Part shown: positions 1 through 57,930 of the stretch, in pieces
Position numbering within the stretch: position 1 is the first letter of the stretch
Layout of the letters: every line of letters begins with the position of its first letter
NCBI RefSeq assembly: GCF_029250625.1
Contig: NZ_JAQXEX010000032.1
Reading direction: 5' to 3' (one strand)
Length of the DNA: 57,930 nucleotides
Source: Poseidonia sp.
Lineage (GTDB): Archaea; Thermoplasmatota; Poseidoniia; Poseidoniales; Poseidoniaceae
The notes under the pieces: model-generated
Seen by the model: the letters and a program-made list of their open reading frames with translations, nothing else
Databases searched by the model: none
What the model was told of the DNA's origin: nothing
Made by a program: the position numbers and the translations under genes

Positions 1-400
1 GACCTGGTGGCTTGCTACTTCGATGTCGTCTCTTCCTATCCTGGGTCTGCAGCAGGACCCAAGGGTGGGGTTGTTCGCCCATTAAAAGGGATCGTGAGAT
101 GGGTTTAGACCGTCGTGAGACAGGTTTGTTGCTTGGTGGTAGAATCGCGTAAGGTGTCTGATGGAAGGGGTCCTTTAGTACGAGAGGAACGAGGGCTCGG
201 GGCCACTAGTTTACCAGTTGTCTGGCAAGGCAATGCTGGGTAGCCACGCCCTGAAGGATAAGAGCTGAAAGCATCTAAGCTCGAAGCCACCCCAAAGACG
301 AGACACCTCAGAACGCTCGTAAAAGACGAGATGATAGACTGCGGATGTAAGTACGAAGCTTCGGCGACGTATTCAGTCCAGCAGCACTAATGTTCGAGCA
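1..400 (+). rRNA. 23S (LSU) rRNA, 3'-terminal fragment (domain VI); 5' part lies outside the window
   Basis: Sarcin-ricin loop AGTACGAGAGGAAC (~177-190), GGGTTTAGACCGTCGTGAGACAGG, GCTGAAAGCATCTAAGC (~264-280). The 3' boundary (~400) is estimated by analogy with haloarchaeal 23S 3' ends, not mapped. Confidence 0.92.
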
Positions 401-505
401 TCTTTTTCCGTGTACGTAACCGCACCATGAGTGCCCTTCGTCTAAAAATCATGCCAATTCATTAGCGACGCTATGTCGCACCTCAGATCCAATTCGAAAA
501 GAGAT

Positions 506-627
506 GGGTGCACGGTCACAGCGAAGGTGTTTACCTGGTCCCATTCCGAACCCAGAAGTCAAGCCCTTCTGCGTCTCTCCCATTACTGTGGTACGAGAGT
601 CCACGGGAAAGGAAGTCACTGTGCCCC
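506..627 (+). rRNA. 5S rRNA
   Basis: About 120 nt, ~105 nt downstream of the 23S end. Conserved core CCCATTCCGAACCCAGAAGTCAAGCCC. Terminal helix GGGTGCA (506-512) pairs with TGTGCCC (620-626) including G-U pairs. Track ORFs 473..736 and the first 87 codons of 504..1427 overlap it and are spurious. Confidence 0.85.
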
Positions 628-672
628 TCTCTTTTCACCCCGGATCTATCCTCGACCCGTCAGGGCGCTTAA

Positions 673-706
673 GGCCGGTTCTCCTCCATGGAGACCGGCC
701 TTTTTT
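673..706 (+). terminator. GC-rich hairpin plus T6 downstream of 5S rRNA (putative rRNA operon terminator)
   Basis: GGCCGGTTCTCC (673-684) / GGAGACCGGCC (690-700) forms 11 bp with one bulged T and a 5-nt loop, followed directly by TTTTTT (701-706). Oligo-T tracts are the known archaeal termination signal. Confidence 0.45.
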
Positions 707-764
707 GCGTTCTGTCAATCAACACCATGTTTTTGAACCAAAGCACACAGAAGGAAGTAATACC

Positions 765-1427
765 ATGCCAATCGACACCGTAGACATTTTTGGAAGCGAC
801 CAAGTTGGTATTCACTTGGCCTGTGTCGGACGTGTGGTCTTCCACCCTCCTGAAATGCCAACTCCAATCCTCGAAAAAATAGAACAGGCTCTTGAGCTTG
901 AACTTCATCCCATTTCCATCGGCGGTTCCAACTTGATTGGAGCCTTGGTCTGTGGCAATCAACGCGGCATCGCCGTTGCTGATATCGCTACAGAGGGTGA
1001 TATTGACCAATTGACTGCCTTTGGGGACGTCGTGGTCATGGAAGGCGGTGTTAACACCGCTGGAAACCTCCTTGTCGCTAACGAGAACGGTGCAGTGGCA
1101 TCCCCTAGTATTCCTCACGACGGACTGGAGATTCTTGCCGAAGTCCTCGGTGTTGACATCGTGTCGACAACCGTTGCCGGACATGATGTGGTCGGAAGCC
1201 TTGCTGTGGCCAACGACCAAGGAGTCCTCCTTCATCCTGACGTTACACCAGATGAAGCCATGCTCATAGAAGGCATCCTCGGGGTACCACCAATGGTAGG
1301 AACCGTTTCATTTGGTTCTCCATACGTTGGTGCCGGTGTCTGTGCCTCCAATACAGGGGCAGTTTCTGGTACGAAAACCACTGGTCCTGAACTGAATCGT
1401 ATTGAAGATGCGCTCGGATTTTTGTGA
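765..1427 (+). CDS. eif6: Translation initiation factor 6 (aIF6/eIF6)
   Basis: 220 aa starting at MPIDTVDIFGS. Pseudo-repeated eIF6 pattern (GSNLIGALVCGNQRGIAVAD, NTAGNLLVANENGAVASP, VVGSLAVANDQGVLLHP, VGAGVCASNTGAV). The track start at 504 runs through the 5S rRNA, so the internal ATG at 765 is used. Confidence 0.9.
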   Translation: MPIDTVDIFGSDQVGIHLACVGRVVFHPPEMPTPILEKIEQALELELHPISIGGSNLIGALVCGNQRGIAVADIATEGDIDQLTAFGDVVVMEGGVNTAGNLLVANENGAVASPSIPHDGLEILAEVLGVDIVSTTVAGHDVVGSLAVANDQGVLLHPDVTPDEAMLIEGILGVPPMVGTVSFGSPYVGAGVCASNTGAVSGTKTTGPELNRIEDALGFL

Positions 1428-1484
1428 TTCAAATCCGTTTGCACCATGTGAAAGGTTCAAAGGCCGATTTCCCAACCAAATTAC

Positions 1485-2390
1485 ATGGGAGAAATGCTCT
1501 ACCAAGGAAAAGTGAAGCAAGTATGGTCAACCGATGATCCAAACATGTTGGAATTTCGATTCACCAATCAAATTTCTGTGTTTGATCAAATCATCCCCTC
1601 TCTTATTCCTCGTAAAGGAGAATCCTTGAACCGTACCACTGCCCACTGGTTTAATCTTGTTGAATCTGCAGGGATTTGTAAAACTCATTTGATTGAAGTT
1701 AATGCTGCAGACCGATGTTTGGTTCGTAAAGTCGAGGTCATCAAAGAGCCCGGGGCCATCCCTCGCGACATGGAATGGGTGTTCGTGCCTCTCGAAGTTA
1801 TTGTTCGACATTACCTTTCAGGCTCAGCTTGGAGGCGGTATGAACGTGGTGAACTCACTGCTGAGGAACTTGGCGTCTCTCCAGATTGTGAATACGGCGT
1901 TAAATTAAGCGAACCGTTCGTTGAAGTGACAACGAAATTCGAAAAGTTTGACCGAAACATTGGTCGTGATGAAGCATTGGAAATCTCCAACATTACTGAA
2001 GAAGAATACGAAGCCATCGTCAAAGCAGCACTTGCAGTTGACGAAATCATTGAACAAGAGGCCGCCAAAAATGGTCTCATTCACGTTGACGGTAAGAAAG
2101 AATTCGCTCTTGGCGATAACCGAGAGGTTGTTCTCGTTGATACCTTCGGCACACTAGATGAGGACCGTTGGTGGGATTCGGAAGCATATGCCAATGGGGA
2201 ATGCATAGAACTCTCCAAAGAATTTGTCCGCTCTCACTACATTGGAACAGGCCACCAAACCGAACTCAAAATTGCCCGTGACCAAGGAGGGGAAGAACCT
2301 CCGATTCCAGCCCTTCCGCAATCGGTAATTGACGAAACAGCTGCTCTGTATGCGTCAATGTACGAGCGACTTACTTCACAGTCGTTCTGA
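1485..2390 (+). CDS. purC: Phosphoribosylaminoimidazole-succinocarboxamide (SAICAR) synthase, long form
   Basis: LYQGKVKQVWSTDDPNMLEFRFTNQISVFD resembles E. coli PurC LYRGKAKTVYST..LVLEFRNDTSAGD. Also PLEVIVRHYLSGS and GLIHVDGKKEFAL..VVLVDTFGTLDEDRWWD. The start could instead be the ATG at 1494. Confidence 0.88.
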   Translation: MGEMLYQGKVKQVWSTDDPNMLEFRFTNQISVFDQIIPSLIPRKGESLNRTTAHWFNLVESAGICKTHLIEVNAADRCLVRKVEVIKEPGAIPRDMEWVFVPLEVIVRHYLSGSAWRRYERGELTAEELGVSPDCEYGVKLSEPFVEVTTKFEKFDRNIGRDEALEISNITEEEYEAIVKAALAVDEIIEQEAAKNGLIHVDGKKEFALGDNREVVLVDTFGTLDEDRWWDSEAYANGECIELSKEFVRSHYIGTGHQTELKIARDQGGEEPPIPALPQSVIDETAALYASMYERLTSQSF

Positions 2391-2392
2391 GT

Positions 2393-3106
2393 TTAAGCAT
2401 GGGTGCGGAACATCACACCTACATCTCTTCGTTCTGCAGACTTTAGCAGGGTCATGAAGTGCTTTGCAGCATCTGCGACACCGCCGTCCAGGGGTTCATC
2501 ATACGAAGCAGTCCAGGTCCGACTGGACAGGTTTCTTCGCAGGAGTTTCACTTCATCTGTAGTAATGAATCCCTTAATTTTCATGCCGCCAAATCCATCC
2601 TCGTAATCTCGATGTCCACGGTGTTGTTCAGTACAGTATGATGTCAATTTGGTCAAGAGGCTGACAATGGTGTCGTAGATGTCTTGCCCATCGTTTTCTG
2701 TAATCGCACGGTTGGGTCGGATGTAGGTGAGGAAATAACCGAGAAGCGAGCCGTCGTCCCATGGAAACCTTCCAAATCGCTCACGTGTCAATATTTCTCC
2801 AAGCGGTACGGGGCGTCCATCCTTTGATAGTTCAATGGTCGTGGTGAACAAGAGTGTTGCTTGATCCCAATCAATTGATGCGAGTTCATGTGGATTTTGG
2901 ATGCCCTGTGATTGGAGCCGGTCAAGAAGTACCGCTTCGTCGTTGACGAGTTTCTTCCAACTTCCTGCTGAATCCCCTTCAGTCCCTTCGAGTGAATTGA
3001 TGATTTTCTCAGCCAATGAACCATTACATGCATCAAGCGTGTAAAACGGTGAAGTGGAGGCGAGTGGGAGGTCTTCCATGGTTTCCACCCCCTGCCGAAC
3101 CGTCAT
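2393..3106 (-). CDS. Hypothetical cytoplasmic protein (237 aa), 21 nt downstream of the giant surface-protein gene
   Basis: Long ORF with no alternative on the other strand. No signal peptide or TM segment and no motif I recognise. Same strand as 3128..8881 and immediately after it. Confidence 0.5.
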   Translation of the reverse strand: MTVRQGVETMEDLPLASTSPFYTLDACNGSLAEKIINSLEGTEGDSAGSWKKLVNDEAVLLDRLQSQGIQNPHELASIDWDQATLLFTTTIELSKDGRPVPLGEILTRERFGRFPWDDGSLLGYFLTYIRPNRAITENDGQDIYDTIVSLLTKLTSYCTEQHRGHRDYEDGFGGMKIKGFITTDEVKLLRRNLSSRTWTASYDEPLDGGVADAAKHFMTLLKSAERRDVGVMFRTHA

Positions 3107-3127
3107 AAGGGCTTGGTTCCAGTTTGT

Positions 3128-6100
3128 TCAGTTCCCAAAGAACCGATTCATTCTATCTTCAAGGGGTTCACTTGGTTCCACATCTTCAGTATCGTCAAGT
3201 TCAGAGCGTAGCGATGCGAGTCGTCCGCTTGGAGACACGTCAGCAGGTTCTGGGGCCTCAAAGACTTCAATGGTACTCGGTAAGACCTCATCCTCAACTG
3301 GAATTACTTCACTCGTAACGGGCTCAATCTTCTCAAGGCTAATGTCCTCTTCTTGCTCGATGACTTCGACTTCATCCGATGAAGGGGTCGGAACTGATGA
3401 TGATGATGTTAGGTCCGGGCTACTTGTCGGTCCACTATCATGCTCGTCTTGTGGGCGTATCAACCCACCAAACCAAGCCAGGGCAAGGATCACTGAGGCG
3501 ATTCCAACGATCCAACCAGCATCGCTTGATGACACGCTCAGGATGTTTTCTGGTTGATAATATATGGATTTTGAATCGTCATCAGGATTGTCATCAATAT
3601 CAAACGGTGTAGCACATGCTATGGAAGCGGTTATTTTGTCATCCTTTCTTAAAACTCCAGGGTCTTCAATGAAAATGATTGGAGCGAAATCAGAATTTGC
3701 GACATCAACAATGTATTCAATTGACCATCCACTATCTGATTCAACAGTGAGGCGACATATCGATGCATCAAGCAATTCGTATCCAACTCGGTTGATTCCG
3801 ACCGTTATTGACCCCTCACTGCTGAACGAACTGATTCCAATGTTCCATCCGCTTTCACGAGCGGTTACCGCTTCTTCATTTTGGCTCAGTGTCCGGCCGT
3901 ATTGGTCCAAGATGACGATGGAAATGACAAACTCTCCGGGGGCAGGATCCCAATTATCAAGAGCGATGTCAATGGTACGATTACCTCCTGCAGGAACAAA
4001 CCAAGAAGATTCATCAAGAGGAATTAGTTCTCCATTTGAAGTAATTGCAGTAACTACCGCTCTCAAATCATCATCATCTCCTGCAACCAATTCACAGGTG
4101 CCAAAAATTCCATCCAATGGCTCAGTTCCTAAGTTCGTTATTGTTTGCAGGTCCAATTCACATGTTGCTGAAGCATCTGGGTAGGTCCGTGCTACAATGT
4201 AGAGGGAAAGTGTTCCCTCAGTGGTTCCGTTCGAATAATCAACGATAATCTCCCCCGAAGTTGTTGGTTGCGTGAACAGAAGACTGCCTTGTGTCTCTTC
4301 AACATCCAAACTTGATGAGTAGGCCCAATTGCCTAGACTGTGTCCATAGAGAGACACTGATCGGTCTACGCCGATGTATGCGTCAATTACAGGGGACTGA
4401 GAGAAGGATACGATGGAGCGTTCAATTTCTATGTCATGGGTCGTTGTACCAAGAAGCGGATGGTCTACATGAAGAGCCACCAAGAAGCGTTGTCCGTCCC
4501 ATTCTGATGCTGGTTGCAGGTTGAGGGGAATTCCTTTGATCTCGTTTGGGGCCAATACAAGTTGTTGACCTTGTTGTGTAGTCCATCCTTCTGGGAGCCC
4601 ACTTACGCTAAACGAGAGCAATGCGATATCGTTTCCATTGTTCTCTACCCACGCAGTTGGGTAGCCACCCTCGTCAGAAACCATCCAAAAGCTTCGATGG
4701 TCAACGGTCATGTTGGGTGCAGCACCAATTCGAACGGGTACTTCTTGAACTACGAGCCCGGATAGGTCCTCGTCTGAGATTCGAATTGAGACCATACCGA
4801 CTTCTCCAGCTACTGCGTCGGCAGGTGGCTGGACGTATACGACCAGTGTATCAGTGGCATAAGGGGACATTTCAGAATGGTCATCCGGGAGCGTGATGTT
4901 CCATCCGGCGGCTGCTTTGCTGAAGAACGGGATTTGGAACCCGTTGCCCAGGTGTTCCAACTTGAGTGTCATGTTTTGACCAGCAGGGTCAATTTCAAGT
5001 TGGGCATCAGTAAGGTTGAGTTTCCATCCAGAGGTTTGTCCAACCGTCAAGGAGACGTTCGTATGTCCGAGGACAAATCCGTTCGATTGATGTTGAATCA
5101 TGACCGTTGTTTCGGTACCCTGCCATGCTTCGTTTGGAACATGAATCGTTACGGTTCCGTTTGTTGACTGATTGATCTCCACGGTGTCGCTGGTGGACGG
5201 CAGAGCAGACCATTGGGTGTCGTCAGAGCCCATGTACTCGACAAACAAGAGGGGGCTGAGTGTGAGGGAGTCCGGAGCGTTCCCAAGATTCACACCGGTC
5301 AAATTGATGGCGACCTCATCTCCAGGGTATACAGTAAGGTTCTGTGAGTCAGTGTTTGTGACACTCCATTCCCTGCTTGGAGCAGCCTGGATCAATAAAG
5401 AGGTTGTATGAGCAATCTCAACGCCTCCGAGGGATGTCCATGTGAATTCCAACACGAAGGGGACCTGTGCAGGGATTTCTTGTGATAGGGATATGTCAAC
5501 CCGCCCGACACCGGTTGACCTTGCCCCAAGGGTTGCTTCGTAGTGGTTGCTGTCGTCACCAAAATAAGTGAAATTTACTTCAGGTGTGATCGCTTCTTGA
5601 TGGGTTCGGGTTTGGGCAGTGAGGCGGAATGTGTCTTCTCCGTTCCCTGGATTTTCGAGATAGATCAGGAACATATGTTCTTGAGTTACGTTCAGAGGAA
5701 GGACGCCACCTTGTTCTGATGGAAGTGGCTCAAGAATCGAAACGTTCGAGCGGAATACCTGCAATACCTGCAGGGATATGTTGAGTTCAAGGAGGTTGTC
5801 TTGATCATCAAATTCAATGAAGGTGTGTCGTTGAGGTACTGCATTTGGTGGAAGGAACAAAGTGACTTGGCCGCCAATGGCTTGTCCACTGGTTCCGGTT
5901 GCCTCAAGGAATGTTCCATTAATGCTCCAGTCTCCATTTGCTGACCACTGCCACTCAGTTTGCAGCATCTGGGCTTGCGCCATGTTCCATTGAATCATTC
6001 CTGTATCGGGGAGGTTTCCTTCAATTTGCCAAGATAACGTAGCATTTGGAAGCGAGCGATGGTGTGTGGGCGTAGCGGATACTTTGACTGCGGTGAAGCC

Positions 6101-8881
6101 GACCTCAAGGGATTCACAAAGGGAGTTTTCACCGCTGCCGAGGCAAAGGGTCAGGGTGGTTTCGGTTTGGGACCCCCAAGAAGCGCTACTCGGTGTGTTC
6201 AGATGGGCAAACAACTCACGGGATTCTCCTGGTTGAAGTGTGATGGAGAACAACTCATTTCCATTTCCATCGTGGAGCGAAGGGGAACCTCCCCACGAGG
6301 GAGCGGTCCACTGCAGCGATGTGGTGGTCTCCTGAGCATTTCCTAAATTCTCAACCATAAACCAAGCTTTAGCAACGGTACTGGGTCTTCCTTGGCCCAT
6401 TGTTTCGTTCACACCTGATGGGCCAGCCAAATCCAGGCCCCGTGTTCGAAACACTTCAACGGGAAGTCTGTAGGTTGCATTGATTGATGAATCGCTATCA
6501 AGTCGCAGCATAAGGTCAACGTATCCTGATTCGTCGCCCAGTGCAGAAGACGGCAGCGACGCATCAAATACAATCATGTAAGGCTGGTCCGGAATCAATT
6601 CCGGATTGAGGTTTTGCCCCCCACTCGGATCAAATGACCAACCGTCTGGGAGCGATGAAGTGTCATAAGTAAGCGTCCAAGATGCGGTCTGTGAACCAAT
6701 GGAGGTGAGTTCAATCTCGATGCTTTGAGATGCCCCGGGGTTGATTCGGGGCGTGGCCAGGGGTCCGTCAATACGTGCAACGTACGGTTCAACAACCGTA
6801 TACGTCATGGTTTCTACGTTGTTGTCTTCCCGATGTTCGCTAATGTTGCTGTTAACGTCAAGGACGAGTTCAAATTCATGAACACCCAACTCAGCAACGA
6901 ATTGTGCTGTGAAGGTGAGGGGGCCGCCTTCACCGGATGGTGAGACAGGCTCGCTTGTTGTAAACCGAACCCTATTGATTTCAACACCGTTTTGATACAG
7001 AGCGGCATCCAAGTCATCATCTGCTTCCCCAGTTCCGATATTAGAGAATTGCCCAGTGACAGTAACAGTGTCACCGGGGTCCGCCTGAGCAGGAGTGAAG
7101 GAAATGCCTCGATTGTCAGCGGATGGGGCAAAGTCTGGAGCACGATGCGACACAAGCGTGTCTCCGTAGAGAAGATCGATGTGGCCGTCTCCATCCACGT
7201 CACCTGCGGCAGGCGCAGCCCAAGTTCGGTGAGGCATGGTTAGGGATGTTGACCATTCTTCATTGATGTCGGCCGAGGCTCCCGTGTCCCCATCAAAAGC
7301 CCATAGCCTGCGACCAAAAGCAACGACGATTTCTTCAGCACCTTCATCATCAATGTTCATGCTAATTGGGGGCGATACTCCGATTTCGTCGTTATCATTT
7401 CCACTTCCACGCTGCAGGTCCCTGGTCCATTCGACAACTGGATTCTCGTCGCTGATGTCGGTACACCCAACCATGCCCTTTCGGTTGAAACTGATGGCGG
7501 ATTCTGAATACCAAGTGACCCAACACAAACGGTCTGCAACATCGTCTGCATCCGTGTCTAGAGGGAGCGGTTGGGCGTCTGCGTACCCGTTTTGAGCTCG
7601 GAAGTTGAACACTTCTTCAGTTGAGGTGATCTCCATGCCGATGAAGCGGGCTCCGTTGCCTGAACTGCGACCGTTAGCATCGGTTGGGACGGTGAGAATC
7701 ATTTCTGGGGCGGCATCGGTGTCAAGCTGGGTAATGACCGGGCCAGGGAGCCGCAAACGCGGTGCATCTGAGTCGGAGTCGGTTCCTTGGACTGCCACTC
7801 GTTCCCAATCGAGTGAGCCAGTTCCGCCGTCAATCTTCCAAATCCACATGTTGCCTGATGTGGCATCAATTGTCGTCAACAATACGGAAGTGGTTGAATC
7901 ATCAAGTTGAGCCCATACTGGGTCAGAGGGGTGGCTACCTCGGTCAAGCGTGACGCTCCAAACTGCTTCAGAAGGTTGCGAGGAAGTGAGGGTGTAGGCT
8001 TGAACTTTGACAACCGGGTTGTTGTCTGGGTCATCCACGACAGCAAGAATCAATTCAGGGGTGCCGTCGAGTTGCAAATCAGCAAGCAACGGTTGAGTGA
8101 CCGCCTGATGGTCGCTGTTTGAAGTCGCAAAATGAGGTGAAGGGGAGCCGATTCTAACGTCTGAGTCTGTGTATGACCACATGAGTTCATTTGAATGTCC
8201 GGTAGTCTGCCAGTTGGATTCTGTACAGGTTAAACGGGGTGACCACACGTCAATACTGAGTGCACCACTCGTGTCGTATACTACGATAATCTCTTGGAAT
8301 CCATCTCCGTTAATATCAGTGATAATCGGCGTTGATCGAATGGCTTCGGTAGCCCCTAGGCTGGCTTTCCATGCGATTTTAGCATCGTTGCCACTGATGA
8401 TGTGAAGGAAACTTTCTCGAACTCCTCCACTGACGGTACTGGACACGACGACCGGTGACAGTGTTCCAATACCGCATCGCTCTAGAGCTGCTTCTGTGGC
8501 GGTGATGCTCTGTGAAAAGTCGCCAAGCACAGAGCCGTAGGGGTCACTGCCTTCTTCTTCCCCGGAAAACACCTGCCAGTTCACTACTGGGTCAACAAGA
8601 CTTGCGAGTTCGGTGACGTCGCTAACATTGCCTTCCCCTGGACCGCCATCTGGGCTGTGGTTAGGTATGGTGAAGTTGTGAGTTGGAGTGTGTCCGTATT
8701 GACTCCATGGTTGTCCGTAAGGGTCCCATGATTCGCCCGTTGATGATGGGAGGACTGTTTCAGTTTCTCGTAGCGATTGCTGGGTCATTGCTGGAGATAC
8801 AACAACAGTGAGCATTAACAATGCCATGAGCAAACTTGCCCGTGCAGGGGCGTTTGACGGAGCACGGCTCGCTGACATCAT
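3128..8881 (-). CDS. Giant (1917 aa) secreted, C-terminally membrane-anchored surface protein with FG-GAP/VCBS-like repeats, a CARDB-like domain and many Ig-like modules
   Basis: N-terminal signal peptide (ARASLLMALLMLTVVVSPAMT). FG-GAP-like Ca-binding repeats (ITDINGDGFQEIIVV, NIDDEGAEEIVVAF, GDVDGDGHIDLLYGD). CARDB-like segment (DPGDTVTVTGQFSNIGTGEADD...NNVETMTYTV). One C-terminal TM helix (GWIVGIASVILALAWFGGLI) followed by a 109-aa Ser/Glu/Asp-rich tail. More than 20 N-X-S/T sequons by eye. An imperfect SD (GGCGGT) lies 5 nt upstream of the ATG. Confidence 0.85.
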   Translation of the reverse strand: MMSASRAPSNAPARASLLMALLMLTVVVSPAMTQQSLRETETVLPSSTGESWDPYGQPWSQYGHTPTHNFTIPNHSPDGGPGEGNVSDVTELASLVDPVVNWQVFSGEEEGSDPYGSVLGDFSQSITATEAALERCGIGTLSPVVVSSTVSGGVRESFLHIISGNDAKIAWKASLGATEAIRSTPIITDINGDGFQEIIVVYDTSGALSIDVWSPRLTCTESNWQTTGHSNELMWSYTDSDVRIGSPSPHFATSNSDHQAVTQPLLADLQLDGTPELILAVVDDPDNNPVVKVQAYTLTSSQPSEAVWSVTLDRGSHPSDPVWAQLDDSTTSVLLTTIDATSGNMWIWKIDGGTGSLDWERVAVQGTDSDSDAPRLRLPGPVITQLDTDAAPEMILTVPTDANGRSSGNGARFIGMEITSTEEVFNFRAQNGYADAQPLPLDTDADDVADRLCWVTWYSESAISFNRKGMVGCTDISDENPVVEWTRDLQRGSGNDNDEIGVSPPISMNIDDEGAEEIVVAFGRRLWAFDGDTGASADINEEWSTSLTMPHRTWAAPAAGDVDGDGHIDLLYGDTLVSHRAPDFAPSADNRGISFTPAQADPGDTVTVTGQFSNIGTGEADDDLDAALYQNGVEINRVRFTTSEPVSPSGEGGPLTFTAQFVAELGVHEFELVLDVNSNISEHREDNNVETMTYTVVEPYVARIDGPLATPRINPGASQSIEIELTSIGSQTASWTLTYDTSSLPDGWSFDPSGGQNLNPELIPDQPYMIVFDASLPSSALGDESGYVDLMLRLDSDSSINATYRLPVEVFRTRGLDLAGPSGVNETMGQGRPSTVAKAWFMVENLGNAQETTTSLQWTAPSWGGSPSLHDGNGNELFSITLQPGESRELFAHLNTPSSASWGSQTETTLTLCLGSGENSLCESLEVGFTAVKVSATPTHHRSLPNATLSWQIEGNLPDTGMIQWNMAQAQMLQTEWQWSANGDWSINGTFLEATGTSGQAIGGQVTLFLPPNAVPQRHTFIEFDDQDNLLELNISLQVLQVFRSNVSILEPLPSEQGGVLPLNVTQEHMFLIYLENPGNGEDTFRLTAQTRTHQEAITPEVNFTYFGDDSNHYEATLGARSTGVGRVDISLSQEIPAQVPFVLEFTWTSLGGVEIAHTTSLLIQAAPSREWSVTNTDSQNLTVYPGDEVAINLTGVNLGNAPDSLTLSPLLFVEYMGSDDTQWSALPSTSDTVEINQSTNGTVTIHVPNEAWQGTETTVMIQHQSNGFVLGHTNVSLTVGQTSGWKLNLTDAQLEIDPAGQNMTLKLEHLGNGFQIPFFSKAAAGWNITLPDDHSEMSPYATDTLVVYVQPPADAVAGEVGMVSIRISDEDLSGLVVQEVPVRIGAAPNMTVDHRSFWMVSDEGGYPTAWVENNGNDIALLSFSVSGLPEGWTTQQGQQLVLAPNEIKGIPLNLQPASEWDGQRFLVALHVDHPLLGTTTHDIEIERSIVSFSQSPVIDAYIGVDRSVSLYGHSLGNWAYSSSLDVEETQGSLLFTQPTTSGEIIVDYSNGTTEGTLSLYIVARTYPDASATCELDLQTITNLGTEPLDGIFGTCELVAGDDDDLRAVVTAITSNGELIPLDESSWFVPAGGNRTIDIALDNWDPAPGEFVISIVILDQYGRTLSQNEEAVTARESGWNIGISSFSSEGSITVGINRVGYELLDASICRLTVESDSGWSIEYIVDVANSDFAPIIFIEDPGVLRKDDKITASIACATPFDIDDNPDDDSKSIYYQPENILSVSSSDAGWIVGIASVILALAWFGGLIRPQDEHDSGPTSSPDLTSSSSVPTPSSDEVEVIEQEEDISLEKIEPVTSEVIPVEDEVLPSTIEVFEAPEPADVSPSGRLASLRSELDDTEDVEPSEPLEDRMNRFFGN

Positions 8882-9014
8882 ATATGACCGCCTTCGGGGG
8901 GTTGTTATGGGTTATGGCTCCTTGAACTGCTAAAACCCCTTTTCCTCAATGTTTCGAAGATGCCACCACAGACCCGTTTGATTCCATAAAGAGACGAAGT
9001 TCCTGCCGTTTGAA

Positions 9015-9021
9015 TTAAATA
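9015..9021 (+). promoter_or_regulatory. Putative TATA box (TTAAATA) for the rpo7-spt4-rps24e-rps27ae operon
   Basis: The only strong A/T box on the + strand in the 268-nt divergent intergenic region. It would place a TSS near ~9045, giving a ~105-nt leader before the ATG at 9150. Not verified. Confidence 0.3.
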
Positions 9022-9062
9022 GGGGTCGTCGGTGGACAGAATGACTTCGGTCGCTTTCTCTC

Positions 9063-9124
9063 CTGAGGTAACCCCGGTGAAGGACGGATTAGTCTTCATG
9101 GCTTCCGTCTTTTTCCTACCTCAG
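9063..9124 (+). promoter_or_regulatory. Nested stem-loop in the predicted 5' leader of rpo7
   Basis: Outer helix CTGAGGTA (9063-9070) / TACCTCAG (9117-9124), a perfect 8 bp. Inner helix GAAGGACGGA (9079-9088) / TCCGTCTTTT (9104-9113), 10 bp including 2 G-U pairs. 15-nt apical loop. It ends 13 nt before the SD AGAGGTGA (9137-9144). Confidence 0.4.
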
Positions 9125-9149
9125 TGGAGTCCCACAAGAGGTGAAAAAT

Positions 9150-9716
9150 ATGTACAAGGTAGTAACCAAGGAAGATACCATCCGTATTCCTGCAGAATAC
9201 ATGCGAAAGGGCCAATCTTTGGACCAACACATTGACCGTCTTTCAATGAGTGCTTTTGAAGGACGATTTGACGAACAAAACCGCTTCATTCTCGTCACAA
9301 ACAATCACAAAACCATTGGACGAGGACGAATTATTCACGGTGACGGAGCGATTTATCAGCGGGTTCAATTCGACGCTGTTCTCTTCTGCATGGACGACTA
9401 TGAAGTCGTTGAAGGGGCAGTTTCTGAAATCAATGAGTTTGGAGCATTCGTACGAATTGGCCCAATGGAAGCTCTTCTCCACAAGTCGCAAATCATGGAA
9501 GACACCGTTGAAGCTAACATCGGTAAGGGAATGATTGAGGGGCGCAAAACTGGAAAGCAAATCGGCGTCGGTTCATTCGTCCGTGCCCGAATTGTATCCT
9601 TGTCTCCTGATACCTCCGACCCACGACGCTCTAAGATTGGACTCACCAGCAAGCAACCTGGTTTGGGATGCCCTGAGTGGAAGATGATCGACAAGAACAA
9701 CGAAGGAAGTGACTGA
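9150..9716 (+). CDS. rpoE: DNA-directed RNA polymerase subunit E' (Rpo7), S1-domain containing
   Basis: MYKVVTKEDTIRIPAEY...GAVSEINEFGAFVRIGPMEALLHKSQI (Rpo7 N-domain plus S1 fold). SD AGAGGTGA lies 5 nt upstream of the ATG at 9150. The track start at 9141 is a GTG inside that SD. Confidence 0.9.
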   Translation: MYKVVTKEDTIRIPAEYMRKGQSLDQHIDRLSMSAFEGRFDEQNRFILVTNNHKTIGRGRIIHGDGAIYQRVQFDAVLFCMDDYEVVEGAVSEINEFGAFVRIGPMEALLHKSQIMEDTVEANIGKGMIEGRKTGKQIGVGSFVRARIVSLSPDTSDPRRSKIGLTSKQPGLGCPEWKMIDKNNEGSD

Positions 9717-9717
9717 A

Positions 9718-9921
9718 ATGGCTAAGAATCCATTTGCATGTGGCGAATGCCATCTTGTCCTTGCAGAACCTATTGACCAATGCCCTCGTCATCCGTCTGC
9801 TCCTGTATCCTCCGATTGGACAGGATACGTCATTATCATGCAACCGGAGCGCTCGGAAATAGCCAAGCGCTTGAAAGTCGTATTACCGGGCAGATATGCT
9901 CTCAAAGTCAACATTCGATGA
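9718..9921 (+). CDS. spt4: Transcription elongation factor Spt4 (RpoE'')
   Basis: MAKNPFACGECHLVL...CPRH...SDWTGYVIIMQPERSEIAKRL..LPGRYALKV fits the Spt4 pattern, with a partly degenerate Zn ribbon (C-x2-C...C-P-x-H). It directly follows rpo7, the conserved archaeal order. SD-like GGAAGTGA lies 5 nt upstream of the ATG at 9718. The track start at 9709 is a GTG. Confidence 0.8.
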   Translation: MAKNPFACGECHLVLAEPIDQCPRHPSAPVSSDWTGYVIIMQPERSEIAKRLKVVLPGRYALKVNIR

Positions 9922-9931
9922 GGTGAACACC

Positions 9932-10255
9932 ATGAACATTAACGAAAGAATAGAAAACAAACTCCTAAACCGAATTGAGATCTCCTTCAGTTGGAAACAC
10001 GAAGGAACAACAACACCTTCCCGAAAGGACATCATGGACTTGGTGCGCACACTTGAGCCAGGTTCTAACCCCGAATGGATCGTTGTCAAGAACTGCGAAA
10101 CTCGATACGGGCAACCGCTGACCACAGGAACTGCATACATCTACAGTTCTCAAGAAGCAATGGCCGTTGAGCCCAGTTTCATCAACAAGCGCCATGAACA
10201 ATTCCGCTCTGGCTCCTCAAATGCTGATGATTCTTCTAACGGGGGTGACCAGTGA
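9932..10255 (+). CDS. rps24e: 30S ribosomal protein S24e (eS24)
   Basis: [38 protein letters not shown] matches the S24e N-terminal pattern. SD GAGGTGA (9920-9926) overlaps the spt4 stop and lies 5 nt upstream of the ATG at 9932. Acidic/Ser-rich C-terminal tail. Confidence 0.85.
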
Positions 10256-10422
10256 TGGGTGACGGTCCTAAGGCCTCTGCAAAGTGGTCAAAGTACAAGG
10301 TCGAAGACGGAAAACTCGTCCGTGCTGAACATTGCCCTGAATGTGGTCCTGGTGTTTTCCTGGGCCAACATGACGACCGCAAGTCGTGTGGTCGTTGTGG
10401 CTACACAAGCATGAACGAGTGA
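10255..10422 (+). CDS. rps27ae: 30S ribosomal protein S27ae (eS31), 55 aa; missing from the supplied ORF track
   Basis: My own translation: [55 protein letters not shown]. It has the C4 zinc ribbon CPxCG...CGRCG typical of S27ae. The ATG shares one nt with the rps24e stop (TGATG). SD GGGGTGA lies 6 nt upstream. Conserved S24e-S27ae gene order. Confidence 0.85.
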
Positions 10423-10427
10423 GTGTT

Positions 10428-11396
10428 TCACTCCTCTTCGTAATTAACCGGTGCAGTTCCCTCGAAGGGGCTGTTCTTCCACGTGCCGTTGTTGAAAAGA
10501 ACAAGCGCGCCGCCCTTTACCGGCTCAATATGAACGGGGATTTCGTCCCATTGATGGCGCTCATTACGGGTTGATGTGATGAGTAGTTCTTCTCGCCAAC
10601 CCGCAATTCTCCATCCTTCTAGCGTAGGGTCCCATGATGCGAACTGAATGGGTCCATTGAGTTTGATGGTTCGAAGCAGTTCTCCCTCATGGACCCATGT
10701 CAATTCACCTGTAGTAGAACAGATGATTTCATGCGTTCCTTGTTTGAAATGATGCTCAAGCGGCGCCTCGGGGCCGACTGCGATGAACTCCTCAAGCAAG
10801 GCTCCAGTAGCCAATGAGCGACGTTGGATTCGGCCACCTCGCGAGGTTAATGTGAAGGAATCTTCGTTGAGGTGGAGGGCAATTGTCTCGGCGTTTCTTG
10901 GACGTTTTTTTGGATAATTCCACGTTGGTTCCGCCATTCTCCACAATTCGTCAGCGTCTGGTGTGAGTCCGTAAACCCCCGTTCTCCACAACACAAAAAC
11001 CAGATGTTCTCCATTTGCAGCGAGAGCCAAAGGTTCAGAATTGAGGACATGGGACCAGATGTTCCCCTCGGGATGCTTTGCTTTTTCAATGGTACTTTTT
11101 GTTCTAAGGTCTGCACGAGGAGGGCCGCTCTTGGGCGCAGAATCCAGGGGTATGCATCCCATTCGTGCCATCATCAGTTCGCCGTCAATCCATGTGGCGT
11201 AGAGTCTGTCATTGAGTACGGTCGAGTGACTGATTTTCATCGGAAATGGTTTTGCATGGGGGTGGCGAGGTTTCAATTCCTCTCCCAAGAGAAGAACCTC
11301 TCCATCCATACCCAGCACTATCAATCCCCCGTCGTATTGGTGGACCCGTGACGGGAGGAAAGGAATCGCCGGAGGCAGGCCTTCGTCCATGGACAT
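10428..11396 (-). CDS. Hypothetical protein (322 aa), possibly beta-propeller-like
   Basis: Long ORF with repetitive beta-strand-like segments containing W/G (LYATWIDGEL, LVFVLWRTGVYGL, ELTWVHEGEL, GWRIAGWREEL). No signal peptide and no catalytic motif recognised. Confidence 0.5.
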   Translation of the reverse strand: MSMDEGLPPAIPFLPSRVHQYDGGLIVLGMDGEVLLLGEELKPRHPHAKPFPMKISHSTVLNDRLYATWIDGELMMARMGCIPLDSAPKSGPPRADLRTKSTIEKAKHPEGNIWSHVLNSEPLALAANGEHLVFVLWRTGVYGLTPDADELWRMAEPTWNYPKKRPRNAETIALHLNEDSFTLTSRGGRIQRRSLATGALLEEFIAVGPEAPLEHHFKQGTHEIICSTTGELTWVHEGELLRTIKLNGPIQFASWDPTLEGWRIAGWREELLITSTRNERHQWDEIPVHIEPVKGGALVLFNNGTWKNSPFEGTAPVNYEEE

Positions 11397-11465
11397 AAGT
11401 TGGGCCTTTCATATGTGAAACCTTGTCCTCGGTGGGGTCAAATGTAGGAAGGGGCTGCGAGGGTC

Positions 11466-12425
11466 ATGGGCGCAGAAAGCATCGCTCTTATCGTAGTCAA
11501 TTGTTCTGATGTTGCGAGTTTGAACCAAGGTGAAGCCTTGAGGGGAATGAGGGCATGGGGAGATGGGCCTGACGTTGAAGGGCACCGCTCGTTCGCTTCA
11601 GAGGACGTGCGCATGTGGTACCTTTCGGAACATGTCCTCAGCGAGAATTACCTCGATCGGCGTTGGTTTGAGGCAACAGGAGAACCCGTGCGAGAGGTGA
11701 TTTTTCCGTCACGCCATTCAGCAGCAAGCGGGCAAGCCTCGTTGACCTTGCATCCAATCGGAATTCCACACATGCCCGTTGGTGAATTGGGAACTTATGG
11801 AGGGATCGGGGGCAGAGCACCTCCTCCAAACAGCCGCCTTGCGCCTTGGTGGAGGATGCTTCAGCAACGATGGGGCAATCACCCTGAACTGTCAAATTTT
11901 GACCTTTCCCTGGAAGTAACCCATCACGGACCTTATCTTGATGCCCCTTCTCTGTTTATTGAAGTAGGTTCTACCGAAGCCACTTGGGGACATATGGGTG
12001 CCGCACACCTTCTTGGAACCATCATTCATGATGGGCTGTTTGACCCATCTGTCGTGACCTCTTGGAATGAAACCGAACATAGAGATTCTTTGGTCCTCAT
12101 CACGCTTGGAGGTGGACATTATGCACCCCGTGCGAATGTCCTTGCGGGTCATGACGGCGTTTGGCTTGGACATATGCTTGCGACCTACGCTCTTCCTTTC
12201 GTGAAACAAGAAGGCGTCCCAGGGGGGGCTTGGTCACAGGCCATTGAAGAGGCAGTCCGCTCAACTCAACAGGCATTTCCAGGCGGGAAGATTGTGGTTT
12301 ACATGGACAAAAAGTCGTTCAAGGGCTGGCAGCGTCAAGCCATTAGAGATTATTTGGTGGCTCATAACTTACCACTGATGACTTCGAAAACGTTCTTGGT
12401 GGCGCTTGGGATTGTTGAGAATTAA
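11466..12425 (+). CDS. dtdA: D-aminoacyl-tRNA deacylase, archaeal type (DTD2/DtdA)
   Basis: FPSRHSAASGQASLTLHP, LEVTHHGPYLDAPSLFIEVGSTEATW and TLGGGHYAPRAN match Pyrococcus Dtd2 motifs (ASRHSS..ALTTH, EATHHGP..PSFFIEIGS, GIGGGHYAP; recalled from memory). Confidence 0.8.
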   Translation: MGAESIALIVVNCSDVASLNQGEALRGMRAWGDGPDVEGHRSFASEDVRMWYLSEHVLSENYLDRRWFEATGEPVREVIFPSRHSAASGQASLTLHPIGIPHMPVGELGTYGGIGGRAPPPNSRLAPWWRMLQQRWGNHPELSNFDLSLEVTHHGPYLDAPSLFIEVGSTEATWGHMGAAHLLGTIIHDGLFDPSVVTSWNETEHRDSLVLITLGGGHYAPRANVLAGHDGVWLGHMLATYALPFVKQEGVPGGAWSQAIEEAVRSTQQAFPGGKIVVYMDKKSFKGWQRQAIRDYLVAHNLPLMTSKTFLVALGIVEN

Positions 12426-12464
12426 ACACAAAGGGTCAAAGAGCGCCGTTTAGGAGAGAGCGAC

Positions 12465-13442
12465 ATGGTGGGCTGGGTATCTCGCACAATTGTAGGGGCA
12501 ACCGTCCGCATGCCCAAATGGTTCGTCCGTTGGGTCAGCAGGCGTTATGTTGCTGGTCCGGAGCTATCGGATGCAGTCAGCATCATGAAACGCCTTTCTG
12601 GAGAAGGGACATGTTTTACCATTGACGTATTGGGCGAAGAAATTACTTCAATGGACGAGGCACAATTTTTCTATGACGAATACGTTCGGGTTATCGAAGC
12701 CATCAATGCAGGACAATTTGATGCTAACCTTAGCATTAAACCTACAGCCTTTGGTCTCCTCATTAACAGAGAAAAAGGAATGGATAACATCCGTAAACTG
12801 GTCGAATTGGCCTCAGAGAACGATATGTTTGTCCGTCTTGATATGGAGGACCACCGCGTCACATCCGATACCATTCAGGTAGTCAAAGACCTTCAATCTG
12901 AAGGGCTAACCAACGTTGGGACAGTAATTCAAGGTCGTCTGCACCGTTCGCTTGCGGACATCACTGATTTAGAGCAAGAGCTTGGTCCATTAGCCGATTA
13001 TCGCATCTGTAAAGGCATCTATTTGGAGCCAGAGGACATTTCTTTCACCCAATACAGGGACATTGTTGATGCTACAAACAGTTGCATTGATCGGATGCTC
13101 GATGCCGGTGCTTATGTCGCCATCGCTAGTCATGACATTCCGGTGATTGAATATTCCAAATCTGCGCTTGAATCGTTCGGAATGGGTCCCGGGAAAGAAG
13201 ACCCTCGCCCTAATGCCAACAAAAGTCGTCGGCATAAAGGCCCTGGATATGAATTCCAAATGCTCCTTGGTGTGCGTGGACCGATGCGAAGGAAACTTGC
13301 GAGTCAAGGCCACCGAACACGCATTTACATTCCGTACGGCAAAAAGTGGTACGAATACAGTATACGCCGTCTAAAAGAAAATCCAACGATTGGTACTCAA
13401 GTGGCCAAGGCATTTCTGATGCCCTGGACCAACCGCCCGTGA
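12465..13442 (+). CDS. Proline dehydrogenase (monofunctional PRODH family)
   Basis: RYVAGPELSDAV, FTIDVLGEE, NLSIKPTAFGL, VRLDMEDHR, GTVIQGRLHRS, RICKGIYLEPE, YEFQMLLGV, YIPYGKKWYEYSIRRLKENP: the typical Pro_dh pattern. SD-like AGGAGAGAG lies 4 nt upstream. Confidence 0.8.
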   Translation: MVGWVSRTIVGATVRMPKWFVRWVSRRYVAGPELSDAVSIMKRLSGEGTCFTIDVLGEEITSMDEAQFFYDEYVRVIEAINAGQFDANLSIKPTAFGLLINREKGMDNIRKLVELASENDMFVRLDMEDHRVTSDTIQVVKDLQSEGLTNVGTVIQGRLHRSLADITDLEQELGPLADYRICKGIYLEPEDISFTQYRDIVDATNSCIDRMLDAGAYVAIASHDIPVIEYSKSALESFGMGPGKEDPRPNANKSRRHKGPGYEFQMLLGVRGPMRRKLASQGHRTRIYIPYGKKWYEYSIRRLKENPTIGTQVAKAFLMPWTNRP

Positions 13443-14240
13443 TCACTTGCGAGGCTTTTTCCTTCGCTTGAAGGAAGGCGAAACTCCACTTTTTATCTCA
13501 TCCTTCGGACGGATAGGATTTGGGTTATGGCCCAATTTCCCTTCTTTCCAAGCCTGGCGTCGTTCACGAGGTGTACGAGGAGCGAAGTGCTCAGGTTGTG
13601 GGGGTTCATGGAGATACATTCGCTTGATATCTGGGGCATGGACCGTTCCTCGTAGGGTGCGGCCAGTTCCAGTATGAATGGCTCTTATACGCCATGTTTC
13701 TCCGTTATGTTCCATGAGTTTGGACGCTGTGAATGTCGTTTCTTGAGGGACGATGATGACTTCGGAGTATGAGTCTTCTCCTCGTGTCAAGGTCATTTTA
13801 ACTCGGACTTTGTCGGTGCGAATGGCCGTAATTCGCTCGATATCGGTTGCAAGAGCATGCTCTGGTTGTTTTCCATCTGTGGTTTCAATCTGATGAACCC
13901 TCCAAAGTTTTTCATCTTCATCGAAAACATCGTTAATTACGAATTCTTCATCAGCATCAATGACCAATACGATACGATGAGAGTTTGGTCCATCCGTGAG
14001 GATAAATGGAATGTTCTTGGCTGGTGGTGGGCGGAATTCGACGGTGTGGACGTTCGAGCATACTTGGCAGCGAACGAGGAAATCAGCCCCATCACCGATT
14101 TTCTTCTCCTTGAGAATATCGTGGCCTTCGAGTTCATCGCATGTTGGGCAATGCGTTGCATTTTCGAGAATCTCTTCCTCTTCTTCCCATTCATCCCCAT
14201 CTTCCACGGCAAGGCCCCAATTGGTCCGCGTTGCCCCCAC
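13443..14240 (-). CDS. Zinc-ribbon protein with acidic N-terminus and strongly basic C-terminal tail (conserved archaeal hypothetical?)
   Basis: CPTC...(x26)...CQVC zinc ribbon near the N-terminus, a beta-rich middle, and a C-terminus RERRQAWKEGK...SFKRRKKPRK. GTG start in the track. Family name not assigned. Confidence 0.55.
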   Translation of the reverse strand: MGATRTNWGLAVEDGDEWEEEEEILENATHCPTCDELEGHDILKEKKIGDGADFLVRCQVCSNVHTVEFRPPPAKNIPFILTDGPNSHRIVLVIDADEEFVINDVFDEDEKLWRVHQIETTDGKQPEHALATDIERITAIRTDKVRVKMTLTRGEDSYSEVIIVPQETTFTASKLMEHNGETWRIRAIHTGTGRTLRGTVHAPDIKRMYLHEPPQPEHFAPRTPRERRQAWKEGKLGHNPNPIRPKDEIKSGVSPSFKRRKKPRK

Positions 14241-14305
14241 CGTTTGAACCCATCGTAAGACAGCGGCAAGCGAGCCTTGAAATTAAACGGGGATAAGGAA
14301 GGCCC

Positions 14306-15046
14306 ATGGAGGAGCAACAACCGTCACTTGAGCGTGACGAAATACTCACTCATTTGCTGGCTCAAGACACGAACCAGCCGAGAGATGAGCCCGAAGTAGC
14401 CGCCAACATTGGTGAGCAGTTGAAACATATGGGTTTGTCAACTTGGTCCATCTCTATACACCGGAGGTTGAGGGATGCTTTAGGCGCATTATCTCCTGAA
14501 CGCATCTTGGAAATCGGTGGAGGTATTGGGCATCGGACGGCTTGGTTATACGACCTCTTTGAACGTCAAGAAGGCTCACCTTCCCGATTCACTGTGGTTG
14601 AACAGGGAGCGAAATTTGGAGTAATTATTCACAGACTCATGACTCGTTTCGGGGCTGAAGATTGGACCAACATTGTTGTTGGCGATCCCATTCAACTCGC
14701 TGCAGAACACGCTGCATGGTCACTGGCTACAACAACAACAGCAGAGATCTCAGAGACCCCCTTTGTTTCCAATTATCAAGCCATTGTGATCGACGGGCCA
14801 TCACCCCAACGAGCCAACCTCGTCAAGACCTACATGCCTTTCTTAGACCAGCAGGGGGTTCTGTTTACTGTTGAGCCGGATATGCCCACTGGAGATGTTG
14901 ACCCAGATGACGAGCAAGGTATGGCATTGGTTGATGGATTCAATTCTTGGATGGAACTGGTTCAAGAAACACAAAAGACCCATCACGTCGCATTTATGCC
15001 ATTATTTGGTGGCACTTTGGTAGCCTGGCTCCCTCGATTACTCTGA
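14306..15046 (+). CDS. Class I SAM-dependent methyltransferase-like protein (O-methyltransferase family 3-like)
   Basis: Motif I ILEIGGGIGHRTAWL, then FTVVEQGAKFG, VVGDPIQL and YQAIVIDGPSP...LDQQGVLF, resembling the COMT-like layout. SD-like AAGGAAGG lies 3 nt upstream. Confidence 0.5.
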   Translation: MEEQQPSLERDEILTHLLAQDTNQPRDEPEVAANIGEQLKHMGLSTWSISIHRRLRDALGALSPERILEIGGGIGHRTAWLYDLFERQEGSPSRFTVVEQGAKFGVIIHRLMTRFGAEDWTNIVVGDPIQLAAEHAAWSLATTTTAEISETPFVSNYQAIVIDGPSPQRANLVKTYMPFLDQQGVLFTVEPDMPTGDVDPDDEQGMALVDGFNSWMELVQETQKTHHVAFMPLFGGTLVAWLPRLL

Positions 15047-16225
15047 ATTCGCTTGATCCAACAACGCTTCGATTTGGAGAAGACCGTATCCGAACCTGTC
15101 ATCATGGCCACTTTGGCCTTCTTTCGGAACTGCTGAGTCCATTAACCACGTTTTGACGAGGTTAATGTTATCGGCGCTGCCTTGGGAACCGTTGGCCTTG
15201 AGTGAAGGGTTTTCTTCAAGAAGAAGGGCGAGTGCGCCAGTGACGTAAACGGTTGAAGCACTCGTACCGTCAGCTAAGCCCCAACCGCCATCCTTTGTGA
15301 GCACAGGAACTCGTTCACCGGGCGCTACAATCTCTGGTTTTTTGTGTGGGTCGTTGCGGGGAAGAAGAACAGGGAGTGGGAGGAAACGACCGTTGTTGTC
15401 CCCTTCCGATGAACCAGACCACGACGTCCCTCTCAATGTTGACCCGCCGACAGAAATAACGGCGGTTTCGCTTGATGGATGGGAAACGTCCCCATCGTCA
15501 TCCTCTCCACCATCGTTTCCTGCTGCGGCTACCACGTAGATGCCGGCATCGATCGCTTCGTTAGCAGCGTCTCCGGAGCTCCTGCCTGTTCCAGGCAAAA
15601 ACGGCAGGGCGTCAGGTGCGCCACCGAGAGAAAGGGAAATGATGTGAGCACCGTTGGTTACGCACCAATCAATGGCTTCAGCAACCACGGAATCATCACC
15701 GGATCCACTTGCTCCAAGTGCTTTTGCAATCAACAAGTCTACATCGTTTGCTACACCCTTAAGCCATCCATTTGCCGATATGATTCCCGCCATTGAAGTC
15801 CCGTGACCGTTATCGTCGTAAGGAGTCGACCGTCCATTGATGAAGTCTTTCCAATCCTTGAGTTCCATACCGTTGAAGTCACTGTGGTCAAGGTTGATGC
15901 CAGAATCCACGATGCAGACCGTTACTCCACTTCCGTCATGTGATCCGCTCAGGTGAATCAAGTCGTTGTAGCCTACATGACGCTCAAGAGCTTCCTCACT
16001 CGGTCGGAGCAAGATTGCTCCATCGCTGAGAATGACAGCAACAAGGTATCCTGTCGCCAAAAGAAGGGTCATTCCTAGTGTGATGCTCACTATCGCTTTG
16101 ATCATGGCGAGATCATCGGACGCAGATTCTGCAAGCAGTGGAGGGGGCTCAATCTGATGGTTTTCAACTTCTCCAGTAGCTCCATCCCTAAAAAGGACAG
16201 ATTCATTGGGTTGAATTTCGTCCAC
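15038..16225 (-). CDS. Membrane-anchored subtilisin-like serine protease (peptidase S8)
   Basis: Catalytic triad motifs VCIVDSGINLDHSDF (Asp), DDNGHGTSMAGIISANG (His) and DGTSASTVYVTGALALLLE (Ser). A single N-terminal TM helix (IVSITLGMTLLLATGYLVAVIL) follows a ~45-aa cytoplasmic head. The GTG start has SD GGTGA 4 nt upstream, overlapping the sufS stop. Confidence 0.85.
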   Translation of the reverse strand: MDEIQPNESVLFRDGATGEVENHQIEPPPLLAESASDDLAMIKAIVSITLGMTLLLATGYLVAVILSDGAILLRPSEEALERHVGYNDLIHLSGSHDGSGVTVCIVDSGINLDHSDFNGMELKDWKDFINGRSTPYDDNGHGTSMAGIISANGWLKGVANDVDLLIAKALGASGSGDDSVVAEAIDWCVTNGAHIISLSLGGAPDALPFLPGTGRSSGDAANEAIDAGIYVVAAAGNDGGEDDDGDVSHPSSETAVISVGGSTLRGTSWSGSSEGDNNGRFLPLPVLLPRNDPHKKPEIVAPGERVPVLTKDGGWGLADGTSASTVYVTGALALLLEENPSLKANGSQGSADNINLVKTWLMDSAVPKEGQSGHDDRFGYGLLQIEALLDQANSE

Positions 16226-16229
16226 GATA

Positions 16230-17447
16230 TCACCCTAAGGTGTGGACTATTTCACTTAATGTATCTACGAATCGCTTTACTTCTTCTTCCGTGTTGTAGA
16301 AATAGGCTGATGCACGGAGTGAACCCTGATTGTAACCGTGATGCTCAAACCAAGAATGGACGCAATGTTGGCCACTGCGGACCATGACTCCAGCGGCTTC
16401 ATCAAGAAGGATCGCCACATCATGTGCAGGCAGAGATTCCATGAGAATCGAACAAATCCCACCACGCTTTGATGGGTCTTGGGGTCCAATTATGTTCAGC
16501 CCCGGAAGGTCTTTCACCCCGTCGGTCATGATGCGATTCAATTTGATTTCGTGCTCATGGACCTGATTCATGTCAATGTTTGAGAGGTAATTAATGGCTG
16601 CACCAGATGCCATCATTCCGGAAAAGTTACCCAAACCGCCTTCAAAGCGAGAGGGTGGTTTGGCCCATGTTGCTTCTTCGTAGGTTGCTGAAATTACAGT
16701 TTGCCCTCCAGACTGGATGGTCCGCAAACCGTCAAGATGCTCGTACTTACCCCAAAGTCCACCCATGCCTGATGGGCCACACATCTTGTGGATTGAAAAT
16801 GAAAGGAAATCGACATCTAAGTCTTGAACATCAATTTTCATGTGAGGCATTGATTGAGCGCCATCGACTGATACCAATGCACCGTGGTCATGTGCAATTT
16901 TCGCCACCTCTTTGATTGGAATCGTGACGCCATCAAGGTTTCCAACATGACTCATCGATACCAAGCGCAATTTTGACCCTGCTTCGGCGCAAGCGTTTTC
17001 AAACGCCTCCAAATTGAACGAGTTGTCCTCGTTGCTGGTTACAACGCGGTGATCGATACCTTGTTCCTTCTCAAGTTGGAGCCATGGAACCAAGTTGGAA
17101 TTGTGTTCCCGGTCAGACGTGAGTACTACGTCTCCTTTGTCCCAAGTTAGGCCGTGAGCGACTTGATTGAGTGAGTGAGTTGCGTTCCTCGTGAATACCA
17201 CTTCGTTCGAATCTTTCGCATTGATGAACGACCCCAAGGCAACTCTTGCATCTCGGACCGATTTAGAAACAGCAGTTCCATAGCGATGAACTGAGCGACC
17301 TCCACATCCAGGTACTTCGGTGTAATAGTGATGAATGGCATCAATAACAGGTTGAGGTTTGAGGGTGACACATGCATTATCCAAATAGGTCGGAGCACCC
17401 TGTTGGGTAAGCGTTGGGAAATCCTTTCTTAATTCTTTAAAATTCAT
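16230..17447 (-). CDS. sufS: Cysteine desulfurase, SufS/CsdA-like class V aminotransferase
   Basis: PTYLDNACVTLKP, PLP-Lys motif SFSIHKMCGPSGMGGL and catalytic Cys RSGQHCVHSW. I prefer the ATG at 17447: GGAGG lies 7 nt upstream, and the ATG shares one nt with the upstream stop (TGATG). The track start at 17453 is a TTG. Confidence 0.85.
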   Translation of the reverse strand: MNFKELRKDFPTLTQQGAPTYLDNACVTLKPQPVIDAIHHYYTEVPGCGGRSVHRYGTAVSKSVRDARVALGSFINAKDSNEVVFTRNATHSLNQVAHGLTWDKGDVVLTSDREHNSNLVPWLQLEKEQGIDHRVVTSNEDNSFNLEAFENACAEAGSKLRLVSMSHVGNLDGVTIPIKEVAKIAHDHGALVSVDGAQSMPHMKIDVQDLDVDFLSFSIHKMCGPSGMGGLWGKYEHLDGLRTIQSGGQTVISATYEEATWAKPPSRFEGGLGNFSGMMASGAAINYLSNIDMNQVHEHEIKLNRIMTDGVKDLPGLNIIGPQDPSKRGGICSILMESLPAHDVAILLDEAAGVMVRSGQHCVHSWFEHHGYNQGSLRASAYFYNTEEEVKRFVDTLSEIVHTLG

Positions 17448-18625
17448 CACCAAGCCTCCAAATCAGGGAAATAATCGAGGGCCGGCGCATTCACCCCGCA
17501 AGACGAACACTGAAGCCGACTGGACATCTTCTTCTTACATGAGGTACATGATTCTCCAATGACGACCTGTGCAGTACAACCGCTGGACAAACAAGGATGC
17601 GCCATGGAGCCGTTCTCGAGCCGATGAAGCGGAGATTTTGCCCCACATTCAGGGCATTTTGAATCGGTTTGTATTGGATGGTCAGCAGGCCCTTCCATCT
17701 CCAATGATGCATCCAGAGCCGCCTTCGTTCTGACATTGGCATCATCTCCAAGCATACGTTGAGGGTACCAAAGAACGACGAACAAAAGAGGCAATGAAGC
17801 AATCCCAGTAATGAGGTGGAGGACGAGGAACATGGTTTGAGATTCTCCCAAAGTAGCAATGTGATGAACACCTGCCCATGAAGAGATGAAGACCAGAAGG
17901 ATCCATGAAGCAAAGAGCGCAGTCCATCCGGCGAGGGAATGTTCTGCCATTTCCGCCTCCATCACCCGAACATCCTCGTGCAAGTGATGGATCTCAACAT
18001 GGAGGTCTCGGGTTTCAATGACTGCCTTCCAGAAAAAGAACACGAAGAACAGAACGACAAGGACAATCAGTGTCCCTTCCATCATGTTTGACAGTTGGGC
18101 ACCGACAGGAAACGAACCGTTATTCCTGTGAAAAAATACCTGGGCAAACACCAACCCGTTCCACATGGCCAACAGAGAGATGGCGTGGACCCTCATGACG
18201 GGAAACAAATTCCACGCTTGAAATGCAAACCAGGTCCAAAACAAAACGGAGATGAGAATCTGGAAGAACTGAAATCCATTGATGGCTAATATCCCATCGA
18301 TTCCCGTGATGGTTGCGTCTCCGCCATCAAACAATTCCGAAGATACTGAGCCGAGGATAAAGGCAACGAATCCAATCACCAGTGTGCTGTAATGTGATTT
18401 ATTCCATTCTGCTGTCAAGAGTTTGAATTGAAACATCCACTCGGTGCCCAGTTTATTCATCACTTCGGCACCAGGGACGGAATCCGGAACCGTTCGGCTC
18501 AGAGTTACATCACCCATTCGAAACGGCAAGGACATGTGCTCTCGCTCGGTTGATTCAACCGGGCTGATACCCTCGCTCATGGGCCTCGGAACATGTCGTA
18601 CCTTTGAGTTCTTTCGCCGTTTCAT
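17447..18625 (-). CDS. Polytopic membrane protein with two C-terminal zinc ribbons (hypothetical)
   Basis: About 7-8 hydrophobic helices, then KCPECG...CLSSGC and CTSCKKK...CSSCG (four Cys pairs). No family recognised. Confidence 0.6.
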   Translation of the reverse strand: MKRRKNSKVRHVPRPMSEGISPVESTEREHMSLPFRMGDVTLSRTVPDSVPGAEVMNKLGTEWMFQFKLLTAEWNKSHYSTLVIGFVAFILGSVSSELFDGGDATITGIDGILAINGFQFFQILISVLFWTWFAFQAWNLFPVMRVHAISLLAMWNGLVFAQVFFHRNNGSFPVGAQLSNMMEGTLIVLVVLFFVFFFWKAVIETRDLHVEIHHLHEDVRVMEAEMAEHSLAGWTALFASWILLVFISSWAGVHHIATLGESQTMFLVLHLITGIASLPLLFVVLWYPQRMLGDDANVRTKAALDASLEMEGPADHPIQTDSKCPECGAKSPLHRLENGSMAHPCLSSGCTAQVVIGESCTSCKKKMSSRLQCSSCGVNAPALDYFPDLEAW

Positions 18626-18691
18626 TCTCTTTCAATACCGTCTCTTTCAAGGGTGACGGTTAAACGAGGAGGGCGGTTCGCCCGAAGCATA

Positions 18692-18777
18692 GCCGAGATC
18701 GCATAGCCTGGTAGTGCGCGCGACTGGAAATCGCGTGGGCCTGTCCCTCGGGAGTTCAAATCTCTCTCTCGGCGCCA
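18692..18777 (+). tRNA. tRNA-Ser (anticodon GGA), CCA encoded
   Basis: Cloverleaf folded by hand. Acceptor GCCGAGA/TCTCGGC, D stem CGCA/TGCG, anticodon stem CGCGA/TCGCG with loop CTGGAAA, long variable arm GGGCCTGTCCC, T arm GGGAG-TTCAAAT-CTCTC, discriminator G plus CCA. A TTAAA box at 18660-18664 sits ~30 nt upstream. Confidence 0.85.
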
Positions 18778-18790
18778 CTAACACGAACGA

Positions 18791-20404
18791 GTGTTCAACG
18801 ATGACGTCAAGCGAAAGTATGTTATCCGCTGTTTTTGTCGGAGGGCTGTGGACCTCCAGTTTCTCCAAGAGCGGCGTTGGTGGATGGGGTTCATGGTTTT
18901 GGGACTTCTTCTCAATGGGCTAGCAGTACTCAACAGCGATCTCGGTCTTGATGTCCATGTCCGGCTTAATGTTGCAAACGACAACTCCAACGACGGCGAT
19001 GATTATCCTTGGGGGCCAACCCGATGGTCCGAAGGAGACATTCAATCACCCGCTCCATCGGGGGAATACGATGGTTACATCGGCCCTTGGTACTCATCTC
19101 AATTTGCAGTTGGAGTTGTTTCTCTCTTGGGAATCATTGGGTTATCGCTTCTTGCCGGGTACGTCCCATTTTGGAGAAGGGAGCCCGCTGGTGCCGTATT
19201 TAATCCGATGTGGAGTGCTCTTGTTGCATGGAGTCCATGCTTAATGTTCGCAACTGGGAGAGGTTATGACGAAGCCATTCTTGCGCTCATCCTCGGATGT
19301 TCAATCTCTTGGCTATGGTTTGTTGACGGGAGTAAAGTCCGGCACTTACGCTTAGGAATTCTTATGATGGCGACGTCGATATTGTGCGTTTTAGGTTGGA
19401 AGGGCTTTGGCCCGTTAGCGTCCCTGTTGGTTTGGATACTCGTTTTGGCAACCGGAATGCTGTGGTTAACGCTTGATGGGTATCTTTCACGGTCAAACGA
19501 TATGCCCATGACTCAGCGACCTTGGATGATGAGTTCTGCAAGTTTTGCACTGACATTGTTGGCCATCACTGCCACTGGAGCGCTAGGTTACGGCGGTACT
19601 TTTTCAGTCGTCCAGGGGAATCTCGGAACTTTTCTCTTGAGTATTATCTTTGCCTTTCTTGATGGAATCGTTCTTTTCCTCATCGTTGGCTTTTGCCTCT
19701 GGCCGTTTATCATGTCCAATCCTTCGCTTCGAAATGCTCGTGGACGAGTCGTGACGATGGTAGCCGTCTTTTGCGCCGTTTTGGCTGCAGGCATTGTCGC
19801 CTATATCGGTGCATTATGGACTCTTGAGTCCAACCTTTGGGGAATTTCTCTCGTTCAGTGCATGATGCTACTTGGAAACAACGGCAGGTATGCTACCATT
19901 CTTGTTCTTCCATTGTTGATGCTTCTTCATCTATGCCACCAATCTGAAGGGGCATCATCTGCCTCTGAACCACCACTTCAGCACGTTCCAGCAAAGCCAC
20001 TTCTTCTGACCGTTCTCCTCCTCCTGCCTTTGGTTATGTTCACTTCGTTTCACGGACAACAACTCTGGCAGGAAGATGCTGGAGGCGCCTTATCAGATGC
20101 ATTGGACGTTGAGAACCCAACGGTTCTCCTCATCGCTGACAATTCACTGGCCATGCATTCGCTGTATGTCTTGAAAACCGAAGCAGACCTCTCCGGAGAC
20201 CTCAATTTAAGCGGCTATTGGCGAACGCCGGACGATGCTCTGTCATTTTTGAATTCGACATCGGTTGATGCAGTCATCATCGCACCGGGGGCTGACTTTG
20301 ATTTGGACGATGATTTGTGGGTGCAGGAAACGGCTGAAGCATCTCCCTTCACACTGTCATCGTGGTCTACTTCGGACAAGTGGGTCCTTTACCTGCCATC
20401 ATAG
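18791..20404 (+). CDS. Polytopic integral membrane protein with C-terminal soluble domain (hypothetical; GT-C-like glycosyltransferase possible)
   Basis: More than 10 hydrophobic helices and a ~120-aa acidic C-terminal domain. The track start is a GTG 14 nt after tRNA-Ser. The ATG at 18884 (MGFMVLGLLLNG) is an alternative. No WWDYG motif, so it is not AglB. Confidence 0.55.
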   Translation: MFNDDVKRKYVIRCFCRRAVDLQFLQERRWWMGFMVLGLLLNGLAVLNSDLGLDVHVRLNVANDNSNDGDDYPWGPTRWSEGDIQSPAPSGEYDGYIGPWYSSQFAVGVVSLLGIIGLSLLAGYVPFWRREPAGAVFNPMWSALVAWSPCLMFATGRGYDEAILALILGCSISWLWFVDGSKVRHLRLGILMMATSILCVLGWKGFGPLASLLVWILVLATGMLWLTLDGYLSRSNDMPMTQRPWMMSSASFALTLLAITATGALGYGGTFSVVQGNLGTFLLSIIFAFLDGIVLFLIVGFCLWPFIMSNPSLRNARGRVVTMVAVFCAVLAAGIVAYIGALWTLESNLWGISLVQCMMLLGNNGRYATILVLPLLMLLHLCHQSEGASSASEPPLQHVPAKPLLLTVLLLLPLVMFTSFHGQQLWQEDAGGALSDALDVENPTVLLIADNSLAMHSLYVLKTEADLSGDLNLSGYWRTPDDALSFLNSTSVDAVIIAPGADFDLDDDLWVQETAEASPFTLSSWSTSDKWVLYLPS

Positions 20405-20428
20405 AATGATACCGAATGTCGCGAAGCG

Positions 20429-20436
20429 ATTATATC
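20429..20436 (+). promoter_or_regulatory. Putative TATA box (ATTATATC) for tRNA-Thr
   Basis: A/T box ending 25 nt upstream of the mature tRNA 5' end at 20462, the canonical archaeal TATA-to-TSS distance. Confidence 0.45.
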
Positions 20437-20461
20437 CATTTGGCCGGTCGCTCGGTTCACT

Positions 20462-20536
20462 GCCACCGTGGCTAAGGGGTATAGCACCTCATTGGTAATG
20501 AGGAGGTCGCGAGTTCAAATCTCGCCGGTGGCTCCA
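20462..20536 (+). tRNA. tRNA-Thr (anticodon GGT), CCA encoded
   Basis: 75 nt. Acceptor GCCACCG/CGGTGGC, D arm GCTA-AGGGGTA-TAGC, anticodon stem CCTCA/TGAGG with loop TTGGTAA, variable AGGTC, T arm GCGAG-TTCAAAT-CTCGC, discriminator T plus CCA. Confidence 0.88.
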
Positions 20537-20580
20537 ATGTTCTTCTGTTCCCTGCAACAGACACGGTCTGAAAAGTACCA

Positions 20581-20586
20581 TTTTTT
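20581..20586 (+). terminator. Oligo-T tract (T6) downstream of tRNA-Thr
   Basis: TTTTTTCTTATGTTTT begins 45 nt after the tRNA 3' end. Archaeal RNAP terminates at oligo-T runs. Confidence 0.35.
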
Positions 20587-20658
20587 CTTATGTTTTACCT
20601 CAATGTATAAGAGGTGATTTTTGAAACATCGGCATGAGAAGGCAACTTCTCATATGGG

Positions 20659-20850
20659 ATGCACATGGAGCGTACGCAGGAGACAGCCAAAGAAATGAAC
20701 CAAAGAGTTCGTGACTTGCAAGATCAAGTCGATGAATTGAAAGAACTCGTAAACACACTACTCAGCGTGATCGTTGAGGAACCCGATGGGGTCCACACCG
20801 GTGATGCACCGACGCTACCTGGGCAAGGTATGGCTCAGGTCTGTATGTGA
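20659..20850 (+). CDS. Small hypothetical coiled-coil protein (63 aa); uncertain
   Basis: ORF with heptad-like QRVRDLQDQVDELKELVNTLLSVI. It fills an otherwise empty 314-nt gap. A TATAA box at 20606-20610 is ~50 nt upstream, and there is no SD. Its stop abuts the rtcB stop. Confidence 0.3.
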   Translation: MHMERTQETAKEMNQRVRDLQDQVDELKELVNTLLSVIVEEPDGVHTGDAPTLPGQGMAQVCM

Positions 20851-22455
20851 TCATCCTTTGATGACCGCTAACGGATTCAACCGAACCACAGGCCGAGCAA
20901 GGCCTGCTTCGCTTGTAAGACGAATGACTTCATCTACGTCTTTGTAAGCTCCAGGGGCTTCTTCTGAAAGTACATTTGGTGTTGAGGCATGGACTCTGAT
21001 TCCTCTTGATTCGAGCTCTTTCTTCAAGGCTTTTCCGTCGATTGACTTTTTGGCTGCTGCCCTGGAAAGCGCTCTGCCTGCACCGTGGCATGATGAACCG
21101 AAGGCCTGGTTTTGACCCTTCATCGGACCCGCTAACATCCAAGACCCTGTCCCCATGTCGCCTGGGACGATGACAGGTTGGCCCGTTTTGGAAAACCGTG
21201 GACTTACATCGTCATGTGATGCGGAGAACGCTCGTGTAGCCCCTTTTCTGTGGACGCAACATGAACATGAAGTTCCGTGGATTTGGTGAGTTTCCATTTT
21301 CGCAATGTTGTGTGCGACATCGTACAGTGTTCTTGCTTCGCCAAAATCTCCCATTTCCAATTCAAGAACCGTTCGTAATCGGGAGGCCAGTACCGCACGA
21401 TTCGCAAAAGCAAAATTTGCGGCTGCGTTCATCGAATCAAGGTATGATTGTCCTTCTACAGAGTGGATCGGCGCAGAAGCGAGTTGTCGGTCTGGAAGGG
21501 AAAAATCCCATTCTTCATTTGTCCACATGCCTTCAGTCAATTTGTATTTGCTTTCCAATAGACGAACATGGTCAGTGCAGACTTGGTGGCCGAGTCCTCG
21601 ACTCCCAGAATGAATCATGGCGACGATTTGGTCATCGTACAACCCCCATTCTTTTGCGGTCTGTTCATCAACCACAGAACCCACGGTTTGGAGTTCAAGA
21701 AAATGATTTCCACTCCCGAGGGTCCCCAGCGATTTCATTCCACGTTCAAGAGCCCGTTGGGACACTTCAGCGTTGACCGTTTCTAACATACCACCCGATT
21801 CCAAGGCAGCCAAGTCATCATCATGTCCGTATCCCAAATCCAGTGCGGCTTCTGCACCCCCTTGAAGCAACTCTTTGAGTTGACTCTTGGTGATGTCTAC
21901 GCCTCCTTTTCCAGAACCTCCCGCAGGTATTCGCCCGGCCAATCTTCCGGCCAATTTCTTGAGGTTAGGAATGTCGCTTGCTGTGGCATCTAGGGCGAGG
22001 AAGCGTACACCGCAATTGATGTCAAATCCTACGCCACCAGGGGATATTGCTCCGCCCAACTCGCCAGCGTTTTCATCCGTTGCAACAACACCGCCAATCG
22101 GGAATCCGTATCCGTAATGCCAGTCAGCCATAGCCCAAGCTTCACCGACAATTCCCGGCATTGAGGCGATGTTCACCAACTGTTCAGGCCCTCGGTCGTC
22201 TTGATGTGTCTTCATGTGGTTTGCATCAGCAACGATGCGAGCATCGGTGAGCATTGACCCATGTGCCTTGATTCGCATGGTGCCCTGGCCCTCATCAACC
22301 AGATGCTCTCGCCATGACTCACCCATAGTCGGGACCTTACACCCGTTGGTTTTGAGACTTTTCACAAAGAGGGGTCTTGCCGAAATGGATAGCATAGCCT
22401 TGAAGGGGGAAGTCGTTTTGGACGAAGCGTTCACACTTGAACGGTGATTACACAT
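20851..22455 (-). CDS. rtcB: RNA-splicing ligase RtcB (3'-phosphate/5'-hydroxy RNA ligase)
   Basis: HYGYGFPIGGV, GGVGFDINCGVR, GSGNHFLE, HSGSRGLGHQV, VHRKGATRA and SSCHGAGR. The start is ambiguous. The ATG at 22455 has GGAGGAAG 4 nt upstream but overlaps the alaS start. Internal ATGs at 22395 and 22326 would give a normal-length N-terminus. Confidence 0.88.
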   Translation of the reverse strand: MCNHRSSVNASSKTTSPFKAMLSISARPLFVKSLKTNGCKVPTMGESWREHLVDEGQGTMRIKAHGSMLTDARIVADANHMKTHQDDRGPEQLVNIASMPGIVGEAWAMADWHYGYGFPIGGVVATDENAGELGGAISPGGVGFDINCGVRFLALDATASDIPNLKKLAGRLAGRIPAGGSGKGGVDITKSQLKELLQGGAEAALDLGYGHDDDLAALESGGMLETVNAEVSQRALERGMKSLGTLGSGNHFLELQTVGSVVDEQTAKEWGLYDDQIVAMIHSGSRGLGHQVCTDHVRLLESKYKLTEGMWTNEEWDFSLPDRQLASAPIHSVEGQSYLDSMNAAANFAFANRAVLASRLRTVLELEMGDFGEARTLYDVAHNIAKMETHQIHGTSCSCCVHRKGATRAFSASHDDVSPRFSKTGQPVIVPGDMGTGSWMLAGPMKGQNQAFGSSCHGAGRALSRAAAKKSIDGKALKKELESRGIRVHASTPNVLSEEAPGAYKDVDEVIRLTSEAGLARPVVRLNPLAVIKG

Positions 22456-25303
22456 GGCGCTTCCTCCAATTGATTTGGCTGTATTTCACGAAAACGGCTA
22501 TGTCCGAAGACAATGCCGTGTGACCTCGTTGTGGTTCTGGACTACGGACCCCAAGCGAGACACATGTGGAGATACCTCCGAAGATGAATATTCCTTCATT
22601 GGAGCACCACTCATCGCGGGATATGAACAACGTGGTAAAGCACTCAAAGACGCTATGCGGGAAGCATTTTTGTCCTTCTTTGAAGCATCCACACACACAC
22701 GTATTCAGCCTTATCCTGTACTTGCACGTTGGCGGGATGACATTCACTTGACGATTGCATCGATTGCAGATTTCCAACCTCACGTGACGTCGGGAGATGT
22801 CCGGCCCCCGGCCAATCCTCTGACCATTTCCCAACCTTGCATCCGACTGACCGATGTTGATGCTGTGGGGAGGTCAGGACGCCATTTGACGACGTTTGAA
22901 ATGATGGCTCATCACGTCTTTAATCGGGCGGATGAGGGCGAGTTCCTGTACTGGATGGAGGAATGCGTCCAGTACTGCCACGAGATGCTCACGGTTACTT
23001 TCGGAATTGATTCTGGAGAAATCACCTATGTTGAGAACCCTTGGTGCGGGGGCGGGAACGCAGGCGCTGCCGTTGAAGTGATCGTTGGAGGTCTAGAACT
23101 CGCTACGCTTGTCTTCATGGACATGGAGGAGCATCCTGAAGGTGATGTGGAACTCAAGGGTGACCGCTACCGAACAATGCCGCTGCAAATTATTGACACC
23201 GGGTACGGACTTGAACGGTTCTGTTGGGCCGCTGCCGGAACACCTACGATTTACGAAGCAATTTATCCCGAAACTGTGGGATGGTTGAAGGAACTTGCTG
23301 GGTTTGATGACGTCACCCAACAGTGGCCATCACTGGACCTTGATCGATTGCTTGGTGAAATGAGTCGCTTGAACGGAATCATGAACATTGAAGCAGGAGT
23401 TGATGGTGACGAACTTGTTCAAATTTTCCTTTCGAGACTGGCGGAACGAGGTGTTGAGGTTTCTGCGGAACAATTCTCAGCCGTGACTGAACCTCTCGCC
23501 AACATCTACGCTATCCCAGACCATCTTCACGCCCTTTGCAATATGCTGGGTGATGGACTCGTCCCATCCAACGCTAAGGCAGGATACCTTGCTCGGATGT
23601 TGGCTCGCAGAGTATTGCGTATGAGGGATGAGTTGTCCGTTGATGTCTCGCTTTCAGACCTCGCAGAACATCACCTTGACGTCAATCTTGGAAACCACCT
23701 CAATAAGCAAACTCGAGAAGGATTGTTAACCATTCTTGGACTTGAAGAGGAACGGTATGAAGAGATGTTGAGAAAGGGCAAGAATGTCATCGCTACTCAA
23801 CTCAAAGGTGTCAAAAAGGACGCTACTTCCATCCCCGATAAGTCGTTGTTCACCATGAACGACTCCCATGGTCTGGCACCGGATATGGCCATCGCCCTCG
23901 CTCGGGATGCTGGGTGGACTGAAGTACAACTGCGGACAGGTTTCTCTGCAGAAATGGCGGAACGGCATGCTAAGTTGGCGAAAGAAGCAGCAAAAACTGA
24001 TGTTGACCAAGGCTCGGTGTTCCCGGTAGAAGAATTCAAGGCGACACAGCCGTTGTATTATGACGATGTTTCGATGAAGGCTTTTGATTCAGAAGTCCTT
24101 GGAACGGTCCCTCTTTCAAAGGATCAAGGTCCGAAGGACGCCTCACATGCTGTCATTCTTGCCTCCTCTGCGTTCTACCCGGAAGGCGGAGGCCAAGAGG
24201 GTGATTACGGACACCTTGTTCAAGGAGAGAATACAGTTCATGTTCTTGACACACAGAAAGTTGGAAACGTCATTCTACACATGTGCAGCGGGGCTCTAGT
24301 GGCCGGCCAATCCGTTACGGGTCATCTGGATTGGAAAAGAAGGAAGCAGCTCATGGACCATCATACGGCAGTCCATATCGTCGGAGGTGCAGCCCGACGA
24401 ATCTTAGGGCCACACGTCTATCAAGCAGGAGCCAACAAATCTGTTGAAAGTGGACGACTGGATATTACTCACTTTAACCGACTCAGCCGGGCTGATTTGG
24501 ACGCGATTGAAGCCTTAGCAAATTCAGTTCTTGGGGACGTTTCTCGGACTGAAAAGACGGAACTCAACCGCAAAGACGCAGACGAACTTCATGGCTTTGA
24601 CCTCTATCAAGGAGGTGCTCCAAAGGGCAATTCCATTCGTGTACTCAAAATTGCAGACCACGATATCCAAGCCTGTGGAGGAACCCACCATGATGAGCCA
24701 GGACAAATCGGCTCCATCCGAGTCGTCCGCTCCAATGCTGTTCAAGATGGTGTGGAACGACTTCACATTGTTGCAGGAGAGGCAGCGCTTCATTATGCCC
24801 GTGAACAAGACGAACTCCTTCGGGCCTCAAGTGAAATCTTTGGCGTGCCTTCCGGTGACCTTCCCAAGGCAGCGGAACGGTTTTTCTCCGAATGGAAAGA
24901 GCAACGTAAAACCATTGAACAATTGGAAGCAGAAATCGTTCGTCTTCGGACCTCCGGCGGCGGAAGTGATTCAACCGAGGTTGATGGCGTGCGAATCGTC
25001 ATTATGGAAGTGGACGGAGATCTGAAGACCATGACGAAGATGCTCAAGGAATTAACCTTGGACAAGAACCTTCCAACCCTTGCAGTCTTGGGTTCTCGTG
25101 ATGGAGGTGGCAAATTGATGATTGCTGTCACCGACGATACCGAAGCAAGTGAACGCTACAATGCAGTCACCTTGCTCCGTTCTATTTCACACCACATCAA
25201 GGGAGGTGGCGGCGGTCGTCCAACACTTGCCCAAGGTGGGGGGTCGAATCCAGATGGACTCGACGATGCCTTGGCTGCGGCAAAAGCCGAAGTCGGCCTT
25301 TGA
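22454..25303 (+). CDS. alaS: Alanyl-tRNA synthetase, archaeal type
   Basis: FHENGYVRRQC, YSFIGAP, ARWRDDIHLTIASIADFQPHVTSG, PPANPLTISQPCIRL, GRHLTTFEMMAHHVF, the editing-domain HTAVHIV motif, and a C-terminal DHHA1-like GGGGGRPTLAQGG. The start is fixed: an in-frame TGA lies 9 nt upstream, and SD GGTGA (22443-22447) lies 6 nt upstream. Confidence 0.93.
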   Translation: MALPPIDLAVFHENGYVRRQCRVTSLWFWTTDPKRDTCGDTSEDEYSFIGAPLIAGYEQRGKALKDAMREAFLSFFEASTHTRIQPYPVLARWRDDIHLTIASIADFQPHVTSGDVRPPANPLTISQPCIRLTDVDAVGRSGRHLTTFEMMAHHVFNRADEGEFLYWMEECVQYCHEMLTVTFGIDSGEITYVENPWCGGGNAGAAVEVIVGGLELATLVFMDMEEHPEGDVELKGDRYRTMPLQIIDTGYGLERFCWAAAGTPTIYEAIYPETVGWLKELAGFDDVTQQWPSLDLDRLLGEMSRLNGIMNIEAGVDGDELVQIFLSRLAERGVEVSAEQFSAVTEPLANIYAIPDHLHALCNMLGDGLVPSNAKAGYLARMLARRVLRMRDELSVDVSLSDLAEHHLDVNLGNHLNKQTREGLLTILGLEEERYEEMLRKGKNVIATQLKGVKKDATSIPDKSLFTMNDSHGLAPDMAIALARDAGWTEVQLRTGFSAEMAERHAKLAKEAAKTDVDQGSVFPVEEFKATQPLYYDDVSMKAFDSEVLGTVPLSKDQGPKDASHAVILASSAFYPEGGGQEGDYGHLVQGENTVHVLDTQKVGNVILHMCSGALVAGQSVTGHLDWKRRKQLMDHHTAVHIVGGAARRILGPHVYQAGANKSVESGRLDITHFNRLSRADLDAIEALANSVLGDVSRTEKTELNRKDADELHGFDLYQGGAPKGNSIRVLKIADHDIQACGGTHHDEPGQIGSIRVVRSNAVQDGVERLHIVAGEAALHYAREQDELLRASSEIFGVPSGDLPKAAERFFSEWKEQRKTIEQLEAEIVRLRTSGGGSDSTEVDGVRIVIMEVDGDLKTMTKMLKELTLDKNLPTLAVLGSRDGGGKLMIAVTDDTEASERYNAVTLLRSISHHIKGGGGGRPTLAQGGGSNPDGLDDALAAAKAEVGL

Positions 25304-25305
25304 GC

Positions 25306-26076
25306 TCATTCGTTCAAGATACTGCGAAGCGCTTGCTTGTCGAAATAAGATACGGCTTGTGCGTAGGCATCTCTTGGAGAAAACCACTGCGCCTCAGAAA
25401 TCTCTTCTGTTTGCAGGTTTAAATCAGAGAGTTCTCCGTTCCATGTTGATTTGTAGGTGAACGATACAAACGAAATTCCTTCATCGTTGAAAATATTCTG
25501 AGTTACGACAGGTTCCGTGGGTTCGAGAATTATTTCGAGGCCAAGTTCCTCCAATGTTTCACGAACGCATCCGATGGCTGGGTGTTCGTCATGGTCCATG
25601 TACCCACCAGGCAACGTCCAAAATCCATGGAAATGTCCTCGCTCTACTTTGGCCATCAAGACATCTCCTTTTGAGTTTTGAACCATTACTTTGGAGACGA
25701 GCCGATGCAATGAGCGATAAATTGCTTCTCTAGCGACGGGATGAACGCCATTATCAGCAATGCAATTGTCTTTCCATGCCCAATTCTTGGGCCATTCAAT
25801 TTTGGGATAGCCCTTGAGTACCTCAAATGACTGGTCCTCAAAACGTAATACCGTGGTCCCCTTATGCTCGATGAGAATACCCAGTGATTCTACTTCAGCG
25901 ACCGTTGGAAAACGAAGCATCTTACCTTCTCCAATACGACCTTGAACGGGCTTCAACGGTCCATTTCCATCCTCGTCAACAAGAAGCACCTTGCCGTCAT
26001 GCTCGAGATGAATGACTTGATTCGGGTGCATATCTAGGCCAACCCTTCTGTGGTCATGAATGCTCGTATGAGCCAA
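25306..26076 (-). CDS. NUDIX hydrolase with ~120-aa N-terminal extension
   Basis: Nudix box GGYMDHDEHPAIGCVRETLEELGLE (G-x5-E-x7-REUxEExGU) in the C-terminal half. 3 nt downstream of rmuC on the same strand. Confidence 0.75.
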   Translation of the reverse strand: MAHTSIHDHRRVGLDMHPNQVIHLEHDGKVLLVDEDGNGPLKPVQGRIGEGKMLRFPTVAEVESLGILIEHKGTTVLRFEDQSFEVLKGYPKIEWPKNWAWKDNCIADNGVHPVAREAIYRSLHRLVSKVMVQNSKGDVLMAKVERGHFHGFWTLPGGYMDHDEHPAIGCVRETLEELGLEIILEPTEPVVTQNIFNDEGISFVSFTYKSTWNGELSDLNLQTEEISEAQWFSPRDAYAQAVSYFDKQALRSILNE

Positions 26077-26079
26077 TGC

Positions 26080-27369
26080 TCATTCGTCTTCCGAGTGCAA
26101 TACTACGGGCAAACGAAGGTCTTCTGTGATGGTTTTCGGTTCAATCAGCGTTTTGGTTTGGTTCACGTTAATGTCCAATTCCTCCAGTTTTTTACCCTGA
26201 GGGAGGACATTTCTATCCCATGAACCCACGGCCTTGTTGTAGAACTCTGTGGCTTTCTCCAGTCGCTTACCGACCTCGGAAAAGTGTTGACTCCATGTAG
26301 CCATCCGTTTGTAAAATTCTTGGGAAACTCCAACCACTTGAGCCGCTTCTTCTGCAAACCTAACTTGCTGCCAGTACAGGGCTGCTGTTTTCAGTAGTGC
26401 AATCATCGAGGCAGGACCAGAGATAATGACTCCCCGGTCCATTGCATCTGAATGCAGTGACGGATCGATTTCAAATGCTGATGAAATCAACGCCTCTGAA
26501 GGAACAAACATCACGACAAATTCGGCCCGTCCGCTGACACCTGAGAGGTAATCCTTGCGAGTCAGTTCTGTCACACGTCCACGCATGGATTTAGCGTGAA
26601 GGGCAATTTTTGCAGTTCGGGCGGCGGGGTCATCTTCGTCCAGTGATTCAAGATAGTGCTTTGCAGTTGTTTTTGCATCAATCGGTATCGCTCCGTTACC
26701 CGGTAGGTTCACTACAAAATCCGGACGTTTTCCTTGTTCGTCTCCTTTTTGCTCAAAGAAATCGGTATTTTTGGTCATACCAGCCATCTCCAATAGATTG
26801 CGAAGAGCTACTTCACCCCAATCGCCTCGTACACTGGAACTCTTTCGAAGAGCGGTTGACAAGGCATTGGCTTCTTTTCCGAGACGGTTGGTGTTTTCTT
26901 CAAGAAGTTGCATGTGCCTTTTCATCCCCTGATAGGCTGCTGCCCTCTCTTTTTCCAAGTCTTGCGACATTTTGTCAAGGTTTGATAGGGATTCGGTCAT
27001 GGGTTTGATCAGGTCAATCATTTCCTTCTTACGGGCTTCATGGTCCTTCTCTGCAGACGTACTGACCTTGCCGAGGCGTTCCTCAGCAAGTTGCAAAAAG
27101 ACTTCTGAATTTCGTTGTGATACTCGATTTGCAACGTTTTCCATTTGGGCCTCAAGGAGTTTGGACTTTTCTTCAAATGCCGTCTCACTTGCCGAAAGTT
27201 GGGCCTCTAGCATTCTAGATTTTTCCTGGAATGCTAGTTCCCTTGCTTCTGATTGTGCTTCAGCCCGTACGGCATCGGAACCAAATCTATTTTTGGCCAA
27301 AAGCCATCCAAGAGCGATTCCGATTGAACATCCTACAACCAGAAAACCATACTCAGCAATTCCCGCCAT
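26080..27369 (-). CDS. rmuC: DNA recombination protein RmuC family
   Basis: N-terminal TM helix (FLVVGCSIGIALGWLLA), a long coiled coil, then an RmuC nuclease-like core KRPDFVVNLPGNGAIPIDAKT (compare E. coli RPDVIVRLPQGKDVVIDAKT, from memory). Confidence 0.8.
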   Translation of the reverse strand: MAGIAEYGFLVVGCSIGIALGWLLAKNRFGSDAVRAEAQSEARELAFQEKSRMLEAQLSASETAFEEKSKLLEAQMENVANRVSQRNSEVFLQLAEERLGKVSTSAEKDHEARKKEMIDLIKPMTESLSNLDKMSQDLEKERAAAYQGMKRHMQLLEENTNRLGKEANALSTALRKSSSVRGDWGEVALRNLLEMAGMTKNTDFFEQKGDEQGKRPDFVVNLPGNGAIPIDAKTTAKHYLESLDEDDPAARTAKIALHAKSMRGRVTELTRKDYLSGVSGRAEFVVMFVPSEALISSAFEIDPSLHSDAMDRGVIISGPASMIALLKTAALYWQQVRFAEEAAQVVGVSQEFYKRMATWSQHFSEVGKRLEKATEFYNKAVGSWDRNVLPQGKKLEELDINVNQTKTLIEPKTITEDLRLPVVLHSEDE

Positions 27370-27447
27370 ATTCCCACATACTTGTCAACGGTATTTGAAG
27401 GAAATGTTCGTCTCAAAGTTCAAATCCTTCCTCTTCCTCAGGGGTTC

Positions 27448-28158
27448 ATGCTCTTTGAACAGTTGAATCAAAACGGTTGGGCCATGACCTACCTTGTAGT
27501 TGATGAAATAACAAAAGAGGCCGCATTAATCGACCCTGTCTATGATTTTCTAAACGAATATGTGGAGCGGCTCAAATCAGATGGGTTGAGCCTCAAGTAC
27601 TCCATTGCTACCCACATGCACGCAGACCATATTACTGCGTGCTTTTCGTTACAAAAACAGATGGGATGTCAATATGTTATGTGGAACTCAACTGCAAGCC
27701 TAGGAGTGGACTGTTACGTCGATGACGAAGAGAAATTGATGGTTGGAACCGTACCGATTCAGTTTCACCACTGTCCGGGGCACACAGCAGATTCGATGAT
27801 TGTACATGTGCCCGGTCGGATGATGACTGGTGATTTTTTGTTCAACGGTGAAGGCGGAGTTGGAAGGGACGACCTGCCCGGTGGACGCTTAGAACAGCAC
27901 TGGGATTCTCTCTCCGTGTTGAACCGGTTTTCTGGTAACACTCTTGTTTGTTCTGGCCATGAACCGCCTGGGACCGAAATGATGTCTCTGGATTGGAATC
28001 GTGAGCATAATCCCATCTTGAAGATGGCGGATTTTGAAGCGTTCAAACAATGGCAGGAGGCGACTTCTGAGCAACTAGGGGCAGTTTCAAAAATCAAAAT
28101 CGCTGTTCCTGCGAATCTCTTTGCTGAAGTTCCCGACGTCATTCCGTGGCTGAATTGA
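27448..28158 (+). CDS. MBL-fold metallo-hydrolase (ETHE1/glyoxalase II-like)
   Basis: THMHADHITA (H-x-H-x-DH), HCPGHTADS, GDFLFNGEGGVGRDDLPGG and CSGHEPPG. The track start at 27382 is a TTG only 12 nt from the divergent rmuC start, so I prefer the ATG at 27448 (MLFEQLNQNGWAMTYLVVD). Confidence 0.75.
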   Translation: MLFEQLNQNGWAMTYLVVDEITKEAALIDPVYDFLNEYVERLKSDGLSLKYSIATHMHADHITACFSLQKQMGCQYVMWNSTASLGVDCYVDDEEKLMVGTVPIQFHHCPGHTADSMIVHVPGRMMTGDFLFNGEGGVGRDDLPGGRLEQHWDSLSVLNRFSGNTLVCSGHEPPGTEMMSLDWNREHNPILKMADFEAFKQWQEATSEQLGAVSKIKIAVPANLFAEVPDVIPWLN

Positions 28159-28161
28159 TGC

Positions 28162-29313
28162 TTACTTCAACGGATTTGAAGGTGCTTTGACCTTCTTAGG
28201 TTTTGATGGCAGGTTCTGCAAGTCCTCAAATGACATTTGTTCGGTACTCGTTTCTTCTATCGCATTCAGTCGCTCTTCCATACCCATTCTCACGTTAAAG
28301 TCAATTCGGCCTTTGTTTCGTGTCAAATCGTATGACAGTGGGTTGAGTGTGTCAATGACTTGTTCCTGGAATTCTTTACGAACTCGTTGCCCTCTCCAAG
28401 AAGAATATCCCCAACGGTACGAAATGCCGACGATTGCAGCACCGTACATCAAGGAAAGAACAACGGCTGCAAACAGTACAGCATTTCCACCGATATCTCT
28501 CGATTCTTCCAACAGATTCCGTCCAAGTAAAAACACCAATCCGATTCCAACAATGGGATTGAGAACACCCTCAAGCCATTGGTCAACGGGGACAAGCCTT
28601 CCTTTTGCCGGGTCAACGAAAACCAAGTCTGCTTCGAACGCAGTATTCAGCACGGAAAGAATGGAGAGTAAAACCATGTACAACAGCGATGAAACAATCA
28701 ACTCTATGGTCCAAGATTCAAGGCTCAGCACCCAATGGACGATCAGCCACGCAAACAAGCCAAGAAAAGCTGCTTGAGGAACGTAATTAAAATGCTCAAT
28801 GTGTTGGGAAAATTCAGTGATGGACGTTTCGTTTTCCTTGGCCCCACGGTGTGGCTTAGGTATGTGAATTACCTGCCAGTGCATGACACGTTCAATGTAA
28901 CGAAGACCCGAAATCAAAAACTTACGGCGGATGAGGACGAACTCAATGAACAGCATGAATGGAAATCCGATAAGGACGACAGGCAAGGCCATGATAGCGG
29001 TTAGGGGTAAAATGAGCAATGCGGGAAGTAGAAGAAAGTGAGACAGCGTGAGTGGATGAAGCATTTCTGCCTCAATCAGTCGTTGCTTTGCAGGGCTGAT
29101 TCGTAAATTCCGAGCGATGTCATCAAGAGTTTGCGAGAATGAAGACACCTGATTTCCCGAGTCAACAATCTGTCGCACAATCGTTCGGTATTCTGAAACT
29201 TCATGCCCGATTCCAACCCACATCTGCCAGGCGAGACGCATTGGAAGGGCCATGATGAGGGGGAGAGCAAGTATTCCTGCACCCCAAAGCAAGGCCTGAA
29301 CATCCGTCGCCAT
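28162..29313 (-). CDS. Hypothetical polytopic membrane protein (383 aa)
   Basis: About 8 hydrophobic helices and a C-terminal charged tail. No family recognised. Confidence 0.55.
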   Translation of the reverse strand: MATDVQALLWGAGILALPLIMALPMRLAWQMWVGIGHEVSEYRTIVRQIVDSGNQVSSFSQTLDDIARNLRISPAKQRLIEAEMLHPLTLSHFLLLPALLILPLTAIMALPVVLIGFPFMLFIEFVLIRRKFLISGLRYIERVMHWQVIHIPKPHRGAKENETSITEFSQHIEHFNYVPQAAFLGLFAWLIVHWVLSLESWTIELIVSSLLYMVLLSILSVLNTAFEADLVFVDPAKGRLVPVDQWLEGVLNPIVGIGLVFLLGRNLLEESRDIGGNAVLFAAVVLSLMYGAAIVGISYRWGYSSWRGQRVRKEFQEQVIDTLNPLSYDLTRNKGRIDFNVRMGMEERLNAIEETSTEQMSFEDLQNLPSKPKKVKAPSNPLK

Positions 29314-29413
29314 ACCTCTCCCTCATACCGCCCAAGCGTTTGGGGTTGTTGAAAGCCATGGTTCGTATTTCTATGAAGCGAAGGTTCATCCACTTCATGC
29401 TGAACCCGATGTT

Positions 29414-30397
29414 ATGGCTCGAATTGCTATTACAGACGGGATGGACAAAAAGGCTGTTGCCATTCTTGAGAAAGCAGGTCACGAAGCCATCGTTGAATCC
29501 ATTTCCGCTGAAGATTTATTGAATGGAGCGCTACAGGATTTCGACGCCATTGTCGTGCGCAGTGCTACTAAATTAACGGGCCCTGTGATTTCTGCCTCTG
29601 GCGGACGACTGAAAGTCATCGGTCGTGCAGGAGTTGGTGTTGACAACATTGACCTGAAGGTTGCTGGTGAAGCAGGTATTGTCGTCGTCAATGCACCAAG
29701 GGCAAGCACACAGTCCGTGGTTGAACTTACGCTCGGTCATCTCCTTTCATCCATCCGTCACATACCAAGGGCAGACCGTGGACTTCGCGCTGGCTTTTGG
29801 GAAAAGAAGGCGCTCAAGGGCTCCGAACTTTCTGGCAAGGCCCTTGGTTTGATTGGCTTCGGCCGAATCGCCCAATCGGTTGGGAATGTGGCCCAAGCCC
29901 TCGGAATGGAAGTCCACGCCTACGATCCATATCTTCCTCCGAAGATCGCAAAATCACAAAACACACGGCTTCACAAAACCGTTGACGCCTTATTTTCGAA
30001 CTGTACTCACGTTTCAATACATTGCAATTTGACCGATGAGACGCATCATTTGGTCAATCTTGAGCGCATCTCCTTGATGCCAAAGTTTGGAAAAGATGGT
30101 GCTGAATGCGGGAATCACATCATCAACTGTGCCCGTGGAGGCATTGTTGACGAGGACGCAGTACTCCAAGCATTGGAGTCGGGCGATTTGTCCACTGCCG
30201 CACTGGATGTATTTGAGAACGAACCGGTTCCTGCTGACCATCCGTTGCTTCAGGTCACCTCCTTCCACGGAACTCCCCATATTGGCGCTGCAACCATCGA
30301 AGCACAAGCACGGGTTGGGGCCGATATTGTTGCAAATGTGATGACTGTCTTGGACGGAAATGATTCCGATTGTACCGTTAATCGTCAGTTCCTTTGA
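29414..30397 (+). CDS. serA: D-isomer-specific 2-hydroxyacid dehydrogenase, SerA-like (D-3-phosphoglycerate dehydrogenase without ACT domain)
   Basis: LKVIGRAGVGVDNIDL, NAD motif GKALGLIGFGRIAQSVG, and the catalytic region NCARGGIVDEDAVLQAL...TPHIGAAT. Substrate not determinable from sequence. Confidence 0.75.
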   Translation: MARIAITDGMDKKAVAILEKAGHEAIVESISAEDLLNGALQDFDAIVVRSATKLTGPVISASGGRLKVIGRAGVGVDNIDLKVAGEAGIVVVNAPRASTQSVVELTLGHLLSSIRHIPRADRGLRAGFWEKKALKGSELSGKALGLIGFGRIAQSVGNVAQALGMEVHAYDPYLPPKIAKSQNTRLHKTVDALFSNCTHVSIHCNLTDETHHLVNLERISLMPKFGKDGAECGNHIINCARGGIVDEDAVLQALESGDLSTAALDVFENEPVPADHPLLQVTSFHGTPHIGAATIEAQARVGADIVANVMTVLDGNDSDCTVNRQFL

Positions 30398-30452
30398 CAC
30401 AATCTTGATTCTTATGCACAAGTTCAAACACGGTTGACATGAACAAGCGGTT

Positions 30453-31583
30453 GTGAACGTCGTGGTTAAGGAGGCAACGACCACCAGTCGAATCTTGATT
30501 CATTGTGACTTGGACGCTTTTTTTGCAGCTGTTGAAGTATTGCATCACGGATTTGATGATGAAACTCCACTCATCATTGGTTCAGACCCCAAGCAAGGAC
30601 GAGGTCGTGGCATTGTCTCCACGTGCAATTATGCTGCGCGGGTGTTTGGGGTACGGTCGGCTATGCCGATTTCAGAAGCATGGCGGCGTTGTCCAGGCCA
30701 CCCCTACGGCCCCGCTCGTTTTATTTCCGGAACTCGGGGATTGTACTCAAGGGCGAGTCGAAAAGTTATGGCCATCTTAAGGGATACATGTTCCATTTTT
30801 GAGCAGGCAAGCATCGATGAAGCCTACCTTGATGTGACCGATGAAGTGGAAGGTGACTGGGACCGTGCCCTCGCACTGACTCGGGACCTTCAACGCTCCA
30901 TACAGGAACAACTGGCATTATCGGCATCCTTTGGAATCGGACCGACTCGTATTTTAGCAAAAATGGGCAGTGAAGAGCGAAAACCAGGAGGGATCTTTCG
31001 GATCATGCCTGATGAAATTCAGGACTTCTTCCGTGGCCGCTCAATGCGAGAAGTGCCGGGGATTGGACCCAAGCGGGCCACTCAGTTGGCTGAATGGGGT
31101 TTGACCACCGTTGATGAAGCGAGTGAATTGGGTGAACTGGCTTTAGCTCGTATTTCAGGAGAGCGTTTTGCCTCGTGGTTGCAAAGGGTTGCAGAAGGTG
31201 AAAGCAGCAGTGAAATCAGTCCGATCAGAAGTCGGAAATCCATCGGTAAAGAGCACACCTTTGAAACGGACCAATCCGACCATGAATCCGTACTTCACCA
31301 ACTCGAAGTATTGGTGAATTTGGTCATGAACCGTGCTCAAGATTTAGGGGTTTCAGGGAGACTCGGTGAAGTAAAAATACGTTATACTGGTTTTGAAACA
31401 CACACCTCTGGAAGAAGCATTCCGGTGGCTATGGACGACGAAGGTGTCTTTCTTCGTCTAGCAAGACAACTCTTTGCAACCAATGTGGACGCGTCTGCTT
31501 CGGTTCGGCTCGTTGGCTTCCGTTTGGGTCAGTTAGAGATACCTGATACAAAGCAAACCATGTTGTTTGATGAAGAGGAATGA
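30453..31583 (+). CDS. dinB: Y-family DNA polymerase IV (DinB/Dpo4)
   Basis: ILIHCDLDAFFAAVE, SIDEAYLDVT, SFGIGPTRILAKMGS and VPGIGPKRATQL. GTG start in the track; no SD seen, so the exact start is uncertain. Confidence 0.88.
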   Translation: MNVVVKEATTTSRILIHCDLDAFFAAVEVLHHGFDDETPLIIGSDPKQGRGRGIVSTCNYAARVFGVRSAMPISEAWRRCPGHPYGPARFISGTRGLYSRASRKVMAILRDTCSIFEQASIDEAYLDVTDEVEGDWDRALALTRDLQRSIQEQLALSASFGIGPTRILAKMGSEERKPGGIFRIMPDEIQDFFRGRSMREVPGIGPKRATQLAEWGLTTVDEASELGELALARISGERFASWLQRVAEGESSSEISPIRSRKSIGKEHTFETDQSDHESVLHQLEVLVNLVMNRAQDLGVSGRLGEVKIRYTGFETHTSGRSIPVAMDDEGVFLRLARQLFATNVDASASVRLVGFRLGQLEIPDTKQTMLFDEEE

Positions 31584-31585
31584 AC

Positions 31586-34078
31586 TCATTCCAACTTGTG
31601 CATTCGAGTGAGTGTGCCTTCGAACTCAGCGAGTGATTCTGGGACTGTTATGCCTTGAATCGGTTGGTTGAGTGAGGTTCCAGCATCTTTCTTTGCACCC
31701 CATACATGTCCATTGAATTCTTGAAGTTCAGTGGACAGTTTGCAGAGCCGTTCTCCTTCTTGAGTTCCTGCAGCGACCTCGGCAAATGCTTGGCGTGGGA
31801 ACGCATCAACATCCACTGAAGAATTGCCGTAGACGGTTTGTGAGATGTGATGGGTGAAAAATGGACAAACCGGGCTAAAGGCAGCCATGAAATCCCGAAC
31901 AACGCGATGAAGCGTCCATGCCGCAGCGACATCATCGTCGTAGAGTCTCGACTTGACCATCTCAAGGTAATGACTTGGGAGCAACCCGGTACCAAATGTC
32001 TTGAGTGCCTGAGTGGCTGTGTAAATATCGAGGTTGCTCCATGCTTGTTCAACTGTATTCATGGTGCGCTGGAATTCGGCAAGGATCCATCGGTCTTCAG
32101 GTTCAAGATGTTCAGGTTCCTCATCAAGATCCCCAGGGACTTCGAACTGAGATGCAAATCGCGCCACATTGAACAGCTTGGTGAGGACTCCAAAGTACTT
32201 CTTTTCAATCTCTTCTGGATTGATATGGAAATCATCACCGACTTGTGCATCGCAGGCCTTCCAAAGGCGGAAACATTCACTTCCAATTTTGTTGGCCCGA
32301 AGACTGACCGTCTTATCGGGCCCTTTGACTTTCCATGAACCTGTTCGTCCACCTGCGCCGCATTCAAGTACAGAATCTGCATCAATTCCGTTCCCCAAGG
32401 ATTTACTCATTTTCCGACCCCATGGGTCCATTCCGAGCCCATCAATCCATACATGTTTGAAACCAGGTTGATCAAGGACCAATGTTGACTTCAATAGGGT
32501 GTAATACAGCCATGTTCTGACGATTTCTTTTCCTTGTGGCCTGAATGCGGTAGGGAATGCTTTCTCAAATACCTCTGGGTGATTCAAGTACCCACTCACA
32601 AACAAGTTTGAGTTGGATGAATCCATCCATGTGTCAAACACTTTTTCCTCTCCAGTGACTGAACCCAGTGTCCCTTCAAGCTCATGATAAGAACCGAGGT
32701 CTTCACGGTTCATCCGGTCGAGAACCCGACTACCTGTGGGAGGTGCTTCCCTCCAAGGTTGTACATAGGTTCCTGAAGGTGGTACGATGACTTTGGTTTC
32801 GTCCTCGCTGTACCAAATAGGAATCTCTGTATGGTACCAACGCCGACGGCTGATGGGCCAATCAATGCTGATGTTGTCCATCCAATCCAAGAGGAATTGG
32901 CGATTACGAGGTGGATGGAATTCGATTTCATCAACATGTTCCTTCATCTTGTCTTGGATGTGAGTCTGCCGAACATACCATTCTTTCAGAAGGATAATTT
33001 CGACGGGATTTTTTCCCCGTTCAGAAACTGGAATGTCTTGGTTTCGTTCCACGGCTTGAACGAGGTCTCCTTGGACTTCGAGTGCATCTATGGCTGCATG
33101 ACGTGCGTCAATGACTTTCATACCGGATAGAGGTCCAGAAACATCGGTCATTTTCCCGTCCAAATCAATGGCTTGGAATGGAGTGAGGCCAAGTTCACGG
33201 AATACTGCAACGTCGTTTTGGTCTCCAAAAGAACACACCATGAGGATTCCAGTACCAAAATCTGACTTCACAGACGGGTGAGTCATGATCTTGACGGTCT
33301 TTTCCCGACCGTTTGTCTCCAATGGGAGCGTGACATTTTGACCGATAAGATCGGTGTATCGTTCATCGTCCGGATGGACCACAACGACGCCGCATGCACA
33401 AATCATTTCTGGACGCGTGGTTGAAATCACCAATTCAGTACCGTCCTCGCAGGTCCAACGAACATCAACAAGTTTGGTCTTCCTTGGAAGTCGTTCAACT
33501 TCAGCGTCTGCGATTGTTGTTCCTTCAACAGGGTCGTAGATGTTCGGACGTAGGTCTTCTACGATGTCTCCTTTCTTGAACAGTTCAACGAAAATTGATT
33601 GAGTGACGCTTCTGTAGTCCGGAGCATCAGTGAGGTATTCACGCTCATAATCGCATGAAAGACCAACCCGCTTTCCGGTGTGGCGCATGGCTTCTGTAAA
33701 TTCTTCAATGGTCGTTCTGCAAAGTTCCAAAAATTCAGCACGGTCGTATGTTTTCATCTTTCTCTTTGTGTTCTTCTCAACAACAAATTCAATGTTGATT
33801 CCGTTTCGATCGACTCCCCATGGGAAGTAGACCTCTTTGCCGAGGAGTCGTTGACTTCTTGCGATCACATCAATCATTGAATATTGGGCCACTGCTCCAA
33901 TGTGCCACGTTCCTGACGGGTAGGGTGGAGGGGTGTCAATTACAAAGAGTTCCTTTCCTGAATCGGGGTTAAATGCATAACGTTGCGCATACAACGCATT
34001 GTCAGCATAATGGGCCTCTTGGATGCTTTTCTCTAGGTCAATCGACCATCTTTTTTCTGGTAATGCTGGAGATGGCAT
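31586..34078 (-). CDS. valS: Valyl-tRNA synthetase
   Basis: IDTPPPYPSGTWHIGAV (HIGH-region variant), editing-domain ISTTRPEMI...HPDDERY, DWPISRRRWYHTEIPIWY and KMSKSLGNG. I prefer the ATG at 34078 (MPSPALPEKRW...), which has SD GGTGA (34084-34088, minus strand) 5 nt upstream. The track start at 34186 adds 36 unlikely residues. Confidence 0.9.
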   Translation of the reverse strand: MPSPALPEKRWSIDLEKSIQEAHYADNALYAQRYAFNPDSGKELFVIDTPPPYPSGTWHIGAVAQYSMIDVIARSQRLLGKEVYFPWGVDRNGINIEFVVEKNTKRKMKTYDRAEFLELCRTTIEEFTEAMRHTGKRVGLSCDYEREYLTDAPDYRSVTQSIFVELFKKGDIVEDLRPNIYDPVEGTTIADAEVERLPRKTKLVDVRWTCEDGTELVISTTRPEMICACGVVVVHPDDERYTDLIGQNVTLPLETNGREKTVKIMTHPSVKSDFGTGILMVCSFGDQNDVAVFRELGLTPFQAIDLDGKMTDVSGPLSGMKVIDARHAAIDALEVQGDLVQAVERNQDIPVSERGKNPVEIILLKEWYVRQTHIQDKMKEHVDEIEFHPPRNRQFLLDWMDNISIDWPISRRRWYHTEIPIWYSEDETKVIVPPSGTYVQPWREAPPTGSRVLDRMNREDLGSYHELEGTLGSVTGEEKVFDTWMDSSNSNLFVSGYLNHPEVFEKAFPTAFRPQGKEIVRTWLYYTLLKSTLVLDQPGFKHVWIDGLGMDPWGRKMSKSLGNGIDADSVLECGAGGRTGSWKVKGPDKTVSLRANKIGSECFRLWKACDAQVGDDFHINPEEIEKKYFGVLTKLFNVARFASQFEVPGDLDEEPEHLEPEDRWILAEFQRTMNTVEQAWSNLDIYTATQALKTFGTGLLPSHYLEMVKSRLYDDDVAAAWTLHRVVRDFMAAFSPVCPFFTHHISQTVYGNSSVDVDAFPRQAFAEVAAGTQEGERLCKLSTELQEFNGHVWGAKKDAGTSLNQPIQGITVPESLAEFEGTLTRMHKLE

Positions 34079-34249
34079 GTGCCTCACCTGGCCCCGTCTC
34101 GGTGAATAAGTGGGTCCAAACTGCGCTGTGGCGGTCCTCATTTGAACCCCTCGCATCATTTTGAAAGAACACATATTGGTTTCCATATCATCATTTGGTG
34201 GTTAAGGCTTTCAATGAAGGGCGCCTCGGCTAAGCGAGGGGTGAATCGG

Positions 34250-37200
34250 ATGGTAAAGAAAGACGAATCCGTCCCTGCCTCCGATGGACGGAAATCCAGC
34301 GGAGAAAAATTGCGAAATTTTCGCAGTCAGGTCGTTGGCCAACTCAAAACGATTGATTCCAAACGGGGTATGGATGCAGTACTTGATGCCCCAAAGCGGA
34401 TGAAACGAGAGTGGCAGAAGTCGGGTGCCACCGGTGCAATTACCCGTTTCCCTATTCCAACAGTCCTTGTGTTCCTCTTGCTGACGGTGTACTTCGTCAC
34501 ACAATCCGGTTTCCTTGATGACACCCGGTTTGATGATGACCCCAACAACCCCGCTCTTAACGTCAACGGAGATATGGAAGTTTACCTCCCCGACGGCAGT
34601 CAAGTTGCCGAATTACTGGCAAAAGTCGAAGAAGATTGGTCCACCAATGTCATGGTTGTATACATCGAATCAGACAATCAAAACATCACTGATCAGCGTA
34701 TTTTACAAGAAATCAGTTACGTTGAGAGTATTTTGAATCCATACCTCTCGGATGATTCTGACGACGTCATTTACATTCTATCGCTCTCAACCGTCCTCAA
34801 AGAGGTCAATTCGAGTGCACCCCGAATTCGCGAGGCGTTGGTCACCGAAGCCGGAAACTTGGGCTGTGCTACCGGCCAAGAAAACTGTGCTACAGCAGGA
34901 CTGGCCGAACAACTCAACGACGCTCTTGAACTCACCGATGAGCAATTCGGGGGCTCGTATGAGATTCCAAGTCAAACCACCATTGACCTCGTTGTTGAAG
35001 AGATGTACGAGGAAGACGGTTCGCCCAGTTCGGGATTAAACAAACTCGCACGGGACGTCGGTGGTGGTGAAAATGGAACACCTGACGGTTTGCTTGACCG
35101 AGCGATCATGGCCATTGCGGTCACTGAGGAACGACCAGCAAAGGACATTATCGCCGACACTCAATTCATTCTTGACAACATTTCATCCAAGGACCGTCCT
35201 TGCTTGTTTGCAGAAGACGGTTCTCCTGCAGATAACAGCCTGTGCAACTGGGAGGACCTTGGCCTCTCAATGGTTTTGACCGGTCCCGTTCCAATCACCA
35301 ACGCCGTGACAGAATTTTCATTCCGTCTGTTCTGGGAAATCTTCCCGATGGCCGTTGTCTTGGTTGCTATTGGACTGTTCCTCTTCCACTCTGATTTACT
35401 GCAAGCAGGCTTGACTGGTATGCGTCCGATACAGGGTTTGAAGGTTCTTATCATCGCAGGGTTACCCACGTTATGCGCTGTGTTTTGGACGTTAGGACTG
35501 ATTGGGGCTACCAATTATGAAGTCACGATGACTGTGATTATTGTCGGGCCCATTTTACTCGCGTTAGGGGTCTCTTACGGTCTCCACATTACCAACCGGT
35601 ATGCAGAAGAAGAGGGGACACGTTCAGAAAAGATGAGAGCCTCATTGAATTCCACTGGAAAGGCTGTTTTCCTATCGGCAGTGACGACTGTTATCGGATT
35701 CATCTCCCTTGTGTTCACTCCAATGGCTCCAATCCAAACCGTTGGTATTGCTCTCTCGGCAGGAATTGTCATTGTGTATATCTTGACCATGTTCATGGTT
35801 CCCAACTTAACCCTCATCCTTGATCTCAAGAAACCGAAACATCCTCCACTGCGAGCATTTGACGTTTTGGTTGAAGTTCCTGTGAAATACAACAAGGGCG
35901 TCATCGGCGTCTTCCTGCTTCTGATTCTCCTTTCAGCAACTGTTGGCCAGGCCAATGTTGAAGAAAATATTGACCTCCTCGGAATGGCTCCCGAAGGTGA
36001 GTCTCCCGTTGTAAAAATGAAACAATACAGCAAGGAGTTTGAAGCAGGTCAAGTTGGTATGGTGCTCATTAATGCCAACGTGAGCGGAGACATCAGAGAT
36101 GGTGACCCGTCTAACGACGACCCCGCCACCATGCTGAAGAAAATAGATAATCTTGAATCAAAACTCAACGGGATTGAAAATACCACAGCCGTTTCAGTTG
36201 TGTTTTTGATGAAATCCTCCGGTGTAAAAGGAAGTATCTCAGGGGAACAGGCAAACACTTTCATTCAAGAAACTCCGTGTATTGTGGCCCAAGAGCAATG
36301 CGACGATTTCAAGGATTTGTCTGAGGTCCTTCTCGGTAACAATCTGGCCATCAATACTTCGTTCTGGGACCTCTTGACCGATCCAAGTGAATACGGTCTT
36401 CCCGGTTCTCGACAAACACAAATTTTCCTTCTTGATGTATTCTATGCGTCGCTTACCAAAGAAACTCGTGAAATTTTCGTGAGTGAAGATTTCAGCCGTT
36501 CGCTCATCTACGTTGATATGCCGTTCATTCCAGTTGCGGACACAGCTCGCAGTGTGGAGGTTGTTAACCAGAATACAGATTCATTCAGAGGTGACTTTGG
36601 CGAAACAGCAGAAGACCTTACGGGTGTGGCTGCAACAGCCATCGAAGTGAATCGTCTGATTGTTGGATCGCAGTGGACCTCACTCGGTTTCGCTATCATT
36701 CTCACACTGATCACCCTTGCAATTGTCTTCCGTGACGTGAGATATTCAATTTGGACAACGTCCCCCGTTATCGCCACAGTTGCCTTGCAGTGGCTTGTGA
36801 TGTGGCGGATGGATGTCCCGTTATCGCTTGTAACGGTGATGATCGGTTCTATTCTTGTCGGGGTCGGCGTAGACTTTTCTATTCACATAGCAAATCGTAT
36901 CCGAGAATTGGGAGGAGGGATTCAAGCCATACGCAGTGCCGCTGTTGGTACAGGTATGTCGCTGTTCGAAGCTGCAGTTGTGACCTCCCTTGGCATGTTT
37001 GCGGCGTACGATATTCCGATCCCGGAAATACGCCCGTTCATCACGGTCATCTTGATTCTCCTTTGGGTTGCTGCGGCAAGTGCACTGATTTTACTTCCTG
37101 CAATCTTTGTAACCCTCGAAAAAATGGGTATTGGTGCGGTTGGTGGGGCCAACGGTATGGCGAGGCGACTTGGCTTGGTTGAAGATGCATCATATGTCTT

Positions 37201-37252
37201 GGACGATGTGATGGATGCTTCGCTCATTGACGATGTCGTTGATGTTTGGTGA
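34250..37252 (+). CDS. RND-superfamily exporter (MMPL/COG1033-like), 12 TM with two large extracytoplasmic loops
   Basis: Two homologous halves, each a large soluble loop followed by a ~5-6-helix bundle (FRLFWEIFPMAVVLVAIGLF...; GSQWTSLGFAIILTLITLAIVF...VGVGVDFSIHIANR). I prefer the ATG at 34250, which has GGGGTGA 5 nt upstream. Confidence 0.75.
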   Translation: MVKKDESVPASDGRKSSGEKLRNFRSQVVGQLKTIDSKRGMDAVLDAPKRMKREWQKSGATGAITRFPIPTVLVFLLLTVYFVTQSGFLDDTRFDDDPNNPALNVNGDMEVYLPDGSQVAELLAKVEEDWSTNVMVVYIESDNQNITDQRILQEISYVESILNPYLSDDSDDVIYILSLSTVLKEVNSSAPRIREALVTEAGNLGCATGQENCATAGLAEQLNDALELTDEQFGGSYEIPSQTTIDLVVEEMYEEDGSPSSGLNKLARDVGGGENGTPDGLLDRAIMAIAVTEERPAKDIIADTQFILDNISSKDRPCLFAEDGSPADNSLCNWEDLGLSMVLTGPVPITNAVTEFSFRLFWEIFPMAVVLVAIGLFLFHSDLLQAGLTGMRPIQGLKVLIIAGLPTLCAVFWTLGLIGATNYEVTMTVIIVGPILLALGVSYGLHITNRYAEEEGTRSEKMRASLNSTGKAVFLSAVTTVIGFISLVFTPMAPIQTVGIALSAGIVIVYILTMFMVPNLTLILDLKKPKHPPLRAFDVLVEVPVKYNKGVIGVFLLLILLSATVGQANVEENIDLLGMAPEGESPVVKMKQYSKEFEAGQVGMVLINANVSGDIRDGDPSNDDPATMLKKIDNLESKLNGIENTTAVSVVFLMKSSGVKGSISGEQANTFIQETPCIVAQEQCDDFKDLSEVLLGNNLAINTSFWDLLTDPSEYGLPGSRQTQIFLLDVFYASLTKETREIFVSEDFSRSLIYVDMPFIPVADTARSVEVVNQNTDSFRGDFGETAEDLTGVAATAIEVNRLIVGSQWTSLGFAIILTLITLAIVFRDVRYSIWTTSPVIATVALQWLVMWRMDVPLSLVTVMIGSILVGVGVDFSIHIANRIRELGGGIQAIRSAAVGTGMSLFEAAVVTSLGMFAAYDIPIPEIRPFITVILILLWVAAASALILLPAIFVTLEKMGIGAVGGANGMARRLGLVEDASYVLDDVMDASLIDDVVDVW

Positions 37253-37289
37253 GCGAGCATTCAATAGACCTCCTGTTCCACGAAACATC

Positions 37290-37769
37290 ATGAACTGCTG
37301 GCTGATGAAGTCTGAACCTCATGTCTACCCTTACGAGCAACTTGTTGAGGACGGCCAGACACATTGGGATGGAGTTCGTAATTATCAGGCTCGGAACATG
37401 ATGCGAGATGCCATGAAGGTTGACGATTTGGTACTTTTTTATCATTCGAACACCAAACCTCCTCATGTGGCTGGAGTGGCCAAAGTCGTGAATGAAGGGT
37501 ATCCCGACTTTACATCATGGGATGCAGATGGGCATTATTTTGACCCGAAGTCAACCCCGGAACATCCACGTTGGTTCATGATTGATATTGCGCCCGTACT
37601 TGGTTTCGATACCATCGTCACTCTTCCGGCGATGAAAGCGAACCCGAGTCTTGAGGGCATGCCCCTTTTGCGAAAGGGACAACGGCTGTCAGTCCAGCCG
37701 GTAGATGAGGTGTACTTTGACGAGGTTCTTGCTATGGCTGGACTTTCTCGAGCCACCATCAATGAATAA
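37290..37769 (+). CDS. EVE (PUA-like) domain protein, stand-alone
   Basis: MNCWLMKSEPHVYPYEQL...HWDGVRNYQARNMMRD.MKVDDLVLFYHSN..PHVAGVAKVV..YPD: the typical EVE/Thy28-like pattern. The track start at 37215 overlaps the RND gene end. Confidence 0.75.
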   Translation: MNCWLMKSEPHVYPYEQLVEDGQTHWDGVRNYQARNMMRDAMKVDDLVLFYHSNTKPPHVAGVAKVVNEGYPDFTSWDADGHYFDPKSTPEHPRWFMIDIAPVLGFDTIVTLPAMKANPSLEGMPLLRKGQRLSVQPVDEVYFDEVLAMAGLSRATINE

Positions 37770-37815
37770 GCACTGAAAGTTGAAAAAACGGAATCGTTTA
37801 GGAATGCTGAGCCCC

Positions 37816-39027
37816 ATGTCCGATCAAGTGCCTGTATCAGAACGTGCGGCCAACATCGAGTACGCCATTCGTGACGTTGTGGTGCCTGCAACCAAACTTG
37901 AGGAGGAAGGTCATCGCATCCTCAAACTTAACATCGGGGACCCAATTGCATACCCTGGACTTCCAACGCCTCAACACATGGTGGATGCATATGCACAAGC
38001 ACTACAAGACGGTAAAAACGGATATTCCCCTTCATATGGTCTTCCCGAATTGCGGACAGCAATTGCCAAGGATGAGCAACACAAAGGTTGGAATGCTCGT
38101 CCTGAGGACATCTATGTCTGTCATGGGGTGACTGAAGCGCTGCAGATTATCTTCGCAGCCATCTTGGAAGAGGGGACAAAGGTACTCGCTCCCGGCCCTC
38201 ACTACCCTCCTTACATGGCGTATCCACAAATGTACGGGGCAACGACCGTTGAATACAAACTTCAGCATCAAAACGGTTGGAAATTAGACTTTGACGATAT
38301 TGAATCCAAAATGGACGATCATGTTCGACTTTTGGTGCTCATTAATCCGAACAATCCTTGCGGGACCGTTTCAGATGCCGAGGACATTGACCGTCTGTTG
38401 AAGATTGCAGCAAACTACCCGAACTGTGTCATTGTAGCAGATGAGATCTACGACGGATTGGACTTTACCGGCCGCCATGTTTCGGTTGCGAGTCGCAACA
38501 GTGACCTACCGGTCATTGTTCTCAACGGTGTATCCAAGGTGTACTATGCACCTGGTTGGCGCATCGGCTACATGGCACTCCACGACCCGAAAGGACGTAT
38601 GAAAGACCTTAGAGATGGCATAGAACGACTCCTTCGTTCAAGATTGTGTGCATCAACACCAGCTCAAATAGGATATTTGGCGGGTTTGACTGGGGACAAG
38701 TCATGGATGGTAGAATACCGTTCAAAAGTAGAAGCCCAAAGGGATTATTGCATCCAGAGAATCGACTCTATTGATGGTATCGAAGTTGAATCCCCAGGTG
38801 GTGCCTTCTACATGTTTGTTCGGCTTACAGATGAGAAATGGTCGGATTCAGACAAAGACTTCGTCCTTGACTTGCTCCATGAAGAACATGTTCTTCTCGT
38901 TCACGGTAGTGGCTTCTCACCAAAACTCGGCAAAGGCCACTTCAGATTGGTCTACCTACCTGCAATTGATGTTCTTAAAGAGGCATTTGACCGAATTGAG
39001 AGATTTTTAGAAAGAAGGCGAATTTGA
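37816..39027 (+). CDS. Class I pyridoxal-phosphate aminotransferase, alanine aminotransferase-like
   Basis: IEYAIRDVVVPATKLEEEGHRILKLNIGDP resembles Pyrococcus AlaAT VEYAIRDVVLPARELEKKGIKVIRLNIGDP (from memory). PLP-Lys region NGVSKVYYAPGWRIGY. The start is chosen by N-terminal length; the track TTG at 37780 is possible. Confidence 0.8.
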   Translation: MSDQVPVSERAANIEYAIRDVVVPATKLEEEGHRILKLNIGDPIAYPGLPTPQHMVDAYAQALQDGKNGYSPSYGLPELRTAIAKDEQHKGWNARPEDIYVCHGVTEALQIIFAAILEEGTKVLAPGPHYPPYMAYPQMYGATTVEYKLQHQNGWKLDFDDIESKMDDHVRLLVLINPNNPCGTVSDAEDIDRLLKIAANYPNCVIVADEIYDGLDFTGRHVSVASRNSDLPVIVLNGVSKVYYAPGWRIGYMALHDPKGRMKDLRDGIERLLRSRLCASTPAQIGYLAGLTGDKSWMVEYRSKVEAQRDYCIQRIDSIDGIEVESPGGAFYMFVRLTDEKWSDSDKDFVLDLLHEEHVLLVHGSGFSPKLGKGHFRLVYLPAIDVLKEAFDRIERFLERRRI

Positions 39028-39075
39028 GGAACTTGCAGCGGAAGAGTTGATGAATCAACTCTCTGCCCGTAATGT

Positions 39076-42000
39076 ATGGGAGCGCACAGGTTTGCGATGA
39101 TTTGGGTCGTTTCGACCTTGTTCGCTTTCTTGTTCATTCCTACTGCATCTGCAGTATCAGTGACACAAACTGAGGGTTTCTCAACAGGACTTATTTGGCC
39201 TCTTTTAGTTTCAATTTCTGTCGCATTTCTTGTCAGGCGTTGGTTCATACCTCAACAACTCAAGAACCTCCAAGTGGCGTTTGAGATTGATGACGATCTC
39301 TATGAAGTCCACCGGATTACACGTACTCTGAAAGATTCACGTCGTCTCCTCAAAGAAGGACTTGTTGGCTACGGTGTGCTCCTCTACATGATGGGGCTGA
39401 CTGGGGTCTTGCTTCTCATCGCAGAATTGTTATTTGACCCATCCAATTTCTACAAAGTGAACCTCTACGTCATCGGCGTGCTCATTCTCATTCCAGTATT
39501 CATTTCTCCGTGGGAAACCTTGAACGGACAAATTCTCGGAAGGAGAACGAGAGAAGTGAAGTCGTCTAAAACCAACGATTTCATCCGAAGAGTCTTTACA
39601 ATGGCTCTCTTGATTATTGTGACCCTCATTGTGGTAGTCTATGGCTACAGTATTAACGGGTCCATTACACCAACATGGCTTGCCTTTGCAATGCTGACCT
39701 TCATGGCTCCGACCATTTTCGCCTATGGCCGAATCATGGGGGCTTCCTGGAACATGCTTCTCATCAGTAAGTGGAGGACGTTTAGGGGTAGGGCGAACCC
39801 CATCGACCCGATTATTCCGTCATTCGTCGGACGTACTTTTTCATTCATCCTTGTGTTGTTCCTCCTCACCATGCCCATTACTGCACTCAACGGCATCGTA
39901 ACGGTGCTCCATATCATGCTCAACAACCCCGCAAACGCAGAAGAGGTCTTGAATTATGGCGGCATCATCGGACATTCAATTTTCGTTCGTATCGACTTGA
40001 TTTCGGAGATTCTCTTCCACTGGGAATTCATCAAAGCCCTTCCGCAGTTCCTTTCGCTCTACCTCACAATGAACATCGCAATTGTTGGTCTTGCATTCAT
40101 TTTTGAACTCACACGTAACTTGATTCTAGGGGGGCAAACATTCGGTGGACTGTTTGGAGTTACCTTGGATACGCCTCGCGAAATTAGGACTGAGAAATCG
40201 GCACAAGCTCGACAATTGATCTTTGCCTTTGCTGGGTTTTCGGGTTATACAGTACTGTTGCTTGTTCTCGTGTGTTACAAGGAATTTGGTTCCTTAATGC
40301 CAATGACTACCTGGCTTGAAGGGAGAGGGTTTGATGAAGAAATGCGTCTGCTCACCGTATGGCTGTTTATCGCAGTCGGTCAAGCTGTCTTCATGCTAAC
40401 GTGGATTCTGTCAATTGTTCGTTTCGGTACACTTCGAAAGCTTCGCTTTGACCTCAATCCCGATGAGCGTCGAGAAGGTGCGGTGAAGGTTGAGGGTGGA
40501 GATCGTCTACAATTAATGGTCGAAACGGCGGCCTACAATGAAGACATCGATTTGCTCATCCGTGTTCAAACACATGACTTCCCTGGTGATCAAGCATTGA
40601 TTCGTCAGGAACAATCCCGCGCCTCAATGTGGGAAAAGGCACTGCGTGGACTTTGGCCACAGGCCATTGAAGAAAGTCGTAAACTTCTCGCTCAAGCTGG
40701 TGGAGACGATGATGAAGCGAGGATGATCATCGCCACCGGTTACATGGCATTGAGACGACTCGATGCCGCCCGTGAAGCCCTGCATGGCCTTCAACAGCCC
40801 GAAGGATACGATGAACCTGAACTTCTTTCGTTTGTCTGTGAATGGCTGGACCCATGGAATGGGACGGTAACAGAAGACGACCTCTGGGACTGGGAAAACA
40901 ATTCAGTTATTGATCACCTTCAAATGCTCCAAAATATGATGCGTTATTGGAACCCACAACCAAAGGAACTGAGCATGCATAAGGATCGTATTTCTTTGGT
41001 TGGGCAATTGTCCATGGTAGCCTTGTTAAGAGCTCAACGAAAATACGATGAGGCTTTGGAATTGGCGTTGACCTTGGTCCGTCAAGACCCAATTGGGGTT
41101 CGCCCCCGTGTAGCAGTTTCTCTCTGTCTTTTGGATACAGGTGAGTGGCATGATGCGAAATCAGTTTTGGATGAACTCATCAAGAGCGATGCCAAAGACC
41201 CACGCGTCATGGCATTGGCCGTTATCTTTGGATACGGCAAGAAAGGGAAAGAACACCTCGAGGTTTCGCTACTGCTTGACGATGAAAAGGAGAAGAGGCG
41301 ATGGGTTGATGCGGCTCCAGTCAATGCTTTCGCTGGCTTGGCCGTTAAGGGTGGCTTGGACGAAGCGATTACGGCAAACGTCATGGTTGCAGCACATGAA
41401 GCAACACGGCACGTGATGCCGCCGCGCTATTCGGCAAGCCCCATCTCAATTATTTTCACGTTCTTCGTTTTGGTCCCTCTTTGGTTTGTTCTCAGCATTC
41501 TCACCTACCAAGAAGTGGGTAAAAATGAAGGTGCTGCCTTGCTCGTCGTCTTGCTATTCTTGCACTTTTCTTACCGTAGGTTCATGGCCCAACAAGAGCA
41601 TTTGATCAAGCATCGTGACCAACGTGGTATGATGAAATATGTCCGCCGAATGAAGCGATTCAAAGCAACTCCTAACGGAAGCAATATTCCGATAGGAAAC
41701 CACCTTCTCATGTCTGGCATTCTCGTTTCAGTGAACGGGGTCGTATTGGACATCGGTATGCCGGCTTGGCTCCAAGACCGGTTGCCCAAGGAATCAGAAA
41801 AGAAAGTCAAGAGTCGACTGAAGCGAAGGGCTGTTTCAATGGCGAAAGGTCGCCCTCCAAGGGTTCAACCGTTGGGCAAAGCTTGGTGGTTAAAGCGCCC
41901 AAGGGAGCATGACGAATCTGGGCCTTTATTGGAACGATTCATCGGTCCAGTAGCCTATCGCGGACGGGCGAATTACATCCAGAAAAAGGGCGGAAATTAT

Positions 42001-42123
42001 CTGAATGCTATCGCTCAAGGGAAGGAACAGGATTCCATGAGCGACCGCATCATTCCACGAAACACAATACGTAACGAAAACCGTCCTGGTGGTCCTCCGA
42101 ACAGGCGTCCAGGTCGAATGTGA
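39076..42123 (+). CDS. Orphan 1015-aa polytopic membrane protein with central TPR-like helical domain and very basic C-terminal tail
   Basis: Signal-like N-terminus and ~10 TM helices (aa 1-470). A ~330-aa soluble helical-repeat region follows (ALRGLWPQAIEESRKLL, YDEALELALTLVRQDP, GEWHDAKSVLDELIKSD). Then 2 more TM helices and a ~190-aa Arg/Lys-rich tail ending RPGGPPNRRPGRM. Confidence 0.6.
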   Translation: MGAHRFAMIWVVSTLFAFLFIPTASAVSVTQTEGFSTGLIWPLLVSISVAFLVRRWFIPQQLKNLQVAFEIDDDLYEVHRITRTLKDSRRLLKEGLVGYGVLLYMMGLTGVLLLIAELLFDPSNFYKVNLYVIGVLILIPVFISPWETLNGQILGRRTREVKSSKTNDFIRRVFTMALLIIVTLIVVVYGYSINGSITPTWLAFAMLTFMAPTIFAYGRIMGASWNMLLISKWRTFRGRANPIDPIIPSFVGRTFSFILVLFLLTMPITALNGIVTVLHIMLNNPANAEEVLNYGGIIGHSIFVRIDLISEILFHWEFIKALPQFLSLYLTMNIAIVGLAFIFELTRNLILGGQTFGGLFGVTLDTPREIRTEKSAQARQLIFAFAGFSGYTVLLLVLVCYKEFGSLMPMTTWLEGRGFDEEMRLLTVWLFIAVGQAVFMLTWILSIVRFGTLRKLRFDLNPDERREGAVKVEGGDRLQLMVETAAYNEDIDLLIRVQTHDFPGDQALIRQEQSRASMWEKALRGLWPQAIEESRKLLAQAGGDDDEARMIIATGYMALRRLDAAREALHGLQQPEGYDEPELLSFVCEWLDPWNGTVTEDDLWDWENNSVIDHLQMLQNMMRYWNPQPKELSMHKDRISLVGQLSMVALLRAQRKYDEALELALTLVRQDPIGVRPRVAVSLCLLDTGEWHDAKSVLDELIKSDAKDPRVMALAVIFGYGKKGKEHLEVSLLLDDEKEKRRWVDAAPVNAFAGLAVKGGLDEAITANVMVAAHEATRHVMPPRYSASPISIIFTFFVLVPLWFVLSILTYQEVGKNEGAALLVVLLFLHFSYRRFMAQQEHLIKHRDQRGMMKYVRRMKRFKATPNGSNIPIGNHLLMSGILVSVNGVVLDIGMPAWLQDRLPKESEKKVKSRLKRRAVSMAKGRPPRVQPLGKAWWLKRPREHDESGPLLERFIGPVAYRGRANYIQKKGGNYLNAIAQGKEQDSMSDRIIPRNTIRNENRPGGPPNRRPGRM

Positions 42124-42187
42124 ATGATATTTTTCCTAAAGTTCTCATTGCAATCAATTCAAAGACCGTATTTGATGTGAGTTAGAT

Positions 42188-43501
42188 ATGGGCAAATCAC
42201 AGGGCGCATGGACGCCCTCCGAAGAAAACTGGGCTAACGGGAAAACCGTCATGGACGCTGTAAAATCTAGCGGGCGACTGTATCGCGATGGGCTCGGCAT
42301 GATCGCCTCCGAAAACATCGTTTCACCCATGGTCCAAGATATTGTTTCCAGCGACCTCCACGGCCGCTATGCGGAAGGGCTTCCTGGAAAGCGCTACTAT
42401 CAAGGGTGTGACGATTTTGACACCATTGAAGCATTGGGTATTCAGTTGGCGAAATCAGTATTTAATGCACCCTTTGCCAACATTCAATCGGTCTCCGGCA
42501 CGGTTAGCAACATTGGCGCTCTCAAGGCACTCGCCAAGCCAGGTGATGCCATAACTGCCGTGTCTACAGCCGATGGTGGGCACATCTCACACGCTCGTAT
42601 GGGTGCAGTTGGACTGCGTGACTTGAATTTGACAACATATCCCTGGGATGAAGACCGCATGGAGCCAGATGTTGAGGCAGCGTGCAAAGTTATTCGTGAA
42701 ACCAAGCCTAAAATTGCCCTGTTTGGACAATCCGTATTTCTGTTCCCAACACCTTTGAAGGAAATGGCAGATGCTGCGAAGGAAGTTGATGCCAAGGTGA
42801 TGTACGACGGTGCCCATGTTTTGGGCCTTATTGCTGGAGGAGAATTTCAGGACCCGCTCAGAGAGGGTGCAGATGTTATGACCGGTTCAAGCCACAAGAC
42901 ATTCCCCGGACCACAGGGAGGGTTTTTGCTCTCCTCGTCAGAGGATGAACGTTTCCAAAAGAGATTAAACAACGCTATGTTCCCCGGAGTTTGTTCATCG
43001 TACCACCTTCATCACGTTGCTGGAAAGGTGATGGCTCTCTCAGAATTCCAAGAATACGGAGCTGCCTATGCAAAAGATACGGTTCGAAATGCGAAAGCAT
43101 TTGCTGGAGCCCTCGCTGCTGAGGGATTTGACGTGTTGGCTGAAAGTCGTGGTTACACAGCGTCTCACCAAGTGCTTACGCGTCATGGGACTACCGATTC
43201 AGGAGCAGGTACGAAAGCCGCTCAGTTGCTCGAAGACGGTGGGATTGTGACCAACATGAACATGTTGCCCGGCGATACCAAGGCGTTGACACCCTCCGGC
43301 TTACGACTGGGTGTTCAAGAATTGACTCGGGTTGGATTTACACCCGATGAAATGCAAGATGTAGCCCGTTTTTATGCTCGCATTTTGATCCATGGCGAAG
43401 ACCCTTCTAAGGTACGGGTTGATGTAAAGGATTTGAAATCACAATTCCAAACCATTCGTTATTGTTTCAATGAAGATGGGCGAAGTGGATATCCTCTTTG
43501 A
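42188..43501 (+). CDS. glyA: Serine hydroxymethyltransferase
   Basis: LGMIASENIVSP, GRYAEGLPGKRYYQGC and PLP-Lys motif GSSHKTFPGPQGG. Confidence 0.9.
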   Translation: MGKSQGAWTPSEENWANGKTVMDAVKSSGRLYRDGLGMIASENIVSPMVQDIVSSDLHGRYAEGLPGKRYYQGCDDFDTIEALGIQLAKSVFNAPFANIQSVSGTVSNIGALKALAKPGDAITAVSTADGGHISHARMGAVGLRDLNLTTYPWDEDRMEPDVEAACKVIRETKPKIALFGQSVFLFPTPLKEMADAAKEVDAKVMYDGAHVLGLIAGGEFQDPLREGADVMTGSSHKTFPGPQGGFLLSSSEDERFQKRLNNAMFPGVCSSYHLHHVAGKVMALSEFQEYGAAYAKDTVRNAKAFAGALAAEGFDVLAESRGYTASHQVLTRHGTTDSGAGTKAAQLLEDGGIVTNMNMLPGDTKALTPSGLRLGVQELTRVGFTPDEMQDVARFYARILIHGEDPSKVRVDVKDLKSQFQTIRYCFNEDGRSGYPL

Positions 43502-43512
43502 GGTGCAGGTGA

Positions 43513-44556
43513 ATGGCCGATGAACCGTCCCCCCTTCATTCGGAATTCCTTCTCACTGATGCTGGAACCATTATTGATTCTCATGGCTCAGCCGTGATGT
43601 TGCTAGGCGTTAATGAATTCAATGAATGGTGGGGCTGTTTTGAATCCTATTTTCAGGCCCCCATTGGTCGGAAATTGATCTATGCAGCCAGTGATGACGA
43701 GGAGCATCATTTGGGAATTCACTCGCTGTATACGATTCCGAAATGGTTTGGCAAGGCATCGGTTTTGGAACGAATGAACCAACGTTGGATTACGATGGGC
43801 TGGGGCGTGCATTTGCCCGTGGAATCACGGATTCAATCGCCCTGTCATGACGCATTAGGTGCTGGTTTTGCTTTGGCTCACCATGAGCATAAAAGTGGTA
43901 AAAGGTACCAGATGGAGTGGAGACAACTCAATTCCGACTTCATTCAACTTGAATACGCTGAAAAGTTAGATGAAATACCACTTGCCCCGGAAGCAATGGC
44001 TCCGTCATGGGTTCCAAGTCAGGGTCATCCACTTCTCAAGAGTGCACCTCTTGACCACGATTTTGAATCTCGTTCATTTGGTTTTTTCATGGGGCGAGAA
44101 CGGGCCATGTTTCTACCGATTTCTGTCTTTTACCGACTCTACAATGGTGTTCTTGGAAGGCCGTTTCAATCGGACTTAAAGTGGCCTGAACTGTTGAATA
44201 TAGAAGGGCTTGATGATTCGTCTTCTTCCTTGACAACGGCGCTTGCCGCATCATCATCTTCAATGTTCAAAGGTTCCGATTATACCATCTTTGTTCAAAC
44301 TCAATCGGATTGGGAATCTCACATCAATGCACGTATTTCTTCTCGAGGGATGGGCACCGTCAATATCGAAGAATTCGTTGGTGGAACTTCTCCGTCGGTT
44401 CGCATGACCCTCGCTTCTCCTCTTCCGGGATTGACTCTGGGTCTGCTGATTGCTATGTGGGAGAGGGCTCATGGCGCACCTTGCAGTGCAAACGTTGTTT
44501 TTACAGACAAAACTGCGTTAATTTCCCTGCATCCGCGAAGGGTAGAATATTCTTAG
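43513..44556 (+). CDS. Hypothetical protein (347 aa), SD-coupled 12 nt downstream of glyA
   Basis: Long ORF with GAGGTG upstream of the ATG. No TM segment or signal peptide. It looks like two similar halves, but I cannot assign a family. Confidence 0.5.
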   Translation: MADEPSPLHSEFLLTDAGTIIDSHGSAVMLLGVNEFNEWWGCFESYFQAPIGRKLIYAASDDEEHHLGIHSLYTIPKWFGKASVLERMNQRWITMGWGVHLPVESRIQSPCHDALGAGFALAHHEHKSGKRYQMEWRQLNSDFIQLEYAEKLDEIPLAPEAMAPSWVPSQGHPLLKSAPLDHDFESRSFGFFMGRERAMFLPISVFYRLYNGVLGRPFQSDLKWPELLNIEGLDDSSSSLTTALAASSSSMFKGSDYTIFVQTQSDWESHINARISSRGMGTVNIEEFVGGTSPSVRMTLASPLPGLTLGLLIAMWERAHGAPCSANVVFTDKTALISLHPRRVEYS

Positions 44557-44649
44557 AAAACCTAACGCACAGTCCATTCTAAGCGCTTTATTCTGCCCAT
44601 CTGTGGTCAAGGACTATAACCGATACGGCGACTCGGAAGAGTTGCACAG

Positions 44650-47600
44650 ATGTGCGGGGTATGTCAAATGAGCTTATCACACAATCAAATGGCCTATGTT
44701 GCTATTGTATCAACATTGATTTTCGGTTCCCTTTTCGTCGGTGTTTCAGGTTTCTTTCAAACCAGTGAGGACATCGGTGGATTTGAGTCAGCAGTCGAAG
44801 AAGATTTGCGAGGGGATACCGACCCAACCGCCGATTCAAAGGACTCCGATGAAGATGGACTTTCTGACCGCCTTGAGGAGACTCAATACGGTACCGACCC
44901 GAACGATAAGGATACGGATAACGACGGGATGGAAGACGGTTGGGAAGTACAACACGGTCTGAATCCTCTTGATAATGGAGACTCTGAAGACCTCGAAGTG
45001 GATCCAACTCAAAGCGATGAAACTGAAGATGCTTCCATTGAAAATGAAAGTGATTCATGGCCTGACCCCAACCAAGGACCGAATGGAGACCCTGACCGAG
45101 ACGGTCTAACCAACCAAGCAGAGCAGGATTTGGGCACGGACCCACAACGAGCTGATACAGACAACGACGGCCTTAACGACCGTTGGGAATCCCAATACAC
45201 GATGGAGGTACTCACCCCTGCTGGTACCGTGACATTGTTCAATCCACTGGACGGCAACTGGGATTGTATCCTCCTTGACCAAGCTATGGAAGATGCCCTT
45301 GAGAGCCGATTTAACGGAGAGAATGGCTTGCCTGAGTGGGACAGCCTTGCTTCAAACGGTCGTCATTCATGCGACATGGTCCTTGACAGTGATGATGACG
45401 GACTCGCTAACTTTGAGGAAGAATCATACGGAACCAATCCAACAGAAAGAGATTCTGATATGGATCTCATCGATGACATCCTGGAAGTTGCAAATGCTAC
45501 AATGGGAATGTTCACCGGTCTTGGTGAGAACTGCAATGTTGGCCTTGAAGTTTCAATCGAGCACGTTGGCCCTTTCTTTGGGAAGGAACGCAGTTGGTTC
45601 CTCCTCGACATGGACGGAGACGGTTTGCTCAATGGTCCATCTGACTGGGATACGGATGGAGACGGAATGCCTGACGGTTTTGAATTCTGTTATTCAGACC
45701 CTTTATTGGGTGCTCCTAATCCTGCCTATGTATTGGACCCTGCTAACGCTTCCGACGGCTACAATGACTGGGACGAAGACGGTATGAACAACGTAGAGGA
45801 ATACCAAGTTGCACAAATTTTTGGACCAACAAACTTCACTTCTCCATGGAGACTTGATACCGACCTTGACGATATGCCAGATGGCTGGGAAGCCAGTAAC
45901 GGTCTCAATCCTAGAGACGGTAACAACCGAGACGACGACCCAGACCGTGATGGATGGGACGTTGACCAAGACGGTAACGTTGTCTATGCAACGCTTGAAA
46001 ACACAGCGGTCGTTCATGGTATTGATGTTGCTCTAAACGACTTTGTGGAGGAAAATGAAACCGTGATTCGTGCACGAATCACACTCGGTGGAGGAAATCA
46101 ACAAATTGTTGCACTAAGCGCCCCAGTTTCTGGATATGTTTACTCAATCAATGTTCAAGTCGGCCAATCCATCGATTCAAGGATTTTCACTTGGGCATCC
46201 ATCGTTGAAGAAGAAGAACGCTTCACCAATGTCATGGAATACGAAGCCAACGACCGTGACGGCGACGGCGTGATTGATGGACGCAGTACAGACCCTCTCA
46301 ATGCCGATACCGATGCAGACGGCCTCATTGACGGAATCGAAGTTATGGGATGGGAGATTCTTGTTGTCAACCGAGGAGTTCAACCCACATGGGTTACCTC
46401 TGACCCTGGATTGTACGATACCGATGCTGACGGACTGAGTGACTTTGCAGAATTTTCATCCGCATGCAACGGTGGAGGCTCCAATGCATCCAACCCGGAT
46501 ACAGATTCAGACGGTCTCAGTGACTTGCAAGAGTCTGGAGACAATTTCATGTGGGAAGGGGAAGCCTATTCCACAAGTCCCTGTATGTTTGACACAGACA
46601 ACGACGGACTTGAAGACGGTGAAGAAGTCATTGCTGGTGAAGACAACTTCCTCACTCATGCCAACAACTCAGATACCGATAACGACGGGCTCGTAGACGG
46701 CCATGAAGTTCTCTTCGTACCTCGTCCATTCCAGAACCCAACGAATCCCCTTCTCAACGATACAGATTCCGATGGAATGCTCGACGGATGGGAGATGCAG
46801 GTAAAATCCGCTGAAGACAACACCAACTCGCACAGCCTTTGGGTTGCTACCTCTCCATGGGAGCGCCCTGGTTGCGATGCATCTCAAAGCAATTCATGCA
46901 CCATGCAACCTGGTGGATATGTCTGGCAGAATTGGCTCGGTGGATTTGCACTTGAACCCAAATTCCAAGTCAATGAGATGAACATCACCGGCTTCCAAAT
47001 GCCGAGTAACTCACTGTGTGATGGATGCAATGGCCGATGGGCCCTCGATCCCTCGCTCGATTCGCTAAAGGATGATACCTTTGACATCGACAACGACACG
47101 CTGGCCAACGCCCAAGAAGCTCCCGACCGATGGAACACAAATCCTGTTGATGACGATTCAGATGGCGACCTTCTACCCGATGGATGGGAAGTCTACTATT
47201 CACAGCAGGCATTGGAACTCGGACTCGTAGACAATGAAACCATCGGTGCATACGGTGCCCGTGGTGTCATGGACCCGTCCATGCCAGACAGCGACCTTGA
47301 CGGTATTGACGACGGTAATGAAGACCCTGACCAGGACGGTCTCAACCGTTCGGGCCTCATCAAGCGATATTGTCCGGGTTACAACGACACAACCAATTCT
47401 GAATGCAACATTGATCCTGAATCACCGGACGGTAAACGATTCTATGACAATCTAGAGAATTACACCAATTTCGAAGAAATGCAGAACGGTACGAACCCAA
47501 TCACCAACGATACCGATGGTGATGATTGGAACGACGGCCCCGAAGTCTTCTATCAAGACCACGATGATGATGGTATGGCTACCGGCTGGGAATATCACTT

Positions 47601-47751
47601 CCAGTTTGATCCGTTTGATGGTAATGATCGAATGGTTGACACCGATGGTGATGGTCACGTGAACTTCTGTGAGTACAAATGGGACACCAACCCAAGAAAT
47701 CCTGTATCCTATCCAGGTCAGGGTGAATTGTGCGACCCCTTCTCGGATTGA
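44650..47751 (+). CDS. Hyper-acidic secreted protein (1033 aa) built from thrombospondin type-3-like Ca-binding repeats
   Basis: N-terminal hydrophobic signal/anchor (MAYVAIVSTLIFGSLFVGVSGFF). More than 20 copies of D-x-D-x-DG-[LM]-x-D-G-[WE]-E / G-[TL]-[DN]-P motifs (DTDNDGMEDGWEVQHGLNPLD, DPDRDGLTNQAEQDLGTDP, DTDADGLSDFAE, DTDNDGLEDGEE, DSDGDLLPDGWE...). Which of three N-terminal ATGs is used is unresolved. Confidence 0.8.
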   Translation: MCGVCQMSLSHNQMAYVAIVSTLIFGSLFVGVSGFFQTSEDIGGFESAVEEDLRGDTDPTADSKDSDEDGLSDRLEETQYGTDPNDKDTDNDGMEDGWEVQHGLNPLDNGDSEDLEVDPTQSDETEDASIENESDSWPDPNQGPNGDPDRDGLTNQAEQDLGTDPQRADTDNDGLNDRWESQYTMEVLTPAGTVTLFNPLDGNWDCILLDQAMEDALESRFNGENGLPEWDSLASNGRHSCDMVLDSDDDGLANFEEESYGTNPTERDSDMDLIDDILEVANATMGMFTGLGENCNVGLEVSIEHVGPFFGKERSWFLLDMDGDGLLNGPSDWDTDGDGMPDGFEFCYSDPLLGAPNPAYVLDPANASDGYNDWDEDGMNNVEEYQVAQIFGPTNFTSPWRLDTDLDDMPDGWEASNGLNPRDGNNRDDDPDRDGWDVDQDGNVVYATLENTAVVHGIDVALNDFVEENETVIRARITLGGGNQQIVALSAPVSGYVYSINVQVGQSIDSRIFTWASIVEEEERFTNVMEYEANDRDGDGVIDGRSTDPLNADTDADGLIDGIEVMGWEILVVNRGVQPTWVTSDPGLYDTDADGLSDFAEFSSACNGGGSNASNPDTDSDGLSDLQESGDNFMWEGEAYSTSPCMFDTDNDGLEDGEEVIAGEDNFLTHANNSDTDNDGLVDGHEVLFVPRPFQNPTNPLLNDTDSDGMLDGWEMQVKSAEDNTNSHSLWVATSPWERPGCDASQSNSCTMQPGGYVWQNWLGGFALEPKFQVNEMNITGFQMPSNSLCDGCNGRWALDPSLDSLKDDTFDIDNDTLANAQEAPDRWNTNPVDDDSDGDLLPDGWEVYYSQQALELGLVDNETIGAYGARGVMDPSMPDSDLDGIDDGNEDPDQDGLNRSGLIKRYCPGYNDTTNSECNIDPESPDGKRFYDNLENYTNFEEMQNGTNPITNDTDGDDWNDGPEVFYQDHDDDGMATGWEYHFQFDPFDGNDRMVDTDGDGHVNFCEYKWDTNPRNPVSYPGQGELCDPFSD

Positions 47752-47769
47752 TTACATTAAGGAGATTGC

Positions 47770-49395
47770 ATGAATCAAACACGCAAATGTGCCACTCAAG
47801 CACGACGCTGTTTACTGATTGCACTCATATTCTGTGTTCCATTAACACCCATTACCACAGCTGGTCATGGGCCCTCCGGTGGAGGGAATCCCGACCATAC
47901 CTTTGAGTTCACTTTTGACCAAGAGCAAGGAATCAATGTTATCGACACATTGGAATTGTCTGGAGAATCACGACTTCAATTGCGAGATACTGAATGGGAC
48001 CTCTATGATGTATTGGATGACATGAATCCTCTGTTGCACGGAGATTTTTTAACGGCAGTTTTTCCGACAGCTGACGGATACTCATGGAATTTATCAGTCA
48101 ATGTTTCCGGTTATGATTGCACGTGCATCATGGAAATCTCAGTCCCTAATCCGGATGGCGGGACACACGTCCACCCTTTGTTCGTCTACATCGGCTCGGT
48201 GAATCATCAACCGGTCCTGTTGCCGACAAACTTCCACCATGACTTCAGGCCGATGGTGAATGGGAACGTAGTAGATTCAAGCGAAGAGGGGGCGACATTT
48301 CAAACTGCTAGCCAGTCAAATTTACCTTTGAACACCCTTCAAGACAACGTTGTGGAATTCGGTCTCATTACTCCCGAAGGAGACGTGAACGGTTCCATGA
48401 TCAAGGCTAACATCTGTCAAGCACCATACGGTGTTTGTCTGGATGAGGGGAAAACTATGACACTTCTTGCTGAATTTCAAGACAATACAGTATCATTGCA
48501 TCTCAATTCTTCTCTCATTGATGATGAAGAAGGTATTTGGAAATTTGCCTTCTTTGCTCAAGATGACCTTTTACGTACTTCTCCTGACCAAAACATGTTC
48601 TTCATCCATGATGTAACTCCCCCATCATTAAAGATCAATATGGATTCATCCGCAGAGGAGTCAGAACAACTATCAGTATTTTCAGAAACAGTTGACGGCT
48701 ATACTGGAGCATATGTTCAGGAAACTTGGACCATTACACTACCAAACGGGTCTATTCGAGCCCCGTTTGCAGATGAAATCATTGATTCCAGCCATCTCAT
48801 CCTTAATTTCAGTCAATCCGGTGAGTATACTTTGGAATTATCCGGTAGGGACCAAGCAGGGAACATGAACTCAACGATGGTCCAGTTTAGCATTATCAAT
48901 CAACCTCCAGTGGCTGTAATTTCCATTGATGGTCTGACGGCTACCAACAACCAGATTGTTCAAATGAGTGCGGGTGGGAATTGGACCATTCATGGTACCG
49001 ACAGTTACGACAACGAGGTCATTGATTACCTGTGGATTATTGACTCATCAACATCAATTCGTGGAGTGGAATCACTCTCCTATGAAGATTTCAAATCCTC
49101 CGGAACATATCTGATTGAACTCATCGTTTTCGATGATGATGGTTCGACAAACTCCACCATCATTGAATTGCAAATTCAATCTGGTGATGATGCAGCCTCC
49201 GCTGGGCCCAATATGGTCATGCTCGCTTTCGTTGGCCTTGTGTTATTCGGAGCAATTTGTACCATTACATACTTCATCTTCGGAAGAGAAGAAACAGGTT
49301 CATTGCCGAAATGGTCTGCTGCTAACCCCACTGATACATCATCGGTAGAAGCCGACGATGAAGGTCAGAATAATGCAACGATTGAAGAAGCCTAG
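47770..49395 (+). CDS. Secreted, C-terminally anchored protein with PKD domain (541 aa)
   Basis: Signal peptide (CLLIALIFCVPLTPITTAG). PKD-like module (NQPPVAVISIDG...HGTDSYDNEVIDYLWII...GTYLIELIVFDDDGSTNSTII). C-terminal TM helix (MVMLAFVGLVLFGAICTITYFIF) plus an acidic tail. SD AAGGAGA lies 4 nt upstream, and the gene starts 18 nt after the TSP3 gene. Confidence 0.75.
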   Translation: MNQTRKCATQARRCLLIALIFCVPLTPITTAGHGPSGGGNPDHTFEFTFDQEQGINVIDTLELSGESRLQLRDTEWDLYDVLDDMNPLLHGDFLTAVFPTADGYSWNLSVNVSGYDCTCIMEISVPNPDGGTHVHPLFVYIGSVNHQPVLLPTNFHHDFRPMVNGNVVDSSEEGATFQTASQSNLPLNTLQDNVVEFGLITPEGDVNGSMIKANICQAPYGVCLDEGKTMTLLAEFQDNTVSLHLNSSLIDDEEGIWKFAFFAQDDLLRTSPDQNMFFIHDVTPPSLKINMDSSAEESEQLSVFSETVDGYTGAYVQETWTITLPNGSIRAPFADEIIDSSHLILNFSQSGEYTLELSGRDQAGNMNSTMVQFSIINQPPVAVISIDGLTATNNQIVQMSAGGNWTIHGTDSYDNEVIDYLWIIDSSTSIRGVESLSYEDFKSSGTYLIELIVFDDDGSTNSTIIELQIQSGDDAASAGPNMVMLAFVGLVLFGAICTITYFIFGREETGSLPKWSAANPTDTSSVEADDEGQNNATIEEA

Positions 49396-49410
49396 GCTGG
49401 TGGGATAATC

Positions 49411-50784
49411 ATGTTCGCTGATGCCATGGACCGGTTGCCTCCTCAACCCGCACCAACACCGTTAGCAGAATACAAGCAACGACAGGACCGTCTTACTTCG
49501 CAGTTCAAAAAAGACGACTTGTTCATTCTCGCCGCTCCTCAAGAAGCCGTCCATTCCAACGATGTCCACTACCGTTTCAGAACCTCGAGTGATATCCTCT
49601 ATCTGACCGGATGGTTTGACCCGGAGGCATCAGTTGTCCTCAGATACGATGAAGGTACTTGGAAAACATGCTTGTTTGTCCAACCAAAGGATACCCTCAA
49701 GGAAATTTGGGAAGGACGCAGGCCAGGTGTTGAAGGAGCTCTTGCTCACTACGCCGTAGACGAGGCTTACCCGAGTTCTGATTTGGAAGAATGCCTTGAT
49801 GTTTGGTTTCCCGAGTGCAAAAGAGTCTATCACCGTGGAGGCATTAATGCTCATCTTGATTCAATGGTGGATTCGGCAATCCTTCGTCGAGATCGTGCTC
49901 GCCAGCACTTTGGAACCGGCCCCTTTGTTGTCCAAGACCCAGCATCGCTCCTTGCGGAACTGCGATTACGGAAGTCCGCATCTGAGATTGAACAGATGAA
50001 ATATGCGAGTGAAGTTGCAAGTCTTGCCCATGAACTTGCGATGCGACACAGCAAAGATGGCGTCAATGAAGGTCAACTACAAGCGATAATTGAGGGATTT
50101 TTCTCATATGCAGGGGCATCAGGTTGGGCCTACCCGTCCATCGTTGGCTGTGGTGAAAATGCCACAATTCTTCATTATACAGTCAACAACGACGAATGTC
50201 GGGACGGCGAGGTCATTCTTATTGACGCAGGTGCTGAATATCGTGGATATGCAAGCGACATTACTCGCTCGTGGCCAATCTCTGGAACGTTCACTGAGGC
50301 GCAAAATGAAATATACAGTCTTGTACTTAAGTCTCAAGAGGCTGCTATTGCTGCTTGCAAAGTCGGAAATGCATACACTGCACCCCATGACGAGGCACGT
50401 CGTGTATTGGCGGAAGGACTGATTGAACTTGGTATCATTTCGCAGACTGTTGACGAAGCTCTTGACCCAACGGACGGTGAACTTCGCAACTGGTACATGC
50501 ACAACACCAGCCATTGGATTGGACTTGATGTTCACGATGTCGGAGTGTACAAACCGGGCGGGACTCCTCGAACGCTTGAGTCCGGGATGTGTCTTACTGT
50601 TGAGCCGGGATTGTATTTCGGCGCTTGGAGGCCAGACGTTGACTGTCCTAAACGGTATGCAAACATCGGTATCCGAATTGAAGATGATGTCCTGGTCACC
50701 GAGACCGGTCCCGTTGTATTGACCAATGCATGCCCAAAAACAGTAGACGATATACAATCCATCGTCGGCCAACCGTTGTCTTGA
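49411..50784 (+). CDS. pepP: Xaa-Pro aminopeptidase (peptidase M24B, PepP-like)
   Basis: AMP_N-like N-domain (YRFRTSSDILYLTGW). Metal ligands in ILIDAGAEYRGYASDITRSWP, HWIGLDVHD, LTVEPGLY and GIRIEDDVLVT. SD-like GGTGGGA lies 5 nt upstream. Confidence 0.88.
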   Translation: MFADAMDRLPPQPAPTPLAEYKQRQDRLTSQFKKDDLFILAAPQEAVHSNDVHYRFRTSSDILYLTGWFDPEASVVLRYDEGTWKTCLFVQPKDTLKEIWEGRRPGVEGALAHYAVDEAYPSSDLEECLDVWFPECKRVYHRGGINAHLDSMVDSAILRRDRARQHFGTGPFVVQDPASLLAELRLRKSASEIEQMKYASEVASLAHELAMRHSKDGVNEGQLQAIIEGFFSYAGASGWAYPSIVGCGENATILHYTVNNDECRDGEVILIDAGAEYRGYASDITRSWPISGTFTEAQNEIYSLVLKSQEAAIAACKVGNAYTAPHDEARRVLAEGLIELGIISQTVDEALDPTDGELRNWYMHNTSHWIGLDVHDVGVYKPGGTPRTLESGMCLTVEPGLYFGAWRPDVDCPKRYANIGIRIEDDVLVTETGPVVLTNACPKTVDDIQSIVGQPLS

Positions 50785-50793
50785 GGTGATTCT

Positions 50794-51987
50794 GTGAGCT
50801 GGTTGAAAATCTTGGAGCGACAGCAGGAATGGACGCCAGCAAACGCTGCTCAATTGCGATTAACGGAAGAAGAAGCAACGTTGCTCTATGAGAATGCCCC
50901 TTTGCATGCACTCATGCAGGCTGCTCATCGTCGACGATTGGCGATGCATCCTAATGGAAAAGTCACCTATCTCATCGATCGCAATATCAATTACACAAAT
51001 GTCTGTACGATCAATTGTCAATTCTGTTCATTCTATCGGCCCCCCGGTCACGATGAAACTTACACTCAAACCTTTGAAGAAATTTCCAACCGTATTGTTG
51101 AACTCGAAGCCATCGGAGGTGTTCGCATCTTAATGCAAGGCGGAGTCAATCCTGAACTGCCATTCAAATGGTACACGGACCTCATTGCCCACTTGTGCAA
51201 ACATCACCCGACCATTCATCTTGATTGCTTCAGTCCTATTGAAATTGAAGGCATAGCCGAGGTTTCAGGCATGTCAACGCTTGAAGTTCTTACACGCTTG
51301 AAGAACGCAGGTATGCACGGCCTTCCTGGCGGTGGGGCTGAAATGCTGGTTGAAGATGTTCGTACTGATGTTTCTCCAAAGAAGGGGCATCCTTCCAACT
51401 GGTTGAGAGTGATGGAAGAAGCTCAATCCTTAGGCCTCACGACCAGTGCAACGAACGTCATAGGGTTTGGAGAATCAATGGCGCAGCGTGTTGAACACAT
51501 GGCACGGATTCGGGAACTTCAGGACGCTTCAATAGAACACTATGGTAGAGGATTTACCTCGTTCATCGCCTGGCCTGTCCAACTGGAGACCAACACCTTC
51601 GGAAAAAGAAACAAGGGGCAAAACAAACACACTCTTGGTGCAGGTTCATCTGAATATCTTCGGCACATTGCGATTTCCCGACTTTATCTGGACAGCATCC
51701 AGCACATTCAGGCATCATGGCCTACCATGGGACTCGCAATTTCACAAATGGCACTCTTGGGTGGCGCTGACGATGCAGGTTCAACAATGATGGAAGAAAA
51801 TGTAGTATCCGCTTCTGGAACAAAGAAACTGGAAGCCTCAGAAATTGAACTTCAGGACTCCATCAGAAGAGCCGGATTTATCCCACAACGCAGGGACAGT
51901 GACTACCAAGACTTGGATACGGCCCTTGTTTCCGTGGACCCCAAAGTGATGGCTGCACCTACACCAGACGCATCTATGATGTCGTAG
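50794..51987 (+). CDS. Radical SAM enzyme of the MqnC/MqnE/CofH family (cyclic dehypoxanthinyl futalosine synthase-like)
   Basis: NINYTNVCTINCQFCSFYR (C-x3-C-x2-C), ILMQGGVNPEL, GLPGGGAEMLVEDVR and GFTSFIAWPVQ. The GTG start is supported by GAGGTGA (50783-50789) 4 nt upstream, overlapping the pepP stop. MqnC versus MqnE is not resolvable by eye. Confidence 0.65.
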   Translation: MSWLKILERQQEWTPANAAQLRLTEEEATLLYENAPLHALMQAAHRRRLAMHPNGKVTYLIDRNINYTNVCTINCQFCSFYRPPGHDETYTQTFEEISNRIVELEAIGGVRILMQGGVNPELPFKWYTDLIAHLCKHHPTIHLDCFSPIEIEGIAEVSGMSTLEVLTRLKNAGMHGLPGGGAEMLVEDVRTDVSPKKGHPSNWLRVMEEAQSLGLTTSATNVIGFGESMAQRVEHMARIRELQDASIEHYGRGFTSFIAWPVQLETNTFGKRNKGQNKHTLGAGSSEYLRHIAISRLYLDSIQHIQASWPTMGLAISQMALLGGADDAGSTMMEENVVSASGTKKLEASEIELQDSIRRAGFIPQRRDSDYQDLDTALVSVDPKVMAAPTPDASMMS

Positions 51988-54900
51988 GTCCGTAGTAGAC
52001 CACCCATATCACGGCACGAATATTTCGTTGACCGTTTCCAACACCGTCGGAAGGGACATATTCTTGGCCGTTGTAATAGCCTCTGTAAACCAAGTGATTG
52101 TTGTTGCCACTGCTGTTGTCCACCCAATCGGTAATGTCGTACGTCCATTGTTTGACATCTTGACCAGCACACCATCCAGCCCTTCCAAAGGGCCATGAAC
52201 CAAACTGATTAGCGACTACACCGTTACGAACCTCATTTTCACATCCTTCGTTATTGTAAACGATTGGATGCCATTCATGAATTTGGTTGGAGCCCATGGT
52301 GTAGTAGTGTTGATGGTCGCAGAATTCTGCGCAATTGGCATTATCCTTCCCAAATCCATGCCCGGTAATGGTTGCTACAATCTCGACTTTTGTCGCCCAT
52401 GAAGGGGTGGTGAAGTTGAGTTGTCGGTTGTATCTTGACTCGTTGTTGTAGGTGCCGTCAAATTGCCCTCCGCTGAAGGCATAGGTTGCATTCATTGCAC
52501 GCTCGCCACTGTCCCAATTGCTGAACAAGAAGGTAACAGTCAAGTCTCCTTTATTCGCTCCTCCGTACTTGAAGCGTCGCTCTTCTCCATCGTTAATCAT
52601 GAACAAATATGGAGAGATGTCTGTGAGCCATTGCCCTTCTCGGCCATAAGTTGTGATCCACCGCATGATTTCTGTATTGCACGTTGAAGAGTTGCTCGCA
52701 TCGCAAATGTAGAGGTTCGCTAGATAATCCCATTCGTGACATCCTCCATAACTCTGGTCCGAGTTTTGATAACGATTCTTCCGCTCATAACAAGCATGCT
52801 CGTGATATACCTCTAAGGTATCATACGATGAAATTTCATTCGGTAAGTCAAAGGTCGATGTCGCAAACGAAGAGAATCCTCCACCCCATCCACCCGTGTG
52901 ACGTTGGAAGTCAAGAATATTTATTGCGTGAACACCTGGGTCTTGTTGACGGATTTTCACTGGAAATTCTGCGACCCATTGATTGGGTTCATGGGACAGA
53001 TGAAACGGGTCATTTGATTGAGAAGTCCATGCATACAGGGACCCCGTTTCACGAGAGAGTTGAAACCTGTCAATGCCCATAAAAAACGGGTTATTGAAGG
53101 ATGAAATCATTTGTCCCAAGCCACCACCGAGATTGCTTGCATCAACGTCGATGTAGTGTATTCTCTCGTTCCACTGTTCCTCTTCGGAAGCGGTTAGACC
53201 TGCAAGTACACTGCTCCGCTGCTGGATGACATCATTATGGTAAGAGTTGTCAAATGAACCGTAGAAAAGATGCATGTTTTCCGGCAGATTGCGGATGAAC
53301 TTACCCGGATTTTGACCCCATGTCGCTGAATTGGAAGAACCGCTTGAATCGGTATACTTGAACATAAACATATACACATCCATCCCCGTCCATTCGTTTT
53401 GGAAGCTGTAGGTTCCGCTTAGTGTGGGGAAGGAAAAGTTAGGAACGGTTTGCATCGGTCCGTTCAGGGCCGATGCACTGGTCCAATTTACAGGAGTCTG
53501 GACAACGGCACATCCAACTGTATCTACCGTCCAGCGTTCAGGAGATTGCGAGCAGATGTCCACGTTTGCAAACACTCCGTCTCCATCGAGGTCAGCGCAT
53601 CCCACCGTGTTAACATTCAACCCGGAGGGTGTCCCTTCGCACTGGTCGGAGTCATCGTTTACACCGTCTTGATCTGTATCTCGCTGATTCGCAGCACATC
53701 CTATTTCGTTGACCGTGGTCGAATTGAGAGGCGTTTGCGGGCACAGGTCCAGTGTTGCACCGGTTGAATTGACATCGTTCACGCCGTCGTTATCATCATC
53801 GTCGTCTTCTGTAGAATCATTACAACCGTCCTGGTCCCAATCTAAAGTTGAATTCGCCTGCCAGAGAATGGTACCCTTAGGGCATTGGTCGTTAACATCA
53901 ACATAGTCATCGTTGTCATCGTTATCATCTTCGTCGAGGTCAGCGCATCCATCCCCGTCCCAATCACTGTAGTCATTTGAGGTCCAGCCAAGCAATCCAA
54001 CAGGACATCGGTCATCGCCATCCATAACCCCGTCTCCATCATCATCGGTATCTTCGTCAGCATCATGGCATCCATCAGAATCATAATCTGCAGTTGGAGT
54101 ACTCAACCAACCATACGATCCTGGGCATTGGTCATGGGCGTCAAGGATTCCATCATTGTCGTCATCATCGTCTTCAATGCTGTCTCTGCATCCATCACGG
54201 TCACCATCAGTCGCCTCGTTTGAGACCCAACCCTCCTCTTTTCCTATTCCTTGGGGGCAGTTGTCATCAGCCGTTGGTATTCCATCACCATCCTCATCAT
54301 CTCCGGCTCCTTCAATGACAATCTGAGTCACAAATGTGTCACTTAATTGGGTGAATTGACCGCAGATTGCATGGGTTGTAATCGTGAGAGTTTCAGTTGA
54401 ATCAGAAAAATCCATGAGCTTCTTCCAGGTGAAATCTGGTGTCAATCCCAACGACCCTGTGCTACCATCACTGATGGTGTAGGTTAGTGAACAAGTCGCA
54501 GGGCTGTCATGTTCAACCGAACCCTCAAACATTACAGCCTCGGGTTGTTCCAAAACAATACGGGAAGGGGCAGTAATTATCGGAGCTTCTTCAACTGGCT
54601 CAATGACTTCAAGAAGATGAACAAGAGGCTCAGTTTCAGGTACCATTGAGCTTTCTCCAATGTTGGTAAACGTTAACCGAACAATATAGTCACCAACTGA
54701 TTCAGCAGGGAACGATAACTTGTATCCATCTGATTGCTGGGCCCATACGAGTCCTTCTATCGATGAAAATGTCGGAGAAAGGACCGACGGTGTGATCTCA
54801 AATTCTCCAGAGCCGATTCGTTCTACATTGACAAGAAATATTGCATCTTCACCCATGGTGATGGTGGTGGGTGCCAGTGCCCATGATGCCTTAATTTCGT

Positions 54901-55012
54901 AGGTATTGACAACGTCTTCCTCGATGATCGGTTCGGGTTCTGCCCCACTTAGACAACCCGATATCAACATCAGTGATACAAAAAATATAGCGGATAGACG
55001 GTGCTTGTCCAT
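51974..55012 (-). CDS. Surface lipoprotein: Ig-like modules, OmpA-type TSP3 repeat array, Cys-less thioredoxin-like module, and a C-terminal PNGase F-like domain
   Basis: MDKHRLSAIFFVSLMLISGC is a lipobox-type signal (L-I-S-G-C). The TSP3 array is DGDGIPTADDNCPQG, DNDGILDAHDQCPG, DGDGVMDGDDRCPVG, DQDGVNDDSDQCEGTP... The C-terminal ~320 aa match PNGase F motifs (CHEWDYLANLY, NCAEFC, GRAGWCAG). The track start at 55078 would overlap the upstream gene by 41 nt, so I prefer the ATG at 55012 on signal-peptide logic. Neither start has an SD. Confidence 0.8.
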   Translation of the reverse strand: MDKHRLSAIFFVSLMLISGCLSGAEPEPIIEEDVVNTYEIKASWALAPTTITMGEDAIFLVNVERIGSGEFEITPSVLSPTFSSIEGLVWAQQSDGYKLSFPAESVGDYIVRLTFTNIGESSMVPETEPLVHLLEVIEPVEEAPIITAPSRIVLEQPEAVMFEGSVEHDSPATCSLTYTISDGSTGSLGLTPDFTWKKLMDFSDSTETLTITTHAICGQFTQLSDTFVTQIVIEGAGDDEDGDGIPTADDNCPQGIGKEEGWVSNEATDGDRDGCRDSIEDDDDDNDGILDAHDQCPGSYGWLSTPTADYDSDGCHDADEDTDDDGDGVMDGDDRCPVGLLGWTSNDYSDWDGDGCADLDEDDNDDNDDYVDVNDQCPKGTILWQANSTLDWDQDGCNDSTEDDDDDNDGVNDVNSTGATLDLCPQTPLNSTTVNEIGCAANQRDTDQDGVNDDSDQCEGTPSGLNVNTVGCADLDGDGVFANVDICSQSPERWTVDTVGCAVVQTPVNWTSASALNGPMQTVPNFSFPTLSGTYSFQNEWTGMDVYMFMFKYTDSSGSSNSATWGQNPGKFIRNLPENMHLFYGSFDNSYHNDVIQQRSSVLAGLTASEEEQWNERIHYIDVDASNLGGGLGQMISSFNNPFFMGIDRFQLSRETGSLYAWTSQSNDPFHLSHEPNQWVAEFPVKIRQQDPGVHAINILDFQRHTGGWGGGFSSFATSTFDLPNEISSYDTLEVYHEHACYERKNRYQNSDQSYGGCHEWDYLANLYICDASNSSTCNTEIMRWITTYGREGQWLTDISPYLFMINDGEERRFKYGGANKGDLTVTFLFSNWDSGERAMNATYAFSGGQFDGTYNNESRYNRQLNFTTPSWATKVEIVATITGHGFGKDNANCAEFCDHQHYYTMGSNQIHEWHPIVYNNEGCENEVRNGVVANQFGSWPFGRAGWCAGQDVKQWTYDITDWVDNSSGNNNHLVYRGYYNGQEYVPSDGVGNGQRNIRAVIWVVYYGPTTS
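53504..54313 (-). repeat. Coding tandem repeat: about 9 OmpA-type thrombospondin type-3 units (D-x-D-x-DG-x-x-D-x-x-D-x-CP)
   Basis: Asp-codon-rich low-complexity DNA (GAT/GAC; ATC/GTC on the + strand) encoding aa ~256-525 of the lipoprotein. The last units have the bacterial OmpA-linker form CPxTPxGxxVxxxGC. Confidence 0.75.
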
Positions 55013-55037
55013 GACACTTGGAGTGCCTTTCCGTCCA

Positions 55038-56195
55038 TCAATGTGTTGATGGAATGACGTCTGACTCGGAACGGCCATCGTGCAACGGTAGGGTTCTCAA
55101 ATCCAATTCAGTGGGTGAATGATGAGCAACTTTCAACGGTTGCACCCACAATAAAGCTCCACCTTTCTCGCGTTCTATTCGAACGATACATTCCCAGTGA
55201 ATTCGAAGCAATGGACTGCTGACCGTCCCCGGCCAAAACGGTTCAGGAGGGGACAATTCAATGGTTTCCCCTTCGTTCCAACGTTGAACACTTCCTTGAG
55301 CCATGATTCGCATGGGCCGTAGATAGAGTCCACCCTTTACTTGTTGCAACTCCATGGGGGCGTCTTCACCGCCAGCGGTACCGTCGTCAAGTCCTGCTTC
55401 CCAATGATGTGGGAGTTCAGTTGAGAGGCCAGGTGGTGGTTGTCGCTGGGTGCTTCGGCCGAGTGTTTTGAGTAACGATTCTCGGGCAGGGGGGAGAATT
55501 CCAACGCGCCAGGTGACATCTGCGTGTATCCATCCTGCGTCCCATTCAGGGAATTTGAGTTCAAGCGACAAATGCTCATTTGAAACACTGTCCTTCAAGA
55601 ATTGAATGTCGGGCATTTCCAAATTGCGCTGGAGAAACGTATTTTGACGACGGAGTTCTATCAAATTCGCAAGAACACGGATGAAAAGCGGCGCAAAGAG
55701 AAGGGGGATCACCAAAGTCGCAAGAATTGGGTAATCAAGTAGCCCCCAACGCACGCTGTCCAATCCATAGACAGGTATACCGAGGAGCATTAAAATTGGA
55801 GATATTGCGAGGTATGCAAGACTCAACAGGAGAACAATTACGACACCGTTGATGAATTTCCTCAAGATATTATGAATCGGGTTCGGAATCAAGTACCAAC
55901 CTCTCCGCTGTCGTTTAACGATTCTCGGGAATTTATTGGATTCCAGCCAGTGGTCATGCTGCACGGCGCTTAGAATTTCATCATCGTATCTGTATCGTCG
56001 CTCAATCATCCAGGAATCATCCTCGCCCAATTTGAACGGTGGACAGCGAGAATTGAGTTCTTCTATCGCAAGGTCCTTGTTCTCAAACGAGCCAATTTTG
56101 AACTGATGTTCGGCTATTGGAAGTGCTTCAGGGCGCCACCGATTCGGCTCAAAAGGCGGGTATCTGATGCGTTGCTCCTCAATTAAGTCCGACAC
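55038..56195 (-). CDS. Orphan membrane protein (385 aa): cytoplasmic N-domain, ~3 TM helices, beta-rich C-domain
   Basis: The GTG start has GAGGTG (56201-56206) 5 nt upstream, overlapping the stop of the geranylgeranyl reductase gene. TM segments VVIVLLLSLAYLAISPILMLLGIPVYG and ILATLVIPLLFAPLFIRVLANLI. No family recognised. Confidence 0.6.
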   Translation of the reverse strand: MSDLIEEQRIRYPPFEPNRWRPEALPIAEHQFKIGSFENKDLAIEELNSRCPPFKLGEDDSWMIERRYRYDDEILSAVQHDHWLESNKFPRIVKRQRRGWYLIPNPIHNILRKFINGVVIVLLLSLAYLAISPILMLLGIPVYGLDSVRWGLLDYPILATLVIPLLFAPLFIRVLANLIELRRQNTFLQRNLEMPDIQFLKDSVSNEHLSLELKFPEWDAGWIHADVTWRVGILPPARESLLKTLGRSTQRQPPPGLSTELPHHWEAGLDDGTAGGEDAPMELQQVKGGLYLRPMRIMAQGSVQRWNEGETIELSPPEPFWPGTVSSPLLRIHWECIVRIEREKGGALLWVQPLKVAHHSPTELDLRTLPLHDGRSESDVIPSTH

Positions 56196-56204
56196 AGCAA
56201 CACC

Positions 56205-57419
56205 TCAAGAAAGCAATAATTTAACACCAGCGCGTAGAGCCAATTTACGGAATGCAGGGACATTTTTCAGAAGCGCCATACCGAGAGGTACAGGTTTTTC
56301 GATATCACCGATGTCGTTGATAAGTTGGAGTGTGTCAGGGTGGGAGAAGTTAGCAAAATGCTTGTCTAATGCGTGATCTGTACAATCACTAACCAATAAA
56401 TTGCGAAGTGCTCGTGCACGGTCCTGCTCCTTCTTCATAGCGTCCCAAGATTTCTTGGTGATGCTTCGAAGATGCGCCTGTGAAAGGTTATCATCCTGAA
56501 TTGCTTTTGTAAGCGGTTGAAGAATGGATTGAATTTGATGGAACCCAGGACCAATTCCACCACCAGTCGTAGGCTTGGCCATTCCTGCAGCGTCACCCAG
56601 TAGGATTACTCGGTCTTTGACAGGCTTCTTCACCATTCCAGAGGGTACAGGGCCGCAATACCTTGCAACTTCCTTAACATGCTCAAAACGTTCCTTCCAC
56701 AAGGGATGGTGGAGTAAATCGTCGTAACATGATTCAATGCTACGTCCAGCAAGATGTTGAGCAGTTGACCATACACCGATCCTATGGGTTCCAAATCCTG
56801 ACGGGATCACCCATGCAAAAAAACCGGGTGCGATTTCTGAGCCGCTGTACATTTCTAGCCATCTGTCCCGGCCTTGATAACCAACAACTTCAGTTTGGAA
56901 ACCGATCATCAATTCCTTGGGGTGGCCCATCTTGAACGTCCGTCTGGTCCAGCTGTGGGCTCCGTCTGCACCGATGAGCAATTTAGTACGTATCTGGTGA
57001 ACCGTCCCATTTCTCTTTACTTCAAGTTGGCAGTGGGTTGGGAATACCTCCACATCCGTCGGAACGGTATTGACCCAAATGTGGGCACCGGCTTCAATTC
57101 CTTGTTGAACGACGGCTTGGTCAAACCGCTTTCGGCATACAACGTAGGTTCGTAACGTCCCTTCTGTACCCACGGGTACAAGGGTCCCGCTTGGCCCGTG
57201 AATCAAGGCCCCGTCGACTTCTTCGAGTACGGTTTCATGGACCCCGACAGCATTCATTGCAGAAGGTGTGACGAGACCGGCGCATTGGAACGGACGACCA
57301 ATTTCATTGTGCTCTTCGATCATGAGGACACGCAGCCCTTCAGCGGCGAGTAGGGTTGCTGCTCGGCCTCCAATCGGTCCTGCACCAACGATGACAACAT
57401 CGTACTGGTGCTCTTCCAT
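56205..57419 (-). CDS. Geranylgeranyl reductase family flavoprotein (digeranylgeranylglycerophospholipid reductase-like)
   Basis: FAD Rossmann motif YDVVIVGAGPIGGRAATLLAAEGLRVLMIEE, then RPFQCAGLV, LLIGADGAHS and ILLGDAAGMAKPTTGGGI. Confidence 0.8.
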   Translation of the reverse strand: MEEHQYDVVIVGAGPIGGRAATLLAAEGLRVLMIEEHNEIGRPFQCAGLVTPSAMNAVGVHETVLEEVDGALIHGPSGTLVPVGTEGTLRTYVVCRKRFDQAVVQQGIEAGAHIWVNTVPTDVEVFPTHCQLEVKRNGTVHQIRTKLLIGADGAHSWTRRTFKMGHPKELMIGFQTEVVGYQGRDRWLEMYSGSEIAPGFFAWVIPSGFGTHRIGVWSTAQHLAGRSIESCYDDLLHHPLWKERFEHVKEVARYCGPVPSGMVKKPVKDRVILLGDAAGMAKPTTGGGIGPGFHQIQSILQPLTKAIQDDNLSQAHLRSITKKSWDAMKKEQDRARALRNLLVSDCTDHALDKHFANFSHPDTLQLINDIGDIEKPVPLGMALLKNVPAFRKLALRAGVKLLLS

Positions 57420-57476
57420 GGTGAATTGTCAATGCGCCCCTCGCTTGAATCTTACCACACGATTGAGTGGAAAGGT

Positions 57477-57930
57477 TCACTTTTTGGCGAATTTGTATGC
57501 AACCGTTTCATTTTTCTTCAGATAGAGGATTGATGTGAATGGGTTGCCCGTTTTCTTTGAGATGAAGTCATCAAAGGGTCCAACTTCTTTCGCTTCAACA
57601 AGGGTTTTTGCCTCTTCACGAGATATATCCCGCTTTGACATTGCCCGCAAGATGTGAATTTTGCATTGGGTACTCGAATCTTCAGTGGTATAGTGTGTTT
57701 CTGTTTCCACGATGTTGGCCTTGTGTTTTGGACAAATACCCACAACGCCGGGTACGATTTCGAATTTCTTGGCATCAGCCGGCGCGCCTCGTGGAGGGAA
57801 GTCAAAGGCAACTCGATTCTTCTGAAGAACCAAGAAAGCACTGAAAGGGCGATTGCGTTTCGATGTGAAGTCATTTAGAAGTTCAGATTTACCATTCTTG
57901 AAGATCGTTAGCGCTTCTTCTTGAGATATT
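57477..57930 (-). CDS. C-terminal end of a type IA DNA topoisomerase (two 'topoisomerase C-terminal repeat' units); 5' part outside the window
   Basis: ISREEAKTLVEAKEVGPFDDFISKKTGNPFTSILYLKKNETVAYKF fits the Toprim_Crpt-type repeat. My own translation of 57834-57929 in the same frame gives a second copy, ISQEEALTIFKNGKSELLNDFTSKRNRPFSAFLVLQKNRVAFDF, with no stop before the window edge. The track's TTG 'start' at 57833 is therefore an internal Leu. Confidence 0.7.
   Translation of the reverse strand, partial: ISQEEALTIFKNGKSELLNDFTSKRNRPFSAFLVLQKNRVAFDFPPRGAPADAKKFEIVPGVVGICPKHKANIVETETHYTTEDSSTQCKIHILRAMSKRDISREEAKTLVEAKEVGPFDDFISKKTGNPFTSILYLKKNETVAYKFAKK

Follow-up and report, generated by a model that had tools for sequence, protein, structure and literature searches.

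The minus strand of a Poseidonia contig encodes a protein that is probably a lipid-anchored, cell-surface peptide:N-glycanase (PNGase; EC 3.5.1.52) of a Marine Group IIa archaeon, acting most probably on exogenous glycoproteins. The protein is homologous to PNGase F, shares its predicted fold, retains its catalytic residues and carries an export signal ending in a lipobox. From these features we infer an enzymatic activity, together with a glycan specificity and a nutritional role. The archaeal origin of the window (the whole stretch of DNA analysed, 57,930 nucleotides) is confirmed by the nearest genome, Ca. Poseidonia alphae UBA255, at 96% identity, and by the archaeal housekeeping genes that the window carries. 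Since the NCBI pipeline already names Poseidoniales relatives (P0016) 'peptide-N-glycosidase F-related protein', the gene belongs to a known kind of enzyme. Literature searches turned up no paper that connects Marine Group II or Poseidoniales with a PNGase or with deglycosylation.

Membership in the PNGase F superfamily

A PNGase F-like domain had originally been predicted by eye at residues 715-1034 (51977-52936), and profile searches, phmmer and the predicted fold all bear this out. The Pfam profile PF09113 (N-glycanase_C; clan CL0612, as is PF09112) matches residues 877-994 with 66.4 bits and an E-value of 3e-18, far beyond chance and against a gathering cut-off of 25 bits. PF09112 (N-glycanase_N) has no match in the open reading frame at E<=1. 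This profile also misses most family members, with a weak match only in P0118, and the N-terminal jelly roll is covered, despite the missing profile match, by the phmmer alignment to PNGase F and by the structure model.

When the PDB was searched with phmmer, the best match was the zebrafish acid PNGase Ngly2 (9lwg; E 3e-42). The PNGase F entries 1pnf, 1pgs and 3pms were found at E 2e-8 to 4e-8, query residues 714-976 being aligned with PNGase F residues 2-258. The alignment reproduces the pairings that had been proposed by eye: VHAINILDFQ..FATSTFDLP with VNIKTFDK..EGTFTFPAD, GGCHEWDYLANLY with KTCDEWDRYANVY, ITGHGFGK..NCAEFC with ISGWGHAK..GCAEWC, and GRAGWCAGQDV with DRAGWCPGMAV.

The AF2 model of 505 residues (pLDDT 94, pTM 0.91) is all-beta from model residue 187. 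Foldseek aligns it with Ngly2 9lwg at E 3e-35 and a TM-score of 0.81 over the whole 505-residue model, and with PNGase F at E ~1e-15 and a TM-score of 0.71-0.73 normalised to the target; the alignments to 1pnf, 1pgs and 3pms run over 346-351 columns, gaps included, against chains of 311-314 residues. The predicted fold is the double eight-stranded jelly roll, and the structures matched include PNGases. PNGase F-II (4r4x), the Bacteroides PNGase-like proteins 3ks7 and 4qhb, the plant/insect-glycan PNGase 7zgn and PNGase Bb (9vla) have the same superfamily and fold, but they are more distant (E 1e-9 to 1e-11, 10-14% identity, TM ~0.4) and their accessory domains differ. Alignments and model together support the assignment of the C-terminal 320 residues to the PNGase F superfamily, with a predicted intact Asp/Glu/Arg set.

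Active site and substrate contacts

The predicted catalytic residues, identified by alignment and invariance, are Asp784 (codon 52727..52729, minus strand; Asp60 of PNGase F, Asp421 of Ngly2) and Glu918 (52325..52327, minus strand; Glu206 and Glu555, respectively), with Arg966 (52181..52183, minus strand) at the position of PNGase F Arg248. In the same alignments, W783-D784-Y785 corresponds to W59-D60-R61 of PNGase F, Y811 to Y85, C916..E918..C920 to C204..E206..C208 and R966..W969-C970 to R248..W251-C252, while G906-H907-G908 occupies the W191 position. The equivalents of W59/D60, Y85, the C-A-E-F-C motif with E206, R248, W251 and C252 are invariant in 85 diverse family members and equally so in 67 complete Poseidoniales orthologues. 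Mutation of the equivalent Asp and Glu abolishes the activity of Ngly2 (PMC12753239). Cysteines 763/780, 916/920 and 946/970, likewise invariant, stand at the PNGase F disulfide positions 51-56, 204-208 and 231-252, and three disulfides of PNGase F type are predicted in the archaeal domain. The Elizabethkingia meningoseptica enzyme (1pnf, 1png, 1pgs, 3pms; PF09112 and PF09113) thus has in common with the archaeal domain the double eight-stranded jelly roll, Trp59-Asp60, Tyr85, Cys204-Ala-Glu206-x-Cys208, Arg248, Trp251 and the pairs Cys51/56 and Cys231/252, at an overall identity of 17-18% and with Trp207 replaced by Phe. It differs in being a small secreted enzyme of a single module, with no thioredoxin-like domain, stalk or lipid anchor.

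The contacts to chitobiose are another matter. Arg61 of PNGase F is replaced by Tyr785 and Trp191 by His907, and Glu118 and Trp120 fall in a Gly/Ala-containing stretch, residues 836-841. The original prediction was right that Glu118 (of YTETW) is not conserved, but it had placed the replacement at FSNW (852-855), a segment that aligns with VYGT of PNGase F; in the phmmer and MAFFT alignments the counterpart of YTETW is FKYGGA (836-841). Because these contacts are altered, the glycan specificity, and even the linking sugar accepted, may differ from those of PNGase F.

Such replacements could also mean that the PNGase scaffold carries out another reaction, on a non-GlcNAc linking sugar, on another glycosylamide, or through metal-dependent histidine chemistry like that of peptidylglycine alpha-hydroxylating monooxygenase (PHM). 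Eight residues invariant in the archaeal orthologues (His759, Glu760, His761, His781, His907, His922, His924 and His937) and a distant Foldseek match to PHM (E 1e-3) are compatible with this. We regard it as improbable, since the similarity to PHM is far weaker than that to PNGases, the HEH and HxH histidines are not kept in many bacterial family members, and the change of Trp191 to His and the loss of Glu118 and Arg61 are also found in Ngly2, whose PNGase activity is proven and which tolerates a broad range of glycans (PMC12753239). Arg61, Glu118, Trp120 and Trp191 therefore define PNGase F rather than the superfamily, as Ngly2 is active without them.

Export signal and domain architecture

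The mechanical open reading frame of 1034 residues (51974..55078, minus strand) begins at an upstream ATG, at 55078, which would make it overlap the preceding gene. In about 70 orthologues the N-terminus starts M-x-[KR]...[LM]L[AS]GC, which corresponds to Met23 here. Judged from these N-termini, the true start is probably Met23, at position 55012, and the gene as most likely expressed runs from there to the stop codon (51974..55012, minus strand; 1012 residues). Residues 23-42 (54953..55012, minus strand) form a Sec-type signal peptide ending in a lipobox, MDKHRLSAIFFVSLMLISG followed by Cys. The segment MDKHRLSAIFFVSLMLISGC has the basic n-region, the hydrophobic h-region and the lipobox ([LVI][ASTVI][GAS]C) of archaeal lipoproteins; the same signal pattern is common to about 70 orthologues, and the lipobox Cys is kept in 99% of 67 of them. 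No hydrophobic segment occurs elsewhere in the protein. This conservation upholds the earlier description of the product as a surface lipoprotein, and Cys42 is predicted to be the lipid-modified first residue of the mature protein.

Behind the signal lies a variable, beta-rich Ig/filamin-like region (residues 43-255; 54314..54952, minus strand), which matches a filamin-B Ig repeat weakly (phmmer, E 0.005). It is the least conserved part of the protein: at an average position, 31% of orthologues have the residue of the window sequence. Residues 256-530 (53489..54313, minus strand) are Asp-rich, Cys-spaced, thrombospondin-type-3-like repeats, recognised by composition (25% Asp) and Cys spacing and organised as four units of about 41 residues and three of about 30. 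They match NCBIfam throspo3_MtsC below threshold (E 5e-6) and the OmpA-family TSP3 structure 5wtl at E 0.03; they are presumed to form a Ca2+-binding stalk.

Repeats of this type together with Ig-like domains are typical of adhesins, and widespread thrombospondin genes in Poseidoniales were read as adhesion factors by Rinke et al. (PMC6461757). Domains with a jelly roll of this class are similar to carbohydrate-binding modules (PMC8812541), and some of the substrate-binding residues are changed. The PNGase-like module might then be mainly a lectin-like adhesin head for algal cells or particles, with weak or lost catalysis. This seems very unlikely to us: the known catalytic residues (Asp, Glu, Arg, Tyr and Trp) are all invariant over the 85 diverse and 67 orthologous sequences, a pattern not expected of a pure binding module.

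Residues 531-700 (52979..53488, minus strand) form a thioredoxin-like (Tx-like) domain, defined by the AF2 model, Foldseek and phmmer, with an alpha/beta fold in the model; Foldseek matches to Bcp1, DsbE and thioredoxin are confined to a part of the model of about its size, and a weak phmmer stretch pairs residues 537-660 with Ngly2 76-200. It contains no Cys and is redox-inactive, and in the model, whose TM-score to 9lwg is 0.81 as a whole, it packs on the PNGase domain as in Ngly2. At an average position of this domain, 68% of orthologues have the residue of the window sequence, and the Tx-like domain and the PNGase module together are the best-conserved part of the protein. The conserved unit is thus larger than the PNGase domain alone and includes a domain that the first reading of the sequence had missed. 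Then follow the N-terminal jelly roll (residues 701-860; 52499..52978, minus strand), delimited by alignments, invariance and model fold and containing C763/C780, W783-D784-Y785, C792/C800 and Y811, and the C-terminal one (residues 861-1034; 51977..52498, minus strand), supported by PF09113, alignments and invariance and containing G906-H907-G908, C916-A-E918-F-C920, C946 and R966-A-G-W969-C970.

The closest characterised relative is Ngly2 (zebrafish, 9lwg; Honda et al., J Biol Chem 2025, PMC12753239) and not PNGase F. In both Ngly2 and the archaeal protein a Cys-free Tx-like domain precedes the PNGase F-type double jelly roll; both have the catalytic Asp and Glu, a His at the Trp191 position, no Glu118, and one more disulfide pair following the catalytic Asp. 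The counterpart of the archaeal domain 531-700 in Ngly2 is the Tx-like dimerisation domain, and by this analogy the archaeal protein may be a dimer. In Ngly2, however, a PA domain lies between the Tx-like and PNGase domains and forms the substrate cleft, whereas the PA profile PF02225 has no match in the archaeal reading frame, where the jelly roll follows directly on the Tx-like domain. Foldseek gives an identity of about 20%, and Ngly2 has no counterpart of the N-terminal stalk of about 490 residues. Tyr785 stands where Ngly2 has His422, and the archaeal Gly/Ala stretch is aligned with Trp480, a residue important for the activity of Ngly2. Ngly2, a soluble enzyme of the lysosome, works only below about pH 6, while a lipid anchor and exposure to seawater of about pH 8 are predicted for the archaeal protein; for such an extracellular lipoprotein an acid pH optimum appears unlikely.

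Distribution and genomic context

All of the best 80 loci, each from a different GTDB species, carry the gene intact and in synteny, which places it in at least 80 Poseidoniales species. The order GGR - hyp385 - PNGase - MqnC - PepP - PKD - TSP3 is kept in all sufficiently long loci. A recent horizontal transfer was rejected, because the GC content matches that of the window and synteny is kept. The gene is thus widely conserved by vertical inheritance in the Poseidoniales.

Its neighbours encode MqnC, a geranylgeranyl reductase family protein, a hypothetical membrane protein with two transmembrane segments and a Xaa-Pro aminopeptidase. An operon link to function was rejected: the gene does not share an operon with peptidases, glycosidases or transporters, and neither a glycosidase nor a transporter is among the neighbours. 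For the upstream two-segment membrane protein, Pfam, NCBIfam and the PDB gave no match. The same window encodes very large surface proteins, namely a TSP3 protein of 1033 residues (44650-47751), a PKD protein (47770-49395) and an FG-GAP/CARDB protein (3128-8881). Paralogy with the neighbouring TSP3 protein was considered and dismissed: only the Asp-rich repeats are common to both, and the neighbour has no PNGase domain.

The nearest non-archaeal relatives are found in Myxococcota and Bradymonadia. In a neighbour-joining tree the archaeal clade nests among Myxococcota-like bacterial sequences, its sister groups being homologues from Myxococcota, Bradymonadia and related groups. These bacterial 'peptide-N-glycosidase F-related proteins' (for example P0036, P0047 from Vulgatibacter, P0063 from Sandaracinus and P0087) are 30-36% identical to the archaeal protein across the complete Tx-like and PNGase module (96-100% query coverage) and have the same invariant residues, but they are short (about 520-700 residues) and lack the stalk of Ig-like region and Asp/Cys repeats. 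In P0032, P0033 and P0087 the first jelly roll contains an insertion that is Cys-rich and EGF-like, and P0098 and P0114 have a PA domain, that is, the full architecture of Ngly2. No recurrent partner genes were found around the bacterial homologues examined (Vulgatibacter, a 5-Mb metagenome contig and a Bradymonadia-like contig).

Proposed role at the cell surface

The archaea of Marine Group II, uncultured heterotrophs that are abundant worldwide, are thought to feed on proteins. A large share of marine protein carries N-glycans, which shield it from proteases. In the mechanism that we propose, the protein would be exported by the Sec pathway, cleaved at the lipobox and lipid-modified at Cys42, and would thereby be tethered to the outer face of the membrane. 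The roughly 490 residues of Ig-like and Ca2+-binding thrombospondin-3-like repeats would act as a stalk, bearing at its tip the compact Tx-like domain and the PNGase F-type double jelly roll. There Asp784 and Glu918, aided by Tyr811, Arg966 and Trp969, would hydrolyse the amide linkage of the Asn side chain to the first sugar, releasing the whole N-glycan and leaving Asp in the peptide. The most probable targets would be exogenous glycoproteins and glycopeptides, for example from phytoplankton. The deglycosylated peptides could then be digested by surface or secreted peptidases and taken up by transporters.

Myxococcota and Bradymonadia are not known to have a general N-glycosylation system. 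The nesting of the archaeal clade among such bacteria argues for an ancestral role on foreign glycans. These nearest relatives, together with the lifestyle of Poseidoniales, proteolytic heterotrophs dependent on external amino acids (PMC6461757), hint at an exogenous substrate.

The nearest potential substrates are nevertheless the cell's own N-glycosylated surface proteins, which leaves room for a self-directed role: an active PNGase could serve in the remodelling, turnover or recycling of S-layer proteins, archaellins and other sequon-rich surface proteins. The anchored enzyme would sit on the surface of its own cell, genes for several very large surface proteins lie nearby, and the protein itself has 11 sequons; the altered chitobiose contacts could reflect adaptation to an archaeal glycan, and the invariant His and Glu residues near the active site are archaea-specific. 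We nonetheless judge this role unlikely, in view of the position of the clade among bacterial homologues, of a catalytic module held away from the membrane on a long stalk, and of the cost of a constitutive amidase directed against the cell's own coat.

Significance

A conserved surface PNGase would, if confirmed, be a concrete and testable step in archaeal access to glycoprotein nitrogen and carbon. Tentatively, one may go further and see in this vertically inherited surface PNGase, the first from Archaea, a core trait of the planktonic archaea that are most abundant in the surface ocean and a gateway to marine glycoprotein proteolysis. Its remodelled site (Tyr785, His907, no Glu118 or Trp120) would then confer a specificity other than that of PNGase F, for algal or archaeal N-glycans for instance, and the prokaryotic clade combining Tx-like and PNGase domains would be the source of animal Ngly2. 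If active, the enzyme would be the first of PNGase F type to be characterised from Archaea. PNGases with new specificities are useful reagents for glycomics, and an active neutral or alkaline, salt-adapted relative of Ngly2 would help to explain how pH and substrate preferences differ within the family.

Identity and fold of the domain

The C-terminal third of the minus-strand ORF at 51974-55078 (1034 codons, with residues counted from 55078) holds a PNGase F-like domain that is real, far beyond chance. The original prediction had placed it by eye at 51977-52936, that is residues 715-1034, and these coordinates agree; an unbiased phmmer run over PDB sequences recovered all four of its motif pairs with Elizabethkingia PNGase F and aligned the PNGase F entries 1pnf, 1pgs and 3pms to residues 714-976 with E-values of 2e-8 to 4e-8. 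In Pfam, the model of the C-terminal half (PF09113, N-glycanase_C) reaches 66.4 bits, where the gathering score is 25 (E 3e-18), and that of the N-terminal half (PF09112) gives no match at E<=1.

The best PDB sequence match was 9lwg, the zebrafish acid PNGase Ngly2 (E 3e-42, residues 695-1015), with a second, weak stretch in which residues 537-660 align to its thioredoxin-like domain. Residues 530-1034 retrieved 332 homologues from a large protein collection, and 85 of these made up the alignment from which an AlphaFold2 model was built (mean pLDDT 94, pTM 0.91). A Foldseek search of the PDB with this model also returned 9lwg first (E 3e-35), with a TM score of 0.81 normalised to the query, indicating that both domains are similarly arranged in the model and in Ngly2. 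PNGase F structures came next (E about 1e-15, TM 0.71-0.73 normalised to PNGase F), followed at E 1e-9 to 1e-11 by PNGase F-II, Bacteroides PNGase-like proteins and two recent PNGases. The matches to thioredoxin-fold proteins (Bcp1, DsbE) are confined to a portion of the model roughly as large as its first domain. With an HMM match in hand and a predicted double jelly roll, the assignment to the PNGase F family holds. Among solved structures, Ngly2 is a closer relative than PNGase F.

Active site residues

In the alignment (full-ORF numbering), PNGase F Trp59-Asp60-Arg61 corresponds to Trp783-Asp784-Tyr785, Tyr85 to Tyr811, Trp191 to His907 inside an invariant G-H-G, Cys204-Ala-Glu206-Trp-Cys208 to Cys916-Ala-Glu918-Phe-Cys920, and Arg248-Ala-Gly-Trp251-Cys252 to Arg966-Ala-Gly-Trp969-Cys970. 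The cysteine pairs Cys51/56 and Cys231/252 have Cys763/780 and Cys946/970 as their counterparts, and a further Cys pair, Cys792/800, is common to the archaeal protein and Ngly2. Trp783, Asp784, Tyr811, His907, Cys916 to Cys920, Arg966, Trp969 and Cys970 do not vary among the 85 aligned family members, nor among 67 complete Poseidoniales orthologues. In Ngly2, the equivalents of Asp784 and Glu918 (Asp421 and Glu555) are essential by mutagenesis (PMC12753239). By sequence and fold the protein belongs to the superfamily, and its catalytic set is complete and strongly conserved. The invariance of these residues argues against the alternative that it is the lectin-like head of an adhesin, acting purely by binding.

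Arg61, Glu118, Trp120 and Trp191 of PNGase F, described as contacts of the chitobiose in PMC12753239 and reportedly also by Kuhn et al. in 1995, all differ in the archaeal protein. The loss of Glu118 had been predicted correctly, but FSNW is not its counterpart: phmmer and MAFFT both set Glu118/Trp120 (YTETW) against FKYGGA (residues 836-841), and FSNW (852-855) against VYGT of PNGase F. Replacement of the chitobiose contacts raises the alternative of an altered chemistry or specificity. Ngly2 also lacks these contacts, with a histidine (His546) at the position of Trp191 just as in the archaeal protein, yet it acts on a wide variety of glycans. What their absence weakens is therefore the case for a PNGase F-like specificity, not that for PNGase identity.

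Additional residues, His759-Glu760-His761, His781, His922, His924 and His937 (about 52268-52804), are invariant in all 67 archaeal orthologues and missing from many bacterial relatives (HEH, H781, HxH, H937). Near the active site, they could bind a metal or tune the pH dependence.

Anatomy of the whole protein

The ATG at 55078, the first of the mechanical ORF, overlaps the preceding gene. About 70 orthologues share the N-terminus M-x-[KR]-hydrophobic stretch-[LM]L[AS]G-C, which runs here from Met23 (55012) to Cys42, and the conservation of this lipobox signal indicates Met23, at 55012, as the true start. Met23-Cys42, the sole hydrophobic segment of the protein, is a predicted Sec-type lipoprotein signal with a lipobox, for export and lipid anchoring. 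It is followed, all on the minus strand, by a beta-rich, poorly conserved variable region with a weak filamin Ig match (residues 43-255), a repeat region (256-530), a Cys-free thioredoxin-like domain (531-700) and the two jelly rolls (701-1034). The repeat region, with 25% Asp and a Cys every 14-27 residues, is built of thrombospondin-type-3 (OmpA-linker) repeats, four of them ~41 aa and three ~30 aa long. As a mean per position, 31% of the 67 orthologues match the window residue in the N-terminal region, and 65-73% do so in the repeats, the thioredoxin-like domain and the PNGase domain.

The stalk of ~490 residues was apparently added in archaea, since bacterial homologues, at 520-700 aa, consist of signal, thioredoxin-like and PNGase domains only. 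It would plausibly hold the enzyme clear of the membrane and reach across the cell envelope. The thioredoxin-like domain may mediate dimerisation, as it does in Ngly2 (PMC12753239). The PA domain of Ngly2 limits access to unstructured peptides, and the archaeal protein, which has no PA domain, may by the same comparison allow bulkier substrates.

The family varies in architecture elsewhere. Some bacterial homologues (P0098 and P0114) have a PA domain and with it the complete thioredoxin-like, PA and PNGase architecture of animal Ngly2. Others (P0032, P0033 and P0087) carry a Cys-rich, EGF-like insertion of 60-130 residues in the first jelly roll, just past the catalytic Asp, and P0033 has a Teneurin-type EGF Pfam match further N-terminal, at residues 124-151.

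Distribution, synteny and origin

With each GTDB species represented by a single genome, a pattern scan detected relatives at no fewer than 477 loci. The top 80, each from a different species, are 59-96% identical, led by Ca. Poseidonia alphae UBA255 at 96%, and 79 of them bear Poseidoniales, euryarchaeotal or Thermoplasmatota MAG labels. The exception, locus L010 (NZEQ01000045.1), was deposited as Verrucomicrobiales bacterium ARS100. It shows the Poseidoniales gene order in full (GGR, hyp385, PNGase-like gene, MqnC, PepP, PKD, TSP3), with 57-86% identity across the seven genes except for 33% in the poorly conserved PKD protein, and is probably of archaeal origin and assigned to the bacterial MAG by a binning error.

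Every sufficiently long locus keeps the order geranylgeranyl reductase (GGR), 385-aa membrane protein (hyp385) and PNGase-like gene and, beyond it, MqnC (convergent), Xaa-Pro aminopeptidase (PepP), PKD surface protein and 1033-aa TSP3 protein. The GC content of the PNGase-like gene equals that of the window, and this match, together with the conserved order, argues that the gene is long established in the core genome of Poseidoniaceae and has been passed on vertically. The gene is under purifying selection. Elsewhere the window holds archaeal housekeeping genes (eIF-6, RtcB, an archaeal D-aminoacyl-tRNA deacylase, a CPxCG zinc-finger protein and aminoacyl-tRNA synthetases). A neighbour-joining tree of the PNGase domain, computed without support values and from a sample skewed towards the query, unites the archaeal sequences in one clade, made up of an MGIIa-type subclade and another whose names are MGIIb/Thalassarchaeaceae. 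The archaeal clade is nested among bacteria, those with names being Myxococcota, Vulgatibacter, Sandaracinus and Bradymonadia. The simplest reading of this topology would be one ancient transfer from a bacterium to an archaeon.

Neighbouring genes

Directly upstream and co-directional lies hyp385 (55038-56195, minus strand; 385 aa, two predicted TM helices), separated from the probable start of the PNGase-like gene by a 25-nt gap. It is syntenic in all MGIIa loci at 41-90% identity and has no Pfam, NCBIfam or PDB match. The window encodes several very large predicted surface or repeat proteins: the 1033-aa bacterial-TSP3-repeat protein (44650-47751, plus strand), 65-98% identical across MGIIa; beside it a PKD-domain protein that ends in a TM segment (47770-49395, plus strand), at only 23-37% identity except in the closest relative, Ca. 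Poseidonia alphae, where it reaches 75%; a 1917-aa FG-GAP/CARDB protein (3128-8881, minus strand); and a 1015-aa TPR protein (39076-42123, plus strand). A 537-aa ORF without a Pfam match (18791-20404, plus strand) lies between tRNA-Ser (18692-18777) and tRNA-Thr (20462-20536).

A subtilase of family S8 (15038-16225, minus strand) and the Xaa-Pro aminopeptidase (M24 with AMP_N; 49411-50784, plus strand) fit a proteolytic way of life, though neither shares an operon with the PNGase-like gene.

Function and significance

We infer an active peptide:N-glycanase on the cell exterior and tentatively favour exogenous glycoproteins or glycopeptides as its substrate, over a self-directed enzyme of remodelling or turnover. 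The nearest relatives are bacterial and, to our knowledge, have no N-glycosylation of their own, which points to an exogenous substrate, as does the placing of the module on a long stalk. Poseidoniales are, moreover, inferred to be proteolytic and to depend on external amino acids (PMC6461757), which suggests the same. No genetic linkage to a peptidase, glycosidase or transporter was found at the PNGase-like gene, and no recurring partner genes were found around bacterial homologues in the contexts inspected.

The family itself is already known: NCBI's automated annotation calls one Poseidoniales MAG protein (P0016) a 'peptide-N-glycosidase F-related protein'. Ngly2 orthologues are described in aquatic animals and 'even in some bacteria', with archaea unmentioned (PMC12753239). 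The main comparative-genomics paper on Poseidoniales treats thrombospondin genes as adhesion factors and mentions no glycanase (PMC6461757), and a full-text literature search found no paper tying MGII or Poseidoniales to PNGase. The archaeal protein is thus a new, uncharacterised member of a known family. Its interest comes from its ecological setting and from its conservation throughout MGIIa; it would also be of value as a PA-less relative of Ngly2 with a predicted neutral pH of action.
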